In this document: positions 1 through 64,000 of the stretch, one piece after another
How the letters are laid out: each line of letters begins with the position of its first letter
How positions within the stretch are numbered: position 1 is the first letter of the stretch
DNA from: Macrostomum lignano
Taxonomy: Eukaryota
Direction: 5' to 3'
DNA length: 64,000 nt
NCBI GenBank assembly: GCA_002269645.1
Contig: NIVC01001476.1
Location: 186,001-250,000 of the forward strand
Translations under genes and position numbers: made by a program
Notes under the pieces: model-generated
Databases searched by the model: none
The model's input: only the letters and a program-made list of their open reading frames with translations
What the model was told of the DNA's origin: nothing

Positions 1-78
1 TTGTGGGAAAGGATTTCCCATAAGAAAGGAAAAGATTTCAAACAAGGCATAGACATTCATAAGATAGGTTGGACTTAC

Positions 79-1767
79 CCGACTGGATCTTCGTGTCTGA
101 TCCTGAAACGGCACGGATTAAAGCAAGTTTTTCGTTAATTTTTTTACTCTAAAGTTTAATCCTGTTAATACGCAGCTGTGTCTGTGTTGCGCGTGACTCA
201 CCCCTACGCTAAACTCGGCCGACTCTCGAAGATTAGTCTGCGAGCCAGTCTTTTTCTCCATCTAAAGATTATTGAGACGAGTAAGTTTACGATGTACGAT
301 TTCTGCTTTTTAGATTGGATGAACTAGAAGACTTAAAACCTTACGAAAGGCTAGCAGGGACGAGATGATAACCAATCAGAAGGCAGCGAGGGTGAGAGAG
401 AGGAGAGAGAGAAGTCAAGGGGGATGTGGTGATAACCAATCAGAAGGCAGCGAGGGTGAGAGAGAGGAGAGAGAGAAGTCAAGGGGGATGTAGTGATAAC
501 CAATCAGAAGGCAGCGAGGGTGAGAGAGAGGAGAGAGAGAAGTCAAGAGGGATGTGGTGATAACCAATCAGAAGGCAGCGAGGGTGAGAGAGAGGAGAGA
601 GAGAAAGTCAAGAGGGGTGTATTGATAACCAATCAGATGACAGCGAGAATACAGCTTTCACTTAAAGATTAGTAACGTTTTATCAAGGACTACTTAACAA
701 CTAAGTAGTCCTTGCGTTTTATACTACTGAAGCAGGAAATGTGCAGTCGTGTGGCTAACTTACCGCAGCCGCAGCCGCCTTGGCGCCTTTCGTCCTCTTG
801 TACTTGGCGGCCATGTGCAGCGGCGTCATCTGGTCCGGGCCCTCGATGTTGATATCGGCGCCCCGGCGGAGCAGGACTTCGCAGACGCCGACGTGATTGT
901 TCCTGGCGGCGTAGTGCAGCATGGCGCAGCCATTGGCGTCCTTCTTGTCTACGTGGACGTTCTTTCTGCCTCTGCTGGCGCCGCCTCCACCGCCACCGCT
1001 GCCGCCGAAGTTCTGCAGCTGTGGCGGCCCCATCATCTCCTCAAGCTGTTGGGAGCGACCGTCTTTAACGGCCTACAAAAGTCAATAGAGTTTGAAGTCT
1101 GTCCGCATCCTCTTCTGGTTTTGCCCCAGTGCCCAGGTGAAGCATTCTCCTGAGCTCATCTCAGTGTGGTGAAAACACCTCCCGAGTTCATCCCACTGCC
1201 TCCAGGTGAAACCGTCTCCCCAGTTCATCCCTCTGCCTCCAGGTGAAACCGTCTCCCCAGTTCATCCCACTGCCTCCGGGTGATTTCTCAAAACCAATGT
1301 ACCGAAACGCGGCCCCCACGCACCTCAATCATGTCCATAAAGCTGGCGTGGTGCAATCGAAGCCTCCCTCCCTCGATTGGCTCATCGGCTAGGTAGCCGC
1401 CTTCCACTCCGGCAGCTGGATTGTCCTCGGTGGACTCGAAGAATCGAACCATCTGCAGCGGCATGGCGTTGGCCGAATCGGCCGGCGGCAGAACCGCTCC
1501 GCTGCTGTTGCGGTGCGCCATGGCTGCGGCGGATGCGGCCTCAGGCTGTTCGAGCTGGCTTCTGGGCAGCGGCTCCGGGGATTCGTAGCCAGGAGCTTTG
1601 GGCGGCGGCTTGCCTTTTTTCCTCCTGCTTCGACTGGGCTGGTCGCCCTTGCTGCTAGTGACTTCGACTTCGGGCAGCGGCCAGGGAACGTACTGTCCTG
1701 AATCGGAGCGCTCGTCTGCGTTGATTTGTTCTCCTTGGTTGTCCTCCCGCAGGTCCGCAGCACTCAT
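79..1767 (-). CDS. Ankyrin-repeat protein, probably TRPA1-like channel (N-terminal exons; gene continues off the left edge)
   Basis: Exons 1767-1324 (ATG...MDMIE|GTGCGT), 1072-764 (tttgtag|AVKDGRSQQLEEMMG...LHYAARNNHVGVCEVLLRRGADINIEGPDQMTPLHMAAKYKR...|GTAAGT), and phase-0 microexons 237-202 (TNLRESAEFSVG) and 102-79 (DQTRRSSR). Ankyrin consensus is clear. TRPA assignment is by resemblance only; the TM domain is outside the window. Confidence 0.7.
367..640. repeat. ~65-bp tandem repeat (~4 copies) in intron
   Basis: Repeated gataaccaatcagaaggcagcgagggtgagagagaggagagagagaagtcaag unit. Confidence 0.9.
1170..1285. repeat. ~38-bp tandem repeat (~3 copies) in intron 1 of the ankyrin gene
   Basis: Repeated gtgaaaccgtctccccagttcatcccactgcctccag unit. 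Confidence 0.8.
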
Positions 1768-2928
1768 GACCCGTTGGGGCGGCTCTGTGAACGCCTGTGG
1801 GCGGCGTGAGTGTCGCTTTTGAGGCGCGGGAGAAACCGATAATAAAACTTGGGGTGGCGTTGGCGGAGACGATGGAGAGAAAGAGAGAGAGAGGCCTTCG
1901 CCTATTGCAGGACTGTGTGGGGCTGGAGTGGAAACTCACCCGGTGAGGGCTTGGAATTCTGCAGTGAGCAGAGGGTGTGCGCAGCAAACTCGGGGTCGGC
2001 ACTGGCGCATTTGAGTCGCTCAAAAAAAGATTTGCAAAGCAGAGCGAGCAAGAAATGCATTGCTTTTTATTGTTATCGGTTGGCCCAGGCAACTACACAA
2101 CGCACTGCTCAGACCCCTTAATGCTTCTATTTCTGGGCCGAAGCCTTGAGCAGTGGGGGTAGGTTTTGTATTTAATCTGTCAACCAACTAGGAGAAGGCA
2201 TCGCAAGACGCAATAACCGAGTTCTTTAGCTTGCTCGCTCGCATTCAGTCTTGACTCAAATTCACCCTCCCCTCTCTGACTCAAACCCCAAGATCATATC
2301 GCATTGTCGTGGGCTCTTTCGACATCTTATTTTTCCGGTGGCCAGATAGCGCACTGACAGGTCGAGGGAGGACTGTGGAATGGTGGGCGGCGGCTGCTTC
2401 GGTTGCCAGGTGCGCGCACAGTGCTTCTGCCTCATTTAATTGAGAATGAGCTGAAGGCATAGATTTGAGTACCCAGCTAGGCATGCTTGGGTCAAGACAG
2501 AGCAGTGGCAAGAGATTGAGTTGGTTCTGTTCTGTAGGCATTCGCCATTTCAGATGCTTTACCCTTTAAGCTCTCAGTTGTGCTTGCGCCGTGTCCAAAA
2601 AAATGTGTTGAAGTGTTTTTTATCGTAGCAATGAGCATTTTGTCTGCCAGCACTAGCATTTAAGGTCAACTAATTATAATATAAATAATATAACTAACTA
2701 ATAATATATATATAACTAGCTACACAGCTTGGCATGCTGTCAATACTGTGACACGCATCGTGGCACTGAGTATGACACTCACTAGCTACACAGCTTGGCA
2801 TGCTGCCAATACTGTGACACGCATCGTGGCACTGAGTGTGACAAAAGCTTTTTAAATTTTATGTAGCAATAATTTGTGTTAAAATTTTCTGTGGAAAATC
2901 GAGTATGGGTGGATAAAAAAAGTTGGCG

Positions 2929-3196
2929 ATGAGCAATCAAGAAGTTTCCGTTTGGCTCAGCCTGACGCTGTGTCTCGGCATCTGCATGCTGGTGTCAGGC
3001 TCCGGTAAGCTTGATGGAGCCGCGACTGGCCACTTGTGACCTTGATTGAGCTCGATCCTAACACTCACTTTCTAAATGATCTTTTCTCAACAACTTTCTC
3101 AGCAGCCGCGCTGCTGCCATGCAAGCTGCTCACCAAGTCTGACGGCACCGGCCGCGAGTTCCGCGTCAACCCCGGCGCTTTGGCGTTCGAGAGCCC
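2929..3196 (+). CDS. Signal-peptide exon plus start of exon 2 of a secreted/membrane protein, cut off by a microsatellite
   Basis: 2929-3004 [25 protein letters not shown]|GTAAGC. Acceptor ttctcag at 3102, then [32 protein letters not shown] runs directly into (GTCT)n. Confidence 0.55.
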
Positions 3197-3552
<356 letters not shown>

Positions 3553-3631
3553 GCACTGAGATTGATGCCTTCCTCAGGTTCATTGCTAGACTGTCTGTCT
3601 ACCACGAAATGAATCCACCCTCCGCTTTTAG

Positions 3632-4161
3632 ATCGACTCGAGTTTGGCACAATGTTCGCTGACGGCGGTCTATTAGCCATGGCCTTTGTATTTTTTTATA
3701 TTCTGTTGACTGTGCTCACGACTGTCCACCTGTTCGTGGCCATCATGCTGGTGTCGTTCCGGACTGTGCGCCAGCGCTGGAACAGCGGCCTGGAAGGGCA
3801 CTCGCTTCTGCGCTATGCCGCCTTGCGTGTGTCTTACCTGCTGGGATGCTCGTCCAGCAGGGGGAAGCCGCACTGGCGGCTGAATCAGGGCAAAGGTGAG
3901 TCATCCGCTCACCGAGGCCTGAAACTCGGCAACAACCCCCCCCCCCGACTGAGTTAATGTCAAGCAAATGTTTCGTCCATTTTTGGTTTCGCAGAAGCCA
4001 GCAAAACAGCGTGCGATTTTGAGGAGCTGAAGCTGCGCCTGCTGCGCATCGAGAGCATCATCGGGACCGCCGATGCCCAGTGGGTGGGCTTCCTGCGCCA
4101 GTTCCAGCCGCAGGCGATGTCGAAGGAATCCGAGGCGCTTGGATGGAAGATCTACATGTAG
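3632..4161 (+). CDS. C-terminal exons of a polycystin (PKD1L/PKD2-like) channel protein: pore/S6 helix and coiled-coil tail
   Basis: Exon 3632-3895 (RLEFGTMFADGGLLAMAFVFFYILLTVLTTVHLFVAIMLVSFRTVRQ...HSLLRYAALRVSYLLG...|GTGAGT) and exon 3995-4161 (EASKTACDFEELKLRLLRIESII...WKIYM*). Phases join. The pattern resembles the polycystin last TM helix (F..L.....LF.AI) and cytoplasmic tail. Confidence 0.6.
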
Positions 4162-4207
4162 AGAGTGTGGCCGGTTGAGTGTGGCCAGGGACAGCTAGGC
4201 ACTTAGG

Positions 4208-5100
4208 CGATTTAGACACGATCTTATAGGCGATTTAGACACGATCTTATAGGTGATTTAGACACGATCTTATAAGTGATTTAGACACGATCTTATATAG
4301 GCGATTTAGACACGGTCTTATAAGTGATTTAGACACGATCTTATAGGTAATTTAGACACGATCTTATAGGTGATTTAGACACGATCTTATAAGTGATTTA
4401 GACACGATCTTATAGGTAATTTAGACACGATCTTATAGGTAATTTAGACACGATCTTATAGGTAATTTAGACACATCACTGAGGGCGATTTATACACACC
4501 ACTGAGGGCGATTTAGACACAGATTTGAGGTGATTTAGACACAGATATTGAGGTGATTTAGACACAGATATTGGGGTGATTTAGACACAAATATTGGGGT
4601 GATTTAGACAGATATTGGGGTGATTTAGACAGATATTGGAGTGATTTAGACACAGATATTGAGGTGATTTGGACAGATATTGGGGTGATTTAGACACAGA
4701 TATTGGGGCGATTTAGACAGATATTGGGGTGATTTAGACACAGATATTGGGGCGATTTAGACACAGATATTGGGGCGATTTAGACACAGATATTGGGGAG
4801 ATTTAGACACAGATATTGGGGCGATTTAGACACAGATATTGGGGCGATTTAGACACAATATATTTAATCAGTCTTTATCAACCTTGATGTAGTGTCTAAA
4901 TCGCCCCAATATCTGTGTCTAAATCGCCCCAATATCTGTGTCTAAATCTCCCCAATACTTGTGTCTAAATCATCCCAATATCTGTGTCTAAATCGCCCGA
5001 ATATCTGTGTCTAAATCTCCCCAATATCTGTGTCTAAATCTCCCCAATATCTGTGTCTAAATCGCCCCAATATCTGTGTCTAAATCGCCCCAATATCTCT
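4208..5100. repeat. 21-23-bp satellite with an inverted arm (foldback)
   Basis: gatttagacacgatcttatag / gatttagacacagatattgggg units at 4208-4857; reverse-complement units (tgtctaaatcgccccaatatctg) at ~4891-5100. Confidence 0.9.
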
Positions 5101-5234
5101 GTAAGCTTGGCACATTAAGAAAAAGAACTAGCATACTTCGGTGCACGAATTTACGCTTCATACTACTTTATACGTTACTAACAAGCATTCTGGGTTAAGC
5201 GGGACATAAAGTATGGAAACAGTAAGCATTAAAT

Positions 5235-8128
5235 TTATGTATAATATTCATGAGATACGAGCAGCCAGACTACTATATGCTTGGCAATCAGGCAGGTCAC
5301 CGTCCGGAAGCTTAGCACAGCAGCAGCGCTCGATACAGCTCCACCTGTTGCGGTCCCAGCAGAATCTGAGTTCCTAGCCATGGCAGTCTTCTGAGCTGGG
5401 ATCAGAAATGAGTACGCGGTGTTTACTACTTTTGACAGCATAGAACTGCTTTTATAATTTACTAACTATGGAGCTTGACTTGCCTGTCGTGTCCGAGGTA
5501 GTGGGCCGCATCGCTCGGACAGCGCCGGTTCGGACAGCTGCGTCAGCGGCCCGGCCAGGCGGGCGGCCGCGGAGCCGCACAGTCGGTTGGCGGAGGCTTC
5601 GACGCAGTCGAGAAGGCGGTGATAGTGACTGCGAAGAGTTAGGGTTAGGTTTAGGGTCTAGTAGTCAAGAGTCTATTAGTGGCAGACTCGTTCTCAGGGA
5701 GATGTGCATGGTCCTAACCGGCCTTCCTCAGACTTAACTCGTTGCAAACCTGTTGCTTTCCCTTTAATAAGGCGCGACATAAACAACGGATTGACGAGCT
5801 GACCACCTCGGACAACAACCGTGACCTTTGTGCTTTGAAGGCCCAAAAAGTAAACTTTTATCAGATTTTCATTCCAAATCATTTGTCGACTATCAGGGCT
5901 CTGTGGCTACTTTAGCTAGTGACTCACACCTGTCACTCCTGACTAAAGCTAATTGCGGGAAAGCCTTTGAAAATTGACTCCCAGACGCGGATGCAAAAAT
6001 ATAATTGGGCTTGCATAGTTGAAATATTTTTGCTTGGTCCGTGTAGTTTTGAGGACCCAGTAAGATTTCCGGTTGCGCTTCCGGAGCTTCCAGAAATTCC
6101 AGAGCACTCACTCGGGCTCGGCTTACCTGCACAGGTGGCCAGACCAGACTGGCGCCCTGCTGCTGTAGCAGGATTGGACTAGCTGGGGCCCCGCTGATCG
6201 GTAGCACAGGAACACCACCGGGTAGTCTGCGGGGAGGGGGGTTGGAGGAATAGTGATGACGAAGCCACGCTTAGCTGTGCAGTCTCATTTGGTGAGTGAG
6301 TCAGCTGCTTCTTCAGAGACTTTGTTAAGCGTCTAGCATTTGTGCGAGCTTGCTAGGGCGCTTGTTGCTACCGCCCAGTAACCCGGTAAACCTCATTTTT
6401 GAATCCTGATCCCGAATCCCGATCCCGAATCCCGAATCCCAATCCCGAATCCCGATCCCGACTCTGAATCCCGACTCTGAATCCCGATCCCGATCTCGAA
6501 TTCCAAATCCCATCCCAAAAATATCGAATCCCAAATCCCGATCCCGAATCCAAAGCCCAAATCCCGAATTCCGACTCCTGAATCCCGATCCCGATCTCGA
6601 AGTCCAAATCCCGATCCCAAATCCCGAATCCCGATCCCGATCCCGATCCCGAATCCCAAATCCCAAATCCCGATCCCGATCCCGAATACCGAATCCCGAA
6701 TCCCGATCCCGATCCCGAATCCCCATCCCGATCCCAAATCCCCATCTCGATCTCGAATCCCAATTCCAATCCCGAATCCCGAATCCCGAATCCCGATCCC
6801 GAATCCCAAATCCCAAATCCCGATCCCGATCCCGATCCCGATCCCGAATCCTGAGTCAATTGTTGAATTGTAGTTAAACGCGCAGAAGCAGCTGTCGCTC
6901 ACCCCACAGGCTCTCGTCCAGACAGAGTCGACGCAAAACAGTAAAAAAGGGACCGACAAGCTTTTCAGAGGCTTCAAAATCGCCGTCGGTTGAAGCTCTG
7001 CGGCACAGGCCGCCCGCCATCGCGTCGCAATTCTCAAACTGCTGGGTGAGCCTTTAAAATTCGGAAAATAGCTGCTTTTAGTGCGGCTTTCGTCATTTTG
7101 ACATGGTTGTTGTGTATTGGGGGTGGCTGTTGTGTTTTGGGGGGGGGGTGGGTTTTGTTTATTGCGGGTGGGTGTTGTGTTTTGGGGTGGTTGCTGTTTA
7201 TTGGGGAGGCTGTTGTGTTTAGGGTGGTTGTTGTGTTTTGGGGTGGGTGTTGTGTTTTGGGGAGGCTGTTGTGTTTGGGGTGGTTGCTGTGCTTTGGGGT
7301 GGGTGTTGTGTTTTGAGGAGGCTGTTGTGTTTGGGGAGTCTGTTGTGTTTTGGGGTGGATATTGTGTCTAGGGTGGGTATTGTGTTTGGGGTTGGTATTG
7401 TGTTTTTTTGGGGCCGTAGCCCAGCGGTAGCGCAGCTGCTCTGGTGTGCCAGCGACCCAGGCTCGATTCCAAGTGCAGTCACATTAATTTGGGGCTGAAT
7501 TGGAATCTCGGCTTGGCTCTGCTCGTGCAATTAACGGCCTTGAGAGCCAACCCCCCAAGGCGCAGTGAAGTGTACATGCCTAACGATAATATAAAGTTAG
7601 GGCCGCTGTACACTCCTGTGTGAGTGTGTGCCTGCGTACGTATCCGCGCGCTTGTATGCCTGCTCAGGGGAGTCGGCGGAATGGGCAGCAATGCCTCTCG
7701 CCGGTTGTGTGCCTATGTCGCTTAAAGTGCACACAACCCCCCTGCCTCTAATAAAAAAATTTGTGTTTCGGGGTGGGTATTGTGTTTTGGGGGTGGGTAT
7801 TGTGTCTGGGGTGGGTATTGTGTTTGGGGTGGTTGTTGTTTATTGGGGGTTGGTGTTGTGTTTTGATGTCGTTGTTGTGTATTGGGGTGGTTTTCGTGTT
7901 TTTGGGTGTGTGTTGTGTTTTGGGGGTGTTGTACCAAACAAAAATCAAGCAGCCAGTAGGCGCCTGACCTGCAGGCAGTCTGCATCTCGATGGGGTGCAG
8001 GCTGCCCGCGAACAGCGGAATCGAGCCGGCCGTCATCAGTCGCAGCCGGTCGCTCACCCGCCGCCTGCACAGCGCCGCTTTTTTGACGTCGGCCTCAAAG
8101 CACACCGGTAGGGTGGGTGGTATTTTGC
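5235..8128 (-). CDS. Cys-rich helical-repeat surface protein (DUF19/T20D4.11-like pattern), hydrophobic C-terminus (possible GPI signal); 5' exons not resolved
   Basis: Phase-consistent exons 8128-7969, 7051-6903, 6226-6127, 5628-5484 (GCAAGT donor), 5390-5235. Translation: ...CFEADVKKAALCRRR...ACRLTQQFENCDAMAGGLCRR...LCLDESLWDYPVVFLCYRSAGPQLVQSCY...HLCSHYHRLLDCVEASANRLCGSAAARL...TCLIAKHIVVWLLVSHEYYT*. Confidence 0.6.
6400..6852. repeat. (ATCCCG/ATCCCA)n degenerate hexamer satellite, intronic
   Basis: atcccgaatcccgatcccg runs; source of the GFGIRD ORFs. Confidence 0.95.
7100..7930. repeat. Degenerate GT-rich ~18-bp repeat (tgttgtgttttgggg), split by a SINE
   Basis: Arrays at ~7100-7410 and ~7760-7930. 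Confidence 0.85.
7410..7640 (+). mobile_element. tRNA-derived SINE (family with ...agttagggccgctgtacac 3' motif)
   Basis: A box tagcccagcgg, B box ggctcgattcc; 3' motifs gtgtacatgcct..acgat and gggccgctgtacac shared with copies elsewhere in the window. Confidence 0.7.
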
Positions 8129-8144
8129 CTGTAATCAGAGTGGA

Positions 8145-8645
8145 GATTGGGATTTTGGGATCGGGATTTTGGGATCGGGATTTCGGAATCGGGATTTTGG
8201 GATCGGGATTTTGGGATCGGGATTTTGGGATCGGGATTTTGGGATCGGGATTTTGGGATCGGGATTTTGGGATCGGGATTTTGGGATCGGGATTTTGGGA
8301 TCGGGATTTTGGGATCGGGATTTCGAGATCGGGATTTCGGAATCGGAATTTCGGGATCGAGATTTGAATTTTTGGATCGAGATTTCGGGATCCGGATTTT
8401 GGGATCGGGATTTCGGGATAGGGATTTTGGGATCGGGATTTCGGGATCGGGATTTTGGGATCGGTATTTTGGTATTTTAATTTCGGGATCTGAATTTTGG
8501 GATTTGAATTTTGGGATCAGGATTTGAATTTTGTTATCGGAATTTCGAGATCGGGGTTTGAATTTTTGGATCGGAATTTCGGGATCGGGATTTCGAAGTC
8601 GGGATTCAGGATTCGAATTTGGGATCAGCATTCGGGTCTTGGGAT
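8145..8645. repeat. (GGGATC GGGATTT)n satellite, reverse complement of the 6400-6852 array
   Basis: gggatcgggattttgggatcgggatt units. Confidence 0.95.
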
Positions 8646-9314
8646 TCTTAAACAAGAGAATAAAAAAACATTACAAAGCCTAAATCCAATAGTTCGCCTA
8701 CTTGTTGATGCTAAGATTCGCGCCTTAAGCAAGCAGTTTTATCCTTACTCAGAGAGTTTGGATATTTAGCAGGAAAAATGATGCCAAGGATTACTTTTTT
8801 CAGGTGCGCAGTTCCCTGTTGCGGTGAAAATTATACCGTAGGCTCTATTGCTTTTCTGACTGCCTTTCTTGGTGCAGACGGCAGTTCCACTTCAGATGGA
8901 AGCCTGTCCGCCTACGGTAAACATACGGCACACGGGGAACGGGATCCACTTTAGGAGTGCTGGTGGCTGCATGAATTCGAATATTCGATTCCATGGGGCA
9001 AATTCAGGACGATGAATTTAGGAATTCTGCAGATAGCTGGATAGCACAACTTCTTGGCTTCGGCATGCTACAATCATTGGAAAATCTTTTTTCACAACGC
9101 AGATATTGCGCGGCATTTGGCGTTGCAGTCGAATGGAGCAGAGTTTCATTTTGGCTGCCATTTTGCAGTAGCAAAATAAGAGAAAACAAATCTTTTAATA
9201 TAGGAGCTAAAATAATCATCGTAAATAATAAATATAATTACATAAACCAATACTAAATATTAATCTAGTAAATACTGGTGTCTATGGTATTCACTAAAAT
9301 ATCACAATATGGAA

Positions 9315-9745
9315 TGTATAGCGATTGTAACAGTCACTATAGAATTTGTGACAGTCACTATAGAGATTGTGACAGTCAATATAGAGATTGTGACAGTCAC
9401 TATAGAGATTGTGACAGTCACTATAGAGATTGTGACAGTCACTATAGAGATTGTGATAGTCACTATAGAGATTGTGACAGTCACTATAGAGATTGTGACA
9501 GTCAATATAGAGATTGTGACAGTCACTATAGAGATTGTGACAGTCACTATAGAGATTGTGACAGTCACTATAGAGATTGTGACAGTCACTATAGAGATTG
9601 TGACAGTCACTATAGAGATTGTGACAGTCACTATAGAGATTGTGACAGTCAATATAGAGATTGTGACAGTCAATATAGAGATTGTGACAGTCACTATAGA
9701 GATTGTGACAGTCAATATAGAGATTGTGACAGTCACTATAGAACT
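9315..9745. repeat. 21-bp minisatellite (~20 copies)
   Basis: attgtgacagtcactatagag unit; contains gtgac-a-gtcac and ctatag palindromes. Confidence 0.97.
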
Positions 9746-10079
9746 GGAATTAGCAAAGCAGTAAAAAGCAGCATAGCAACACGGGCTCACCATCTGAAAG
9801 ACAGTAGACAGTGCACAGAATGTGTAGGGCAGCGTTCAAAGTCCGCATAATCAGTATACGTAGATTTGGTCCTATTTGATGAATCTATATGTTAAGAGTT
9901 TTCTTATTACAGAAATTTTGCAAGCGTTGCTCTTATCAATGCTTTCCGAGCTCCACATGCAGTTCAACTGCCTGAGCCAATCAGGAATCCTGATCATCAG
10001 TTCTGATTCTTCTTCCTTCTTGTGGGAATAGTTTCAAGCACTAAATAGCAGAATTTACCTAAAGCTAAAATTAGGGAGT

Positions 10080-11915
10080 CGTTGGTGTGTTTAAAACCGG
10101 TTGATGTGTTTAAAACCTGTTGGTGTGTTTAAAACCTGTTGGTGTGTTTAAAACCTGTTGGTGTGTTTAAAACCGGTTGGTGTGTTTAAAACCTGTTGGT
10201 GTGTTTAAAACCTGTTGGTGTGTTTAAAATCGGCTGGTGTGCTTAAAACCTGTTGGTGCGTTTAAAACCGGCTGGTGTGTTTAAAACCCGCTGGTGTGTT
10301 TAAAACCTGTTGGTGTGCTTAAAACCGGTTGGTGTGTTTAAAACCTGTTGGTGTGTTTAAAACCGGTTGGTGTGTTTAAAACCGGTTGGTGTGTTTAAAA
10401 CCTGTTGGTGTGTTTAAAATCGGCTGGTGTGTTTAAAACCCGCTGGTGTGTTTAAAACCTGTTGGTGTGTTTAAAACCGTTAATGTGTTTAAAACCTGTT
10501 TGTGTGTTTAAAATCGGCTGGTGTGCTTAAAACCTGTTGGTGCGTTTAAAACCGGCTGGTGTGTTTAAAACCGGCTAGTGTGTTTAAAACCGGTTGGTGT
10601 GTTTAAAACCGGTTGATGTGTTTAAAACCTGTTGGTGTGTTTAAAACCTGTTGGTGTGTTTAAAACCGGCTGGTGTGTTTAAAACCTGTTGGTGTGTTTA
10701 AAACCGGCTGGTGTGTTTAAAACCTGTTGGTGTGTTTAAAACCGGTTGGTGTGTTTAAAACCTGTTGGTGTGTTTAAAACCGGTTGGTGTTTTTAAAACC
10801 GGTTGATGTGTTTAAAACCTGTTGGTGTGTTTAAAACCTTTTTGTGTGTTTGAAAACCGTTGGTGTGTTTAAAACCTGTTTGTGTGTTTAAAATCGGCTG
10901 GTGTGCTTAAAACCTGTTGGTGCGTTTAAAACCGGCTGGTGTGTTTAAAACCGGCTGGTGTGTTTAAAACCTGTTGATGTGTTTAAAACCTGTTGGTGTG
11001 TTTAAAACCTGTTGGTGTGTTTAAAACCGGCTGGTGTGTTTAAAACCTGTTGGTGTGTTTAAAACCGGTTGGTGTGTTTAAAATCGGCTGGTGTGCTTAA
11101 AACCTGTTGGTGCGTTTAAAACCGGCTGGTGTGTTTAAAACCGGTTGATGTGTTTAAAACCTGTTGGTGTGTTTAAAACCTGTTGGTGTGTTTAAAAACC
11201 GTTGGTGTGTTTAAAACCTGTTTGTGTGTTTAAAATCGGCTGGTGTGCTTAAAACCTGTTGGTGCGTTTAAAACCGGCTGGTGTGTTTAAAACCGGTTGA
11301 TGTGTTCAAAACCTGTTGGTGTGTTTAAAACCTGTTGGTGTGTTTAAAAACCGTTGATGTGTTTAAAACCGGTTGGTGTGTTTAAAATCGGCTGGTGTGC
11401 TTAAAACCTGTTGGTGCGTTTAAAACCGGCTGGTGTGTTTAAAACCGGTTGATGTGTTTAAAACCTGTTGGTGTGTTTAAAACCTGTTGGTGTGTTTAAA
11501 AACCGTTGGTGTGTTTAGAACCTGTTTGTGTGTTTAAAATCGGCTGGTGTGCTTAAAACCTGTTGGTGCGTTTAAAACCGGCTGGTGTGTTTAAAACCGG
11601 TTGATGTGTTTAAAACCTGTTGGTGTGTTTAAAACCTGTTGGTGTGTTTAAAAACCGTTGGTGTGTTTAAAACCTGTTTGTGTGTTTAAAATCGGCTGGT
11701 GTGCTTAAAACCTGTTGGTGCGTTTAAAACCGGCTGGTGTGTTTAAAACCGGCTGGTGTGTTTAAAACCGGTTGATGTGTTTAAAACCTGTTGGTGTGTT
11801 TAAAACCTGTTGGTGTGTTTAAAAACCGTTGGTGTGTTTAAAACCTGTTGGTGTGTTTAAAACCTGTTGGTGTGTTTAAAACCTGTTGGTGTGTTTAAAA
11901 CCGGCTGGTGTGTTC
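10080..11915. repeat. 19-bp satellite (~96 units) with 152-bp higher-order repeat
   Basis: ggtgtgtttaaaacctgtt unit; the marker variant aaaatcggctggtgtgctt recurs about every 152 bp from ~11081 to ~11688. Confidence 0.97.
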
Positions 11916-12055
11916 AAGACTGCTCAATCGATGCACCATCCATTGGTTCAGCAAAGAATCAAGAACAAAGCCAAAGTGAACTTCCGCTCGCAACCGGAAG
12001 TCAGAGCTGCATTAATATTTTTACAAATTAGCAAACAATGTCGAGTGAGGTTTTG

Positions 12056-13853
12056 TCACAGCCGCAGCCACACGGGTCTGAGCAAGGCTCTGCACAGACT
12101 GGTGAAGTCCCAGCGCAGCATGCATACTCGGTAGGCCATGCCCTGGTTCAGCAGCGGCTCCTTGGTGTGCACAGACCGGCAGTGCGCCGTCAGCAGGCTG
12201 TAGGGCGCCCCGGAAGGCGCTAAGGCGATTCGCTTCCGGCGAAGAAGCCGCCGAGCTCGCGCAGCGGCCAGGGCGCAGCAGGCGGCCAGGAGGGAGGCGG
12301 CAACTCCGGCTGTAGCGGCCGCCGCGCCAACCATTGCCAAATGAGGGGCCGCCGGCAGAGACCGCGGAGAGTTGTCACTGCCGGCGTCAACGAGCGGCTG
12401 CGGCAATTCGACTCCAAAGCGGGACAGACAGCAGCCGTCGTCTGCAACTCGCAGTTTCAACCGTCTGAAGGCCTTGTCTAGGGAAGCTGGCCGATCGCCC
12501 CACCGGCTGGCGCAGTCGGCCGACGGTGCCGAAGACAAGGACAGACGTTGCGGAAGCGCCGCTCTTCGCGAGAAGGTCACGTGACACTGAGGCTGCAGCT
12601 TGGAATACGGGACCATGGAAATTACCTCGGTGTTGTTCCTGTGGTATGGATAGTGCAATTTCATCGAGTTCGATGAGTCACGATGGCAAGTAAAATGGGG
12701 GGGGGTAGAGCAGCTCAGCGGTAAATGCATCTGACTCTCGCGCCACGGGAGATCTGGTTCGATTCCGCAAACACATCAGAGTCAAACCCATAAGGCACAG
12801 AGAGTGTACATGCCTGACGATTTAGAAAGTCAGAAAGTTACCGTAGAAAGTTAGAAAGCTCGTTTCTGCCCGATGCGGCCCATCCATATTAGTGTTATAG
12901 TTAGCGGGCGTGAAACCGCGTTTCACGGGCCGCTGAGACTGTCTATGGTAAAATCCCATTTACTCCAATGCATTCAGTCGGTTTCACGGGCCGCTGAAAA
13001 TGTCTATGGCAAAGTCAGAAGAAAGCGGGGTCAAGGGGGCGCTGAGCCCCCACATTAGCACACCAGCACACAAGACAAAGAAAGAAATAATAAAATCCTA
13101 AAATTGTCTATGGCCAAAACTCCTTATTTTGCGAATTGAAAAAATAGTAACTGATACTAAGAATTATTAAGCAGCACTAAGCTTTACTTTTAAAATATAC
13201 AAGTTGTAGAAACATTAACTAGATACTTATATGCATACGAGTTTTTTTACTTATTGAAGTTGGCCACAGATTATTGCAGCGGGCGGGATGCCGTGCGTTT
13301 CTCCCCGTTTCAACACGCCTAGGCTAACTATAATTGTTATTAAAGTCAACTTGTGCCGCATCTCTAAAATCTAAAATGGAATCAAGGCACAAGCCCAGGG
13401 GTTCGAGTTACTGCTGGGCTGCTGTGCCCATCTTTGAGTGTCTTACCTGTACATCAGAGGCTTTAGATGAACCTTGTAGGCCTCCAGACTATCCCGAAGT
13501 CCTGGTGGCATCGGCACCTTCAGCAGAGTGAAGCTCGCATTCGGCGACCCTGCAGCAGCAAAGTGCTGAGCGAACTCCCAGCTGACATTCATCGGTCCAA
13601 CATTTCTGGCCGCACCGCTGCCGATCAGTTTAATCCAGAACACCCCGATCGCTTGGTGATTGGGCACGCTAGAGAAAGCCACAGCCAAACAGTCCGACGA
13701 AGTCGAATACTCGGCTAGCAACCGGGTCGTCCAGGTGCGAATCGCCCGCTCTTCGGGACTACCGTACATGATATTATAGCATTGCACACCGGCTAGAGTG
13801 GGCCAAAGCCATGCTAGCAGAATTGCGGAGGAAACAAGCTTGCTGCTGCTCAT
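12056..13853 (-). CDS. Uncharacterised type I membrane protein (~329 aa, 2 exons)
   Basis: Exon 13853-13447 (signal peptide MSSSKLVSSAILLAWLWPTLAG...PLMYR|GTAAGA) and exon 12638-12056 (cag|G NNTE...). Total 990 nt, in frame. TM AMVGAAAATAGVAASLLAACCALAAA followed by stop-transfer RARRLLRRKR. Confidence 0.6.
12704..12860 (+). mobile_element. tRNA-derived SINE copy (intronic)
   Basis: cagctcagcggtaaatgcatctgactctcgcgccac...ggttcgattcc head; gtgtacatgcctgacgatttagaaagtcag body. Confidence 0.75.
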
Positions 13854-14432
13854 CGCGGGTCAAGCCGCAGTCTTAGACTCTGGTGTTTGTTTCTAGTGCT
13901 GTATTTATTGTTGCCTTTGCTATGGCTGCTTTTACACATAGCTTTGGCTCAGGCGTTACGGTAGCGCGTTTGAGCAGGAGGAGAGAGGACAGAAACCCTG
14001 AGTGCAAGGCACAGTTATTGTTCACCCCAGCAACTACTAGGCAGGCTTTGCTTTATTTGAGTGTACATTGCGTTTGAAAGCTTAACTGTCGTATTACAGA
14101 GTGCTTCAACCTGCAGCTTGTTTAAAATGCTGTAAGACTAAGACTGAGAGATGCTAGCAAACCTTGAGAGCGCGGACCCTGTGAATAGTAGCTGATTTAT
14201 AAGGCTCCGTACTCGTAATTAGGTAGCTCGTTGGCTTACTCGTATTTTTAATTTTTCAAAAATCTGAGAAATCTGTAAGCTATTGCGTTGCAACGAGCAA
14301 ATTTGTCTTGAGCAATAAAAGAAACAGAGATTACTGTGAATTATAAGTACACTCTATGGGCCACTCCATGCAGGACGCGGGGAGGTGTACGAGCGTATAG
14401 TACGAGTACGAGTATCATAGTACGAGTCGTAT

Positions 14433-14949
14433 CAGGGGCGTCGCCATGGATTTTATGGTGGGGGGGGGGACAAAGCCAAGAATTCAACACTTACATGTAC
14501 ATGACTAAATTCCTAGATTTCCATTATTTTCAGAATCGTGTTGTCAGCACTCATTTTGGCGCCGCAGGCACTCCTTTTGGCGCCATAGGTACTCATTTTG
14601 GCGCCGCAGGCACTCCTTTTGACGCCGCAGGCACTCCTTTTGGCGCCATAGGTACTCATTTTAACGCTGCAGGCACTCATTTTAGCGCCACAGGCACTCA
14701 TTTTGGCGCCGCAGGCACTCCTTTTGACGCCGCAGGCCCTCCTTTAGGCGCCGCAGGCACTCATTTTAGCGCAACAGGCACTCATTTTGGCGCTGAAGGC
14801 GCTATATTTTGGCGCCCTGAAGAAAAATTATTGATTGCCACAACGAGTCACAAGGTGGGGTGGGGGGACAAAGCTTTGGCATGTTTCCCCCATAGCTTTT
14901 ACTGAAAGGGACATGCCCCCCCTGCCCCCCCTCGGTGGCGACGCGCCTG
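14433..14949. mobile_element. Non-autonomous hAT-like MITE with internal 21-bp repeat
   Basis: TIRs CAGGGGCGTCGCCA / TGGCGACGCGCCTG; perfect 8-bp TSD AGTCGTAT (14425-14432 and 14950-14957). Confidence 0.85.
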
Positions 14950-15514
14950 AGTCGTATTATTGGTCAGGATATAAGACACGTACAATGGCCATGTACATTG
15001 TATGTTGAACAGTTAGTATTTTTAGTAGTTATTTTTTCCCGTAGACCTTGCATGAAGGCGTGTTTTTTTCGTCCGAAATGGATCAGGTGTCCAAAACCAC
15101 AAGAAGTTCTCATACTCTAGATGGCAATTTTCAACAAGAAATTCTTGCCTTTGACACCATCGCAAAAGAGGTTAAAATGACTGTTTTTAGCTTAGGTCGT
15201 CCGTAATTAGTTTTGCTTCGAGTTATGAATTTTAAGAACGCTTGTCCACATGACCATAAATGTAGTTTGAAATGAAATGCCATGTTCAATAAAAAACAGA
15301 GAAATATCATTTCGTTATACACTTTTATACATGTACTTAATGCTCAATCATAAAATCGAGGTTTACCAATCAGGCACATTTCTTGATTTCGAGGTGGCTC
15401 ATTATGAAGAAATTGTGCATTACACATTTGTGCCAAATCAGTACTTGTCAGTAAACTTGTACGACTACTGTACAAATATTTTGTTTAATTAATTAATGAA
15501 CTTTGCCCATAAAA

Positions 15515-15925
15515 GATTCGCCCGCCGAGATTTGCCCGCCGAGCTTTTCCCGCAAGCCGCAATGCTTAGTAAGTCTTAATAAAGAGATTTACCCGATCAA
15601 AACGTTTCGATGGTAACTGCATAGATATCAAATGCATATTTTGCTTGTAGGTTTAATTAATTCGATATGCATACAGCAGGGGTTACGCATCTGTGAACTA
15701 TTAATTCATGCATATGTCATCTAGCTTTGTCCTTTAAATCTCTTTATTAAGAATTACTTAGCATATGGAGGCAACGCAGACAACATCTGCCGCGTGGCTA
15801 AATACGTTGCAGCATTGCGGTCAAACCTCGGCGGGAAAAGCTCGGTGGGCAATTCGCTCGCGGGCAAAATGCACTGCGCTCAAATCTCGTAGGGGATTCG
15901 TCTGCGGGGTAATTCTCACGGACCC
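15515..15925. mobile_element. Left-truncated TIR element with ttttcccgc sub-repeats (same type as 48698-49107)
   Basis: Inverted cccgccgagcttttcccgc / gcgggaaaagctcggtggg arms; right end gtaattctcacggaccc; no left terminus or TSD found. Confidence 0.55.
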
Positions 15926-16422
15926 ATCCGAAAGGTTCTAGCGAAATCGCTCTTTAATCGACTTGGCAGCATCAGTTGCTGAACCAATGCATGCAAAATA
16001 GAAGTATACTTTAACGTTCCGGCATATCCTTTTTAATTTTTATGCATTAAAACAAGTTTGTGAGAACAGTACTGCGTAGACTGCATATGACAAAGATTTA
16101 TTTCGCAATTTTACTGAAGTTAAAAAGTTCCAAAATTTTTGCGACTTTTATATACTATTGTTAAAAGCTTATTGCATCAAAAGTTAAAACTTTGGCTTTA
16201 CTGCACAATTTCAACTTTGGAATTCCGATTCATTTTTAGATACTGTGATATGATTGATTTGATTGTGCCACTGAAACTTTTGCCCTACAGTAGTTGTAGT
16301 TTGGTTAACATGTTGTAGTAATGATAGCATGTTCAAAATTTTACTACTTAAATTATCCAACTTCACAGTTTATTTAGTCGCAAGTAGAAAGCAAAAATCA
16401 AGCAATATTTATAGTGAATTTT

Positions 16423-16580
16423 CAGGAGCGGATCCAGAATTTTTTTGATAGAGGCCCAGGCAAGCTATACTAAGCACTACAACCTAATATTGAAAAATAA
16501 ACCATGCATAGTTACAGGCCAAAAATTATGGACTAAATTTACCTTTTTGGCCATGCCCCCCCCTCCTGGATCGGCCCCTG
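16423..16580. mobile_element. hAT-like MITE (158 bp)
   Basis: TIRs CAGGAGCGGATCCAG / CTGGATCGGCCCCTG; perfect 8-bp TSD TGAATTTT. Confidence 0.85.
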
Positions 16581-17300
16581 TGAATTTTCTTGCATGAATT
16601 TTTTTTTCAATTATATCACCGCAACAATTCGTATAGTATTGCATTCATCTACGGTGGTTTCTTTTAACAACCTTATCAATCTTTAAAATTGTCTGCAACT
16701 TTTTTTCTGAACACTTAAAACTAATGCATTAAATATTTACTGGCAGGAACAAATAAGTACCAAATAATAGCCAATACTGCGATACATTGTGTTAATTAAA
16801 TTTTATACATACTAATATTTTTATAATAAAACTGAGTGTAACTTTTCTTTAATTTTAGTACAATATATTTGATAAAGCATTTTTTGCTCAACCCTTCTCA
16901 TTCTTTATTCTTATTAAGGCAAATTTTTTTAGTCATTACACAAATATACTGAACTAATGGTAAATTAATCGAGCACAATAGAAAAATAACTAAATTTTGA
17001 CAATTTGTTATACAAGTGGAGACTGGAAAGTAAATATTTAGAATTTTCTGTTATTGGATCTCAAGCATGCTAGCAGGTGGCACAATTAATCGCAAATTGT
17101 TTTTTAATCTAATACTAAAGTTTAATTTAATTTGATAGCTGTTGATATACTTGATGACTAGCAGTTGCATAGCTGTCTTTGAGTTTCGTTTTTTCTTTGC
17201 TACTTGCTAGATTTTTATATATGCATAGCACACAAGGCATTTTAATACAATAGCTTAAATGTCAAGTCCGAACCTATCGAACGCTCTGACTTTCAGCGAC

Positions 17301-20300
17301 ATGGCTGAAGAGGTGAGTGCAGCAGTGATCAAGGCCACACAGAGCTCGCTTGGCAAATATGTGAAGCGACCGCCGCTAACAGAAAAATTGCTGGGCCGGC
17401 CGCCGTTCAAGTATCTGCACGACATCTTCACGGCAGTGATGAAGAGCACAGGTTTTATGGAGGGCCTGTTCACCGGGCCCGAGATGAACCCCGACAGTTT
17501 CAAGGATCGCGACTCAAAAATGGCGTACCTGGACAAAGTGATCCGCATGGTTGGTGAGTAGCCAAATATTAAGTATTTGGAGCTTTAGAAACGATTCTGT
17601 AAACCAATATCAGGTCTGCACATTCCATTTGTAAAAACTTCGTCTCCAACCCAATCCAGGGCTGGTCAACGGCAAAGAGGTGGCGGTAAAACCGTCCGCA
17701 ATTGTGGCTGGCAAGGAGGCCGAAAAGACCAACGCGTTTCTGCAGGACCTTGCGGCTGCTATTGGCAAAAAGGTTCGATTCAACTATATGTAGGGAATGA
17801 CGAATGCAGGGAAACGAAAGCTGGCCTCCTTGCAAATTTGCACGATTTCCGAGTGCTTTAGTCGTCCATGAACCTACGCCTTTCCCCGCAGGCAAATAAC
17901 GCCGATTTCGTCAAGCGCGTCCTCAACGGCGAGGGCCCGGCGGCGTCGACGGGAGGCTCCTCTAAAAAGCCATCGCGCGAGGACGGCGGCGGCAGCAAAG
18001 AGCGGCGCAAAGACGACAAACCGGACGAAGGCAGCCGGGACAAGAAGCGGGGCCGGGAGGAGGGCGGAAAGGACAGAAGCCGCGACAGGGAGAAGGAGCG
18101 GGACAAAGAGCGGGAGAAGGACAAAGACCGAGAACGTGAGAAAGGCAAAGACAGAGAGCGAGAGAAGGACAAAGACCGGGAGAGAGAAAAAGACAAAGAG
18201 CGAGAGCGAGAGAAAGGCAAAGACAGAGAGCGAGAGAAGGACAAAGACCGGGAGAGAGAAAAAGACAAAGAGCGAGAGCGAGAGAAAGGCAAAGAACGGG
18301 AGAGTAGAGATAGCAGAGGGAAAGAGAGAGACAGAGGTCGAGGCGAAAAAGACGACGACAAAGACCGGAAGCGAGGACGAGGCGACGATAAGGATAAGGT
18401 GAGCCGCTCTTCAGAGAGGCGATAGCTCGGGTTAAATAAATCTCTAATAAATAATATTTTCTACTAGATTACAATCGGCCCCATAAAACTGGAATAACAA
18501 ACTCAAAAAAAATTCGCACGCAGCGAGAAAAGCCCAAACAGCCCATTGTCAACAAGCCCGTCGACAAGTCGACAAAAAAATCGGCGGCGGCGCCGGCGCC
18601 CTCAGCTCCCCCCGCCGGCGGCGCCGCCATCTCGGCTTCTAAGGTAACCAGCTTGAATCACCGCGCCAGGCTATTGTAAAGCCTTTGAAAGAGTAGAGAA
18701 GCAAAAAAACAATGCATGTGGAGAAGAAAAAGCATTTGTTGTTAGCTTTAGATTGTGAGCCCGCACGCATGCACAACTGAAGTAGATCAAGGAAGCTACA
18801 CTCGGTTTACTTAGAAATCAGCTGGAGGCCGGTAAGGAACGTGCATTTTTCGCATCACCAGTGCGAAGTCTTTGGTGAAACCCCATTCAACGCTATGCGT
18901 TCTCTAGAAGCTAATCAACTCATTTCTAAGAAAATCGAGTGCAGCGTCCTTCAGCTTCAGTTGCCCAATGCCCGCACAGTGCACTGTGTTTTACCGCTCT
19001 GATGCAAATGGTATTTTATAATTGAGCTTCACAGTTATGCTTCACAGTGAAATGATTTACACGATTGTGCACGCAAACATGAGTAGTTCAGAGTTCTCAG
19101 TCAGTACAGCGGCTTTGCTTGCAAATATTCCCGTTAGCAACAACGCGACGACGACGGCATACGGACGGACGAAGGCGGTGGAGCTTCGCAGCCCGGCTCC
19201 CGTCAGGGCTCCGCTGCAGCGGCGAGGTCGCAGCCGGTTGGTGCCCCAACAGTCGACTTCCAGCAAGCTGGTTCTAATCTTTTAGCTAGGGTCGCTTTGG
19301 CTTCTAAATTGACCTCACTTATACTATACGAAGGCTGAGTCATAAGTTCGTGGACAAATAATAATAATGTTGATTACAACTGCCCCAATTGGGCCAGATG
19401 TGCAACCGACAGCTCAGCCGCAGCTATCGCGCGGCGCATCTGAAGGCTGCGTACGGCTGTTCAGTCCAAGGACTGGGGGGTCGCCACACACATCCTCAAT
19501 GACCCAAGCAAATGCTGGCACCCATTTTACAGCTGGGTGAACTGAAGCAATGCAGAGTTAAGTGTCTTGCTCAAGGACACAAATGGTTCCAGTGGGATCT
19601 GGAATCGAACCCCCGACCTTCAAGTCGTGAGTCCGATGCTCAAACCACTAAACTACAACCACTTTCTCGCAGCGAGAAAGACAAAACAGCCTATTGTAAA
19701 AGCAAGCAGTGCCGAGTCTTGTCACATAATTGCCCTTCATCTGAACACACTTTCCTGGGCAAAGAATTCCTGGGGGGGGGGTCGTTTATCCCCACTGATA
19801 GATTGCGGAATTTAGTGCAGACACACTGCTGTAGAATTCCAGCCTGTTTCTTTATCTTTAGCAGCAGATGTGGCAGATTGTGGCAGAGGTACCACTTATG
19901 ACATCGAGCACTTGTCAGCGAACTTGTGACACAGCCATCGTAGCTCATGTCACAAACACTCAAGGACTTCTATTGTTGAAGGATTGGCCACTCTCAAGAC
20001 ATGTTTAGCTTTAGTTAGTCATAGTTCTGAGAAACTTTCACCGCAAGCAAGGTTCTAAGTCAGAGATATTAAAAACAACTGTCGAAAATCGAAATCCATT
20101 AAGTTTTACCGATAAGATTGCCGCTTCCTTCTGCTTAGAAGAGTCCTTGATTTGTGACTGAGCAGCATCCTCGGATTATCGCCAATCTCTGTATTTTACT
20201 CTTAAGTTTATTTGTTATCAAAGTTCTCATTCTTGATTTTATTTTCAACCGTGCTCTGTTTATTACATTTATGCAATTCATTTCTCCCTGTCTCTGCCAC

Positions 20301-23300
20301 AGACATCAAAAACAACAGCTGGGTCACTCCATTTTGTTTAGAGTTTATTTCGTTCATTCTTGCATGGAGCTAACATGGAGCTAGCATGGAACTAGCATTG
20401 AGCTAGCATGTAACTAGCATGGAGCTAGCATGTAACTAGCATGTAACTAGCATGGAACTAGCATGGAACTAGCATGGAACTAGCATGTAACTAGCATGTA
20501 ACTAGCATGGAACTAGCATGGAACTAGCATGGAACTAGCATGTAACTAGCATGGAACTAGCATGTAACTAGCATGGAGCTAGCATGTAACTAGCATGGAG
20601 CTAGCATGTAACTAGCATGGAGCTAGCATGTAACTAGCATGGAGCTAGCATGTAACTAGCATGGAGCTAGCATGTAACTAGCATGGAGCTAGCATGTAAC
20701 TAGCATGTAACTAGCATGGAGCTAGCATGTAACTAGCATGGAGCTAGCATGTAACTAGCATGGAGCTAGCATGTAACTAGCATGGAGCTAGCATGTAACT
20801 AGCATGGAGCTAGCATGTAACTAGCATGGAGCTAGCATGTAACTAGCATGGAGCTAGCATGTAACTAGCATGGAACTAGCATGGAGCTAGCATGTAACTA
20901 GCATGGAACTAGCATGTAACTAGCATGGAACTAGCATGGAACTAGCATGTAACTAGCATGGAACTAGCATGGAACTAGCATGGAACTAGCATGGAGCTAG
21001 CATGTAACTAGCATGGAGCTAGCATGTAACTAGCATGGAACTAGCATGGAACTAGCATGGAACTAGCATGGAACTAGCATGGAACTAGCATGGAAGTAGC
21101 ATGGAACTAGCATGGAACTAGCATGGAACTAGCATGGAGCTAACATGGAGCTAGCATGTAACTAGCATGGAACTAGCATGTAGCTAGCATGGTGCTATCA
21201 TGGAGCTAGCATGGAGCTAGCATGGAACTAGCATGTAACTAGCATGGTGCTATCATGCAGCTATCATGGAGCTAGCATGGAACTAGCATGGAACTAGCAT
21301 GGAGCTAGCATGGAACTAGCATGTAACTAGCATGGAACTAGCATGGAACTAGCATGGAGCTAGCATGGAACTAGCATGTAACTAGCATGGAGCTAGCATG
21401 GAACTAGCATGGAACTAGCATGGAGCTAACATGGAGCTAGCATGTAACTAGCATGGAGCTAGCATGGAACTAGCATGGAACTAGCATGTAACTAGCATGG
21501 AACTAGCATGGAGCTAGCATGTAACTAGCATGGAGCTAGCATGGAACTAGCATGGAACTAGCATGGAGCTAGCATGTAACTAGCATGGAGCTAGCATGGA
21601 GCTAGCATGGAACTAGCATGTAACTAGCATGGAACTAGCATGGAGCTAGCATGGAACTAGCATGGAACTAGCATGGAACTAGCATGGAACTAGCATGGAA
21701 CTAGCATGGAACTAGCATGGAACTAGCATGGAACTAGCATGGAACTAGCATGTAACTAGCATGGAACTAGCATGGAACTAGCATGGAACTAGCATGGAAC
21801 TAGCATGGAACTAGCATGTAACTAGCATGGAACTAGCATGGAACTAGCATGGAACTAGCATGGAACTAGCATGGAACTAGCATGGAACTAGCATGGAACT
21901 AGCATGGAAGTAGCATGGAACTAGCATGTAACTAGCATGGAACTAGTATGGAGCTAGCATGGAACTAACACTGGAACTCAAAAAGTTCTTAGACACCCCT
22001 CATATCTCTGCATCTGTTCGACCGATTTTGATGATAATTTATACAAACATGGGTCTATATTTTGATGAATTCAGTGCTAGAGTTTCAGCTTGGTCGTATG
22101 GACAGAGCGAAAGCAGTCGATCATTTACTGACGAACCTGCGAAATTAGCAATACGATTTTAAGCACATAACAAAACGTACAAGCTAAAGGGCAAACGGTT
22201 CAAGTTGGCAAGTTCCCAAACTTCAAAAATCAGATCACCAATCATGAAAATCTTCGAAGTAATCACCGTTCCGTTGAATGCACTTGTCATACCGCATCCG
22301 CAGCTCTTCGATCCATCCTAACCACGTGTCTCTAGGAGTCGCTCTGATGAGCCCCTCAACAGCCGTTTGCAGCTCGGGGAAGCTAGCGAACCTCTTGCCT
22401 CTCAGCTGCGCCTTGACGTGTCCAAAAAGACCATAGTCAGACGGTGCCAAATCAGGCGAGTAGGGCGGATGCTGCCACTGCTGGAATCTGAGGCTGTCGA
22501 TGTGAGAGCGAGTGAGGGCTGCCGAGTGCGGCCGGGCATTGTCGCAGTGCAGCAGGACGCCCTTGCGCACGATCCGACGCCGTTGCAGTAGCTCCTGTCT
22601 CAGCCTCGTGAGCTCGTCACAAAACCGCTCGCTGTTCTGTGTCTGGCCCTGGCCGTACCACGTGAACATGAGGGGCCCGCTCGCATCCCAAAAAACACTT
22701 AACATGATCTTCTTGGGATAGGTGCCTGCGCTTTCGACGTCACCGCCGCCGCCACCCCTCGGAAGCCAGGCCCTCGACTCCCGCCGGGAGAGTGGGTCGT
22801 ACAGGGCAAACATGGACTCATCTTGAGTTACAAATCTGCTTTTGAACTCGTCTCCCAGAGCTGAAATTGCCGCCCTTTGTTGCAAGCAGACTTCGTATCG
22901 GCGATTTTTCTGCTCGGCAGTTAGCAGTCTTGGCACCCATCGAGAGACCAGCTTTGACAGACCAAGATGCTCGTGCAGAATTTGGAAGACCGAGCCACAC
23001 GAAATCCCGGCGGCATTGGCCAACTCGTCAATAGTGATGTGGCCGTTTTCACTTACCAGCTCTTCGATCAGGATGGCACTGCTGTCGTTGACTGCAGTAG
23101 CTGGTCGGCCTGAGCGTGGCTTGTCCTGCACGCTCATTTCGCCGTCCTTTCTCTTCCGGACCCAGTTCGCGACGGTTGCTCGACAGCAGGCATCATCTCC
23201 AAAACGGCTGACTAATCTCTGGTGGATAGTGTTCACGGACATTCCTTCGTCCGCAAAAGCAAAAACGATCAGGCGCTGCGAAACTTTATCGCCATATGCA

Positions 23301-26300
23301 CTAGCCATTCTTAAACCATCTGAGGTTGGTTCTGCATCTCAGCATTTCAATCTGACGTTCATTCTGCGCACTCAGTCTAAATGCTGCCTACTGCTTTGTT
23401 CTATCTTTTTTGTCTATGGCTAAACCCTCGCAGCTTGAAAGTAATGATTAATCAATACTCACCGAAAGCTTTTATTCCTCTAAAAACAAGCTGCGATTTC
23501 ACAACCCCCCCCCCCAGTTTAGAGTGAGGTCCAGATCCGATGCTGTTCAAAATCGTATTGCTAATTTCGTAGGTTCGTCAGTGAATGATCGATTGCTTTC
23601 GTTCTGTCTATACGACCAAGCTGAAACTCTAGCACTGAATTAATCAAATATAGACCCATGTTTGTATAAATTCTCATCAAAATCGGTCAAACAGATGCAG
23701 AGATATGAGGGGTGTCTAAGAACTTTTTGAATGCACTAAGGTAGTATAGTTACAGATTTTTGCCCATGGTTAAAACTGACGGATGTGACGTGATTTGCCC
23801 TTCCTACTATGCCATAAAGTTGAAGTTTACTGAAAGCAGAAGTTTTCCAAGTTGCATTGCTATAAAATGGAGCGACTCAATCCAGTGTTTGATGACCTGT
23901 GGTCTCTATTAGTCTTATCCTATTCATTAATTTCCTATTATCTTCTATTAATAATATACTTACCCCATTCTTGTACTGGTAGCTTTTCATATTAACTACC
24001 CATTAGGTGATTGTCTTTTAGTTTAAAACACTCAGTGCTGCCGCAGTGCTGTTAATGTTTTTGATTGTGAATTAAAAATTACGAGTATTCTAGATTAAAA
24101 CAAACTGTGTAAATTGTTCCACATGTACGTGTACTGTACACATTTTCAGGTGAAAGTTTTCTGCATTGCAATTGTCTGCATTTTCTATATTTATCTACTT
24201 TCACTGATGTTGTAAAATTACCTACGCGTGAACTGTGTACTGCATGCTGAGGTGCTTGGCATGTAGGTATTAGACAATTGCATATCAAAGCTTGACAGAC
24301 AGATAGACACATGCAGTGATTCAGAACTTACACACTCAGACAGATCTAAATGCATTCATAAATGCATTATTGACACAGATATCAATTACAGCATTGACTT
24401 GCAGGTCTGTACAGCATTGACAGGCAGATCTTTAATCCATAATCCGCAGGCGGGCAACGAAGGCGGCGACGGCGGCAGCGGCCAAAAAGGCTCCAAAGAT
24501 GACGAGGGCAGCCCGAACAGAATGCAGCGACCCTCCAGCGCCAAAGGCAATCGGCGTCTACGAGACGGTGAGTTGTCATGGTAACGACTTCAACTTTGGA
24601 ATTGTAGCTTATAGAAGTTTCCGGCGAGAAACCGTAGTAAGCTACTCGTATATCCTACTGTAAGAAATGATGCAAAAACAAACTACTAATACTACTTACT
24701 CGCTCACAGCAGCTTCGGGAAATATTACGAAGTAGTTTTGCATTTCCCAGATTTCACAAAATTTTCACTCACCCGTTTTATTTGTACTTTATAAAAGAAG
24801 ACTTTGAAACACCAGTAGGTTTTTTTATAGAAACACTTGTAGAAAGTGGATGTTAAACTTTAAACCTAAGGTAAATGCGTCTGACATCACTTTTCTCGCC
24901 ATTGACACCTCATCGAAAAAATAATAAACCGACGATTGTAGGTCGCCGGGCTCCAGCCAGCGCGGACTCAGGTTGAGTTTTAAATTAAGCACCTGACTTT
25001 TCTTATGCGCAGTGTGAAAATTGGTAAAAATCTTCTGGCAGGCCAGTGGAATATGAATAACATATGCTATATATACTACTGACTGATTTAAGTAGCATCG
25101 ATTAATGCGATATACTATTGTCAACTGGTTTGTCTTCTAACATTAATTATCTGTATCTTCTTAGCATAGCACTGCCTCCGTCTCTGTAGGTTCTTGACAA
25201 TATATACCCATGAATATTCTGGAAGGTGTAGAATGGATTGCTAATCTATCGTCTATGAATAAAGGTGTAGAATGGATTGCTAATCTATCGTCTATGAATA
25301 AAGGTGTAGAATGGATTGCTAATCTATCGTCTTTGAATAAAGGTGTAGAATGGATTGCTAATCTATCGTCTTTGAATAAAGGTGTAGGATTTCTAATCTA
25401 TCGTCTTTGAATAAAGGTGTAGAATGGATTGCTAATTTATCGTCTTTGAATAAAGGTGTAGGATTTCTAATCTATCGTCTTTGAATAAAGGTGTAGAATG
25501 GATTGCTAATCTATCGTCTTTGAATAAAGGTGTAGGATTTCTAATCTATCGTCTTTGAATAAAGGTGTAGAATGGATTGCTAATCTATCGTCTTTAAATA
25601 AAGGTGTAGAATGGATTGCTAATCTATCGTCTTTGAATAAAGGTGTAGAATGGATTGCTAATCTATCGTCTATGAATAAAGGTGTAGAATGGATTGCTAA
25701 TCTATCGTCTATGAATAAAGGTGTAGAATGGATTGCTAATCTATCATCTATGAATAAAGGTGTAGAATGGATTGCTAATCTATCGTCTATGAATAAAGGT
25801 GTAGAATGGATTGCTAATCTATCGTCTATGAATAAAGGTGTAGAATGGATTGCTAATCTATCGTCTATGAATAAAGGTGTAGAATGGATTGCTAATCTAT
25901 CGTCTATGAATAAAGGTGTAGAATGGATTGCTAATCTATCGTCTTTGAATAAAGGTGTAGAATGGAGTGCTAATCTATCGTCTTTGAATAAAGGTGTAGG
26001 ATTGCTAATCTATCGTCTTTGAATAAAGGTGTAGAATGGATTGCCAATCTATCGTCTATGAATAAAGGTGTAGAATGGATTGCTAATCTATCGTCTTTGA
26101 ATAAAGGTGTAGAATGGAGTGCTAATCTATCATCTATGAATAAAGGTGTAGAATGGATTGCTAATCTATCGTCTATGAATAAAGGTGTAGAATGGATTGC
26201 TAATCTATCATCTATGAATAAAGGTGTAGAATGGATTGCTAATCTATCGTCTATGAATAAAGGTGTAGAATGGAGTGCTAATCTATCGTCTTTGAATAAA

Positions 26301-29300
26301 GGTGTAGAATGGATTGCTAATCTATCGTCTATGAATAAAGGTGTAGAATGGATTGCTAATCTATCATCTATGAATAAAGGTGTAGAATGGATTGCTAATC
26401 TATCGTCTATGAATAAAGGTGTAGAATGGATTGCTAATCTATCGTCTTTGAATAAAGGTGTAGAATGGATTGCTAATCTATCGTCTATGAATAAAGGTGT
26501 AGAATGGATTGCTAATCTATCGTCTTTGAATAAAGGTGTAGAATGGATTGCTAATCTATCGTCTATGAATAAAGGTGTAGAATGGATTGCTAATCTATCG
26601 TCTATGAATAAAGGTGTAGAATGGATTGCTAATCTATCGTCTATGAATAAAGGAGTAGAATGGATGGGAGTTGACAATCTATAGTTTATGGATAGATAAA
26701 TCGAACGGATTGTTAATCTAGCTAGTGTCCGTTAAGCCTACTGAATAAAAAATCCAATTTTTTAAATATCCTTTTATGCATCTCTTCTGTCTCGAGCCCA
26801 GCGATTATGCCAATGTGTTTTGTTGGCTATCCATTAACATGTATACCAAGTGCCAAAAACGTGAACTTCTGTTTTGCTTCATTACATAATTCCTTAACTG
26901 GCAGAATGCGTTCTAACTACTGCTCAGCAATAGATCAGTAGTGCGGTTCGCTAATTGCACTATAAATTAATTTCAAATGGACATTATAAATATACTTTCA
27001 CCCAGGCAAAATAGCAATTTGTGTTGGCCATTATTCCACAGTTGCTCCCCAATGTACATTTACCCATGTACAAATATGTCATCACGTGACTGCTTTCCCG
27101 CATTTATAATCTTACTATCCACCCCTCTGCATATTTGCATTAGCATGGAATAAGTGTGGAATAATGGCATCTGGGCTGGGCTAAATGCAATAAAATGCAT
27201 TTGTTTAGTGTATAGCACAGATACTGGAATAACTAGATGGGTCACTTAGCACATTTGCGTGCAAGCTACTTTCAGTTCAGTAGTAAGTTTAACAGAAACA
27301 TTTTATTGTATTTTTAAAGCCAAGGCTCATTTATTGGCTCTTACCCCCCAGCTTAAACGCTCCAAGCGCGCCTTTCCACACTATCCCCCACCCCGCGCCC
27401 AATTTCTAATTGGCAGCCTAAAGCTGCCATGTACATTTCAGTGGACTGGCTAATGTATATTACTGCTGAACCAATTAGCAAGCTGTTTACACCTCCAAGC
27501 TTGGGCTTCTAAACTTATCAAAGTCATTTCAGCCGCCTTTATTTTTATAAAATAACTTATGTATTCTTCTTTGCTACTGAACTGAAAGTAGAAAGCTGTT
27601 TTGCTAAGTATTATATGCCTGGGTGGCCGCCCATCTAGATATTTCGGTGCTCGCATTTCTGCAGCCATTATTCAACACAGCTAGGGGTGCATACTGAACA
27701 AGTCTGCCATTGCACTGATCTAGTTTTGGTATTAACCAAAATCGTCTATATTTATCTGGTTAATCGCCGCACAGACAATCTCTAATGAAAATTCAAATAA
27801 AATATTATTCGGATTTCTATTCTCAAAACTTCCACGTTACCCTTTCAGAAGAAGAGCAGCAGCGCAGGCAAAGAGGTGACGCAGAGGAGCCCAGCGGGTG
27901 AGTGGGGAACAGTCGAGGCAAGGAGCCTCAAATATTTGAAATTTTAGGGCTGCGGGCGACATGTCCCACAACCAGCGCTCACACAGGGTGTACAGCAGCC
28001 CTGACTTTCTAATCGTCGGGAATGTACACTCTTCAATGTACACACGAGGGTTTGGCCCTGATGGCTGTGAATCGCACACGACAACGCCATTTTTTGTACT
28101 CAAGCCCCAAATATGGCCGCTCATGGAATCGAACCAGGAGTCGAGGCGTGAGGAATTATAAAAAAAAAACAGCGAATAACCTACTCTAGAATATCCCAGA
28201 AGTAGCCTCAGAAATGTCTCAAAGTAAGCCTAAGATTCCTAATAATTATTTCTCGGAAAAATAAGCACACAAATATCAACTTATACACCTTGAGAAGCTT
28301 GAGAGTAGCACCTACAATTACCCCAATAGTATCTTCTGACATACCCACAGAAATACACACAGATGTACCCATAGAAATGCCAATCGAAGTGCATGTACTC
28401 TCCCAAATACCACAGAAAGAGTACCCCCCGAAATACCCAAGAACAAATACCCTCCGGAATACCCCAGAAAGAATACCCTCCAAAATACCCCAGAAAGAAT
28501 ACCCTCCGAAATATCCAAGAACAAATACCCTCCGGAATACCCCAGAAAAAATACCCTTCGAAATATCTCAGAGGTAATACCCTTAAAAACACCTACGAAC
28601 AAATACCTTTCGAAACACCCCCAAAAATACCCTCAGAAATACCCCAAAAAATAATACCCTCCTACCCGAAAAAATACCCTCCAAACTACCCCAGAAGAAG
28701 GCTAAAACACTGGGAAATTCCCCGCCCCTCCCCCACGCAGTAGCGGTGGCCGAACCTCCAGCGCCAAGCCGGCGCCGCTGCCGAAGACCAAGGCCGGCGC
28801 CGCGGTGGTCGACGACGGCAGCGGCAAGCGCGTCAGCGGGGTGATCATCGAGCGCGACCAGGATTCCGACGACGACCAGTTCGTGGTGGAGGAGGCGCCG
28901 CCAACCCTGCTAGCCGGCGGCCTCGGTGACGACGGCGGCGGCGGCCTCGACGACGACGAAGAAGGTCGCGACGAGCAGCACGGCGGGCTGGTGAAGGAGA
29001 TGCTGAAGTCCAAGCAGGAGTTCAAGGACGCCAGCGGCGGCGCCAAGGACGCCGGCGGCAAGACGGTGCTGACCACCACAGACGCCAACAGGAAGCGGGA
29101 GAAGGCGGCCACGGCCAGGGAGATTGACAGGCTGAAGCAGCAGCTGCAGGCGCTGACCCGGGAGGCCAACCCGCTCGGCAAAGTCATCGACTACGTGCAG
29201 GAAGACCTGGACTCCATGTCAAAGGAGCTGGAGCGGTGGCGCGCCGAGACAAAAGAGGTCATGGCCCGGCTGAAGCAGGAGCAGAGGTACGAAATCCAAT

Positions 29301-30311
29301 AATATCTCTAATAATATTATGATCCCTGATCCCAAATATTCTCTGATCCCAAATACTCTCTGATCCCAAATACTCTCTGATCCCAAATACTCTCTAATCC
29401 GAAATATTCCCTGATCCCAAATACTCTCTAATCCGAAATATTCCCTGATCCGAAATATTCCCTGATCCCAAATATTCTCTGATCCCAAATATTCTCTGAT
29501 CCCAAATGCTCTCTAATCCTAAATATTCCCTGATCTCAAATATTCCTTGATCCCAAATATTCCCTGATCCCAAATATTCCTTGATCCCAAATATTCCCTG
29601 ATCCCAAATATTCCTTGATCCCAAATATTCCCTGATCCCAGATATTCCCTGATCCTAAATATTCCCTGATCCCAAATATTCCGTGATCCTAAATCCTAAT
29701 TCCCTCATCCCAGATATTCCCTGATCCTAAATATTCCCTGATCCCAAATATTCCCTGATCCCAAATATTCACTGATCCTAAATATTCCCTCAAGCCAGAT
29801 ATTCCCTGATCCTATATATTCCCCGATTCTAAATATTCCCTGATCTCAAATATTCCTTGAATCTAAATATTCCCCGATCCTATATTCTTAGATTCCATAT
29901 TTCATGATATTGAATACCAACTCTGTCAGCCCCTGAAGCCACGCACCCACCAGACCCTGAAGCCACGCACCCACCAGACCCTGAAGCCACGCACCAACCA
30001 GCCCCTGAAGCCACGCACCCACCAGCCCCTGAAGCCACGCACCAACCAGCCCCTGAAGCCACGCACCAACCAGCCCCTGAAGCCACGCACCCACCAGACC
30101 CTGAAGCCACGCACCCACCAGACCCTAAAGCCACGATCTCCCCCGGTCCCGCAGCACGGCAGACGCCTCGCTGAATGGCCTGCGGCACCAGCTGGCTGAG
30201 CTGGAGCAAGCCGAGCGCGACAAGCTCGACCTCATCGCCACCGTCAAGGCCAACATCGTGCGCAACGATGAGCGAATATCCAAAATGATCGAAGCGCTGA
30301 GCCGCTCCTGA
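17301..30311 (+). CDS. IFT54: Intraflagellar transport protein 54 / TRAF3-interacting protein 1 (MIP-T3), ~653 aa, 9 exons
   Basis: Exons 17301-17553, 17660-17772, 17892-18398, 18524-18643, 19138-19236, 24450-24567, 27849-27897, 28741-29286, 30155-30311; all phases consistent, 1962 nt. N-terminal CH-like domain ([46 protein letters not shown]), K/E/R-rich linker, RPSSAKG motif, HGGLVKEML, ANPLGKVIDYVQEDLDSMSKELERW, KANIVRNDERISKMI. Confidence 0.95.
19357..19662 (-). mobile_element. CORE-SINE (MIR-like), apparently full length
   Basis: On the minus strand: A box tagtttagtgg, B box ggttcgattcc, CORE tgtgtccttgagcaagacacttaactctgcattgcttcagttcacccagctgtaaaatggg, (ATT)n tail. Confidence 0.85.
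20362..21967. repeat. 11-bp satellite (~145 units, three variants)
   Basis: gcatggaacta / gcatgtaacta / gcatggagcta units. Confidence 0.98.
21968..23737 (-). mobile_element. Mariner (DD34D) DNA transposon with long TIRs, intronic in IFT54
   Basis: Inverted repeats 21978-22160 and 23549-23730 (~95% identical by eye) flank the transposase ORF; outermost ~10 bp of the two ends differ. Confidence 0.92.
22235..23308 (-). CDS. Mariner transposase, intact ORF, 357 aa
   Basis: N-terminal HTH with DKPRSGRP, WVPRLL linker, catalytic TQDES / HCDNARPH / YSPDLAPSDY with 34 residues between D2 and D3. Confidence 0.95.
   Translation of the reverse strand: MASAYGDKVSQRLIVFAFADEGMSVNTIHQRLVSRFGDDACCRATVANWVRKRKDGEMSVQDKPRSGRPATAVNDSSAILIEELVSENGHITIDELANAAGISCGSVFQILHEHLGLSKLVSRWVPRLLTAEQKNRRYEVCLQQRAAISALGDEFKSRFVTQDESMFALYDPLSRRESRAWLPRGGGGGDVESAGTYPKKIMLSVFWDASGPLMFTWYGQGQTQNSERFCDELTRLRQELLQRRRIVRKGVLLHCDNARPHSAALTRSHIDSLRFQQWQHPPYSPDLAPSDYGLFGHVKAQLRGKRFASFPELQTAVEGLIRATPRDTWLGWIEELRMRYDKCIQRNGDYFEDFHDW
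25223..26665. repeat. 39-bp minisatellite (~37 copies)
   Basis: gaataaaggtgtagaatggattgctaatctatcgtctat unit; source of the NKGVEWIANLSS ORFs. Confidence 0.98.
27965..28150 (-). mobile_element. tRNA-derived SINE copy, degraded
   Basis: Reverse complement has B box ggttcgattcc and gattagaaagtcagggctgctgtacaccctgtgtgag. Confidence 0.7.
28380..28690. repeat. Degenerate gaaataccc repeat, intronic
   Basis: Repeated gaaataccc / aataccctc motifs. Confidence 0.75.
29320..30135. repeat. Two intronic minisatellites: 19-bp (29320-29880) and 24-bp (29928-30135)
   Basis: ctgatcccaaatattccc and ccctgaagccacgcacccaccaga units in the last IFT54 intron. Confidence 0.92.
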
Positions 30312-30639
30312 GCTTTGAGCGGGGGAAAACTTTTCTGTGATTCTGATTTGTTTTAAAATGCAATGCTTTAGCTTCATCGCTTCGGAAGAAGTATAATCTC
30401 TTTTTTATAAAGTACTTCTATCTCTGTGAGCTCACCTAACAACAGAAGAATTTCGAACACGGCTTGAAGACGAGAAACAGTAATTACTTGTAACAGTATA
30501 TATCGATTAGTCTACTCAATTCTTATCTGAATTGGGATAAGTGACGACAGAATGGACAGGTAGGGTAGAGTGCTTGTACAGCTGGGGACGAGACGTTGTT
30601 GCCAAAATGACATGAGAGCAGCTTTGACCTCTCCTGTCT

Positions 30640-30955
30640 TTTTCTCTTCTCTCTCCTCTCTCCTCTCTCTTCTCTCCTCTCTCCTCTCTCCTCTCTCCTG
30701 TCTTCTCTCTCCTCTCTCCTCTCTCCTCTCTCCTCTCGCCTCTCTCCTCTCTCCTCTCTCCTCTCTCCTCTCTCCTCTCTCCTCTCTTCTCTCTCCTCTC
30801 TCTCTCTCCTCTCTCCTCTCTCCTCTCCCCTCTCCTCTCTCTCTCCTCTCCCCTCTCCTCTCTCCTCTCTCCTCTCGCCTCTCTCTTCTCTCTCCTCTCT
30901 CCTCTCTCCTCTCTCCTCTCTTCTCTCCTCTCTCCTCTCTCCTCTCTCCTCTCCC
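30640..30955. repeat. (CT/CCTCT)n pyrimidine microsatellite
   Basis: ctctcctctctcctct runs. Confidence 0.95.
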
Positions 30956-31454
30956 CTTTTGCAGAGAGCCAGCCGCATTCAACTGCATTCTCAGCTTGGC
31001 AACCGCCCCCCCCTCACCCCTAGCAGAGTCGCACTTTGTCCAAAAATCAAAATTTCTAACGTTTGCTAACTATCATCGAATGCTGAATATGCTACTAACA
31101 GCGAAAGCCATCAGCTAAGTAGTATAATAGATATATCTTACAGTCTATATGTATACAATTAACGAGCAAGTTGTTAGCGCACCGCACTCTGCTGCACTTT
31201 CGATTTAAACAGCAGAGCCCCCTCAACACTCTTAATGACTTTGATTTACTCGTGAAATTGACTGAATTATGCTTTATTTTAGTTTACTACTCAAGTCTCA
31301 ATGTCAATAAAAAGTAATAAATAATAGATGCCTGATGAATTCGACTCAAACACACGAGCATCTTGTCGGCTCAGCCAATTTAATGGAGCGAGCTGATTTT
31401 ATACGGCTTCTGGTCTGAGCTTCTGGTTCGCCACTACCGCTTTCATAGGACCCA

Positions 31455-33180
31455 CAACAGACATCCCAAACAGAACAGCGCCCTACAACAGACACTCCAA
31501 ACAGAACAGCGCCCTACAACAGACACTCCAAACAGAACAGCGCCCGACAACAGACACCCCAAACTGAACAGCGCCCGACAACAGACACCCCAAACAGAAC
31601 AGCGCCCGACAACAGACACCCCAAACTGAACAGCGCCCGACAACAGACACCCCAAACAGAACAGCGCCCTACAACAGACACTCCAAACTGAACAGCGCCC
31701 GACAACAGACACTCCAAATGGAACAGCGCCCTACCATGAAGCAAATTTGACTAAAAAATTGTCATCAGCAGCATAGTTAGAAGCGAGACACTGAAAAACA
31801 TCAACCCGTATTTCCCCAGACTCTTCTCCACCCCCTAGCACAGAAAATTTTCCTATTGCTGTCCCTCTAGGCAACTCGTGACGCGCAACAATCTTGGGCT
31901 GGCGCCAGCGCCTGCTAAAAATTCAATCTCAAAAGTAGGCCAGCTCGAGGATAAACAGTCGCGCAGGCGGATAATCTAGAGATGAGGGGGGGGGCGTCGC
32001 AGCGCCTACCTAATTGAAACTTCCGGGAGAACTTCGGGATCCGGGATGCGGGCTCTGAGATAGATCCAACCCCCCCCCAGTGCTCAATACAGAAGCCTTC
32101 CACCCAAACTGCGCGACTCTTCAAAGCAGAAAACGAAGACGAAGGGAGGCAGGTGAAAAAGCCGGCAACGAATGTAAAAAAATAGTTTTCTAAAAGCCTA
32201 TGCAAAAAACAGTCGGAGTAGCTTTTGAGAGGGGCAACAGTCAGTCTGCTTTTGCGTGACCAACTGCCAAGATTCTCATGACAAGCGTCTTTAGTTAAGG
32301 CGAAAAATTCAAAATAAGTTTCCGAAATGATTTTTTTGATAGAGCCAATCGATTCTAGACTTTGGTAAACTGACTGATCTAAAGTGGCTTCAGTTTAGGG
32401 TGTCTCTTGTAGGGTGCTGTTCAGTTTGGGGTGTCTGTCATAGGGCGCTGTTCAGTTTGGGGTGTCTGTTGTAGGGTGCTGTTCAGTTTGGGGTGTCTGA
32501 TGTAGGGCGCTGTTCAGTTTGGAGTGTCTGTTGTAGGGCGCTGTTCAGTTTGTGGTGTCTGTTGTAGGGCGCTGTTCAGTTTGGAGTGTCTGTTGTAGGG
32601 TGCTGTTCAGTTTGGGGTGTCTGTCATAGGGCGCTGTTCAGTTTGGGGTGTCTGTTGTAGGGCGCTGTTCAGTTTGGGGTGTCTGTAGGGCGCTGTTCAG
32701 TTTGGGGTGTCTGTTGTAGGGCGCTGTTCAGTTTGGGGTGTCTGTAGGGCGCTGTTCAGTTTGGGGTGTCTGTAGGGCGCTGTTCTGTTTGGAGTGTCTG
32801 TTGTAGGGCGCTTTTCAGTTTGGGGTGTCTGTTGTAGGGCGCTGTTCAGTTTGGGGTGTCTGTCATAGGGCGCTGTTCAGTTTGGGGTGTCTGTTGTAGG
32901 GCGCTGTTCAGTTTGTGGTGTCTGTTGTAGGGCGCTGTTCAGTTTGGGGTGTCTGTTGTAGGACGCTGTTCAGTTTGGAGTGTCTGTTGTAGGGTGCTGT
33001 TCAGTTTGGGGTGTCTGTCATAGGGCGCTGTTCAGTTTGGGGAGTCTATTGTAGGGTGCTGTTCAATTTGGGGTGTCTGTTGTAGGGTGCTGTTCAGTTT
33101 GGGGTGTCTGTTGTAGGGCGCTGTTCAGTTTGGGGTGTCTGTTGTAGGGCGCTGTTCAGTTTGGGGTGTCTGTTGTAGGG
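31455..33180. repeat. Two inverted arrays of one ~31-bp minisatellite flanking a ~650-bp spacer
   Basis: cagacaccccaaactgaacagcgccctacaa at 31455-31735; its reverse complement at 32390-33180. Confidence 0.93.
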
Positions 33181-33709
33181 CTGCTCCTAGGCGAGTTGCT
33201 GCTGGTAGGAGCAAGCCCTGTTGCTTTACCTGCCCCAATGACACATTGGGATTTACAATCAGATGGTGGGGCAACATGCGCTGCTGGAAATTTTTCAGCC
33301 AGATTCTCTTCAAACTGCCGAGCACCCATTTACTCACAGGCAACAATAGTTCATTGTTTGGGTAAACATTTTTTCTAGAAAAGCAGAACTGAACTCAGAC
33401 CGAGCCAGCAAGCAGACGGGAAGGAAGGGACAGGCAAACATCGTAAGCGACGAAATCTGAAGTGGGCAGCAGGCCGCTCACTGCTGCATTCCCTGACATT
33501 TGGGAGACCTCTTGAGAATCTGGGGATGGAAAGAGCCACAATTCCGCAGATCCCTAAAAGCTCCGTTTCTGGAGCGCCGCAGGAGAGCGAAACACTGCTT
33601 GTTCGCTCTTCAGGCACTGACCAGGGAGCACTAGGACAGAGATTCTGGAGTGGCGACTGAGCTGACAGCGGAATTCGTCAGAGTTCGTGTTGCTACAGGG
33701 ATAACGTAG

Positions 33710-34283
33710 AATCCAGACTTCTATCTTCAGGCGTCCCTGGTCCAACTCTCGTCATCAATCCCAGTAAGAGAGCTTCGCAGTTTCCAATCCAGACTTCTAT
33801 CTTCAGGCGTCCCTGGTCCAACTCTCGTCATCAATCCCAGTAAGAGAGCTTCGCAGTTTCCAATCCAGACTTCTATCTTCAGGCGTCCCTGGTCCAACTC
33901 TCGTCATCAATCCCAGTAAGAGAGCTTCGCAGTTTCCAATCCAGACTTCTATCTTCAGGCGTCCCTGGTCCAACTCTCGTCATCAATCCCAGTAAGAGAG
34001 CTTCGCAGTTTCCAATCCAGACTTCTATCTTCAGGCGTCCCTGGTCCAACTCTCGTCATCAATCCCAGTAAGAGAGCTTTGCAGTTTCCAATCCAGACTA
34101 CTATATTCAGGCGTCCCTGGTCCAACTCTCGTCATCAATCCCAGTAAGAGAGCTTTGCAGTTTCCAATCCAGACTACTATATTCAGGCGTCCCTGGTCCA
34201 ACTCTCGTCATCAATCCCAGTAAGAGAGCTTTGCAGTTTCCAATCCAGACTTCTATCTTCAGGCGTCCCTGGCCCAAGCTCTC
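33710..34283. repeat. 76-bp tandem repeat (~7.5 near-identical copies)
   Basis: ctatcttcagg recurs at 33721, 33797, 33873... Confidence 0.97.
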
Positions 34284-34588
34284 CTGAATCCACTTTGTCA
34301 TGTAGAAATGCTCCCAGTCGCCGAGCTGGCTCCATCCTGCCTTCGCTCCTCGGCTGGCACAGATTGGCCCCGGTTGCGTCCCCTGAGAGGTCCCCCCCCG
34401 CCCGGTGACTAGCGAGATTTACCTGCAGCTCTAGGCCCGAGCCGGCACTTCTTTCTCTCTCTTTGCTTTTTTCGCGAGCGAGACACTCTTTATAAAGTTA
34501 TTTCGCTCTCGACCAAATTTTTGTTAGGCTAATTTTAAAAAAACCCAGTGCAGCACTGTCTGTTTATCATTCTACCCCAGTGAGGATT

Positions 34589-35657
34589 ATGAATTTTCTA
34601 GGAATTCGAGGCGCAGGAGCGGCCCTGTTGCTGGTGCTGCTGATCGCTGCGGCTCAGCTACAAGTGGTGAGCCTTGCATTGCGGAGTGTGGAGGCTGGGA
34701 TGTGGGCAGATTATGCGTAGCTATCCCAGATAGTTGCTAAGGAAGTGAAAATTCTGGCCTCAATGGAATCTGTGCTTGCGAAAGTTGCAGATAAATTCGG
34801 GGTATCAGAATAAAATCAAGTAGCAGAGTGACGAGACAAAATTCACGGTGTGAAAAGACTCTCCCTTCCCACCAAATTAGCGGAGTGACAAGACTCCATT
34901 ATGAAATTAGTAAAATGGCAAGACTGTGACACGATTTTTTGGCAGAGTGACAAGATTGGCTAATTGGTAGAGTGACAAGACTCCCCCAGCTAATTATCGG
35001 AGTGACAAGACTCCCCCAGCTAATTAGCGGAGTGACAAGACTCCCCCCAGCTAATTAGCGGAGTGACAAGACTCCCCCAGCTAATTAGCGGAGCGACAAG
35101 ACTCCCCCAGCTAATTAGCGGAGTGACAAGACTCCCCCAGCTAATTAGCGGAGTGACAAGACTCCCCCAGCTAATTAGCGGAGCGACAAGACTCCCCCAG
35201 CTAATTAGCGGAGTGACAAGACTCCCCCAGCTAATTAGCGGAGTGACAAGACTCCCCCAGCTAATTAGCGGAGTGACAAGACTCCCCCAGCTAATTAGCG
35301 GAGTGACAAGACTCCCGCCCGATTCCGCAGTCGCAGTCGCGCAGTCTCCGACCATCGAGCTACTTCGAAGAGGACCAGCAGCTCATTGACGACGATTCCA
35401 ACGAATTTGCCGATTCCGACTGCGACGATCTTGACTCCGTCGACGACTGCGGAGACGACACCCGAAGGGAGCCGCCGGCCAGGGCTGACGACGACTGGGT
35501 TCGCTCGGAGCCGTCGCGCCGCAGCGACCTCCGCAAGCGCTACGACCCGCTGCTGGCCATCCGACGTCGGCGAAACGGCGACGGCGGCGGTGACCAACGC
35601 GGATTTCTCCGACAGACAAGCCGGCAGCGACGCTACGACCCGCTGCAGTTCATCTGA
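34589..35657 (+). CDS. Neuropeptide precursor (134 aa) encoding YDPLLAI and YDPLQFI
   Basis: Exon 34589-34666 MNFLGIRGAGAALLLVLLIAAAQLQV|GTGAGC; exon 35331-35657 SQSRSLRPSSYFEEDQQLIDDD...SDLRKR-YDPLLAI-RRRR-NGDGGGDQRGFLRQTSRQRR-YDPLQFI*. Signal peptide, acidic spacer, basic cleavage sites and a repeated peptide. Confidence 0.8.
34970..35316. repeat. 30-bp minisatellite in the neuropeptide intron
   Basis: gagtgacaagactcccccagctaattagcg x ~11, ending right at the acceptor. Confidence 0.96.
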
Positions 35658-36254
35658 CCGGCGGACAGCAGAGTCAGCGGCACGGCAGCGTAGAAAGAAT
35701 GTTTTCAATAACGGTTAAAAATGGAAAATTAAGGAATGGCGAAAAACTTACTTGGCTGAGAAACTTTGAGATGAAAGAAATACAAGCTGGAATCGCTTCA
35801 TACTGCGCGTTCGCATTCTGCAATTATTGCTTTTTGTCCACTTTTTACTGTTTGAACTTATCTGTCTGAGTAGGATCTGGTGTACGCCTAATGTGACTCA
35901 TTTGCCTGTCTATGTTCTGGTGCACACCTAATGTAACTCATCTGCATAGGTTCTAAAGTATAACTGTGATAGAAAAAAATTGTGGCGATGCATTGAGTGT
36001 CAAAATTGAAATCTGTTGTGCCGTTTCACTTCTAGCCCAGCATAGTGCTGTGAGAAATTATTATACGGACGGCAGCTCAGGTATCGGTCGCTCACCTCAT
36101 CTCATTAGATTTGCTGTATCAACTGTATAAGCTTTGTAAACTGGCAGTGTTAGTGCTTGCGCACTTGTGCCTAGCTGCGGAGGATGGCAGAAGAGAGCGC
36201 CCTATTCTTTTCACAAGTTCACAAGTGATTTCAAATTCCAAGCCTTCGCACGGT

Positions 36255-36585
36255 CCCATCTCAACACCAGTCCCATCTCAGCACCAGTCCCATCTCAACA
36301 CCAGTCCCATCTCAATACCTGTCCCATCTCAACACCAGTCCCATCTCAAAACCAGTCCCATCTCAAAACCAGTCCCATCTCAACACCAGTCCCATCTCAA
36401 TACCTGTCCCATCTCAACACCAGTCCCATCTCAAAACCAGTCCCATCTCAACACCAGTCCCATCTCAACACCAGTCCCATCTCAACACCAGTCCCATCTC
36501 AACACCAGTCCCATCTCAACACCAGTCCCATCTCAACACCAGTCCCATCTCAACACCAGTCCCATCTCAACACCAGTCCCAGTCC
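36255..36585. repeat. 17-bp minisatellite
   Basis: caccagtcccatctcaa units. Confidence 0.95.
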
Positions 36586-37079
36586 TATCTCATCCCTAGC
36601 TTCAGTCACATCTCAATCTCTAGAGGCGCAGGCCTGCTCGATTTGCAGTTACGCTCGTAAAAGAGTTCTAAAGGTACTATATTGTCAATTTAGTCGCATG
36701 ACTGCGAGATTAAATATGACTGTCAGAGAGCAGAAAACCTGTTTCGAATTGCAGCCATAAAGTGAGAACTGGGACAAGTTTAAAAAATTATTTTCCCGCT
36801 TTGAAAACGAAAGGTTTTTGTTCGAAATATTTCTCCAGACAGCAATGTGAGCTTTGCTCGATATGCGTTTATTTGCATTTACAAGCAATGCAGGAAAAAA
36901 AGAAACGACATTAATAATTAAAAAATATTTTTGGATTGTCTGACTTTTACAGCCTGTTTTCAAAAACAAATATTTTTCCCGAAATGTGCTTATCATGCTG
37001 CTTTGGTCAGTAGATTATCATGAATCAGTACACGTACGTGTGATAAAATTCCAAAATAATAATTGTTCCTAAGCACTTA

Positions 37080-38305
37080 GTCCCAGTGCCAGTCCCAGTG
37101 CCAGTCCCAGTGCCAGTCCCAGTGCCAGTCCCAGTGCCAGTTCCAGTACCAGTACCAGTGCCAATGCCAGTCCCAGTGCCAGTCCCAGTGCCAGTCCCAG
37201 TGCCAGTTCCAGTACCAGTACCAGTGCCAATGCCAGTCCCAGTGCCAGTCCCAGTGCCAGTCCCAGTGCCAGTTCCAGTACCAGTACCAGTGCCAATGCC
37301 AGTCCCAGTGCCAGTCCCAGTGCCAGTCCCAGTGCCAGTTCCAGTACCAGTACCAGTGCCAATGCCAGTGCCAGTGCCAGTCCCAGTGCCAGTGCCAGTC
37401 CCAGTCCCAGTGCCAGTGCCAGTTCCAGTACCAGTACCAGTGCCAATGCCAGTGCCAGTGCCAGTCCCAGTGCCAGTCCCAGTGCCAGTTCCAGTACCAG
37501 TACCAGTGCCAATGCCAGTGCCAGTGCCAGTCCCAGTGCCAGTGCCAGTCCCAGTCCCAGTGCCAGTGCCAGTCCCAGTCCCAGTCCCAGTCCCAGTGCC
37601 AGTGCCAGTGCCAGGCCAGTGCCAGTGCCAGCCCCAGTCCCAGTGCCAGTCCCAGTGCCAGTTCCAGTACCAGTACCAGTGCCAATGCCAGTGCCAGTGC
37701 CAGTCCCAGTGCCAGTGCCAGTCCCAGTCCCAGTGCCAGTGCCAGTCCCAGTCCCAGTCCCAGTCCCAGTGCCAGTGCCAGTTCCAGTACCAGTACCAGT
37801 GCCAATGCCAGTGCCAGTGCCAGTCCCAGTGCCAGTCCCAGTGCCAGTTCCAGTACCAGTACCAGTGCCAATGCCAGTGCCAGTGCCAGTCCCAGTGCCA
37901 GTGCCAGTCCCAGTCCCAGTGCCAGTGCCAGTCCCAGTCCCAGTCCCAGTCCCAGTGCCAGTGCCAGTGCCAGGCCAGTGCCAGTGCCAGCCCCAGTCCC
38001 AGTGCCAGTCCCAGTGCCAGTTCCAGTACCAGTACCAGTGCCAATGCCAGTGCCAGTGCCAGTCCCAGTGCCAGTGCCAGTCCCAGTCCCAGTGCCAGTG
38101 CCAGTCCCAGTCCCAGTCCCAGTCCCAGTCCCAGTGCCAGTGCCAGTGCCAGGCCAGTGCCAGTGCCAGTGCCAGCCCCAGTGCCAGTGAAGTGTCAGTC
38201 CCAGCCCCAGTGCCAGTTTTAGTGCCATGCAGTGCCAGTGCCAGTCCCAGCGCCAGTCCCAGTGCCAGTGCCAGTCCCAGTGCCAGTCCCAGTGCCAGTG
38301 CCAGT
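37080..38305. repeat. (CCAGTG/CCAGTC)n hexamer satellite with higher-order blocks
   Basis: ~200 hexamers; marker gttccagtaccagtaccagtgccaatg recurs at 66-bp spacing early in the array. Confidence 0.98.
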
Positions 38306-38537
38306 CTAATCGCTTAGACTGAAATGCTTAAATCTATATGATAGTTCATTGATTTTTATCAGCCTATATTCATTCAAGGTTTATAATCTCTGTTATCAGA
38401 CCCAGGAACTATAGTTGTCTATGGTAACAGTCAATCAGAGCATACTTAACTATTGTTCTCGGCTCCAAAATAACAGTTTGTTTAAGCAACTATCCTCAAT
38501 CCGATCATTTGCAGTAGCCGCACTTCTAAAAAGATCA

Positions 38538-41166
38538 ATGGGTCCTGATGAAGATGACCAGTCGCCAGATATTCACCACTTCTTTATCGATAAGCAAGTG
38601 ATGCTTGATAGCATCAGCAACTTCTGGTTAAATTTTCCATTCTACATTCTTGTTCTACTGACTGCCTACTTTGTACTGAGGTGAGTAGTTTCATGATAAG
38701 CTCGCATCAGTTCTACTGGCTTTTTATGAGAATCTAAATGCATGAAGATGCAACATGAATTGTGGGACTTAGTCATGCACTCCTAGAGGGTCTTCGCGGG
38801 TTTATCGGCCACTGGTGTTTACTGGCTTAGTTTATGCATGGGATGTTGGTGTATTCTGAGTTAGTTTATGAAGTGTTAGTGCATTGTGGGTTAATTTATA
38901 GGGTGTTGGTGTACTCTGGCTTAGTTTATGGGGTGTTGGTGTACTCTGGCTTAGTTTGTAGGGTGTTGGTGTACTCTGGGTTAGTTTATGGGGTGTTGGT
39001 GTATTCTGGGTTAATTTATGGGGTGTTGGTGTACTCTGGGTTAGTTTTTGGGGTGTTGGTGTATTCTGGGTTAGTTTATGGGGTGTTGGTGTATTCTGGG
39101 TTAGTTTATGGGGTGTTGGTGTATTCTGGGTTAGTTTATGGGGTGTTGGTGTATTCTGGGTTAGTTTATGGGGTGTTGGTGTATTATGGGTTAGTTTATG
39201 GGGTGTTGGTGTACGACTTCCGCGCCCTACGCGACCTGGTTACAAGTGGCCGCTTCTGTCTGGCATTTGCCGAGGCGCTAGAAGAACGGCCAGATACAAC
39301 AACCCCAGGCGAATATCCGGACATCAGTGCCGCCATCCAAGCCGCCGCTACAAAAACTCTACCGCTGGTGAAGCCAGCAGAAAGGAGTCGGCCAGTGTGG
39401 CAGAACGACGAAGTGCTGCGGCAGGCCCGAGCTGACAGTGGAGAGACTGCGGAGGAGCGGACAGCCCGCGGAGAAGGAAGACGAGACTCTAGTGGAGGAA
39501 TTTAAAGCCCGGCAACGCGCCGCGGTAGAGACCGCTTTTCAAGAGATCACGGACGCCGGTCCCGACAAGAAACCGCGTGCTGTCTGGTCGGTCGTCAATC
39601 AGCTGACAGGCCGCAAGAGACGCAACGCTCTGAACCTGGCGGGTGACACACCCGAAGAGAGGCGAAACGAGCTGCGGACCTTCTTCGCTGGTATCGTCAA
39701 CGCGCCTCCTCCGCCGCAAAGGGACGACATGTCATGGCCCACGGAGGTTGAGCTGCCAGAGGAGAGCTCCTTTAACATCAGCCCCATCACCATCGACGAA
39801 GTGCTCCAACTTGCAAAGAAGACGCCAGGCAACAAGGCTACTGGACCAGACGACGTGCCTGTCGAGGTGCTGCGCCTCCTGCAAGTCGCGCTGGAAGTCC
39901 CACGAGTGATGAACTACGTGCTAGCTGGGGGCCCCGCCCCTGCTGAGTGGCGGACTGCGCATATCGTCGGGATCCCAAAGAAACCAGGTTCCGTCAAGGT
40001 CGAAGAACATCGCGGGATTTCGCTAATGTCCTGCACAGCTAAGCTATTTAACAGAGTTTTGCTGTCGCGGCTGCAGCCAGTGCTGGACCCATTCCTCCGG
40101 CGCGAGCAAAATGGATTCCGGCCAGGCAAAGGCACCGTGACCAAAATTCTCGCTCTGCGTCGAATTCTAGAAGAGGCCCGCATCCACCAGTCGACCATCA
40201 TCTGCATCTTCGTAGACTTCCTGAAGGCCTTTGACTCGGTGTCGAGGCGGGTCATCGCGAACATCCTGCGCGCGTATCACGTACCCGAGCAGCTGGTGAC
40301 GGCTGTGTTAGCTCTGTAACAGGAAACTAGGGAGGCAGTTGTGACACCGGATGGCCATTCCGACTTCTTCGACACGTCTTCCAGCGTTCTCCAAGGGGAC
40401 ACCTTGGCTCCTTTTCTCTATTCGTCCTGGTCCTGGACTGGGTACTGCGCACTGACCTCCCTGACGACTCCAAAGGATTCTTGCTCTGCCGCAGAACAAG
40501 CAGGCGACACCCCGAGAAGCGACTCTCCGTCCTAGCGTTCGCGAACGATCTAGCGCTGCTGTCTAGCACAGCTGAAGGAGCTCAACGCCTGCTAGACCAA
40601 CTGACGGCGGCGGCCGCTGTGATCGGACTGTCCGTGAATACCAAAAAGAAAATGGTGTTGACCGTGCCGACGGACCTCCCAGCTGAGATCTACTGCCGCT
40701 GCACGAACGTGGTATGGTGGTCAGGTGCCAAGCATCACGGAGGACATGGCACGGCGCAGGGCGCTTGCCTAGGGGCACATTCCGCACCGTGTGGACTGTC
40801 CTGCAGAGCCCCGCGCTGCCGGATCGGCTGAGAGGGCGGCTGTTCCAGGCCGTCATTGAAACCGTCCTCTTTTACGACGGGCTGCTGCTATCCCTTCAAG
40901 GGCTGCGGCGGCTTGGTCAGGCGAGAAGTCTGCGTTTCGTCGACCTGCTTTTAAGAGACGCTGAAATCTCCGACCGCTAGCGGACTCGCTATTCTGCGCA
41001 AATCTGCGCTTGCGCGCGCATTTTGACAGCACCCCAACTTAATTGGCTTGCCCAGGGTTGCTGTAGTTTGTTGTTGTTTGTTGTTGTTGTGTACGACTAA
41101 ACTGAAACATTTTCCAATTTCAGACATCTTGCCGAAGAGACAGCAGAAGTCCGAAGTGAGACCTGA
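38538..41166 (+). CDS. Putative 61-aa single-pass membrane microprotein (2 exons)
   Basis: Exon 38538-38680 MGPDEDDQSPDIHHFFIDKQVMLDSISNFWLNFPFYILVLLTAYFVLR|GTGAGT; exon 41124-41166 (tttcag|A HLAEETAEVRSET*); phase 2 matches; aataaa near 41314. The N-terminus could be longer. Confidence 0.45.
38830..39212. repeat. 30-bp minisatellite
   Basis: gggttagtttatggggtgttggtgtattct units. Confidence 0.95.
39219..41088 (+). mobile_element. 5'-truncated, decayed non-LTR retrotransposon (RTE-like reverse transcriptase)
   Basis: KATGPDDVP, WRTAHIVGIPKK, HRGISLMSCTAKLFNRVLLSRL, EQNGFR, FVDFLKAFDSV, LQGDTLAPFL, FANDLAL (YADD degenerated); frameshifts and a stop at 40317; (GTT)n tail; 10-bp TSD GTGTACGACT (39209-39218, 41089-41098). 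Confidence 0.92.
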
Positions 41167-42287
41167 GTGAACCATTGTTTTCGAGATCATTCGCCTCCAT
41201 TTGCTTATCGATTGGTTTGACGCAACTTTGAATATCACTGATGTTATGCTACTGTAATACAGTTTGTAATTGTCTAAAACAAGCTAATAATATAAATTAA
41301 TCGGTGTTTTCAATAATAAATAATGGTTGCCCAAGTTAATTAGGGAATCAGCAAAAGTAGTTGTTATTTTTTTAATAGTAAAAGGAAAATCTGTTAGAAA
41401 GGTTGGTTGGTAGTCTGAGAATCCTCAATTAGTACCTGAGAGATAATCTGCCAATACAATATACCAGCTATAGTGTATCCAGACACCCGTCCGCGCGTCC
41501 CCACCTGCTTAATTAGATTTCTGCTTTAGGGCTTTGATTGAGCCGCATGCAATTATATCAGCCGAGCAGCCAGCCAGGTGACAAGATTGGCCAATCATTG
41601 GGCGTCGGATAAAGGCGACCGTAGACGGAGGAGAAAATTGCTGAGTTACCCACCAATTATAGTTGCCACACAAAGGTAGGGACAGCTGAGCATCAATGTT
41701 TTGGCCCTCTAAATCTTGGGATCTGCGTTTTCTACTCGCACTTTATTAGGTGGGAGTTATGGTTAGTGTTCGGGTTCGGGTTAGTAAAGGGCAATCGCTT
41801 CAGCCAAATAGTTACACAGAATCTTCATTGACATCAGGCTGTTATACTCGGGCGCCTATAAATCAGTCATTGAAACCCTCGCATGCCTTGTGTATTTTTT
41901 AGGACTTTAAAACTGAATGAAGCGGCCAGTATTATTGCTACTGTGCTAACTGCATGATAGTTTAAGCACATGCATTCCGAATAAGGTGGTGCACAGCTAA
42001 AGATAACGCTTGAAAAGTACGATCTATACGTGACTCAATGTGACTCAACAAAAACATGGGATTGACAAGTAGAACAAATAAATCGGCGATAAAGCACACA
42101 CAACGCAAAATTACTCAAGGTAGCGAAGGTAGAGAGAATGCATACGAGTACTATAAGGTATTATCTACTGTAAGGGATGATTTACGCTACAACACGGATG
42201 TTTGTTCTTCACGCCATTGAAAATTTTTTTACGAGCTTATAGTGCGTGAAAAACTTTGCATTCCGTAAAAAAGTGAAAAAAGTTTCG

Positions 42288-42778
42288 CATTCCTTCTCCC
42301 CAAAGTTGACCGTGGTGGAGCCAAACACCCACCTCACTCTGCATTCCTTCTCCCCAAAGTTGACCGTGGTGGAGCCAAACACCCACCTCACTCTGCATTC
42401 CTTCTCCCCAAAGTTGACCGTGGTGGAGCCAGACACCCACCTCACTCCGCATTCCTTCTCCCCAAAGTTGACCGCGGTGAAGCCAAACACCCACCTCACT
42501 CTGCATTCCTTCTCCCCAAAGTTGACCGTGGTGGAGCCAAACACCCACCTCACTCCGCATTCCTTCTCCCCAAAGTTGACCGTGGTGAAGCCAAACACCC
42601 ACCTCACTCTGCATTCCTTCTCCCCAAAGTTGACCGTGGTGGAGCCAAACACCCACCTCACTCCGCATTCCTTCTCCCCAAAGTTGACCGTGGTGAAGCC
42701 AAACACCCACCTCACTCTGCATTCCTTCTCCCCAAAGTTGACCGTGGTGGAGCCAAACACCCACCTCACTCCGCATTC
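42288..42778. repeat. 54-bp minisatellite (9 copies)
   Basis: cattccttctccccaaagttgaccgtggtggagccaaacacccacctcactctg unit. Confidence 0.97.
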
Positions 42779-42905
42779 CGTCCCCGGACTTGCGAAATGC
42801 CGATATCAAAACAATCGAAGTAAAACATACATAGCCTTAAACAAACAGAGAACAAGCTAAGCAAAAAGCATTGTGACAATTATTAGTAAAACCCAAAACG
42901 TCAGT

Positions 42906-45900
42906 TCACACGCCCCTAGGCTTGAACAAGCCCTGCATCTGACTGTACGGAGCTGGCAAGCTGTAAGTCGACTGAACGAACGAAAAATGACCCACATTGG
43001 ACTCTACTGGGTGCTGCTGCCGACTTGACGACTGCGAAGATGGTTGCGGCGATGTCTCCGGCGGCACCTGCGACTGCTGAGCGATTCCCGGCATGAGAAA
43101 CGACGGCCCTGTGCTGCTTGTTGGCGACTGCCTGTACCAGGGCATGCTGTACATGTAGGCTGCAGCAGCTGCCGCCGCTGCGGCGGCTTCACCCTGCTGC
43201 GGCTTGCTGAGCTTCAGCAGCTCGGGAGGCGTCCTCGGCCGTCCGGGCGGACTGCTGTCCGACTGTCCGCCCGCGCCGGCATCGTCCGTCACACCGGCGC
43301 CGCCCTGGTCGCGTTTGAACTTCGTGCGTCGGTTTTGGAACCAGACTTTCACCTGTTGCAGCAGTGAAATAGGTCGTGAGACATTTGCAACGAACTATGA
43401 CGTCAGCGGTGCAAGCGGGAAATTTATTAAAATAATTGAAATTGACTACTTTTCCGTTTAATTAGTTTCGCACCTGGGTTTCAGACAGGCCCAGGGCTTT
43501 AGCCAGCTCGTTTCTCTCCCTGCCCACCATGTAGTGATTGTGCCTGAACGCCTCCTCCAGTCGGACCAGCTGATCGCTGGAAAATGTCGTCCGAGCTCGT
43601 TTTGGCCTGTCGAGATCCAGCGCTTTGGGGAAGATCATTTCCTTCAGTACGCCGTTCGAGTCTGGAAGGGAAATGGGGATGCGATCGCTAAGTTTGAAGG
43701 GTCTTGGGACTCGTAGAACTTGTGTGTCCTATGTAAGAGTTCATATCTTGACATAAAGAGTCTGGAGTTTTGTATTAAAGACATTTTTTAGTCTTGGACT
43801 GAAGTAGCTGTGCAGTATTAGATCAAAGAATTTGTATCTAACATAGAAGGCATGTTTCTTGGATCAAAGATATGTGACTTGGATCAAAGACGTGTCTTGG
43901 ATCAGAGGCTTGTCTTGGATCAAAGGCTTGTGTCTTGGATCATAGGCTTGTGTCTTGGATCAAAGGCTTGTGTCTTGGATCAAAGGCATGTGTCTTGGAT
44001 CAGAGGCATGTGTCTTGGATCAAAGGCTTGTGTCTTGGATCAGAGGCATGTGTCTTGGATCAAAGGCTTGTGTCTTGGATCAGAGGCATGTGTCTTGGAT
44101 CAAAGGCTTGTGTCTTGGATCAAAGGCATGTGTCTTGGATCAGAGGCTTGTGTCTTGGATCAAAGGCTTGTCTTGGATCAGAGGCATGTGTCTTGGATCA
44201 GAGGCATGTGTCTTGGATAAGAGGCATGTGTCTTGGATCAGAGGCATGTGTCTTGGATCAAAGGCTTGTGTCTTGGATCAGAGGCTTGTGTCTTGGATCA
44301 AAGGCATGTGTCTTGGATCAAAGGCTTGTGTCTTGGATCATAGGCTTGTGTCTTGGATCAAAGGCTTGTGTCTTGGATCAAAGGCTTGTGTCTTGGATCA
44401 AAGGCTTGTGTCTTGGATCGAAGGCATGTGTCTTGGATCAAAGGCTTGTGTCTTGGATCAAAAGCTTGTGTCTTGGATCAAAGGCTTGTGTCTTGGATCA
44501 AAGGCATGTGTCTTGGATCAAAGGCATGTGTCTTGGATCAAAGGCTTGTGTCTTGGATCAAAGGCTTGTGTCTTGGATCATAGGCTTGTGACATAGCTAG
44601 TAAACTTTCAAGAATTTAGTCTGGAATCAAATGGATGGAAAATGGTAGGTATGTAAGCATTTGGAACAGATTCAAATCCAGCAGAAACCACTGCTGACGT
44701 GCGGGAAATTGAGTAGTAAAAATGAAAAGGACTCCGGGGGCACAGCAGGGGGGAGCAAGGCAATTTTGATAATTACCTTTGTCTCGATCCATCCAAGGAA
44801 ACTGGCAACGAGAATTCCTAACCAAAAGCTCTTAACCAAAAGCTCATATTTGCAAGATACAATAAAAAGCTCACAGCAGTTCTCCCTCAAGATACATGTA
44901 GATTCGATGCTTTTTTGCGACAATTTTTTAAAATAGTTCTGACTCTCAGACCCTGACAGCAGCCGTGTGACAGTCGCGCGTATTGAGCGTGCATCTCTTT
45001 ACCTTTCTAATTCCCTCCTAAGCAGAAGCTTCAGTACAGATGTTGGTATTTTATTTGATTTGAATTTTTCTACCGATGCCAGCTGGAATCCTGGTTTTCA
45101 ATTTGGCATCCCGAGTTTGGAACCAGGATGCCGAATATGGCATTGCGATTCTGGCGCTCAAAAGCCCAGTTCGGCATATCGCGATTAATTAATTGATTGT
45201 CCATCGGATATAGCGAATTTGGTAACTGTTTTTATTTGATAATTGATGAGTTTGTCAGCGATAAACACACTTCACTGACAGCCGTTTTGCTTAATTAGTT
45301 TTTTGCCGCGCTGGAGCTGCTCTGCCAATTTAAACAAAAGACGATGGGGGACCCCTTTCAAATGGAGCGGAGTGGACCTGTTAATTGAAAACTGCCTGTT
45401 TGCTTCAGCCAGCATTGTCAATACATTGTTAATGCGGCTCTTTTTTAAATAGCTATTGCTTTTAAAAGCAGCAAGTGCCGAAACAACTGATAAAGCCATT
45501 ATGCAGATTGAAAATGCTGAATAGGCACTTCAGATGCTCGGAGCGCCTATGGGGGCGGACAAACGATTTTACGACGGGGATTATGATTTTTCAAGCAAAA
45601 GACCGATAGATGGAAAATGATGAAATGTTGGCTACCTTGTTTTAGCTGTCAGCCCACTTTTACCTTTTGCTATACTGGTAAATAACTGAATAAATAGATT
45701 TACACCGCCTGAACTCCCGTGATTTACACCCTGATCCCTCACAGTATGACCCGCTGCTACACCCTGATCCCCCACAGTATGACCCGCTGCTACACCCTGA
45801 TCCCCCACAGTATGACCCGCTGCTACACCCTGAACCCTCACAGTATGACCCGCTGCTACACCTTGAACCCTCACAGTGTGACCCGCTGCTACACCCTGAT

Positions 45901-46330
45901 CCCTCACAGTGTGACCCGCTGCTACACCCTGATCCCCCACAGTATGACCCGCTGCTACACCCTGAACCCCCACAGTGTGACCCGCAGCTACACCCTGATC
46001 CCCCACAGTATGACCCGCAGCTACACCCTGATCCCTCACAGTGTGACCTGCAGCTACACCCTGATCCCCCACAGTATGACCCGCTGCTACACCTTGAACC
46101 CTCACAGTGTGACCCGCTGCTACACCCTGATCCCTCACAGTGTGACCCGCTGCTACACCCTGATCCCCCACAGTGTGACCCTATACATAATTGCAATCGC
46201 ACTCACCCCTGACAGTCAGCTTGCGGCAATAGTCTGGCAGAGGGTTTTGTTGACATGGTTGATACTGCGGCTGAGACGACGGCTGCGGCTGCTGAAATCC
46301 ATGACGCTCTTGATGGTGGTGGTTGAACAT
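42906..46330 (-). CDS. vax: Ventral anterior homeobox (Vax) transcription factor, ~252 aa, 3 exons
   Basis: Exons 46330-46207 (MFNHHH...[10 protein letters not shown]|GTGAGT), 43661-43474 ([63 protein letters not shown]|), 43352-42906 ([14 protein letters not shown]...). The DYCR..VRD..G..E...[10 protein letters not shown] motif is diagnostic for Vax. Confidence 0.92.
43855..44590. repeat. 20-bp minisatellite in vax intron 1
   Basis: tcttggatcaaaggcttgtg units. Confidence 0.97.
45725..46180. repeat. 33-bp minisatellite in vax intron 1
   Basis: acaccctgatcccccacagtatgacccgctgct units. Confidence 0.96.
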
Positions 46331-47599
46331 TCTCCGCTACAGCTGATCGCGGTTGTCCAACAATGATATCAGAGATGTATTGTTCTAACAACCAGTTGTG
46401 GGAGAAACAATAAACTGTGAAAGTTGACTTATTTCAATAATTAAAAAATTAATAAGCGCCAGCGGAATGGGGCCAGAGAAATGTTTGTGGCCACTAAGCG
46501 CAGTTCTATTAGTAGCAAATATTGGTTTGGAGCAGAAGTGAAGGCAGCGAACACAGGCCAGAGTGAGGTGTGCAAGTTGAGCACGATTGCGAACACGAGA
46601 GAAGCTGGTGCTCAACGGAGACAAACAGTTTTGGATTGGCGACTTGGGGGGGGGTCGTGTCGCAGAGTGGCGGGGGGATTTAATTTCGGGCGGCTCCCCG
46701 CGGCGACCACTCTCGCTTTCAATGGTGTCAGCACGGGCCTTAATTAGGCTGGGCCCCTGTCTCGCAGGGTTGCTAAATGAAATCAGAGGCCTGCAGGAGG
46801 ACAGAAAGACAAGCCTGGAAGAGGAGCGGATGCTGTGTAATTACCTGCTGGGTCGGGCAGCGGAGACGCCTCGGTCGCGTTTTGTGCCTTCGAGAGTCGA
46901 GAGGGGGAAGCGCGGCGGTCGACGACTCGCTGCAGGTGATGGCAATTAATTTTATTCGCTTATTGTTTGCGCTGGCAATTATAAACTGATCGAGAGAGAG
47001 AGAGAGAGAGAGAGACGCGCTTGAGGGCAGGCAGAGCATGGGGTTGGCGCGGGGTGGGGTTATTCTAACAAACAATGCAATGGGCCGCACTGCCCCACCC
47101 ACTCGTCCCGCATCCATTGGCGGCAGGAATCCCCAAGCCGATCGAGCTTCGGTTCCACGGGCCCTGGCCCAAGCCCCGCGTCAGACCGCTTTGATTCGCT
47201 GTGGGTTTCCTGTGTTAGCCGGGAGTGGAATTGCTCAGTAGATTACATGAAATTGGCGTGGGATAATAAGTGTACGGCTTGTAGCCTCGAGTTTGTAATT
47301 ACACTTCAAGAGCAAGCGGAGCAATCAGAGCTGTTGGTTTGCGATCATTTATTTTGGCGCGCATTATTATGGCGTCCAACCAAAGGCTACTCGTATTCTC
47401 AAAAAGATGAACGCACACAGTAGAATTTTACCTGGCCAAAACTTCCTTCGTCAACAAAAGACGTCACCCAAAGTTTGGAAAATTTAATAAAAGATTTTGA
47501 CGGCAAACACGCATCATGCCAAGGTCTCTTGGTTCCAATCCGCTCTGCAGTCCCATTTCTGCGGGATTGGTGCGCGTAAAAGCAAGCGGCCTGGGGGCT

Positions 47600-47710
47600 T
47601 GTCGTATCGACCAACCCCTGAGGTAAAGGGTGTGTGTTTGTGTGTACACAGCTATGTTATGAGAAAATCAGGGTCGCTGTACACCCTCCTGTACACCCTG
47701 CCGACCGTGG
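47600..47710 (+). mobile_element. SINE 3' fragment
   Basis: aaaatcagggtcgctgtacaccc motif; a similar fragment lies at ~56030-56085. Confidence 0.45.
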
Positions 47711-48697
47711 GTCCTCTTGGGGCTACAGGCGGCCAGGTAATCACTGAAAAGAGGGCTTAAAAGCTTGGATGGGTTGAGACGAATTCGGGGCAAAATTTAT
47801 GCTGTGTTATATTTTCTTCTTTTGTGTTTAGTGTCTTTCCCTAGTACTCGGAGCATGCTTAACGTTCTTGGTTTTCGGTAGATTTGCTGCGGCTTAAATA
47901 AATTACACAATTGGTAGTATTGGCAGCGCAGCGATTTTTCCATCTTGGGTCATTGCTTTAAAAGGTTTTTTCGTAGATTATATGAATAATTGCTCGGATG
48001 TAATTGCTGCCTTTTGGTCGGGGTTGTCCTTGCGGGGACCAGGTGTGGGCATCGCGGTCTGAGTCCCGAGGAAGACCAAACCATGCAAAGCAATTTTCGT
48101 TGTCCAAATGAACATCAATGTGTAGCAGAAAAATTGTTGCTCCTACCTGGCTTTGAAGTTTGCTTTACCTTGCCTGCCACAGCTGCTTGCGAGGAATTAA
48201 ATGCTATTTTTTTTCTACCAGCTGATTGATAAGATTTCACATGGATCTTTTTAACCGATTTTTTTCTTCTTTTGCAAAGAGCAAGAGAGAAAATTACGAT
48301 GCAAGTCAGGATTTGGACAAAACTTGATCTATGAATGAATTTGCACTAAAGTAACGTATGCAATGAGTGTAAATTTATTGTAAAAAGTGAGCAGATTACT
48401 GAAGACTGAGTACATGGACCAAGTTGCTCTTCATTCTGTGAAGAGGTACAAAACGACCCAACGACTTTTCCGAGACGGCCTTTCTAAGAATGCTTCTTAG
48501 ATGCTAATTATTTCTTTCTAAGATGGGTTGATTCGGACGAACTGTATGCCAAAGGCTAACGGAATGCTGACGGAATTCAGCGGCTCGGCTAACTTGTTCC
48601 CGACGTCCGGGAGGCTTTGCCTGGACTGACTTTCCAGTTTTGTAAGGACAGTCCAGCAGTTACGTGCTAGACCGCCAGAATGCGGCGTTGTTCCAGG

Positions 48698-49107
48698 GGG
48701 GAGTACGAGAATTTTCCGCAGGAAGTTTTCCCGCCGAGGTTTTCCCGCTGGAGGTTTTCCCGCAGAATTTTTCCTGTCGAAATTTCAAGTCAAATATAGT
48801 CTATAGACAATGCTAGACTAGAGTAGACTAGACTAGACTAGACTACACATTAACTAGACTAGATTAAAAACTAGACCAGACTAGATTAAAAACTAGACCA
48901 GACTAGATTAAAAACTAGACCAGACTAGATTAAAAACTAGACTAGACTAGATTAAAAACTAGGCTAGACTAGATTTCAATAATACGATTGGAGTTGACTT
49001 GAAATTCCGAACTGGAAAAACTCTCACGCGAAAACCTCGCTGCGGGAAAAGCTTGTGCAGGCAAACATCGGCGGGAAAACTTCCTGCGGGAAATTCTCTA
49101 TAGACCC
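48698..49107. mobile_element. MITE with long sub-repeated TIRs and 8-bp TSD (Merlin/MULE/P-type, superfamily uncertain)
   Basis: Ends GGGGAGTACGAGAATT / AATTCTCTATAGACCC; ~15-bp ttttcccgc sub-repeats inverted at both ends; TSD GTTCCAGG (48690-48697, 49108-49115); (ACTAG)n core. Confidence 0.8.
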
Positions 49108-50719
49108 GTTCCAGGTGGGTAGTGTGGAGACCTCATCGCCCGATCAGCAGGTTGACGCGGTACATGCACGTCTTTCACTAGGTCGGCGACGAGCAATCAG
49201 TCACCAACGAGGAAACTCTATCTGGAACCTGACAGAGTTTCTTCTTGTTGCGCCACTTTTACAGCTGTAGTCTAGTTCCAAGCTGCAATCGGCTAATCGT
49301 ATTGGCAGTTACTTGAAATAAATTTTTTTGAAAGGTTGTTTTGATGTTTCATAACATAGTACATGTACATGTATATGTGATAAAAAGGCTGCTATCCAAG
49401 AATTCACTATACTTGTAGTAAAACATGAGGTGCGTATGATGATTTTCTGATGAAAAAATTTTTCTTGCATCGTGAACTTTGACTTACTTTTGCATATATG
49501 TAAATTTGTAGCATAATGCATCGATTGATGAATTTGAGCAATCAGAGCTTTTGACGGCTGCCGCAGTGGCCAGCCAGAAACTCAGCTAGTAGGGTTTATT
49601 TTCTTGGGGAGGGGGCTATCTGAATCACAGAAGATCAAAACACTTTATTACTGTTTAACAGATGTGTGAAGAAAAGGTTCCCAAAAACTTTTGACATTGA
49701 TTTATAGGCGCGGCGGAAGAAGAGAAACACAATTTGTACATTGTATTGGGCGGGGGGCAACACAGGGCATGTAAATTCTGATATATTTTGGATAGAGGAA
49801 GCCTTTTTATAATTGTAACATTATTTAGTCATTTAGGCATATATTAGAGTATTTAATATTCTGCGTGCAGCAGCTGCATACAGCATACAATTAAGGACCA
49901 CTACACTTCGTTATATGAAGTCTAGTAGTCCTTGACAGCATACTGCGAAAACATGTAATTGGGGAAGGCACCCCCCCAAAAAATTGTTGGTCGGGCAATC
50001 GCCCAAACCCTGCTCCCTGAGTCAGTCACTGATGGACATGATTTCGAGGGGGGATGGGGCGGCCCAAGGCCAGCAGGAGCAGCGGACCACAAACAAACCA
50101 AATTTGTCTATTTAGACCCATCCTGCAGTGTAATTCAACTTTCTGGTTTTGCTAAGAAAGTAATCCGGGAGTGTTTTCCTCTGCAACTCTAAACATGGAC
50201 AACTAGCTAATACCTCAGGACGTTGACAATTTTTCCGGAATTTTCCCATTATTCGGAACATGCCACCCGTGTTCACGACGTAAAGCCAAAACGCGCACTT
50301 CCCGGCTTCACCCGCGAAGCTTCATTTTATTGGAGGGAATTTAAACTGCTACATAAATCTAAGAAATGCAGTACATTTTGTATACCTTACTTTGATAACT
50401 TTTTAAGTAACAAAACAATATCGTTACCTTTCTTTCTGAACGACCCGTATGCACTTGACTTTTAATTTTTGCTTTTCTCTGCATTTACTCCATCTAATAT
50501 TTTACATAGGAAATCTTGGTTATTGTAATTATTAATGTGTGCAGTGTTTATATGTTGTATGTAAATTTTAATTTATGGCTTTTTATAGCCAAATAGTTCA
50601 GGACCTCAGATCAGGATTTATCTGTTAGAAAATAGGGCCTACTGGAAGTTATTGTGAGAAATAAAAAGATACTGCTTTGCTTTTACTGAAACTTATAAAA
50701 CTTGTTACTTTGATGGATT

Positions 50720-50868
50720 CAGGTGCAGATCCAGAAAATTTTGAATGGGGGCACAGATTACTAAAGGTACATATGTACATGATAGTGTATTTTCCATATA
50801 AAAACTAAAAAAATCTAACTCAATGGGGGTGCTCCCTGATCCTGTGTCCTCCGTTAAATCTGCCACTG
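50720..50868. mobile_element. hAT-like MITE
   Basis: CAGGTGCAGATCCAG...TAAATCTGCCACTG; TSD GATGGATT / AATGGATT (7/8 match). Confidence 0.7.
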
Positions 50869-51213
50869 AATGGATTAATTTTTATCAAAGGCCTAGGAAA
50901 TCAATATTTGATTTTTAATGACACATTGGTATTATATTAGTAGTAAAGACCCAGTATGCTAGTAGAATATAATATAACATTCATTTTCAAGCAGCATATT
51001 TTTTATAAATATTTTAATTTAGATTTACAACTATCTAATAACAAAAATTTATACTTGATTAAAAAAGCAATATTTCACTTAAATATTTATTTTTTTAATT
51101 TGATAATTTGATAATCTTTGTTTCAATTACAACATAGTCATAAGCCTTTTGCAATGATATTTATATATATGTTTTAATTGCTATAAAATTAATATCTACT
51201 TTATAATATATAT

Positions 51214-51604
51214 GCGCAACCTTGGGAATCACTCAGCTGTTTCTATTGGCAACACACACATATAAGTCACTATTGGTTGAAAGCAGTCACATGACTACTA
51301 TTCTGTCCTAGGGCAATTCTGAGTAGCCCTTTTTAATATTTGAAGCTTGAGCTTGTGTAGATGTCGGGTATAGATTGTGTCTAGATGTCTGATTAGATTG
51401 TGCTGAGATATCTGACTAGATTGTGCTTAGATATCTGACTAGATTGTGTTTAGATATCTGACTAGATTGTGCTGAGATATCTGACTAGATTGTGCTGAGA
51501 TACCTGACTAGTCTCATTGTGTCACATGACTACTATTCTGTCCAATAGTGACTTACATGTGTGTGTTGCCAATAGAAATGGCCAGGTGAATCCCTAAGTT
51601 GTGT
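51214..51604. mobile_element. Inverted-repeat element carrying a captured copy of the GGCT stop/3' UTR
   Basis: Arms ...tttctattggcaacacacacatataagtcactattgg / ccaatagtgacttacatgtgtgtgttgccaatagaaa...; insert 51309-51520 lies between 23-bp direct repeats. Confidence 0.7.
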
Positions 51605-52004
51605 CCAAGCATGCTTTATAATAAGTTTTTCCTTAAGTAGTTATTAATAGGCCTATCAAAGTAAATAAAATTAAAAACTATTTTCACTAGATCTACCTAA
51701 TTTAATGATTGACAATTCAAAGTAATATTCTATTTCTTTTTGCTTTTTGATTGGCTATAAATCACTTAAGTCTTTATAAAACTATTATTTACACTATGGT
51801 GGACCATTGTTTAAATGATAAGAAAGTAATCAATTTCATAACTAAATAGTAATGAATATGTGCTCATCTGCTGAGTTCTTTTTGAGCAACTATTCAAGCT
51901 GTATCTCTCCTATGTGAGCGATCTCAACCTGAAAATTTTTGTCCAAGTTCTCATGTCTCTTGATGTCATAGACAGTCAGCACGCCCTCAGCAGCCAATCA
52001 AATC

Positions 52005-52628
52005 ATGTCAGTCTCCTCTCTGGCCCGCCCCGGCCGATTTCTCTACTTCGGTTTTGGCAGCAACCTGCTGCGTGAGCGGCTTCGTCTGGCCAACAAGTCG
52101 GCCAAATTTCAGGCCACCGGCCGCCTGTCCGGTTATCGGCTGGAATTCGCCGACCCATCGCATTCGCTGCCGCAGTCGGATCGCGATAAAGCGCAGCGCA
52201 CTTGGCACGGCGGCGCGGCCACTATAGTTGAAGCCGACGCCCAGAAGTTTGTCTTTGGCACCGTCTGGTCCCTAGCCGATGGCGACTCCGACTCGTTGGA
52301 CAGTCAGGAAGGCGTCGACAGTGGAATCTACGAGCGAATCAGCGTGACAGTCAGGCTGCTGGACTCCGGGCAGGAGGTCCGGTGCCGCAGCTACCGCATG
52401 GTCCGCTGCCAGCCCATGGCCCCGTCGCCGCACTATCTCGACATCATCCTCCGCGGCGCCGTTCAATCCGGCTTTCCAGCCGACTATGTCGACAATTTGC
52501 GCAAACGGCAGCACAATGGCTACGCTGGCGAGTGCATAAAATACTTTGAAGTGTTGCGGCAGTGCGCGGCAGCCGCTGATGATGTACCGCCATGCCAGAT
52601 TGATGCGCTGCGCGGCCTGCAATTCTGA
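52005..52628 (+). CDS. GGCT: Gamma-glutamylcyclotransferase, single exon, 207 aa
   Basis: FLYFGFGSNL, WHGGAATIVE, VFGTVW, SLDSQEGV (catalytic Glu), PSPHYLDIILRGA, HNGYAG motifs. Confidence 0.95.
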   Translation: MSVSSLARPGRFLYFGFGSNLLRERLRLANKSAKFQATGRLSGYRLEFADPSHSLPQSDRDKAQRTWHGGAATIVEADAQKFVFGTVWSLADGDSDSLDSQEGVDSGIYERISVTVRLLDSGQEVRCRSYRMVRCQPMAPSPHYLDIILRGAVQSGFPADYVDNLRKRQHNGYAGECIKYFEVLRQCAAAADDVPPCQIDALRGLQF

Positions 52629-52674
52629 GTAGCTCTTTTTAATATTCAAAGCTTGAGCTTGTGTAGATGTCGGG

Positions 52675-53476
52675 TATAGATTGTGTCTAGATGTCTGATT
52701 AGATTATGCTGAGATATCTGACTAGATTGTGTCTAGATGTCTGATTAGATTATGCTGAGATATCTGACTAGATTGTGCTGAGATATCTGACTAGATTGTG
52801 CTGAGATATCTGACTAGATTGTGCTGAGATATCTGACTAGATTGAGCTGAGATATCTGACTAGATTGTGTCTAGATGTCTGATTAGATTGTGCTGAGATA
52901 TCTGACTAGATTGTGCTGAGATATCTGACTAGATTGAGCTGAGATATCTGACTAGATTGTGCTGAGATATCTGACTAGATTGTGCTGAGATATCTGACTA
53001 GATTGTGCTGAGATATCTGACTAGATTGTGCTGAGATATCTGACTAGATTGTGCTGAGATATCTGACTAGATTGTGCTGAGATATCTGACTAGATTGTGC
53101 TGAGATATCTGACTAGATTGTGCTGAGATATCTGACTAGATTGTGCTGAGATATCTGACTAGATTGTGCTGAGATATCTGACTAGATTGTGCTGAGATAT
53201 CTGACTAGATTGTGCTGAGATATCTGACTAGATTGTGCTGAGATATCTGACTAGATTGTGCTGAGATATCTGACTAGATTGTGCTGAGATATCTGACTAG
53301 ATTGTGCTGAGATATCTGACTAGATTGTGCTGAGATATCTGACTAGATTGTGCTGAGATATCTGACTAGATTGTGCTGAGATATCTGACTAGATTGTGCT
53401 GAGATATCTGACTAGATTGTGCTGAGATATCTGACTAGATTGTGCTGAGATATCTGACTAGATTGTGCTGAGATAC
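52675..53476. repeat. 23-bp minisatellite (~35 copies) downstream of GGCT
   Basis: gattgtgctgagatatctgacta unit. Confidence 0.98.
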
Positions 53477-54193
53477 AGTGTATCTGTCTGGGTGAAATCC
53501 TAAAGCTGCAATTTTCAACTAATTTTTGTATATTTCAAGCTTCAATTGTGCCGAATATTGCTTTTAATAAAGATATCGCTTGTTCTATGCATAATGGGCG
53601 ACAGGGTACATTTATAGTCTGCATCGAAGAATGTTGATACGTTTTAGATCTTCAGTGATTTCTTTCTACTCTGTGTTGACGGGTCTCTGGGCAGCAGGCT
53701 GAGTTGTTCAATTTGAAACCTGGTGGGAAACCTCATGAGCGGCTCTTGAAGTGCTTATTTGAAATATAAATGTTAGCGTTATGTTATTGCAATATTTATT
53801 ACTAGAAAGTTCCTATAAAATCGATTATCATCAAACTTTAATCTGTTGGAGTTCAAAAGTGATTTTTTTCTCCAAGTTATTACTTACAGTAGATAGTTAA
53901 ATAAATGTAAATAGATGTACAATCTGGCTTTTCCCGAAGTTATTCCCCGATGCATGAGGTCTATTGTGCCCTAAAATCTGGTTCAATCCGGAATTAATGT
54001 TTAGCGACTTTGTCTATGAAATTTTACATTCTTCAGCTATAGATTAGCAATCCATTATAGTATATAGTTTAGCAATACACATTCTGGTCTATAGATTAGC
54101 AATCCACTAGTTCCATGTTTAGCGACTTTGCTTATGGAAGTTTACATTCTTCAGCTATAGATTAGCAACCAACTAGTCTATACAAAACTCAAT

Positions 54194-54241
54194 ATTATTT
54201 GCGACGCGTTTCGGCTAAAACTAGCCATCTTCAGGCACTAT
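54194..54241 (-). ncRNA. Minimal type I hammerhead ribozyme (identical mirror copy)
   Basis: Exact reverse complement of 54278-54325 within the palindrome. Confidence 0.75.
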
Positions 54242-54277
54242 CGAACAGAATTTATTTCAACCTGTTCAATCTGTTCG

Positions 54278-54325
54278 ATAGTGCCTGAAGATGGCTAGTT
54301 TTAGCCGAAACGCGTCGCAAATAAT
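54278..54325 (+). ncRNA. Minimal type I hammerhead ribozyme
   Basis: UGC-CUGAAGA-U-GGCUA(GUUU)UAGCC-GAAA-CGCGUC^GCA: conserved core, 5-bp stem II, palindromic ACGCGU helix III, GUC cleavage triplet at 54314-54316, short stem I (UGC/GCA). Confidence 0.75.
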
Positions 54326-54371
54326 ATTGAGTTTTGTCTTACTATTATCTGTTAAGAGTGCTTCTCTACCG

Positions 54372-55425
54372 CAACTAGTCTATAGATTAGCAATCCACTA
54401 GTCTATAGATTAGCAATCCACTATTCTATAGATTAGCAATCCACTATTCTATATATTAGCAATCCACTAGTCTATATATTAGCAATTCACTAGTCTATAG
54501 ATTAGCAATCCACTAGTCTATATATTAGCAATTCACTAGTCTATAGATTAGCAATTCACTAGTCTATATATTAGCAATTCACTAGTCTATAGATTAGCAA
54601 TTCACTAGTCTATATATTAGCAATTCACTAGTCTATAGATTAGCAATCCACTAGTCTATAGATTAGCAATTCACTAGTCTATAGATTAGCAATTCACTAG
54701 TCTATAGATTAGCAATCCACTAGTCTATATATTAGCAATTCACTAGTCTATAGATTAGCAATCCACTAGTCTATATATTAGCAATTCACTAGTCTATAGA
54801 TTAGCAATTCACTAGTCTATAGATTAGCAATTCACTAGTCTATAGATTAGCAATTCACTAGTCTATAGATTAGCAATCCACTAGTCTATATATTAGCAAT
54901 TCACTAGTCTATAGATTAGCAATTCACTAGTCTATAGATTAGCAATTCACTAGTCTATAGATTAGCAATCCACTAGTCTATATATTAGCAATTCACTAGT
55001 CTATAGATTAGCAATCCACTAGTCTATATATTAGCAATTCACTAGTCTATAGATTAGCAATTCACTAGTCTATATATTAGCAATTCACTAGTCTATAGAT
55101 TAGCAATTCACTAGTCTATATATTAGCAATTCACTAGTCTATAGATTAGCAATCCACTAGTCTATAGATTAGCAATTCACTAGTCTATAGATTAGCAATT
55201 CACTAGTCTATAGATTAGCAATCCACTAGTCTATAGATTAGCAATCCACTAGTCTATAGATTAGCAATCCACTAGTCTATATATTAGCAATTCACTAGTC
55301 TATAGATTAGCAATCCACTAGTCTATATATTAGCAATTCACTAGTCTATAGATTAGCAATTCACTAGTCTATAGATTAGCAATTCACTAGTCTATAGATT
55401 AGCAATCCACTTGTCTATAGATTAG
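54372..55425. repeat. 23-bp minisatellite (~45 copies)
   Basis: tagtctatagattagcaatccac / ...aattcac units; degenerate copies begin ~54035. Confidence 0.98.
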
Positions 55426-55570
55426 AAGTACATTTTAATCAATGTCGATAATACTTGAGAATTTATAGCTAAATTAAATCTGGCCACTGAAGATACAGAT
55501 TTTAACATTTAAGGCTTCTTCACAGCGTTGTCATTGAGCCATTGAAATTATATACGGCTGACGTGCCAGG

Positions 55571-55921
55571 AATACACTTAGCCACCAATACACTTAGCCA
55601 CCAATACACTTAGCCACCAATACACTTAGCCACCAATACACTTAGCCACCAATACACTTAGCCACCAATACACTTAGCCACCAATACACTTAGCCACCAA
55701 TACACTTAGCCACCAATACACTTAGCCAACAATACACTTAGCCACCAATACACTTAGCCACCAATACACTTAGCCAACAATACACTTAGCCACCAATACA
55801 CTTAGCCACCAATACACTTAGCCACCAATACACTTAGCCACCAATACACTTAGCCACCAATTCACTTAGCCACCAATACACTTAGCCACCAATACACTTA
55901 GCCACCAATACACTTAGCCAC
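55571..55921. repeat. 16-bp minisatellite (~22 copies)
   Basis: tacacttagccaccaa unit. Confidence 0.98.
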
Positions 55922-56388
55922 GCGAAAAATATGGGTATACATTAAAAAGAAGCCGCCTTCTCCGCGTTCTCTAGTAGCCTCACTCTACATCAATTGTCCA
56001 ATAATTGTCCAATAATAATTGATGTAGCCTGACAATTAGAAAGTCAGGGCCGCTGTACACACTGCGTGAGCGATTGTATTAGTGCGTGCATTGCTCATGT
56101 TTTATTGGATTTCTTAGGTCCCAGTTTGCCAGACAAAACAGAAACGACTCAAATCATACAGTTGAATCGGTTTACCAGCAATTACGTAAACCTCGAATAT
56201 TATAACACTTTAGCCTTATTTTGAGCCAGCTATACTGGAGTATTAAAAAACCATCGCTTTCAAGTGACGATTAACCTTCAGCGCATCGTTAAGGATTAGC
56301 GATTAAAAGAAACTTTATTTCTTTTGTCTGTCTTATTATCAAAATTGCAACCTGATGCCGCACAACATGTTGTCAGGCCGATAGTCTA

Positions 56389-57577
56389 TCACTGCCGACC
56401 GCGGCCAGGCAGTGGGCAGAGGCACACGCACTTGGAGCCGTACCAGCCTTGCTGATAGTATCCGTAACAGTCCGAGGCGGCCAGTCCAGAGCCAAACTTG
56501 CGCCGGCATGTTCGGGTGCAGTACAGCATTAGCTGTTTGTAGTACTTGTCTGCGAAAAGTGGCCGGCGGGGGTCGGAGAAGTGCTGGCGTCACACAGTAT
56601 AATTTAATGAAGAGTACATGTATAGCAAGAGAAGAATTTAAAGCGAATCTCTTAGCTTGTATAGCGTGTGCGAAAAGGGTTGCATCCTGATAAGGAACTT
56701 ATAGATCTGTCGTCTTTTAGTATGCATGCTTTCATAGAACGCATACATGTAGCGCTGAATAAGGGTTCCGTCATACACTGCAGGATCTGCACGTAATGTG
56801 GCACCTTCCAATGTGACGCCCTCTCGGACATCTGTGACGCCTTCCCGGACATCTATAGCGCCCTCCCGGACATCTATAGCGCCCTCCCGGACATCTATAG
56901 CGCCCTCCCGGCTCCCGGGCATACTGTGGCGCCCTCTCGGACATCTATAGCGCCCTCCCGGACATACTGTGGCGCCCTCCCGGACATCTATAGCGCTCTC
57001 CCGGACATACTGTGACGCCTTCCCGGACATCTATAGCGCCCTCCCGGACATACTGTGACGCCCTCCCGAACATACTGTGACGCCCTCTCGGACATCTATT
57101 GCGCCCTCCCGGATATACTGTGGCGCCCTCCCGGACATACTGTGACGCCCTCTCGGACATCTATTGCGCCCTCCCGGATATACTGTGGCGCCCTCCCGGA
57201 CATACTGTGACGCCCTCTCGGACATCTATGGCGCCCTCCCGGATATACTGTGGCGCCCTCCCGGACATCTATAGCGCCCTCCCGGACATACTGTGGCGCA
57301 CTTCCTAACAGCGCCATCAACCAAGTTTAATCGGGTCGAAGTTTGTACATGTAATAGAAGGCTGAATCCAAATCGAACCTATACGGTTCGTACATGCAAA
57401 TGCATCAAGGCGTTTACGCAGATTGAAGACCGATCGCTTATCTCGACTGCCCCCCAGTAATCCGGCAGGGCGAGCTTTTCCGGTAGTCATTTCTGGCACA
57501 GCTGAGCACAGGTGAGCTGTCAGCTGGAGCATTGCGCAGCAGCAGATCAGCATAGCAACAGCCGACATTGAACGCAT
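56389..57577 (-). CDS. Secreted cysteine-rich prepropeptide with CS-alpha-beta (defensin/macin/toxin-like) signature, 138 aa, 2 exons
   Basis: Exon 57577-57322 MRSMSAVAMLICCCAMLQLTAHLCSA...RDKRSVFNLRKR-LDAFACTNRIGSIWIQPSITCTNFDPIKL|GTTGAT (weak donor, phase 1); exon 56549-56389 (ttttcgcag|) DKYYKQLMLYCTRTCRRKFGSGLAASDCYGYYQQGWYGSKCVCLCPLPGRGRQ*. Confidence 0.7.
56812..57300. repeat. ~21-bp degenerate minisatellite in the intron of the Cys-rich peptide gene
   Basis: gccctcccggacatctatagc / gccctcccggacatactgtgac units. Confidence 0.93.
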
Positions 57578-59367
57578 AATCACTGTAGCAACCACGCGGA
57601 TGTCTAAAATAACGTGCCGAAGTAAAAACGAGCGGAGGGATTTTTCAAAGAAGAAATCTGCAACAGAATCGCGGAGCCGTCGATAGATTTTAAAGGGTAA
57701 CAGCTACGTGTAGCCGAAGCTACCGGAGGATCATGATTGGCTGCTATGCTATTAACAGCTGCATAGAACCAAGCAATTTGCAGTCTTCTCAGCTTTCAAC
57801 TATCTACAGTCAGGCTCTGCGTGGGCGGCTGGCAGCCCGTATATCCATGGCAGCAGATGCGCCGTTCGCGTGATCTATAGTACTTTATTCGATCTGCAGT
57901 TACAACAAGGAATCGAAATGGAGTAAAATGATACTAATCTTTTTCTACGAGCGTGATTTCAACTGCACCGCCCTACTCTTTGGGCGAAACTGGACGACAT
58001 GAGAAATTGGTATTCCTTGGAGACATGCTAGCTATAGTATGAGCCATTGTTGGAATGAATTCAGCTTGACGTACGACTTTCGTCTCTGCCTGCGTTCACT
58101 TCGTTAGACCGCTATTTTTATATCTTCTCTGGATCCTGGACCCGATCTCTATATTCAGCTAGGATGTAAGAGTATGTGTGGCTCAAGATCCAATAAATTC
58201 CCTTCCTAGCAACTAAAACTCAGTATCTACATCTAAATCAATAGATACGTACTGGCACTTGACGACTTAATTGATTTGTAGAGTGGCATAGACTAACAGC
58301 TAGCTCAGGCTCTGCAGAGCCGATTAAATAGCTATAGTGCATATCTGTAACGACTATGAGCAAAACAATTAGCTCACGGATTAATGTGAAATCTAAAATA
58401 GATTGATAATATACCCTAATGGGGCTAATAGAATCCATTAAAATGCATTACACTTATTGACAAGCTAGCTATAGCTGAGATCCACTTCACTCATGGATTG
58501 GCAATGTCACTTGGACAGCAAATTGGAGCAAGTAGGTTTTTTCCACGAGATTTATCTATCAATTAATATTTTTAATTTCCAAAGGCTCGTTTACTCCGTC
58601 ATGAAGTCAAGGTAATTTTAGAGCGATCATGCGGCTTGCACATGATTTCGTCCCTTTGTACTTTTACCATAGACAAATTCCGCAAAGCGAGCTTTTTACC
58701 ATCGACAAGACTCAGTCGAGAATGAAAATGAAAAAACACGTAAAACAGCAAAAATGAGTTATCGGTAGCATTTCAGCCGACAAGAATAGCGTTGTCATCG
58801 TCGCATATAGCAAGCAGATAAGTTAAAATTTGCAACACAAAATGCATTATTAAATCCCAAAATTTCAGTTTCTATAAGGAACCCGTGTATTATAATTTAT
58901 AAGTTTATATTTCAGTATTGATAACATACTCGACAATTGACAAAAACAGTGCACTAAAGAAAATGATTACAAATACACATTCAAGTGCTTTGTACTAGAT
59001 ATATTCAATTAAAAATCATGTGACTACTAGTATTCAATATTACTCAAATAAGCTGCACATACAAACAAATATTTAGTTAGTTAACGTACGCGCATTAATC
59101 TGTTATGTAGCTTACTTATTATTGCTACTACAAGTAGTGCAAACGGATGTTGAAAACAGAACACAAACGGGCGAAGTGCGTGGAATTAATTAAATGTATG
59201 CTGAAAATTTAACAAACAACAAAGTGAAACTCGCTAAACAATTTTCATTTTATTTAACACAAGTTTTGATCCTGGTATTAAATATTTTGGTTTAATTAGC
59301 CTGGTTACACAAAGTAGGCAATAGATATTAGATCATAGTAGAGACAAAATAACTCGGATTAAGTTTC

Positions 59368-64000
<4,633 letters not shown>

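What the first reader, a model, noticed from the sequence alone, without database searches (positions are those of the whole stretch)
34589..35657. Hidden neuropeptide precursor yielding YDPLLAI and YDPLQFI
Seen: a two-exon 134-aa prepropeptide absent from the ORF track: signal peptide, acidic pro-region with a Cys pair (DCDDLDSVDDC), KR-YDPLLAI-RRRR and RR-YDPLQFI-stop; neither peptide has a Gly amidation signal. Knowledge (from memory, verify): planarian secreted-peptide prohormones of the spp-15/16 type carry FDPI(Q/M)F/Y-amide peptides, and pedal-peptide/orcokinin-type peptides have FD-x-I motifs. Inference: a non-amidated YDPL variant of this family, possibly undescribed.
Basis: partly seen in the sequence, partly recalled or inferred. 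Interest (0 to 1): 0.75.

Follow-up and report, generated by a model that had tools for sequence, protein, structure and literature searches.

The report
Divergent flatworm FDPI-family neuropeptide precursor gene
This is a real two-exon gene of the flatworm Macrostomum lignano, already in GenBank only as a 'hypothetical protein', that most likely encodes a small secreted prohormone cut into two 7-residue peptides (YDPLLAI, YDPLQFI) of the known flatworm FDPI neuropeptide family, so it is a modest annotation gain rather than a new kind of thing.

Summary
Exon 1 (34589-34666), a GT-AG intron and exon 2 (35331-35657) give a 134-aa protein with a hydrophobic signal sequence, an acidic pro-region, KR-YDPLLAI-RRRR and RR-YDPLQFI-stop.

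The window is Macrostomum lignano scaffold NIVC01001476.1. The exact protein is already annotated from RNA-seq-based transcript models as hypothetical protein BOX15_Mlig001801g2, so it is missing only from a prokaryote-style ORF list.

Non-amidation is therefore not new.

M. lignano itself has three unannotated multi-copy relatives: AYFDPINY-Gly x15, FDPLIM/FDPLII x8 and FDPLYGM x7 or more. The window gene reads best as a divergent, low-copy, spp-16-like paralogue sharing the species' DPL core and aliphatic C-terminus.

Similarity is limited to the motif and the layout. Expression site, processing and cross-species conservation could not be tested.

Verdict: new member of a known kind, modest interest.

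The parts
34491..34496 (+). TATAAA box 98 nt upstream of the ATG (candidate core promoter)
   Evidence: Read directly. Identical in all three genomic copies. Function is inferred, not tested.
34589..34666 (+). Exon 1: start codon plus residues 1-26, the whole signal peptide (n-region with R7, hydrophobic core A9-A22, AAA|Q candidate signal-peptidase site)
   Evidence: Translation. The Kyte-Doolittle 11-residue maximum is 3.17 at residues 11-21, and -3/-1 rule sites follow residues 20-22. UniProt names older models with the same N-terminus 'Secreted protein'.
34667..35330 (+). Phase-0 GT-AG intron (664 nt): donor GTGAGC, acceptor CCCGATTCCGCAG
   Evidence: The junction is the one used in the GenBank transcript-derived model. 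Donor and acceptor are kept in the two other genomic copies, although intron length varies (664, 694 and 1457 nt).
34959..35316 (.). 30-bp minisatellite inside the intron (GCTAATTAGCGGAGTGACAAGACTCCCCCA, 11.9 copies)
   Evidence: Tandem Repeats Finder. One extra unit in L001. Strongly expanded in L003.
35331..35462 (+). Start of exon 2: acidic pro-region, residues 27-70 (16 Asp/Glu against 2 Arg/Lys), with the Cys57/Cys66 pair DCDDLDSVDDC
35463..35540 (+). Arg-rich linker, residues 71-96, with basic sites RR71-72, RR89-90 and RKR94-96
35541..35561 (+). Predicted peptide 1, YDPLLAI (residues 97-103; calculated [M+H]+ 804.4502)
   Evidence: Unchanged in all three genomic copies.
35562..35573 (+). 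RRRR cleavage site (residues 104-107)
35574..35633 (+). Spacer NGDGGGDQRGFLRQTSRQ followed by the RR126-127 cleavage site
   Evidence: The spacer carries the G112S difference in copy g3.
35634..35657 (+). Predicted peptide 2, YDPLQFI (residues 128-134; calculated [M+H]+ 895.4560), and the TGA stop
   Evidence: Having the last peptide end at the stop matches Schistosoma npp-26, Opisthorchis P0016 and Smed spp-16.

Best explanation
The locus is an expressed two-exon gene of Macrostomum lignano (Mlig001801) encoding a 134-aa secretory prohormone.

Proposed steps:
1. Exon 1 supplies a signal peptide that sends the protein into the secretory pathway. This is inferred from the sequence.
2. In dense-core vesicles a PC2-type convertase cuts after KR96, RRRR107 and RR127, and a carboxypeptidase trims the basic residues. 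This is inferred. A neuronal, essential PC2 homologue exists in this species.
3. The products are two free-acid heptapeptides, YDPLLAI and YDPLQFI, plus acidic pro-region fragments. No Gly is available for amidation, which the sequence shows directly.
4. The peptides belong to the flatworm [F/Y]-D-P-[I/L] family (planarian spp-15/spp-16, Schistosoma npp-26), whose schistosome member is neuronal, affects motility and gonads on RNAi, and activates SmGPCR9.
5. The peptides most likely act as neuropeptide ligands of a GPCR of that kind. This is inferred by analogy.

Within M. lignano the gene is the divergent, low-copy (spp-16-like) member of a set of at least four such genes.
For: Gene model:
- Splice signals are intact and the frames join.
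- The product is identical to GenBank BOX15_Mlig001801g1/g2.
- GenBank models for this assembly were derived from RNA-seq transcript assemblies plus TransDecoder (PMC5730564).
- Three genomic copies keep the ORF, splice sites and TATA box.

Prohormone features:
- A hydrophobic N-terminus with AXA-type sites.
- An acidic spacer.
- Two duplicated heptapeptides, each bounded by basic runs or the stop. None of 200,000 shuffles reproduced this, and the motif occurs nowhere else in 64 kb.

Family:
- spp-15 gives FDPIQFa/FDPIQFG, and spp-16 gives QFDPIMY with the last copy at the stop.
- npp-26 precursors from 8 trematodes share the layout of signal peptide, spacer, KR-flanked xFDPIx[FY] copies and a last copy at the stop.
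- npp-26 peptides are MS-confirmed as free acids (PMC9495596).
- npp-26 is neuronal, has RNAi phenotypes and triggers SmGPCR9 signalling (PMC13367911).

Same-species paralogues:
- P0022 has RR/KR-FDPLIM/FDPLII x8, P0044 has KR-FDPLYGM x7 or more, and the P0015 tail has KR-AYFDPINY-G-KKR x15.
- The Leu at position 4, the 7-residue length and the aliphatic C-terminus of the window peptides are therefore normal for this species.

Other support:
- M. lignano PC2 is expressed in the nervous system, and its knock-down is lethal (PMC4490696).
- All three amino-acid differences in copy g3 (L14P, S62P, G112S) lie outside the peptides and basic sites.
Against: - Similarity to the family is confined to about 6 residues plus the flanking basic residues. 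BLASTP against P0022 gives E=0.003 and against P0044 E=0.026, for single pairwise comparisons.
- A weight matrix built from non-Macrostomum members scores the two sites only 3.8 and 1.3 bits (shuffle p about 0.08). A matrix from the M. lignano paralogues gives p about 0.03.
- There are only two peptide copies. Tyr replaces the otherwise invariant Phe, and an extra C-terminal Ile follows the position where other members end.
- The copies differ by 3 non-synonymous and 2 synonymous codons, which shows no purifying selection. That is too few changes to conclude anything.
- No SignalP or NeuroPred run, no expression localisation and no peptidomics data were available.
Confidence: 0.65

Rival explanations
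1. It is a secreted, highly acidic and Arg-rich protein that is not a neuropeptide precursor. It could be a gland, adhesive, eggshell or seminal-fluid product, of which M. lignano has many lineage-specific examples. In this reading the YDPL repeats are a small internal duplication that resembles FDPI peptides by coincidence.
For: - Motif-only statistics are weak.
- The protein is 19% Asp and 18% Arg after the signal peptide, so D- and R-containing short motifs are easy to obtain.
- There is no cross-species conservation evidence and no expression data.
Against: - Both repeats sit exactly between basic processing sites or the stop (0 of 200,000 shuffles).
- The last repeat ends at the stop, as in npp-26 and spp-16.
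- Three other genes in the same species carry KR-flanked FDP[IL] peptides.
- The small size and the signal-plus-spacer-plus-peptides layout are typical of prohormones.
Confidence: 0.17
2. It is a decaying or neofunctionalising duplicate of a multi-copy FDPL precursor. It is still transcribed, but its peptides have drifted (F>Y, extra Ile, only two copies left) and may no longer activate the family's receptor.
For: - It has a low copy number compared with 8-15 copies in P0022, P0044 and P0015.
- It departs from the otherwise invariant Phe1.
- Copy g3 has a Leu-to-Pro change in the signal-peptide core, and the copies differ by 3 non-synonymous versus 2 synonymous codons.
Against: - All three genomic copies keep an intact ORF, splice sites, every basic site and both peptides.
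- Planarian spp-16 is a similarly low-copy gene whose peptides were detected by MS.
Confidence: 0.1
3. The peptides are truncated members of the bilaterian pedal-peptide/orcokinin (PP/OK) family, and the whole flatworm FDP[IL] family descends from PP/OK.
For: - Starfish PP/OK-type peptides contain the same core: SMP FGKGGAYDPLSAGFTD and ArPPLN1b FGGKGAFDPLSAGFTD (PMC5656890).
- M. lignano P0044 has one FDPLSGM copy, which resembles FDPLSAGF.
Against: - The peptides are 6-8 residues rather than 12-18, and they lack the C-terminal Gly-Phe-x half.
- The family profile did not retrieve recognisable PP/OK precursors.
- No searchable paper proposes the link.
- The candidate receptor relationship was not examined.
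Confidence: 0.07
4. It is not a gene: a chance open frame in GC-rich, repeat-rich DNA.
For: The region lies among minisatellites, and several overlapping mechanical ORFs exist on both strands.
Against: - The GenBank model is transcript-derived and has the identical product.
- The model is conserved in three genomic copies.
- The overlapping ORFs (35295-35708 minus strand, 35386-35718 plus strand, and others) match no Pfam family. One of them is simply the frameshifted tail seen in old-assembly models.
Confidence: 0.01

Closest known systems
Schmidtea mediterranea spp-16 (secreted peptide prohormone-16; QFDPIMY)
   Same: A small precursor (about 100 aa against 134 aa). It has few peptide copies separated by irregular spacers, x-D-P-[I/L] core peptides cut at KR/RR, no amidating Gly, and a last peptide that ends at the stop codon. 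Its peptides are MS-confirmed as free acids.
   Different: spp-16 has Phe at core position 1, Ile at position 4 and a C-terminal Tyr, and it lacks a long acidic Cys-containing pro-region. The window peptides have Tyr1, Leu4 and an additional C-terminal Ile. No sequence similarity exists outside the core.
Schmidtea mediterranea spp-15 (FDPIQF-amide x8, FDPIMF-amide)
   Same: YDPLQFI aligns residue for residue with the Gly-extended form FDPIQFG detected by MS (Y/F, D, P, L/I, Q, F, I/G). spp-15 is expressed in the CNS in planarians.
   Different: spp-15 is multi-copy and amidated. In M. lignano the closer counterpart is the P0015 tail (AYFDPINY-Gly x15), not the window gene.
Schistosoma npp-26 (Smp_071050; NFDPILF, SYFDPILF, SYFDPIIY and others) and its trematode orthologues
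   Same: The layout is signal peptide, spacer, then KR-flanked peptides with the last one at the stop. The peptides are non-amidated free acids confirmed by LC-MS/MS. The gene is neuronal, has RNAi motility and gonad phenotypes, and gives a candidate GPCR ligand.
   Different: npp-26 has 5-7 tightly packed copies with an invariant F-D-P-I and an aromatic C-terminus. The window gene has 2 copies, Y-D-P-L and an aliphatic C-terminus. Function in M. lignano is untested.
M. lignano paralogues A0A1I8HH48 (FDPLIM/FDPLII), A0A1I8FZM5 (FDPLYGM) and the tail of A0A1I8IE52 (AYFDPINY-Gly)
   Same: Same species. The first two share the D-P-L core. All have basic flanks. FDPLYGM shares the 7-residue length, and both FDPL genes share the aliphatic C-terminus (M or I) and the lack of amidation.
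   Different: They are high-copy tandem arrays with Phe1. The window gene has two copies, Tyr1 and a long acidic pro-region. BLASTP similarity is limited to KR-[FY]DPL. None is annotated as a neuropeptide.
Pedal peptide/orcokinin-type peptides (for example starfish myorelaxant peptide FGKGGAYDPLSAGFTD)
   Same: They contain the identical YDPL/FDPL tetrapeptide, are non-amidated, and come from multi-copy precursors.
   Different: PP/OK peptides are 12-18 residues with a conserved C-terminal Gly-Phe region that is absent here. Homology is unproven.

Membership tests
Flatworm FDPI prohormone family (spp-15/spp-16/npp-26) | N-terminal signal peptide | tested here: met
   The hydrophobic core spans A9-A22 (KD maximum 3.17), with a basic residue at R7 and AXA-type sites after residues 20-22. 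UniProt labels models with the same N-terminus 'Secreted protein'. No dedicated predictor such as SignalP was available.
Flatworm FDPI prohormone family (spp-15/spp-16/npp-26) | Repeated short peptides with an aromatic-Asp-Pro-[Ile/Leu] core at or near the peptide N-terminus | tested here: met
   Y-D-P-L occurs twice, directly after KR and RR. Asp-Pro is invariant. Tyr for Phe and Leu for Ile are conservative changes, and Leu is also used by M. lignano P0022 and P0044.
Flatworm FDPI prohormone family (spp-15/spp-16/npp-26) | Peptide ends two residues after the core on an aromatic residue (F/Y, free or amidated) | tested here: not met
   YDPLLAI has Ala at that position, and YDPLQFI has Phe there but carries one more residue (Ile). 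This feature is also not met by M. lignano P0022 (…IM, …II) or P0044 (…YGM), so it may define only the neodermatan and planarian members.
Flatworm FDPI prohormone family (spp-15/spp-16/npp-26) | Each peptide bounded by di- or multibasic convertase sites | tested here: met
   The boundaries are KR|YDPLLAI|RRRR and RR|YDPLQFI|stop. None of 200,000 shuffles gave two such units.
Flatworm FDPI prohormone family (spp-15/spp-16/npp-26) | Last peptide copy ends at, or within a residue or two of, the stop codon | tested here: met
   The window gene ends YDPLQFI*. Compare ...KREYFDPIIY* in Schistosoma...RAYFDPIMF* in Opisthorchis and ...KRQFDPIMY* in spp-16.
Flatworm FDPI prohormone family (spp-15/spp-16/npp-26) | Statistically significant sequence similarity to established members | tested here: inconclusive
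   The PSSM from non-Macrostomum members gives shuffle p about 0.08, and the PSSM from M. lignano paralogues gives p about 0.03. BLASTP gives E=0.003 and 0.026 in single comparisons, over the motif only. The window protein's hit in the profile search does not count, because it was part of the query alignment.
Flatworm FDPI prohormone family (spp-15/spp-16/npp-26) | Neuronal expression, and mature peptides detectable by mass spectrometry | not testable with these tools
   No expression atlas or peptidomics data for Mlig001801 could be reached. The identifier is absent from the searchable literature.
Flatworm FDPI prohormone family (spp-15/spp-16/npp-26) | Conservation of peptides over spacers in orthologues | not testable with these tools
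   Only M. lignano sequences were found. The three in-genome copies are 98-100% identical, and their 3 amino-acid differences all fall outside the peptides, which is not significant.
Pedal peptide/orcokinin (PP/OK) family | Peptides of about 12-18 residues with an N-terminal x-F/Y-D-x-I/L region and a conserved C-terminal Gly-Phe-x region | tested here: not met
   The predicted peptides are 7 residues long and have no Gly-Phe C-terminal half. Only the YDPL tetrapeptide is shared with starfish SMP.
Pedal peptide/orcokinin (PP/OK) family | Cognate receptor belongs to the PP/OK receptor clade | not tested
   Receptor sequences and their phylogeny were not examined.

The most novel reading that the evidence does not exclude
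Macrostomum, an early-branching flatworm, has expanded the FDP[I/L] peptide family into at least four genes. The expansion includes a distinct subclass of non-amidated 6-7-mers ending in an aliphatic residue (FDPLIM, FDPLYGM, YDPLLAI, YDPLQFI). These could have their own receptor(s). Through forms such as FDPLSGM, compared with starfish FDPLSAGF, they could be the missing link showing that the flatworm-'specific' FDPI/npp-26 peptides are truncated pedal-peptide/orcokinin homologues. The window gene would then be the most derived member of that series.
Probability: 0.12. Interest if true: 0.55.

Novelty: new member of a known kind. Interest (0 to 1): 0.3.

Why it matters
- **Annotation.** The gene and its three M. 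lignano relatives are currently labelled 'hypothetical', 'Secreted protein', or with misleading domain names. Recognising them as FDP[I/L]-type prohormones gives names and testable ligands to four genes in a transgenic flatworm model.
- **Link to parasite biology.** The family's schistosome member, npp-26, has just been tied to a GPCR, motility and gonad development. A free-living, genetically tractable species with an expanded set, including Leu4 and aliphatic-ended variants, could be used to study ligand-receptor specificity and the family's ancestry.
- **Limits.** This does not change any general concept. Non-amidated FDPI peptides, low-copy precursors and the family itself are already known.

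Tried and rejected
1. Old-assembly 'paralogues' P0002-P0004 and P0043 were rejected as informative. They are frameshifted or extended models of the same gene; P0002's tail equals the +1 frame of exon 2.
2. The second genomic copy L001 could not be used for a constraint test. The gene region is 99.8-100% identical.
3. The 'g2' suffix was first read as 'second gene in a polycistronic unit'. That was rejected: the suffix numbers copies within a 95% cd-hit cluster.
4. Motif-only PSSM tests gave weak p-values and are reported as such.
5. The Pfam scan found no family for the window protein or for bona fide npp-26. The ORFs overlapping exon 2 on both strands have no Pfam match.
6. The Rfam scan of the window found nothing.
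7. tblastn of the paralogues against the window found no second family member in the 64 kb.
8. The composite-peptide query did not retrieve planarian spp-15/16 from the protein database. Their sequences were taken from the paper's supplement instead. The spp-15 text there shows an apparent 'FDPPIQFG' conversion artefact, so it was not used quantitatively.
9. Koziol et al. 2016 (Int J Parasitol) and McVeigh et al. 2009, the two catalogues most likely to list Macrostomum neuropeptides, are not held. Prior description there cannot be excluded.
10. W-amide precursors (xFxPWGG-KR; P0021, P0025, P0028-30, P0033, P0036) and other repeat proteins in the profile search were judged unrelated or low-complexity hits.

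Full report
**What is in the sequence.** The window is eukaryotic DNA rich in minisatellites. Window 28589-41657 is identical to Macrostomum lignano scaffold NIVC01001476.1, positions 214589-227657, of assembly Mlig_3_7.

- ATG at 34589, with A at -3 and no upstream ATG after the in-frame stop.
- A 78-nt exon 1 ending GTG|GTGAGC.
- A 664-nt intron ending in a pyrimidine-rich tract and CAG.
- A 327-nt exon 2 ending at TGA 35655-35657.

The joined 405 nt encode 134 aa. The order is a hydrophobic leader (MNFLGIRGAGAALLLVLLIAAAQLQV), an acidic region with the Cys pair DCDDLDSVDDC, an Arg-rich linker, KR-YDPLLAI-RRRR, an 18-residue spacer, and RR-YDPLQFI-stop. No Gly precedes either basic site or the stop.

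The exon-2 frame has no ATG/GTG/TTG, which explains why a mechanical ORF list misses it. The intron carries a 30-bp x 11.9 minisatellite. A TATAAA lies at 34491-34496, 98 nt upstream of the ATG.

**Is it more than chance?** The motif [FY]DP[ILMV]x[FYAM] occurs only twice in all six frames of the 64 kb. Both hits are here and both follow a dibasic pair. Shuffled windows gave a mean of 0.14 and a maximum of 1 for the dibasic-plus-motif pattern. Composition-preserving shuffles of residues 23-134 never produced two dibasic-preceded motifs in 200,000 trials. The two units share 16 identical nucleotides, so they are an internal duplication. That is typical of neuropeptide precursors, but it means they are not independent events.

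**Is it a real gene?** Yes, with high confidence.
- The identical 134-aa protein is GenBank 'hypothetical protein BOX15_Mlig001801g1/g2' (PAA67536.1, PAA89378.1).
- The GenBank annotation of this assembly was produced from RNA-seq-based genome-guided transcript assemblies (StringTie/TACO plus a de novo transcriptome) with TransDecoder ORFs (PMC5730564). The 34666>35331 junction therefore exists in an assembled transcript. I did not see the reads themselves.
- A second copy (L001, NIVC01000152.1) encodes the same protein and has one extra intron repeat unit.
- A third copy (L003, NIVC01000910.1; Mlig001801g3, PAA74970.1) differs at five codons: L14P, A21A, S62P, G112S and G113G. Its intron is 1457 nt. 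It has the same acceptor, a GTGAGT donor, the same TATA box, and unchanged peptides and basic sites.
- Older UniProt models (P0002-4, P0043) are frameshifted or extended versions of the same gene.
- The ORFs overlapping exon 2 on both strands have no Pfam match.

- Planarian spp-15 yields FDPIQF-amide, FDPIQFG and FDPIMF-amide. spp-16 yields QFDPIMY as a free acid, from a 100-aa precursor with few, irregularly spaced copies and the last peptide at the stop (PMC2953531 and its supplements).
- Schistosoma npp-26 yields NFDPILF, SYFDPILF, SYFDPIIY and others, confirmed by LC-MS/MS as free acids (PMC9495596).
- npp-26 is expressed in neuronal clusters. Its RNAi affects motility and gonads, and NFDPILF triggers SmGPCR9 signalling (PMC13367911).
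- A composite-peptide search recovered npp-26 precursors from eight trematodes. All have a signal peptide, a spacer and KR-flanked copies, and nearly all end with a peptide at the stop.
- Non-amidation, low copy number and a terminal peptide are therefore all known states of this family.

**The most informative new result.** An exhaustive profile search and cluster look-ups showed that M. lignano has further unannotated genes of this kind:
- A0A1I8HH48: RR/KR-FDPLIM x7 plus FDPLII.
- A0A1I8FZM5: KR-FDPLYGM, 7 copies or more.
- The tail of the fused model A0A1I8IE52. It is a complete precursor with its own signal peptide and 15 copies of KR-AYFDPINY-G-KKR, which implies an amidated product.

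The last of these is the likely canonical counterpart of spp-15/npp-26. The two FDPL genes show that Leu at position 4, a 7-residue length, an aliphatic C-terminus and the lack of amidation are usual in this species. The window gene therefore reads best as the divergent, low-copy, spp-16-like member of a four-gene set. None of these peptides occurs in the searchable literature. No other family member lies in the window.

**Limits.**
- Similarity is restricted to the core plus the basic flanks. BLASTP gives E=0.003 and 0.026 for single comparisons. Weight-matrix tests give p of about 0.08 and 0.03.
- The protein's own hit in the profile search is by construction, because it was in the query alignment.
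- Tyr replaces the otherwise invariant Phe, and an extra Ile follows the usual C-terminus.
- No orthologue outside M. lignano was found. The three in-genome copies are too similar for a constraint test (3 non-synonymous against 2 synonymous codon differences).
- Expression site, signal-peptide cleavage and processing are inferred. A neuronal, essential PC2 homologue does exist in this species (PMC4490696).
- Two key catalogues, Koziol 2016 and McVeigh 2009, are not held.

**Mechanism proposed.**
1. Co-translational entry into the ER through the exon-1 signal peptide.
2. Sorting to dense-core vesicles.
3. PC2-type cleavage after KR96, RRRR107 and RR127.
4. Carboxypeptidase trimming.
5. Release of the free-acid peptides YDPLLAI and YDPLQFI, which act on a GPCR related to the npp-26 receptor.

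The sequence features are shown. All of the cell biology is inferred.

**Pedal peptide/orcokinin.** Starfish SMP-type peptides contain YDPL or FDPL (FGKGGAYDPLSAGFTD). One copy in P0044 reads FDPLSGM. This is suggestive, but the flatworm peptides lack the Gly-Phe C-terminal half. The profile search retrieved no PP/OK precursor, and no searchable paper links the two families. It remains a low-probability lead.

**Verdict.** This is a new, divergent member of a known flatworm neuropeptide family. It is already present in GenBank as a hypothetical protein, and its interest is modest.

Noticed in passing
not in window: UniRef A0A1I8IE52 (P0015, residues ~2220-2405), A0A1I8HH48 (P0022), A0A1I8FZM5 (P0044), all M. 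lignano: These are three unannotated multi-copy prohormone-like genes of the same peptide family: AYFDPINY-Gly x15, FDPLIM/FDPLII x8 and FDPLYGM x7 or more. They carry misleading automatic names ('MMS1_N domain-containing', 'PSCyt2 domain-containing', 'Secreted protein'). The first is fused onto an unrelated 2.2-kaa gene model.
   Followed up: partly
window 34959-35316 (intron); L001 and L003 equivalents: The intronic 30-bp minisatellite varies in copy number between the three genomic copies. The introns are 664, 694 and 1457 nt, while the exons are nearly identical.
   Followed up: partly
window 34560-34588: A pyrimidine tract followed by AG (ttatcattctaccccAG|tgaggattATG) lies 8 nt before the start codon. 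It looks like a 3' splice site and could be a spliced-leader trans-splice acceptor; about 39% of M. lignano genes are trans-spliced. The AG is kept in copy g3. This was not tested.
   Followed up: no
window 30000-39213: There is a dense run of minisatellites around the gene: 24-bp x5.7 (30000-30135), 7-bp x45 (30643-30957), 31-bp x9 and x26 in opposite orientation (31454-31731, 32389-33181), 76-bp x7.5 (33710-34283, just upstream of the promoter), 17-bp x19 (36253-36581), 6-bp x205 (37079-38305) and 30-bp x12.5 (38838-39213).
   Followed up: no
window 22235-23308 (-): An intact 357-aa ORF has Tc1/mariner-type transposase domains (Transposase_1, DDE_3, HTH). It is a possibly active DNA transposon.
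   Followed up: no
window 39438-40319 (+): A 293-aa ORF has a reverse-transcriptase domain (RVT_1). It is a retroelement fragment about 4 kb downstream of the gene.
   Followed up: no
window 52005-52628 (+): A single-exon 207-aa ORF has AIG2-like/gamma-glutamylcyclotransferase domains (AIG2_2 E=4e-24).
   Followed up: no
window 61364-62170 (-): An open frame ends in helicase-associated HA2 winged-helix and ratchet domains. It is an exon of a DEAH-box RNA helicase gene.
   Followed up: no
not in window: P0014 (JGI metagenome contig, 904 bp) and P0031 (ENA contig, 554 bp): FDPI-family precursors (YFDPIMY x10; IVDPMMY x4) turn up on short metagenome contigs. They are presumably flatworm DNA in environmental samples.
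   Followed up: no
not in window: P0020, Bulinus truncatus KAH9488372.1: A snail protein model carries about 10 RR/KR-flanked SMFDELQV repeats and hits the flatworm family profile (E=7e-13). It may be a molluscan multi-copy peptide precursor fused into a larger model. Its relation to the FDPI family is unknown.
   Followed up: no
not in window: UniRef A0A1I8... models P0002, P0003, P0004, P0043: Old-assembly models of this same gene carry frameshifts and automatic names such as 'Kinesin motor domain-containing protein' and 'Death inducer-obliterator 1'. These are annotation artefacts.
   Followed up: yes

What the first reader, a model, noticed from the sequence alone, without database searches (positions are those of the whole stretch)
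54170..54384. Perfect 68-bp palindrome encoding twin minimal hammerhead ribozymes: a Penelope-like or retrozyme-type insertion in a satellite
Seen: zero-mismatch arms (54182-54249 / 54270-54337), 20-nt loop, 34-nt tail, and 13-bp TSD CAACTAGTCTATA, a variant of the host satellite unit found only at the two flanks. Each strand reads CUGAAGA-U-GGCUA(GUUU)UAGCC-GAAA-CGCGUC^, with an extra U after the CUGANGA box and a self-complementary ACGCGU helix III. Knowledge: Penelope-like elements carry minimal type I hammerheads that work as dimers and often insert with inverted terminal repeats. Inference: a very recent insertion. Transcription in either direction gives an RNA that can fold either as a long hairpin (siRNA source, ribozyme off) or as a ribozyme, i.e. 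a potential conformational switch or a non-autonomous ribozyme retro-element of only 189 bp.
Basis: partly seen in the sequence, partly recalled or inferred. Interest (0 to 1): 0.8.

Follow-up and report, generated by a model that had tools for sequence, protein, structure and literature searches.

The report
Truncated head-to-head Penelope-like retroelement insertion
A 189-bp insertion in a flatworm (Macrostomum lignano) satellite is two inverted, severely shortened ends of a Penelope-like retrotransposon, each with that family's minimal hammerhead ribozyme motif; it is a tidy example of a known kind, not a new ribozyme switch.

Summary
There is a 68-nt perfect inverted repeat (54182-54249 / 54270-54337), a 20-nt spacer, a 34-nt one-sided tail, and CAACTAGTCTATA at both flanks and nowhere else in the window. 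Each arm carries a full hammerhead core on opposite strands.

The window is Macrostomum lignano, contig NIVC01001476.1. Two paralogous loci have the same gene and satellite but no insert.

Every structural feature matches published Penelope-like element (PLE) insertions:
- a minimal type-I hammerhead with an extra base between A9 and G10.1, and a palindromic helix III;
- the bases A9-U-G10.1 forming an AUG that opens a reading frame, as in Anolis Poseidon_Ac;
- a head-to-head 5'-truncated copy;
- a 30-40-bp tail at one end only;
- a short target-site duplication, in tandem-repeat DNA.

The best reading is that both cut target strands primed reverse transcription from start sites 34 nt apart, giving a dead-on-arrival insertion younger than the paralogue split.

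Not supported:
- A conformational switch. The hairpin is -130.6 kcal/mol against about -2 to -7 for the ribozyme fold.
- A self-sufficient 189-bp element. This could not be tested.

Rfam hammerhead models do not detect the motif. No autonomous RT/GIY-YIG partner could be searched genome-wide. It is a new member of a known kind, of modest interest.

The parts
54170..54182 (.). Left copy of the 13-bp target-site duplication, CAACTAGTCTATA. Its last base also counts as the first base of the palindrome.
   Evidence: It has only two occurrences in the window, at 54170 and 54372. Excising the insert plus one copy restores the 23-bp satellite phase.
54183..54249 (-). Left arm: an antisense-oriented, 5'-truncated copy of the element's 3' end. 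It ends at the inner reverse-transcription start site and has no tail.
   Evidence: 100% reverse complement of 54270-54337.
54203..54234 (-). Minimal hammerhead core on the minus strand, with the predicted cut after the base at 54203.
   Evidence: Exact 32-mer match and descriptor hit.
54250..54269 (.). 20-nt junction or spacer, ATTTATTTCAACCTGTTCAA. It is extra 5' sequence belonging to one of the two copies, but which one cannot be decided. It contains CTGTTC, which is also found at the start of the right arm.
   Evidence: Assigning it to an arm needs a family consensus, which is not available.
54270..54337 (+). Right arm: a sense-oriented, 5'-truncated copy of the element's 3' end.
54273..54284 (+). 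5' strand of hammerhead helix I. 54282-54284 pairs with 54317-54319, G54281 is unpaired, and 54273-54280 pairs with 54325-54332.
   Evidence: Pairing enumerated and its energy evaluated.
54285..54316 (+). Minimal type-I hammerhead core: C3UGAAGA9, an inserted U, helix II GGCUA/UAGCC with loop GUUU, G12AAA15.1, palindromic CGCG, U16.1 and C17. The cut falls after C54316.
   Evidence: The features match the PLE minimal-hammerhead description in PMC4209133 and the Poseidon_Ac junction sequence.
54317..54332 (+). 3' strand of helix I: GCA, a 5-nt internal loop AAUAA, then UAUUGAGU.
54291..54371 (+). Putative start of the element's reading frame. The AUG is made of A9, the inserted U and G10.1, followed by 27 open codons (MASFSRNASQIILSFVLLLSVKSASLP) that run to the end of the tail.
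   Evidence: the other two frames are closed and there is an in-frame stop 4 codons upstream. The layout is the same in Poseidon_Ac and in A. vaga Pen2a, where the pLTR holds 12 aa, or 22 aa with the tail. No database protein shares this peptide.
54338..54371 (+). 34-nt 'tail', present at the right end only. It is the sequence between the inner and outer reverse-transcription start sites.
   Evidence: Unique in the window. PLE tails of 30-40 bp on one end only are described in PMC8557442 and PMC3846280, and explained by two RT start sites in PMC11167929.
54372..54384 (.). Right copy of the 13-bp target-site duplication.
54374..55425 (.). Host 23-bp satellite, the insertion target (about 46 units). 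Degenerate units also lie at 54038-54182.
   Evidence: The same satellite, without the insert, is present in paralogous loci L002 and L003.

Best explanation
This is a dead-on-arrival insertion made by the Penelope-like element (PLE) integration machinery in Macrostomum lignano.

Proposed sequence of events (inferred):
1. The element's GIY-YIG endonuclease nicked both strands of an AT-rich 23-bp satellite, 13 bp apart.
2. Each 3'-OH primed reverse transcription of the element RNA at one of two internal start sites 34 nt apart. This left the 'tail' at the right end only.
3. Both cDNAs stopped after only about 68-88 nt and were joined head-to-head. That produced a 68-bp perfect inverted repeat, a 20-nt junction and a 13-bp target-site duplication.

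The retained piece is the pLTR/ORF-start region of the element. It carries the family's minimal type-I hammerhead. The A9, inserted U and G10.1 of that motif form the element's AUG, and its helix III exists only as an intermolecular palindrome (ACGCGU). The motif can therefore act only as a same-strand dimer, or with protein help.

At this locus the two ribozyme copies are on opposite strands, so any read-through transcript folds into a 68-bp hairpin and the ribozyme is off.

Shown directly: the anatomy, the motif, absence from the paralogous loci, and the energetics. Inferred: the order of integration steps and the identity of the source element.
For: Anatomy and statistics.

Organism: the window's GGCT gene maps to GCA_002269645.1, contig NIVC01001476.1. 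A cluster mate is named Macrostomum lignano, and NIVC00000000 is the Mlig_3_7 assembly.

Empty sites: paralogous loci L002 and L003 share the flank up to window position 54182 and the satellite from 54374 onward. They have no insert, no hammerhead and no CAACTAGTCTATA.

Age: L002 and L003 are about 99% identical to each other and about 95.7% identical to the window in unique DNA. At that divergence roughly 3 differences would be expected in the arms plus duplication, and none is seen.

Matches to published PLE features:
- strong 5' truncation, an adjacent inverted 5'-truncated copy, a 30-40-bp tail at one end, and insertion bias for microsatellites (PMC8557442);
- A. vaga Pen2a, with an inverted pLTR, a 31-bp tail, a 9-bp duplication, and a pLTR holding the first 12 aa of the ORF, or 22 aa with the tail (PMC3846280);
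- Poseidon_Ac protein cleaves and extends both strands, starts reverse transcription at two internal sites that delimit the tail, and has its ORF starting at stem II (PMC11167929).

Direct sequence comparison: the Poseidon_Ac junction reads CTGAGG|ATGCCTGCC...GGGCGAAACGTC^A, the same A9-U-G10.1 = AUG layout as here. Here the AUG frame stays open for 27 codons to the end of the tail, while the other two frames are closed.
Against: - No RT/GIY-YIG reading frame was found in the window or in the two paralogous loci (tblastn with Poseidon_Ac).
- No protein among 5.8 billion shares words with the 27-aa N-terminal peptide. No autonomous partner has been identified, so the source could be a non-autonomous PLE derivative.
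- No other copy of the element could be retrieved, so there is no covariation or family evidence for the ribozyme.
- Rfam hammerhead models do not score the motif.
- The 13-bp duplication lies in a tandem repeat. Two neighbouring units plus a 10-bp target deletion could mimic it.
- The orthologous satellite unit is not preserved in the paralogues, which also lack an adjacent 43-bp segment.
Confidence: 0.8

Rival explanations
1. The 189-bp hairpin is itself the full-length unit of a tiny non-autonomous, ribozyme-bearing retroelement family. It would be copied as a palindrome rather than created at integration.
For: The unit has clean boundaries and a target-site duplication. Non-autonomous PLE derivatives and retrozymes exist (bioRxiv 10.64898/2026.07.22.740005; PMC8557442). 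No autonomous partner was found.
Against: An RNA with a 68-bp perfect stem is a poor reverse-transcription template. PLE biology already explains head-to-head 5'-truncated copies formed at insertion. There is only one copy in about 104 kb of M. lignano DNA examined. The tail asymmetry fits two RT start sites on a linear sense RNA.
Confidence: 0.08
2. It is a functional hairpin-RNA locus, either a source of siRNA or a conformational switch between a Dicer-substrate hairpin and an active ribozyme.
For: There is a perfect 68-bp stem with a 20-nt loop at -130.6 kcal/mol. The locus lies between convergent genes, GGCT (+) and a DEAH helicase (-), so read-through transcription is conceivable. Rfam miRNA-precursor models give sub-threshold hits that reflect the hairpin shape.
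Against: The ribozyme fold is worth only -2.2 to -7.2 kcal/mol and helix II has a probability of 1.7e-16 in the full transcript, so no thermodynamic switch exists. All Rfam hits are far below their gathering scores (63 vs 95 bits and worse). The insert is absent from both paralogous loci, so it is not a conserved gene. No expression data were available.
Confidence: 0.06
3. It is a foldback or MITE-type DNA transposon with 68-bp terminal inverted repeats, and the hammerhead motif is a coincidence.
For: Long perfect inverted repeats and a flanking direct repeat.
Against: The inverted repeat is not terminal on the right, where 34 nt of unique tail separate it from the duplication. As far as I know, a 13-bp duplication is longer than those reported for eukaryotic DNA-transposon superfamilies, which run to about 11 bp. 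A full minimal-hammerhead motif with an AUG layout identical to Poseidon_Ac was never produced in 300 shuffles.
Confidence: 0.03
4. It is an assembly artefact, a long-read palindrome or chimera.
For: To my knowledge the Mlig_3_7 assembly is based on long reads. Perfect palindromes can arise when hairpin adapters are missed.
Against: Such artefacts are kilobase-scale and usually lie at contig ends. Here a 189-bp unit sits 64 kb inside a 256-kb contig, with a precise duplication, an asymmetric tail and in-phase satellite on both sides.
Confidence: 0.02

Closest known systems
Penelope-like element insertions with inverted pLTRs and a one-sided tail (for example Pen2a_Av of Adineta vaga, Penelope/Poseidon clade; PMC3846280, PMC8557442)
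   Same: Head-to-head inverted copy, 5' truncation, a 31-40-bp tail at one end only, a short duplication (8-10 bp there, 13 bp here), and a terminal repeat that contains the first codons of the ORF, extended by the tail. The target is repetitive DNA.
   Different: Only about 68-88 nt of each copy is retained. There is no ORF body and no direct pLTR pair. The host is a macrostomid flatworm, for which I found no PLE or hammerhead report in the held literature.
Poseidon_Ac (PAc) of Anolis carolinensis, characterised in vitro (PMC11167929)
   Same: The hammerhead straddles the start codon, with A9-U-G10.1 forming the AUG. The cut site falls 26 nt (here) or 29 nt (PAc) into the ORF. Helix I is short and helix III is minimal and palindromic. 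Two RT start sites delimit the tail, and both target strands are cleaved and extended.
   Different: The RT start sites lie 47 and 81 nt into the ORF here, against 111-118 nt in PAc. Helix II is 5 bp against 6 bp. Helix III is ACGCGU against ACGU. There is no detectable sequence similarity outside the core.
Minimal hammerhead ribozymes of metazoan PLEs (Cervera & de la Pena 2014, PMC4209133)
   Same: [quoted passage not shown]
   Different: Here the two motifs are only 82 nt apart and belong to a perfect palindrome. Activity is untested.
Non-LTR retrozymes of animals (PMC7229834; bioRxiv 10.64898/2026.07.22.740005)
   Same: Small non-coding units with type-I hammerheads. They are thought to derive from PLE pLTRs and to be mobilised by PLE enzymes.
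   Different: Retrozymes are direct tandem repeats with all ribozymes on one strand, and they yield circular RNAs. This locus is a single inverted pair.
L1 twin priming (inverted, 5'-truncated LINE-1 insertions)
   Same: Both ends of a staggered break prime cDNA synthesis, which gives an inversion junction inside a truncated insertion flanked by a duplication. This comparison rests on my own knowledge and was not checked here.
   Different: In L1 the second primer anneals internally, so the two segments are different parts of the RNA. Here both arms copy the same 3' region, as expected for PLE enzymes that initiate at defined internal sites on both strands.

Membership tests
Hammerhead ribozyme (type I, minimal / PLE type) | Conserved core C3-U4-G5-A6-N7-G8-A9, G12-A13-A14, A15.1/U16.1, H17 | tested here: met
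   CUGAAGA ... GAAA ... U-C is present at 54285-54316 (+) and 54234-54203 (-).
Hammerhead ribozyme (type I, minimal / PLE type) | Helix II closed by a G10.1-C11.1 pair | tested here: met
   GGCUA/UAGCC, 5 bp with loop GUUU, plus a single unpaired U between A9 and G10.1, as described for PLE minimal hammerheads.
Hammerhead ribozyme (type I, minimal / PLE type) | Helix I formed by the sequences flanking the core and the cleavage site | tested here: met
   3 bp, a 1x5 internal loop, then 8 bp including 3 G-U pairs. The monomer fold is weak, at -2.2 to -7.2 kcal/mol.
Hammerhead ribozyme (type I, minimal / PLE type) | Helix III, here possible only as an intermolecular palindrome (double hammerhead) | tested here: inconclusive
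   ACGCGU is self-complementary. The double-hammerhead structure scores -23.9 kcal/mol, against -29.9 for the cofold minimum and -22.6 for two monomers. It is feasible but not favoured, and there is no same-strand partner at this locus.
Hammerhead ribozyme (type I, minimal / PLE type) | Match to the curated covariance models (Rfam hammerhead families) | tested here: not met
   No hammerhead hit at gathering threshold, nor at E <= 10 on 801 nt or 80 nt. My own understanding, not tested here, is that these models expect a helix III hairpin; no positive control with a known PLE hammerhead could be run.
Hammerhead ribozyme (type I, minimal / PLE type) | Covariation among homologues and self-cleavage | not testable with these tools
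Penelope-like element insertion | Single ORF with a telomerase-like RT and a GIY-YIG endonuclease | tested here: not met
   The insert is 189 bp. tblastn with Poseidon_Ac finds nothing in the window, L002 or L003. A genome-wide search for the partner was not possible. A 5'-truncated copy is not expected to contain the ORF.
Penelope-like element insertion | Hammerhead motif in the terminal repeat, overlapping the start of the ORF | tested here: met
   The AUG is A9-U-G10.1, with 27 open codons to the end of the tail. The layout is identical in Poseidon_Ac.
Penelope-like element insertion | 5' truncation with an adjacent inverted copy (head-to-head) | tested here: met
   68-nt perfect inverted arms with a 20-nt junction. 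Described in PMC8557442 and PMC3846280.
Penelope-like element insertion | A 30-40-bp tail present at one end only | tested here: met
   A 34-nt tail at 54338-54371 on the right end only.
Penelope-like element insertion | Short target-site duplication and a demonstrable empty site | tested here: met
   A 13-bp duplication unique to the two flanks, with satellite phase restored on excision. Two paralogous loci lack the insert. Caveat: the exact orthologous satellite unit is not conserved in them.
Non-LTR retrozyme | Direct tandem repeats of about 170-400 bp, each with a same-strand hammerhead | tested here: not met
   There are only two motif copies, on opposite strands, and no direct repeat of the unit in the window.
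Foldback / MITE DNA transposon | Inverted repeats that reach both termini, next to the duplication | tested here: not met
   On the right, 34 nt of unique tail lie between the arm and the duplication.
miRNA / hairpin-RNA gene (Rfam MIR6440, MIR8007 and others) | Score at or above the family gathering threshold | tested here: not met
   The best score is 63.2 bits against a threshold of 95. Matches to several unrelated plant and animal families reflect a generic perfect hairpin.

The most novel reading that the evidence does not exclude
Head-to-head PLE insertions like this one may act as ready-made hairpin-RNA genes. Read-through transcription would give a perfect 68-bp dsRNA covering the element's ribozyme, start codon and RT-initiation region, so the element's own integration by-products would seed RNAi or piRNA silencing of the family.

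[quoted passage not shown] That would couple ribozyme folding or cleavage to translation, since cleavage would cut the start codon off the rest of the ORF.
Probability: 0.12. Interest if true: 0.55.

Novelty: new member of a known kind. Interest (0 to 1): 0.3.

Why it matters
The locus is a compact natural record of how Penelope-like elements integrate: priming on both strands, two internal reverse-transcription start sites 34 nt apart, and extreme 5' truncation. It agrees in a flatworm with what was reconstituted in vitro in 2024 for a lizard element, which suggests the mechanism is conserved across bilaterians.

It also points to a PLE or PLE-dependent family that was active recently in Macrostomum lignano, a model species for regeneration and transgenesis. 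I found no report of hammerhead ribozymes or PLEs for this species in the held literature.

It shows that the A9-U-G10.1 = AUG overlap of ribozyme and start codon is shared by very distant PLEs.

It does not reveal a new class of ribozyme, switch or mobile element.

Tried and rejected
- **Rfam scans.** The whole window at gathering threshold, then 801-nt and 80-nt slices at E <= 10, gave no hammerhead hit, only sub-threshold miRNA-hairpin hits. I read the miRNA hits as generic hairpin matches.
- **Element ORF.** A search with the 27-aa peptide encoded from the AUG, padded with X to reach the length minimum, found no protein sharing words with it.
- **Sampling more M. lignano DNA through multicopy transposon proteins.**
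  - The window's mariner ORF is not on record.
  - A chimeric mariner + LINE-RT query returned only short transcript-like contigs and other species.
  - Look-ups of a signal-peptide ORF and of an M. lignano RT protein also failed.
  - No further copies of the element could therefore be examined.
- **Public DNA collections.** An exact or loop-degenerate 32-mer search in JGI metagenome contigs and IMG/VR gave 0 matches.
- **PLE reverse transcriptase nearby.** tblastn with the Poseidon_Ac protein against the window, L002 and L003 gave no significant hit.
- **Relaxed hammerhead descriptor.** Allowing U3-A8 and 3-bp helix II picked up only a weak motif in the 76-bp repeat at 33710-34283 and one at 36801. 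Both lack G10.1-C11.1 and the U-H site, so I rejected them as chance.
- **Literature.** Lunse et al. 2017 (PMC5785218) is not held. The Cervera 2014 supplements are not held. No paper links Macrostomum to hammerhead ribozymes or describes its PLEs.
- **First dimer model.** It was a pseudoknot and gave a nonsense energy. I replaced it with the correct nested double-hammerhead topology.
Full report
**1. Observation**

- Positions 54182-54249 and 54270-54337 are a 68-nt inverted repeat with no mismatch, separated by 20 nt.
- The right arm is followed by 34 nt of sequence that is unique in the window.
- The 13-mer CAACTAGTCTATA brackets the whole unit, at 54170 and 54372, and occurs nowhere else on either strand. 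The usual satellite variants CCAC.../TCAC... occur 14 and 28 times.
- Deleting the 189-bp unit plus one 13-mer leaves a 23-bp satellite in perfect phase.
- As RNA, the 215-nt region folds at -130.6 kcal/mol, against -39.7 +/- 4.1 for shuffles, z = -22.

**2. The hammerhead motif**

Each arm reads, on opposite strands, CUGAAGA-U-GGCUA(GUUU)UAGCC-GAAA-CGCG-U-C^. All invariant core positions are present: C3-A9, G12-A14, A15.1/U16.1 and C17. Helix II has the G10.1-C11.1 closing pair. Helix I can form as 3 bp, a 1x5 internal loop and 8 bp.

I wrote an RNAmotif-like descriptor for minimal type-I hammerheads. It found only these two sites in 64 kb and none in 300 first-order Markov shuffles.

Rfam's covariance models do not report a hammerhead at gathering threshold, nor at E <= 10 on 801-nt or 80-nt slices. 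What they report are sub-threshold miRNA-precursor matches, which only reflect a perfect hairpin. The ribozyme assignment therefore rests on motif logic and on comparison with the literature, not on a curated model or on covariation.

**3. Organism and empty sites**

A single-exon gamma-glutamylcyclotransferase-like ORF lies 1.5 kb upstream, at 52005-52628. It maps the window to GCA_002269645.1, contig NIVC01001476.1. Its 90%-identity cluster mate is annotated Macrostomum lignano, and NIVC00000000 is the Mlig_3_7 assembly.

The cluster mate sits on two other contigs, L002 and L003.
- Both align with the window up to position 54182 and again from 54374.
- Both carry the same 23-bp satellite.
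- Neither has the 189-bp unit, a hammerhead motif or the CAACTAGTCTATA variant.

L002 and L003 are about 99% identical to each other and about 95.7% identical to the window in unique DNA. At 4% divergence about three differences would be expected across the two arms and the duplication, and none is seen. The insertion is therefore younger than that split.

Two caveats apply. The paralogues also lack a 43-bp segment just upstream (54113-54155), so the exact orthologous satellite unit is not preserved. And in a tandem repeat, two neighbouring units plus a 10-bp target deletion could imitate a duplication. The duplication reading is simply the more parsimonious one.

**4. What it is**

Every feature matches what is published for Penelope-like elements (PLEs).
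- **Cervera & de la Pena 2014** describe metazoan PLE minimal hammerheads. [quoted passage not shown] They also report activity only as dimers, and frequent paired motifs on opposite strands attributed to truncated PLEs.
- **Craig et al. 2021** describe heavy 5' truncation, an adjacent inverted 5'-truncated copy, a 30-40-bp tail at only one end, and insertion bias for microsatellites.
- **Arkhipova et al. 2013** describe A. vaga Pen2a, with an inverted pLTR, a 31-bp tail and a 9-bp duplication. Its pLTR contains the first 12 codons of the ORF, or 22 with the tail.
- **Frangieh et al. 2024** show that purified Poseidon_Ac protein cleaves and extends both DNA strands. It starts reverse transcription at two internal RNA sites whose interval is the tail, and its ORF begins at hammerhead stem II.

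The published Poseidon_Ac consensus reads ...CTGAGG|ATGCCTGCC...GGGCGAAACGTC^A across the tandem junction. Its A9, extra U and G10.1 are the start codon.

The Macrostomum unit has the same arrangement. A54291-T-G is an AUG followed by 27 open codons that run exactly to the end of the tail. The other two frames are closed, and there is an in-frame stop four codons upstream. The arm holds 15.7 codons and the arm plus tail holds 27, which parallels the 12 and 22 of Pen2a. The cut site lies 26 nt into the ORF here and 29 nt in PAc.

**5. Mechanism (inferred)**

- A staggered double nick 13 bp apart was made in the AT-rich satellite.
- The top-strand 3'-OH primed cDNA from the inner start site (...GAGUUUUG).
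- The bottom-strand 3'-OH primed cDNA from the outer start site 34 nt downstream (...CUCUACCG).
- Both cDNAs aborted after about 68-88 nt and were joined head-to-head.
- The 20-nt spacer is the extra 5' extension of one of the two copies. Which copy cannot be decided without a family consensus.
- CTGTTC occurs both in the spacer and at the start of the right arm, which hints at a microhomology-assisted junction.

The result is non-coding and cannot retrotranspose.

**6. Function at this locus**

- The monomeric ribozyme fold is worth -2.2 kcal/mol, or -7.2 without the lone A-U pair.
- A trans double hammerhead is worth -23.9 kcal/mol, against a cofold minimum of -29.9.
- In a transcript that spans both arms, the helix II pair has a probability of 1.7e-16.
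- The two motifs are on opposite strands, so one RNA contains a sense and an antisense copy and not the same-strand pair that dimeric hammerheads need.

A long perfect hairpin could be a Dicer substrate if it is transcribed. The locus lies between convergent genes, but no expression data were available.

**7. What could not be done**

I could not search the M. lignano genome for further copies or for the autonomous RT/GIY-YIG partner.
- No protein in the 5.8-billion-sequence collection shares words with the 27-aa peptide.
- Poseidon_Ac tblastn finds nothing in the 104 kb of M. lignano DNA available.
- Attempts to sample more of the genome through transposon proteins failed.
- The 32-mer is absent from the metagenome and viral collections.

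The source may therefore be an autonomous PLE or a non-autonomous pLTR-derived element. The possibility that the hairpin is itself the transposing unit remains open, at low probability.

**8. Verdict**

The object is real and well described. Its Penelope-type nature is strongly supported. It is a new member of a known kind, in a species for which I found no PLE or hammerhead report in the held literature. The more exotic readings (switch, twin active ribozymes, self-sufficient 189-bp element) are unsupported or untested. Interest is modest, at 0.3.

Noticed in passing
window 1-64000: Tandem repeats make up 33.9% of the window. There are 49 separate arrays, 36 of them at least 200 bp long, with many different unit sequences of 4-108 bp. 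They are spaced roughly every kilobase, including inside introns of a DEAH-helicase gene.
   Followed up: partly
window 4205-4861 / 4892-5102; 6401-6851 / 8145-8525; 31454-31731 / 32389-33181: Several minisatellite arrays come as inverted pairs of the same unit (20/22, 12/13 and 29/31 reverse-complement identity between consensus units). They form large array-level palindromes of unknown origin.
   Followed up: partly
window 25223-26665 vs 54374-55425: The 39-bp satellite contains the reverse complement of the core of the 23-bp host satellite (GGATTGCTAATCTAT; 19/23 between units; 29 against 18 exact 15-mer hits). Related satellites therefore lie 28 kb apart in opposite orientation.
   Followed up: partly
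window 22235-23308 (-): An intact 357-aa mariner-like transposase ORF (Pfam Transposase_1, DDE_3, HTH). A 98%-identical protein is encoded on a 1.8-kb ENA contig, so the element may be active. This exact product is not on record as a called gene in the collection searched.
   Followed up: partly
window 39438-40319 (+), continuing to about 41400: A LINE-type reverse transcriptase fragment (Pfam RVT_1) that continues in other frames after frameshifts. It is a decayed non-LTR element and not a PLE.
   Followed up: partly
window 53997-54064 vs 54115-54182; 54113-54155: The unique 'head' that precedes the satellite is present twice, 118 bp apart and 85% identical. The 43-bp second head is missing from both paralogous loci. 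This is probably unequal exchange within the array, and it lies 27 bp from the PLE insertion.
   Followed up: partly
L002 (NIVC01000910.1:174899-195522), L003 (NIVC01000152.1:662941-683564): There are three copies of this gene neighbourhood in the assembly. Two are about 99% identical to each other and the window copy is about 96% identical to them, which fits the layered duplication reported for this neopolyploid genome.
   Followed up: partly
window 33710-34283 (-): Each unit of a 76-bp tandem repeat contains CUGAAGA...GAAAC. Helix II would be only three weak pairs, and there is no G10.1-C11.1 pair or U-H site, so I judged it a chance resemblance to a hammerhead.
   Followed up: yes
window 54291-54293 and the Poseidon_Ac consensus (PMC11167929 supplementary file): In both a lizard and a flatworm element, the 'extra' nucleotide between hammerhead positions 9 and 10.1 is the U of the element's AUG start codon. 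If this is general, it would explain why that insertion is conserved in PLE hammerheads.
   Followed up: partly

What the first reader, a model, noticed from the sequence alone, without database searches (positions are those of the whole stretch)
56389..57577. Unannotated cationic 8-Cys peptide with CS-alpha-beta signature: candidate new defensin/macin-like antimicrobial or toxin
Seen: signal peptide, propeptide with DKR and RKR sites, then an 82-aa mature peptide (net about +7 by K/R minus D count) with Cys at 6, 21, 40, 44, 57, 70, 72, 74: CxxxC ... C ... CxCxC, aromatic-rich, C-terminal GRGRQ. Exon 2 is in a frame the ORF track misses. Knowledge: CxxxC helix plus CxC strand defines the CS-alpha-beta fold of invertebrate defensins, macins, ASABF and scorpion toxins. 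The long N-terminal two-Cys extension and CxCxC ending do not match the spacings I recall. Inference: a lineage-specific defence peptide family. A small spacer peptide SVFNL would also be released.
Basis: partly seen in the sequence, partly recalled or inferred. Interest (0 to 1): 0.8.

Follow-up and report, generated by a model that had tools for sequence, protein, structure and literature searches.

The report
Flatworm secreted six-cysteine cationic peptide

Summary
The gene is real, on the minus strand at 57577..56389, and the organism is Macrostomum lignano. It has a signal peptide, a pro-region ending in a furin-type RDKR site, and a cationic cysteine-rich C-terminal domain in exon 2.

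Four UniProt M. lignano models join SVFNL directly to exon 2, using the donor C|GTAAAC (exon end 57418). Spliced that way, the window encodes A0A1I8JLN2 exactly (106 aa). The 96 nt in between has GC3 0.31, like non-coding flanks, against about 0.7 for local exons. No database protein contains it, and AlphaFold2 models it poorly.

The mature peptide is 58 aa, net +8, with the pattern C-x3-C-x12-C-x12-C-x-C-x-C.

AlphaFold2 places CxxxC in a long helix and CxC in the last hairpin strand, which is CS-alpha-beta-like. Foldseek, PDB, Pfam and a profile comparison with mytilins found no significant match, and an exhaustive search found no relatives outside M. lignano. This is a lineage-restricted defensin-like candidate of untested function.

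The parts
57418..57577 (-). Coding exon 1 (160 nt, ends in phase 1). It encodes the signal peptide, the pro-region and the first 5 residues (SVFNL) of the mature peptide.
   Evidence: ATG at 57577. The exon end at 57418 is inferred from the SVFNL|H junction in UniProt models P0001, P0003 and P0004.
57500..57577 (-). Signal peptide, codons 1-26 (MRSMSAVAMLICCCAMLQLTAHLCSA); predicted cleavage after CSA.
   Evidence: Read from the sequence using the -3/-1 rule; no signal-peptide predictor was run. UniProt names the product 'Secreted protein'.
57434..57499 (-). Pro-region, codons 27-48 (VPEMTTGKARPAGLLGGSRDKR), ending in an R-x-K-R furin/proprotein-convertase motif.
   Evidence: Sequence. The motif assignment rests on established knowledge and cleavage is inferred.
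56550..57417 (-). Intron (868 nt) with donor GTAAAC and acceptor ttttcgcAG.
   Evidence: Gene-model junction and sequence.
57322..57417 (-). 96-nt open read-through of the intron start. It ends at an in-frame TGA.
   Evidence: GC 0.41 and GC3 0.31, against about 0.7 for local exons. Absent from every database protein. pLDDT 38-58 in the 82-aa model.
56817..57299 (-). Intronic minisatellite of about 11 copies of a 43-bp unit, made of two related 21/22-bp halves.
   Evidence: Tandem Repeats Finder.
56389..56549 (-). Coding exon 2, including the stop codon. It encodes (H)KYYKQLMLYCTRTCRRKFGSGLAASDCYGYYQQGWYGSKCVCLCPLPGRGRQ* with all six cysteines.
   Evidence: GC3 0.72; the only match to the Cys pattern in the window apart from a simple repeat.
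56314..56319 (-). AATAAA polyadenylation signal about 70 nt after the stop codon.
   Evidence: Sequence.
57604..57612 (-). Acceptor-like ttattttAG, 26 nt upstream of the ATG. It is a candidate spliced-leader trans-splice site or 5'UTR acceptor.
   Evidence: Sequence. The chimeric model P0004 splices into it. About 30-39% of M. lignano genes are trans-spliced. Not verified.

Best explanation
The locus is a two-exon Macrostomum lignano gene (UniProt A0A1I8JLN2-type, 106 aa) for a pre-pro-peptide.

A 26-residue signal peptide directs it into the secretory pathway. A 22-residue pro-region is removed at RDKR|S by a furin-like convertase (inferred). The released peptide is 58 residues, 6.7 kDa, pI about 9.5, net +8 and tyrosine-rich, with six cysteines spaced C-x3-C-x12-C-x12-C-x-C-x-C.

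It most likely folds as a long N-terminal amphipathic helix carrying CxxxC, pinned by two parallel disulfides to the CxC of the last strand of a C-terminal beta-hairpin. The third disulfide would run from the Cys at the start of the hairpin to the extra C-terminal Cys. This is a CS-alpha-beta-like (cis-defensin-like) scaffold with a relocated third bridge.

The most likely role is as an extracellular effector of the host-defence (antimicrobial) type, acting through cationic and aromatic binding to microbial envelopes.

The gene structure and the peptide's composition are shown. Processing, disulfide pairing and activity are inferred.
For: Gene and species:
- The only relatives are M. lignano proteins. 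P0003 is identical to the window when it is spliced at 57418/56549.

Splice junction:
- The same donor is used in four models.
- The skipped 96 nt has non-coding composition.
- In M. lignano, 65% of donors are GT[G/A]AG. GTAAAC departs from this at one position; GTTGAT departs at all three.
- All five DHX15 donors in this window are GTNAG.

Coding quality:
- Exon 2 has GC3 0.72, and AATAAA lies about 70 nt after the stop.
- Paralogous models differ at 3 residues in the signal and pro-region but at 0-1 residues in the mature peptide.

Fold:
- AlphaFold2 on the single 58-aa sequence gave pLDDT 73.9, a helix at 2-24 containing C16 and C20, and a hairpin at 38-42/45-49 containing C46 and C48.
- The top-ranked near-misses are both CS-alpha-beta antimicrobial peptides: mytilin 2EEM by Foldseek and insect defensin 2NY8 by phmmer.

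Charge and composition.
Against: - No transcript, expression or activity data could be reached. The splice junction rests on gene models from one annotation pipeline, which also produced a chimeric model (P0004), plus base composition.
- No structural or sequence match is significant: Foldseek E>=4, PDB E=0.96, Pfam nothing relevant, hhalign against mytilins 4%.
- The two AlphaFold2 models disagree on the hairpin register. No coordinates were available, so disulfide pairing was not checked.
- The usual N-terminal cysteine of CS-alpha-beta defensins is absent.
- From my own knowledge, many orphan secreted peptides of this species are reproductive (prostate or seminal-fluid) products, so a defence role is only a plurality guess.
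Confidence: 0.45

Rival explanations
1. The reader's 138-aa, 8-Cys isoform is real, either as the main product or as an alternative 5'-splice-site isoform. It would use G|GTTGAT at 57322 and add a 32-residue two-Cys N-terminal extension and an RKR cleavage site.
For: Both donors are in phase 1 and keep the frame. The 96 nt is open, and the Cys count stays even at 8. Both donors are non-consensus, and GTT donors do occur here (DHX15 GTTAGT).
Against: No protein among 5.8 billion contains the 32-aa segment, and all four gene models skip it. GC3 is 0.31, with P about 7e-6 under coding composition. An open run of 32 codons is expected by chance about one time in five, by my own calculation. The extension has pLDDT 38-58 and lowers confidence in the core. 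GTTGAT mismatches GT[G/A]AG at all three positions.
Confidence: 0.08
2. The same 58-aa peptide is not an immune effector. It is instead a reproductive or glandular secretion (for example a prostate or seminal-fluid protein) or a signalling peptide or hormone acting on a receptor.
For: Its architecture of signal peptide, convertase site and compact disulfide-rich peptide is also that of prohormones and seminal peptides. It is an orphan, lineage-restricted gene, as is typical of fast-evolving reproductive proteins (my own knowledge). The C-terminal PLPGRGRQ could be trimmed or amidated (speculative).
Against: No match to any neuropeptide or hormone family in Pfam. GRGRQ is not a canonical G-K/R-K/R amidation site. 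The high net charge and aromatic content are more typical of membrane-active peptides.
Confidence: 0.25
3. The peptide is a toxin-like ion-channel modulator, in the manner of scorpion CS-alpha-beta toxins, used against prey, predators or competitors.
For: The CxxxC...CxC signature, the basic surface and a propeptide ending in a basic site all occur in toxins.
Against: No similarity to any toxin family. From my own knowledge, M. lignano is a small diatom feeder with no known venom apparatus. The first Cys and the spacing of K+ and Na+ channel toxins are absent.
Confidence: 0.12
4. It is not a functional gene but a chance ORF pair or decaying duplicate that an automatic pipeline propagated.
For: There is no transcript evidence in hand. 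One paralogous model is frame-shifted (P0002) and one is chimeric (P0004). There are no homologues outside the species.
Against: Intact ORFs with identical cysteines occur in at least three models. Exon 2 has coding-like GC3. The locus has a canonical acceptor, a polyA signal and a textbook signal peptide plus RxKR site.
Confidence: 0.07

Closest known systems
Mytilins (mussel CS-alpha-beta antimicrobial peptides; Pfam PF10690; structure 2EEM)
   Same: Both are cationic. Both have a CxxxC helix and a Tyr-rich hairpin ending in CxCxC: GYYxxxxYxxxCxCxC aligns at 7 of 16 identities. Mytilin is the top-ranked, though non-significant, Foldseek hit.
   Different: Mytilins have 8 Cys (CxxxCxxxC...C...CxCxCxxC), a short helix and a C-terminal acidic pro-region. 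This peptide has 6 Cys, a 23-residue helix, a 12-residue loop and an N-terminal pro-region. hhalign probability is only 4%, so no homology is shown.
Arthropod and mollusc defensins (cis-defensins; e.g. Anopheles defensin 2NY8)
   Same: Both have the precursor plan of signal peptide, pro-region ending in KR, then the mature peptide (my own knowledge). Both have CxxxC in a helix and CxC in the last strand. 2NY8 is the only PDB sequence hit, at E=0.96.
   Different: The N-terminal Cys that bonds to strand 1 is missing, and an extra Cys follows the CxC. The helix is much longer. There is no Pfam Defensin_2 hit.
Macins, ASABF and scorpion toxins
   Same: They share only the generic CS-alpha-beta signature and the positive charge.
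   Different: Cys number and spacing differ, and no sequence or structure match of any strength was found.

Membership tests
CS-alpha-beta / cis-defensin superfamily | A CxxxC motif located in an alpha-helix | tested here: met
   C16-TRT-C20 lies inside the predicted helix 2-24. This is a single-sequence AlphaFold2 model with pLDDT 73.9, so it is a prediction only.
CS-alpha-beta / cis-defensin superfamily | A CxC motif in the final beta-strand | tested here: met
   C46-V-C48 lies in the predicted strand 45-49. The strand register differs in the 82-aa model.
CS-alpha-beta / cis-defensin superfamily | Two parallel disulfides tying the final strand to the helix (Ci-Cj, Ci+4-Cj+2); definition as given in PMC7203481 | not testable with these tools
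   No model coordinates are returned. Testing needs disulfide mapping or NMR.
CS-alpha-beta / cis-defensin superfamily | Significant structural similarity to solved CS-alpha-beta structures | tested here: inconclusive
   Foldseek against PDB gave a best hit of mytilin 2EEM at E=4.1, probability 0.04, TM 0.27/0.37. Foldseek is weak on peptides this small.
Mytilin / myticin family (PF10690) | Sequence or profile homology, the 8-Cys array, and a C-terminal anionic pro-region | tested here: not met
   No Pfam hit and hhalign probability 4.1% over 16 columns. This peptide has 6 Cys and an N-terminal pro-region.
Arthropod defensin (Defensin_2) | The C1...C2xxxC3...C4...C5xC6 array with the C1-C4 bridge, and a profile match | tested here: not met
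   There is no Cys N-terminal of the CxxxC in the annotated mature peptide. No Pfam hit, and PDB phmmer E=0.96.
Macins / ASABF / scorpion toxins | Family-specific Cys spacing and a profile match | tested here: not met
   No hits in Pfam, PDB sequences or Foldseek.
Convertase-processed secretory pre-pro-peptides (a general class, not a family) | An N-terminal signal peptide followed by an RxK/RR site before the mature peptide | tested here: met
   The MRSMSAVAMLICCCAMLQLTAHLCSA h-region and the RDKR|S site are read from the sequence. Cleavage itself is not testable here.

The most novel reading that the evidence does not exclude
This is the first cis-defensin-like (CS-alpha-beta) host-defence peptide family of Platyhelminthes. 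It arose or diverged beyond recognition within Macrostomum. It has an unusual disulfide array in which the ancestral N-terminal bridge is replaced by a hairpin-closing bridge to a C-terminal CxCxC, and a long cecropin-like amphipathic helix is fused to the core.
Probability: 0.25. Interest if true: 0.55.

Novelty: new variant of a known kind. Interest (0 to 1): 0.33.

Why it matters
Flatworm antimicrobial effectors appear to be little catalogued: two full-text searches pairing Macrostomum lignano with antimicrobial peptides or defensins found nothing relevant, and one review notes that flatworm genomes lack big defensins. If the peptide really has a CS-alpha-beta fold and antimicrobial activity, it would extend that scaffold to a transgenic, regenerating flatworm model and give a new disulfide variant for peptide engineering. 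If it is instead a reproductive or signalling peptide, it is one more lineage-specific secreted orphan. In either case the practical result is a corrected gene structure: 6 Cys rather than 8, and no RKR site or spacer peptide.

Tried and rejected
- Pfam on the 138-, 82-, 58- and 37-aa versions gave nothing relevant. The one hit, HTH_CHD6-9 at E=0.21, is noise.
- PDB sequence search gave nothing for the 138-aa version and one hit at E=0.96 for the 58-aa version.
- Exhaustive phmmer against 1.84 billion representatives returned only P0001 and P0002, plus two translated tandem repeats (P0005, P0006) that I reject as spurious.
- The look-up of encoding contigs found nothing on record for P0001, P0002, the 106-aa product, the 92- and 86-aa exon-1 ORFs and the 46-aa exon-2 ORF. 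No paralogous DNA or transcript contigs could be obtained.
- An exact exon-2 24-mer was absent from metagenome contigs.
- Literature searches for the peptide sequence, the UniProt accessions and Macrostomum with defensin or antimicrobial peptide found nothing relevant. The Wasik 2015 genome paper is not held.
- Foldseek on the 82-aa model gave only unrelated weak hits.
- A generic (human-like) donor weight matrix, computed by hand from remembered frequencies, scores both candidate donors as weak and nearly equal. Other phase-1 GTs in the 96 nt (CAT|GTACGA, TAG|GTTCGA) score higher. Splice-site strength alone therefore cannot settle the junction, and I did not rely on it.
- Cys-pattern and tblastn scans of the window found no second copy.
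- Rfam found nothing in the window.

Full report
**What is in the sequence**

On the minus strand an ATG at 57577 opens an ORF encoding MRSMSAVAMLICCCAMLQLTAHLCSA-VPEMTTGKARPAGLLGGSRDKR-SVFNL.... About 0.9 kb downstream lies a pyrimidine-rich acceptor (cttttcgcAG, AG at 56551-56550). After it a different frame encodes KYYKQLMLYCTRTCRRKFGSGLAASDCYGYYQQGWYGSKCVCLCPLPGRGRQ*, with the stop at 56391-56389. An AATAAA sits at 56319-56314.

The 82-aa "mature" peptide has exactly the Cys positions and net charge he listed. His description of the letters is therefore accurate.

**Whose gene it is**

A word-indexed search of 5.8 billion proteins found only two clusters, both from Macrostomum lignano and both named "Secreted protein" in UniRef. 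The cluster look-up added A0A1I8JLN2 (P0003, 106 aa) and a 397-aa model, A0A1I8I619 (P0004).

An exhaustive phmmer search of 1.84 billion representatives added only two translated tandem repeats, which I discard. The window is therefore M. lignano DNA, and the family is not detectable outside that species in these databases.

The neighbours fit a flatworm chromosome:
- The 3' half of DHX15/PRP43 lies upstream on the same strand, from 64000 to its stop near 59369.
- A GGACT/AIG2-like gene lies at 52005..52628, with a mariner-type transposase and a reverse-transcriptase fragment elsewhere in the window.

**The splice junction**

P0001, P0003 and P0004 all read ...RDKRSVFNL|HKYYKQLMLYC.... Spliced this way, the window encodes P0003 without a single difference. 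P0002 uses the same donor with a downstream acceptor, in a frame-shifted paralogous copy.

It is the last GT before the in-frame TGA, which is what maximal ORF extension would pick. Four lines of evidence separate the two junctions.

- **Database proteins.** None contains the 32 residues RKRLDAFACTNRIGSIWIQPSITCTNFDPIKL, although they were part of the query.
- **Composition.** The 96 nt has GC 0.41 and GC3 0.31.
  - For comparison, exon 2 has GC3 0.72, the first part of exon 1 has 0.55, four DHX15 exons have 0.69-0.73, GGACT has 0.72, and non-coding flanks have GC 0.40-0.45.
  - Ten or fewer G/C-ending codons out of 32 has P=7e-6 at 0.70, P=0.006 at 0.55, and P=0.15 at flank-like 0.42.
- **Donor consensus.** In M. 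lignano, 122,399 of 187,627 donor regions (65%) carry GT[G/A]AG (PMC8629364).
  - The five DHX15 donors in this window are GTGAGT (three times), GTTAGT and GTGAGC.
  - GTAAAC departs from the consensus only at +5, while GTTGAT departs at +3, +4 and +5.
- **Structure prediction.** In AlphaFold2 the extension is poorly modelled (block pLDDT 38, 56, 58). It pulls the mean down to 60.1, against 73.9 for the 58-aa peptide.

Two caveats apply. All four models come from one pipeline, which also produced the chimera P0004: DHX15 C-terminus, then the peptide, then antisense GGACT. By a generic weight matrix both donors are weak. I could not reach any transcript data.

I put the annotated junction at about 85-90%.

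**The product**

The pre-pro-peptide is 106 aa. Residues 1-26 form the signal peptide (cleavage after CSA is inferred by rule). Residues 27-48 form the pro-region, which ends in R-D-K-R, a canonical R-x-K/R-R convertase motif. Cleavage there is inferred.

The mature peptide, residues 49-106, is SVFNLHKYYKQLMLYCTRTCRRKFGSGLAASDCYGYYQQGWYGSKCVCLCPLPGRGRQ. It is 58 aa, 6.7 kDa, pI 9.5, with K+R 9 and D+E 1, seven Tyr, and Cys at 16, 20, 33, 46, 48 and 50.

The paralogous models differ at three positions in the signal and pro-region (C24S, T32A, P37T). They differ at none or one (G88N) in the mature part. This hints weakly at constraint on the mature peptide.

**Fold**

Single-sequence AlphaFold2 gives a helix at 2-24 that holds C16xxxC20, a short helix at 29-32, and a hairpin at 38-42/45-49 that holds C46xC48. 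The 82-aa run keeps the helix and hairpin but shifts the register, so that C33 faces C50.

This is the sequence and secondary-structure signature of the cysteine-stabilised alpha/beta motif. The defining feature is two parallel disulfides from the last strand to the helix (PMC7203481). The pairing C16-C46, C20-C48, C33-C50 is my inference, because no coordinates were available.

Every comparison with known structures and families fell short of significance:
- Foldseek against PDB found nothing significant. The top-ranked hit is mytilin 2EEM at E=4.1, probability 0.04.
- The 82-aa model gave only unrelated hits.
- phmmer against PDB gave a single insect defensin, 2NY8, at E=0.96.
- Pfam gave nothing relevant.
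- A profile of seven real mytilins aligned by hhalign only over GYYxxxxYxxxCxCxC, with probability 4%.

The peptide therefore resembles CS-alpha-beta peptides in motif and predicted topology, but it cannot be filed in any known family. It lacks the N-terminal cysteine of classical defensins, has an extra C-terminal one, and has an unusually long helix.

**Function**

Nothing was measured. The architecture is a signal peptide, an RxKR pro-region and a compact, highly cationic, aromatic, disulfide-rich peptide. The only near-misses are antimicrobial peptides. A secreted host-defence effector is therefore the single most likely role, at about 40-45%.

A reproductive, glandular or signalling peptide is the main rival (about 25%). 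A toxin-like channel modulator (about 12%) and a non-functional model (about 7%) follow.

**Novelty and interest**

The protein already exists in UniProt as an uncharacterised model, so the gene is not new. The new points are the corrected reading of the locus and the recognition of a CS-alpha-beta-like motif in a flatworm orphan.

It is a reasonable candidate for experiment, but it is ordinary among lineage-specific secreted cysteine-rich peptides until a fold or an activity is shown.

Noticed in passing
window 57604-57612 (minus strand): An acceptor-like ttattttAG lies 26 nt upstream of the peptide's ATG, with no obvious upstream exon. It may be a spliced-leader trans-splice site or a 5'UTR acceptor. 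It does not match the enriched [T/C]TNCAG trans-acceptor motif reported for M. lignano.
   Followed up: partly
window 59369-64000 (minus strand): The 3' half of a DHX15/PRP43 DEAH-box helicase gene, with at least 6 exons. Its donors are GTGAGT (three times), GTTAGT and GTGAGC. The stop is near 59369, about 1.8 kb upstream of the peptide gene on the same strand.
   Followed up: yes
window 59590-59850 and 60250-60600 (minus strand): Two DHX15 introns carry minisatellites with units of about 35 bp, as the peptide gene's intron does (43-bp unit, 56817-57299). This fits the report that tandem repeats make up about 15% of the M. lignano genome.
   Followed up: partly
window 55571-55921: A very regular 16-bp tandem repeat (AATACACTTAGCCACC, 22 copies, 98% identity) lies about 470 bp downstream of the peptide gene.
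   Followed up: no
window 51990-52631 and UniProt A0A1I8I619 (P0004): The 397-aa UniProt 'WSC domain-containing protein' model is a chimera of the DHX15 C-terminus, the peptide precursor, and the antisense translation of a GGACT/AIG2-like gene (52005-52628, plus strand).
   Followed up: yes
UniProt A0A1I8FBK7 (P0002), paralogous locus not in the window: This model uses the same GTAAAC donor but an acceptor 17 nt further downstream, and it reads exon 2 out of frame. It implies at least two indels relative to the window, so the locus is either a decaying paralogue or an assembly error.
   Followed up: partly
window 37077-38317: A long simple repeat translates as (CQSQ)n/(CQ)n in several frames. 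It produces large spurious ORFs and false matches to the Cys pattern.
   Followed up: no
window 22235-23308 and 39438-40319: A mariner/Tc1-type DDE transposase ORF (357 aa) and a reverse-transcriptase fragment mark transposable elements in the window.
   Followed up: no
window 56650-57420 (minus strand): The palindrome-containing motif ACATGTA recurs four times in the non-repeat parts of the intron (tgcATGTACgaa, ttACATGTACaaa, ctACATGTAtgc, atACATGTActc). Its significance is unknown.
   Followed up: no
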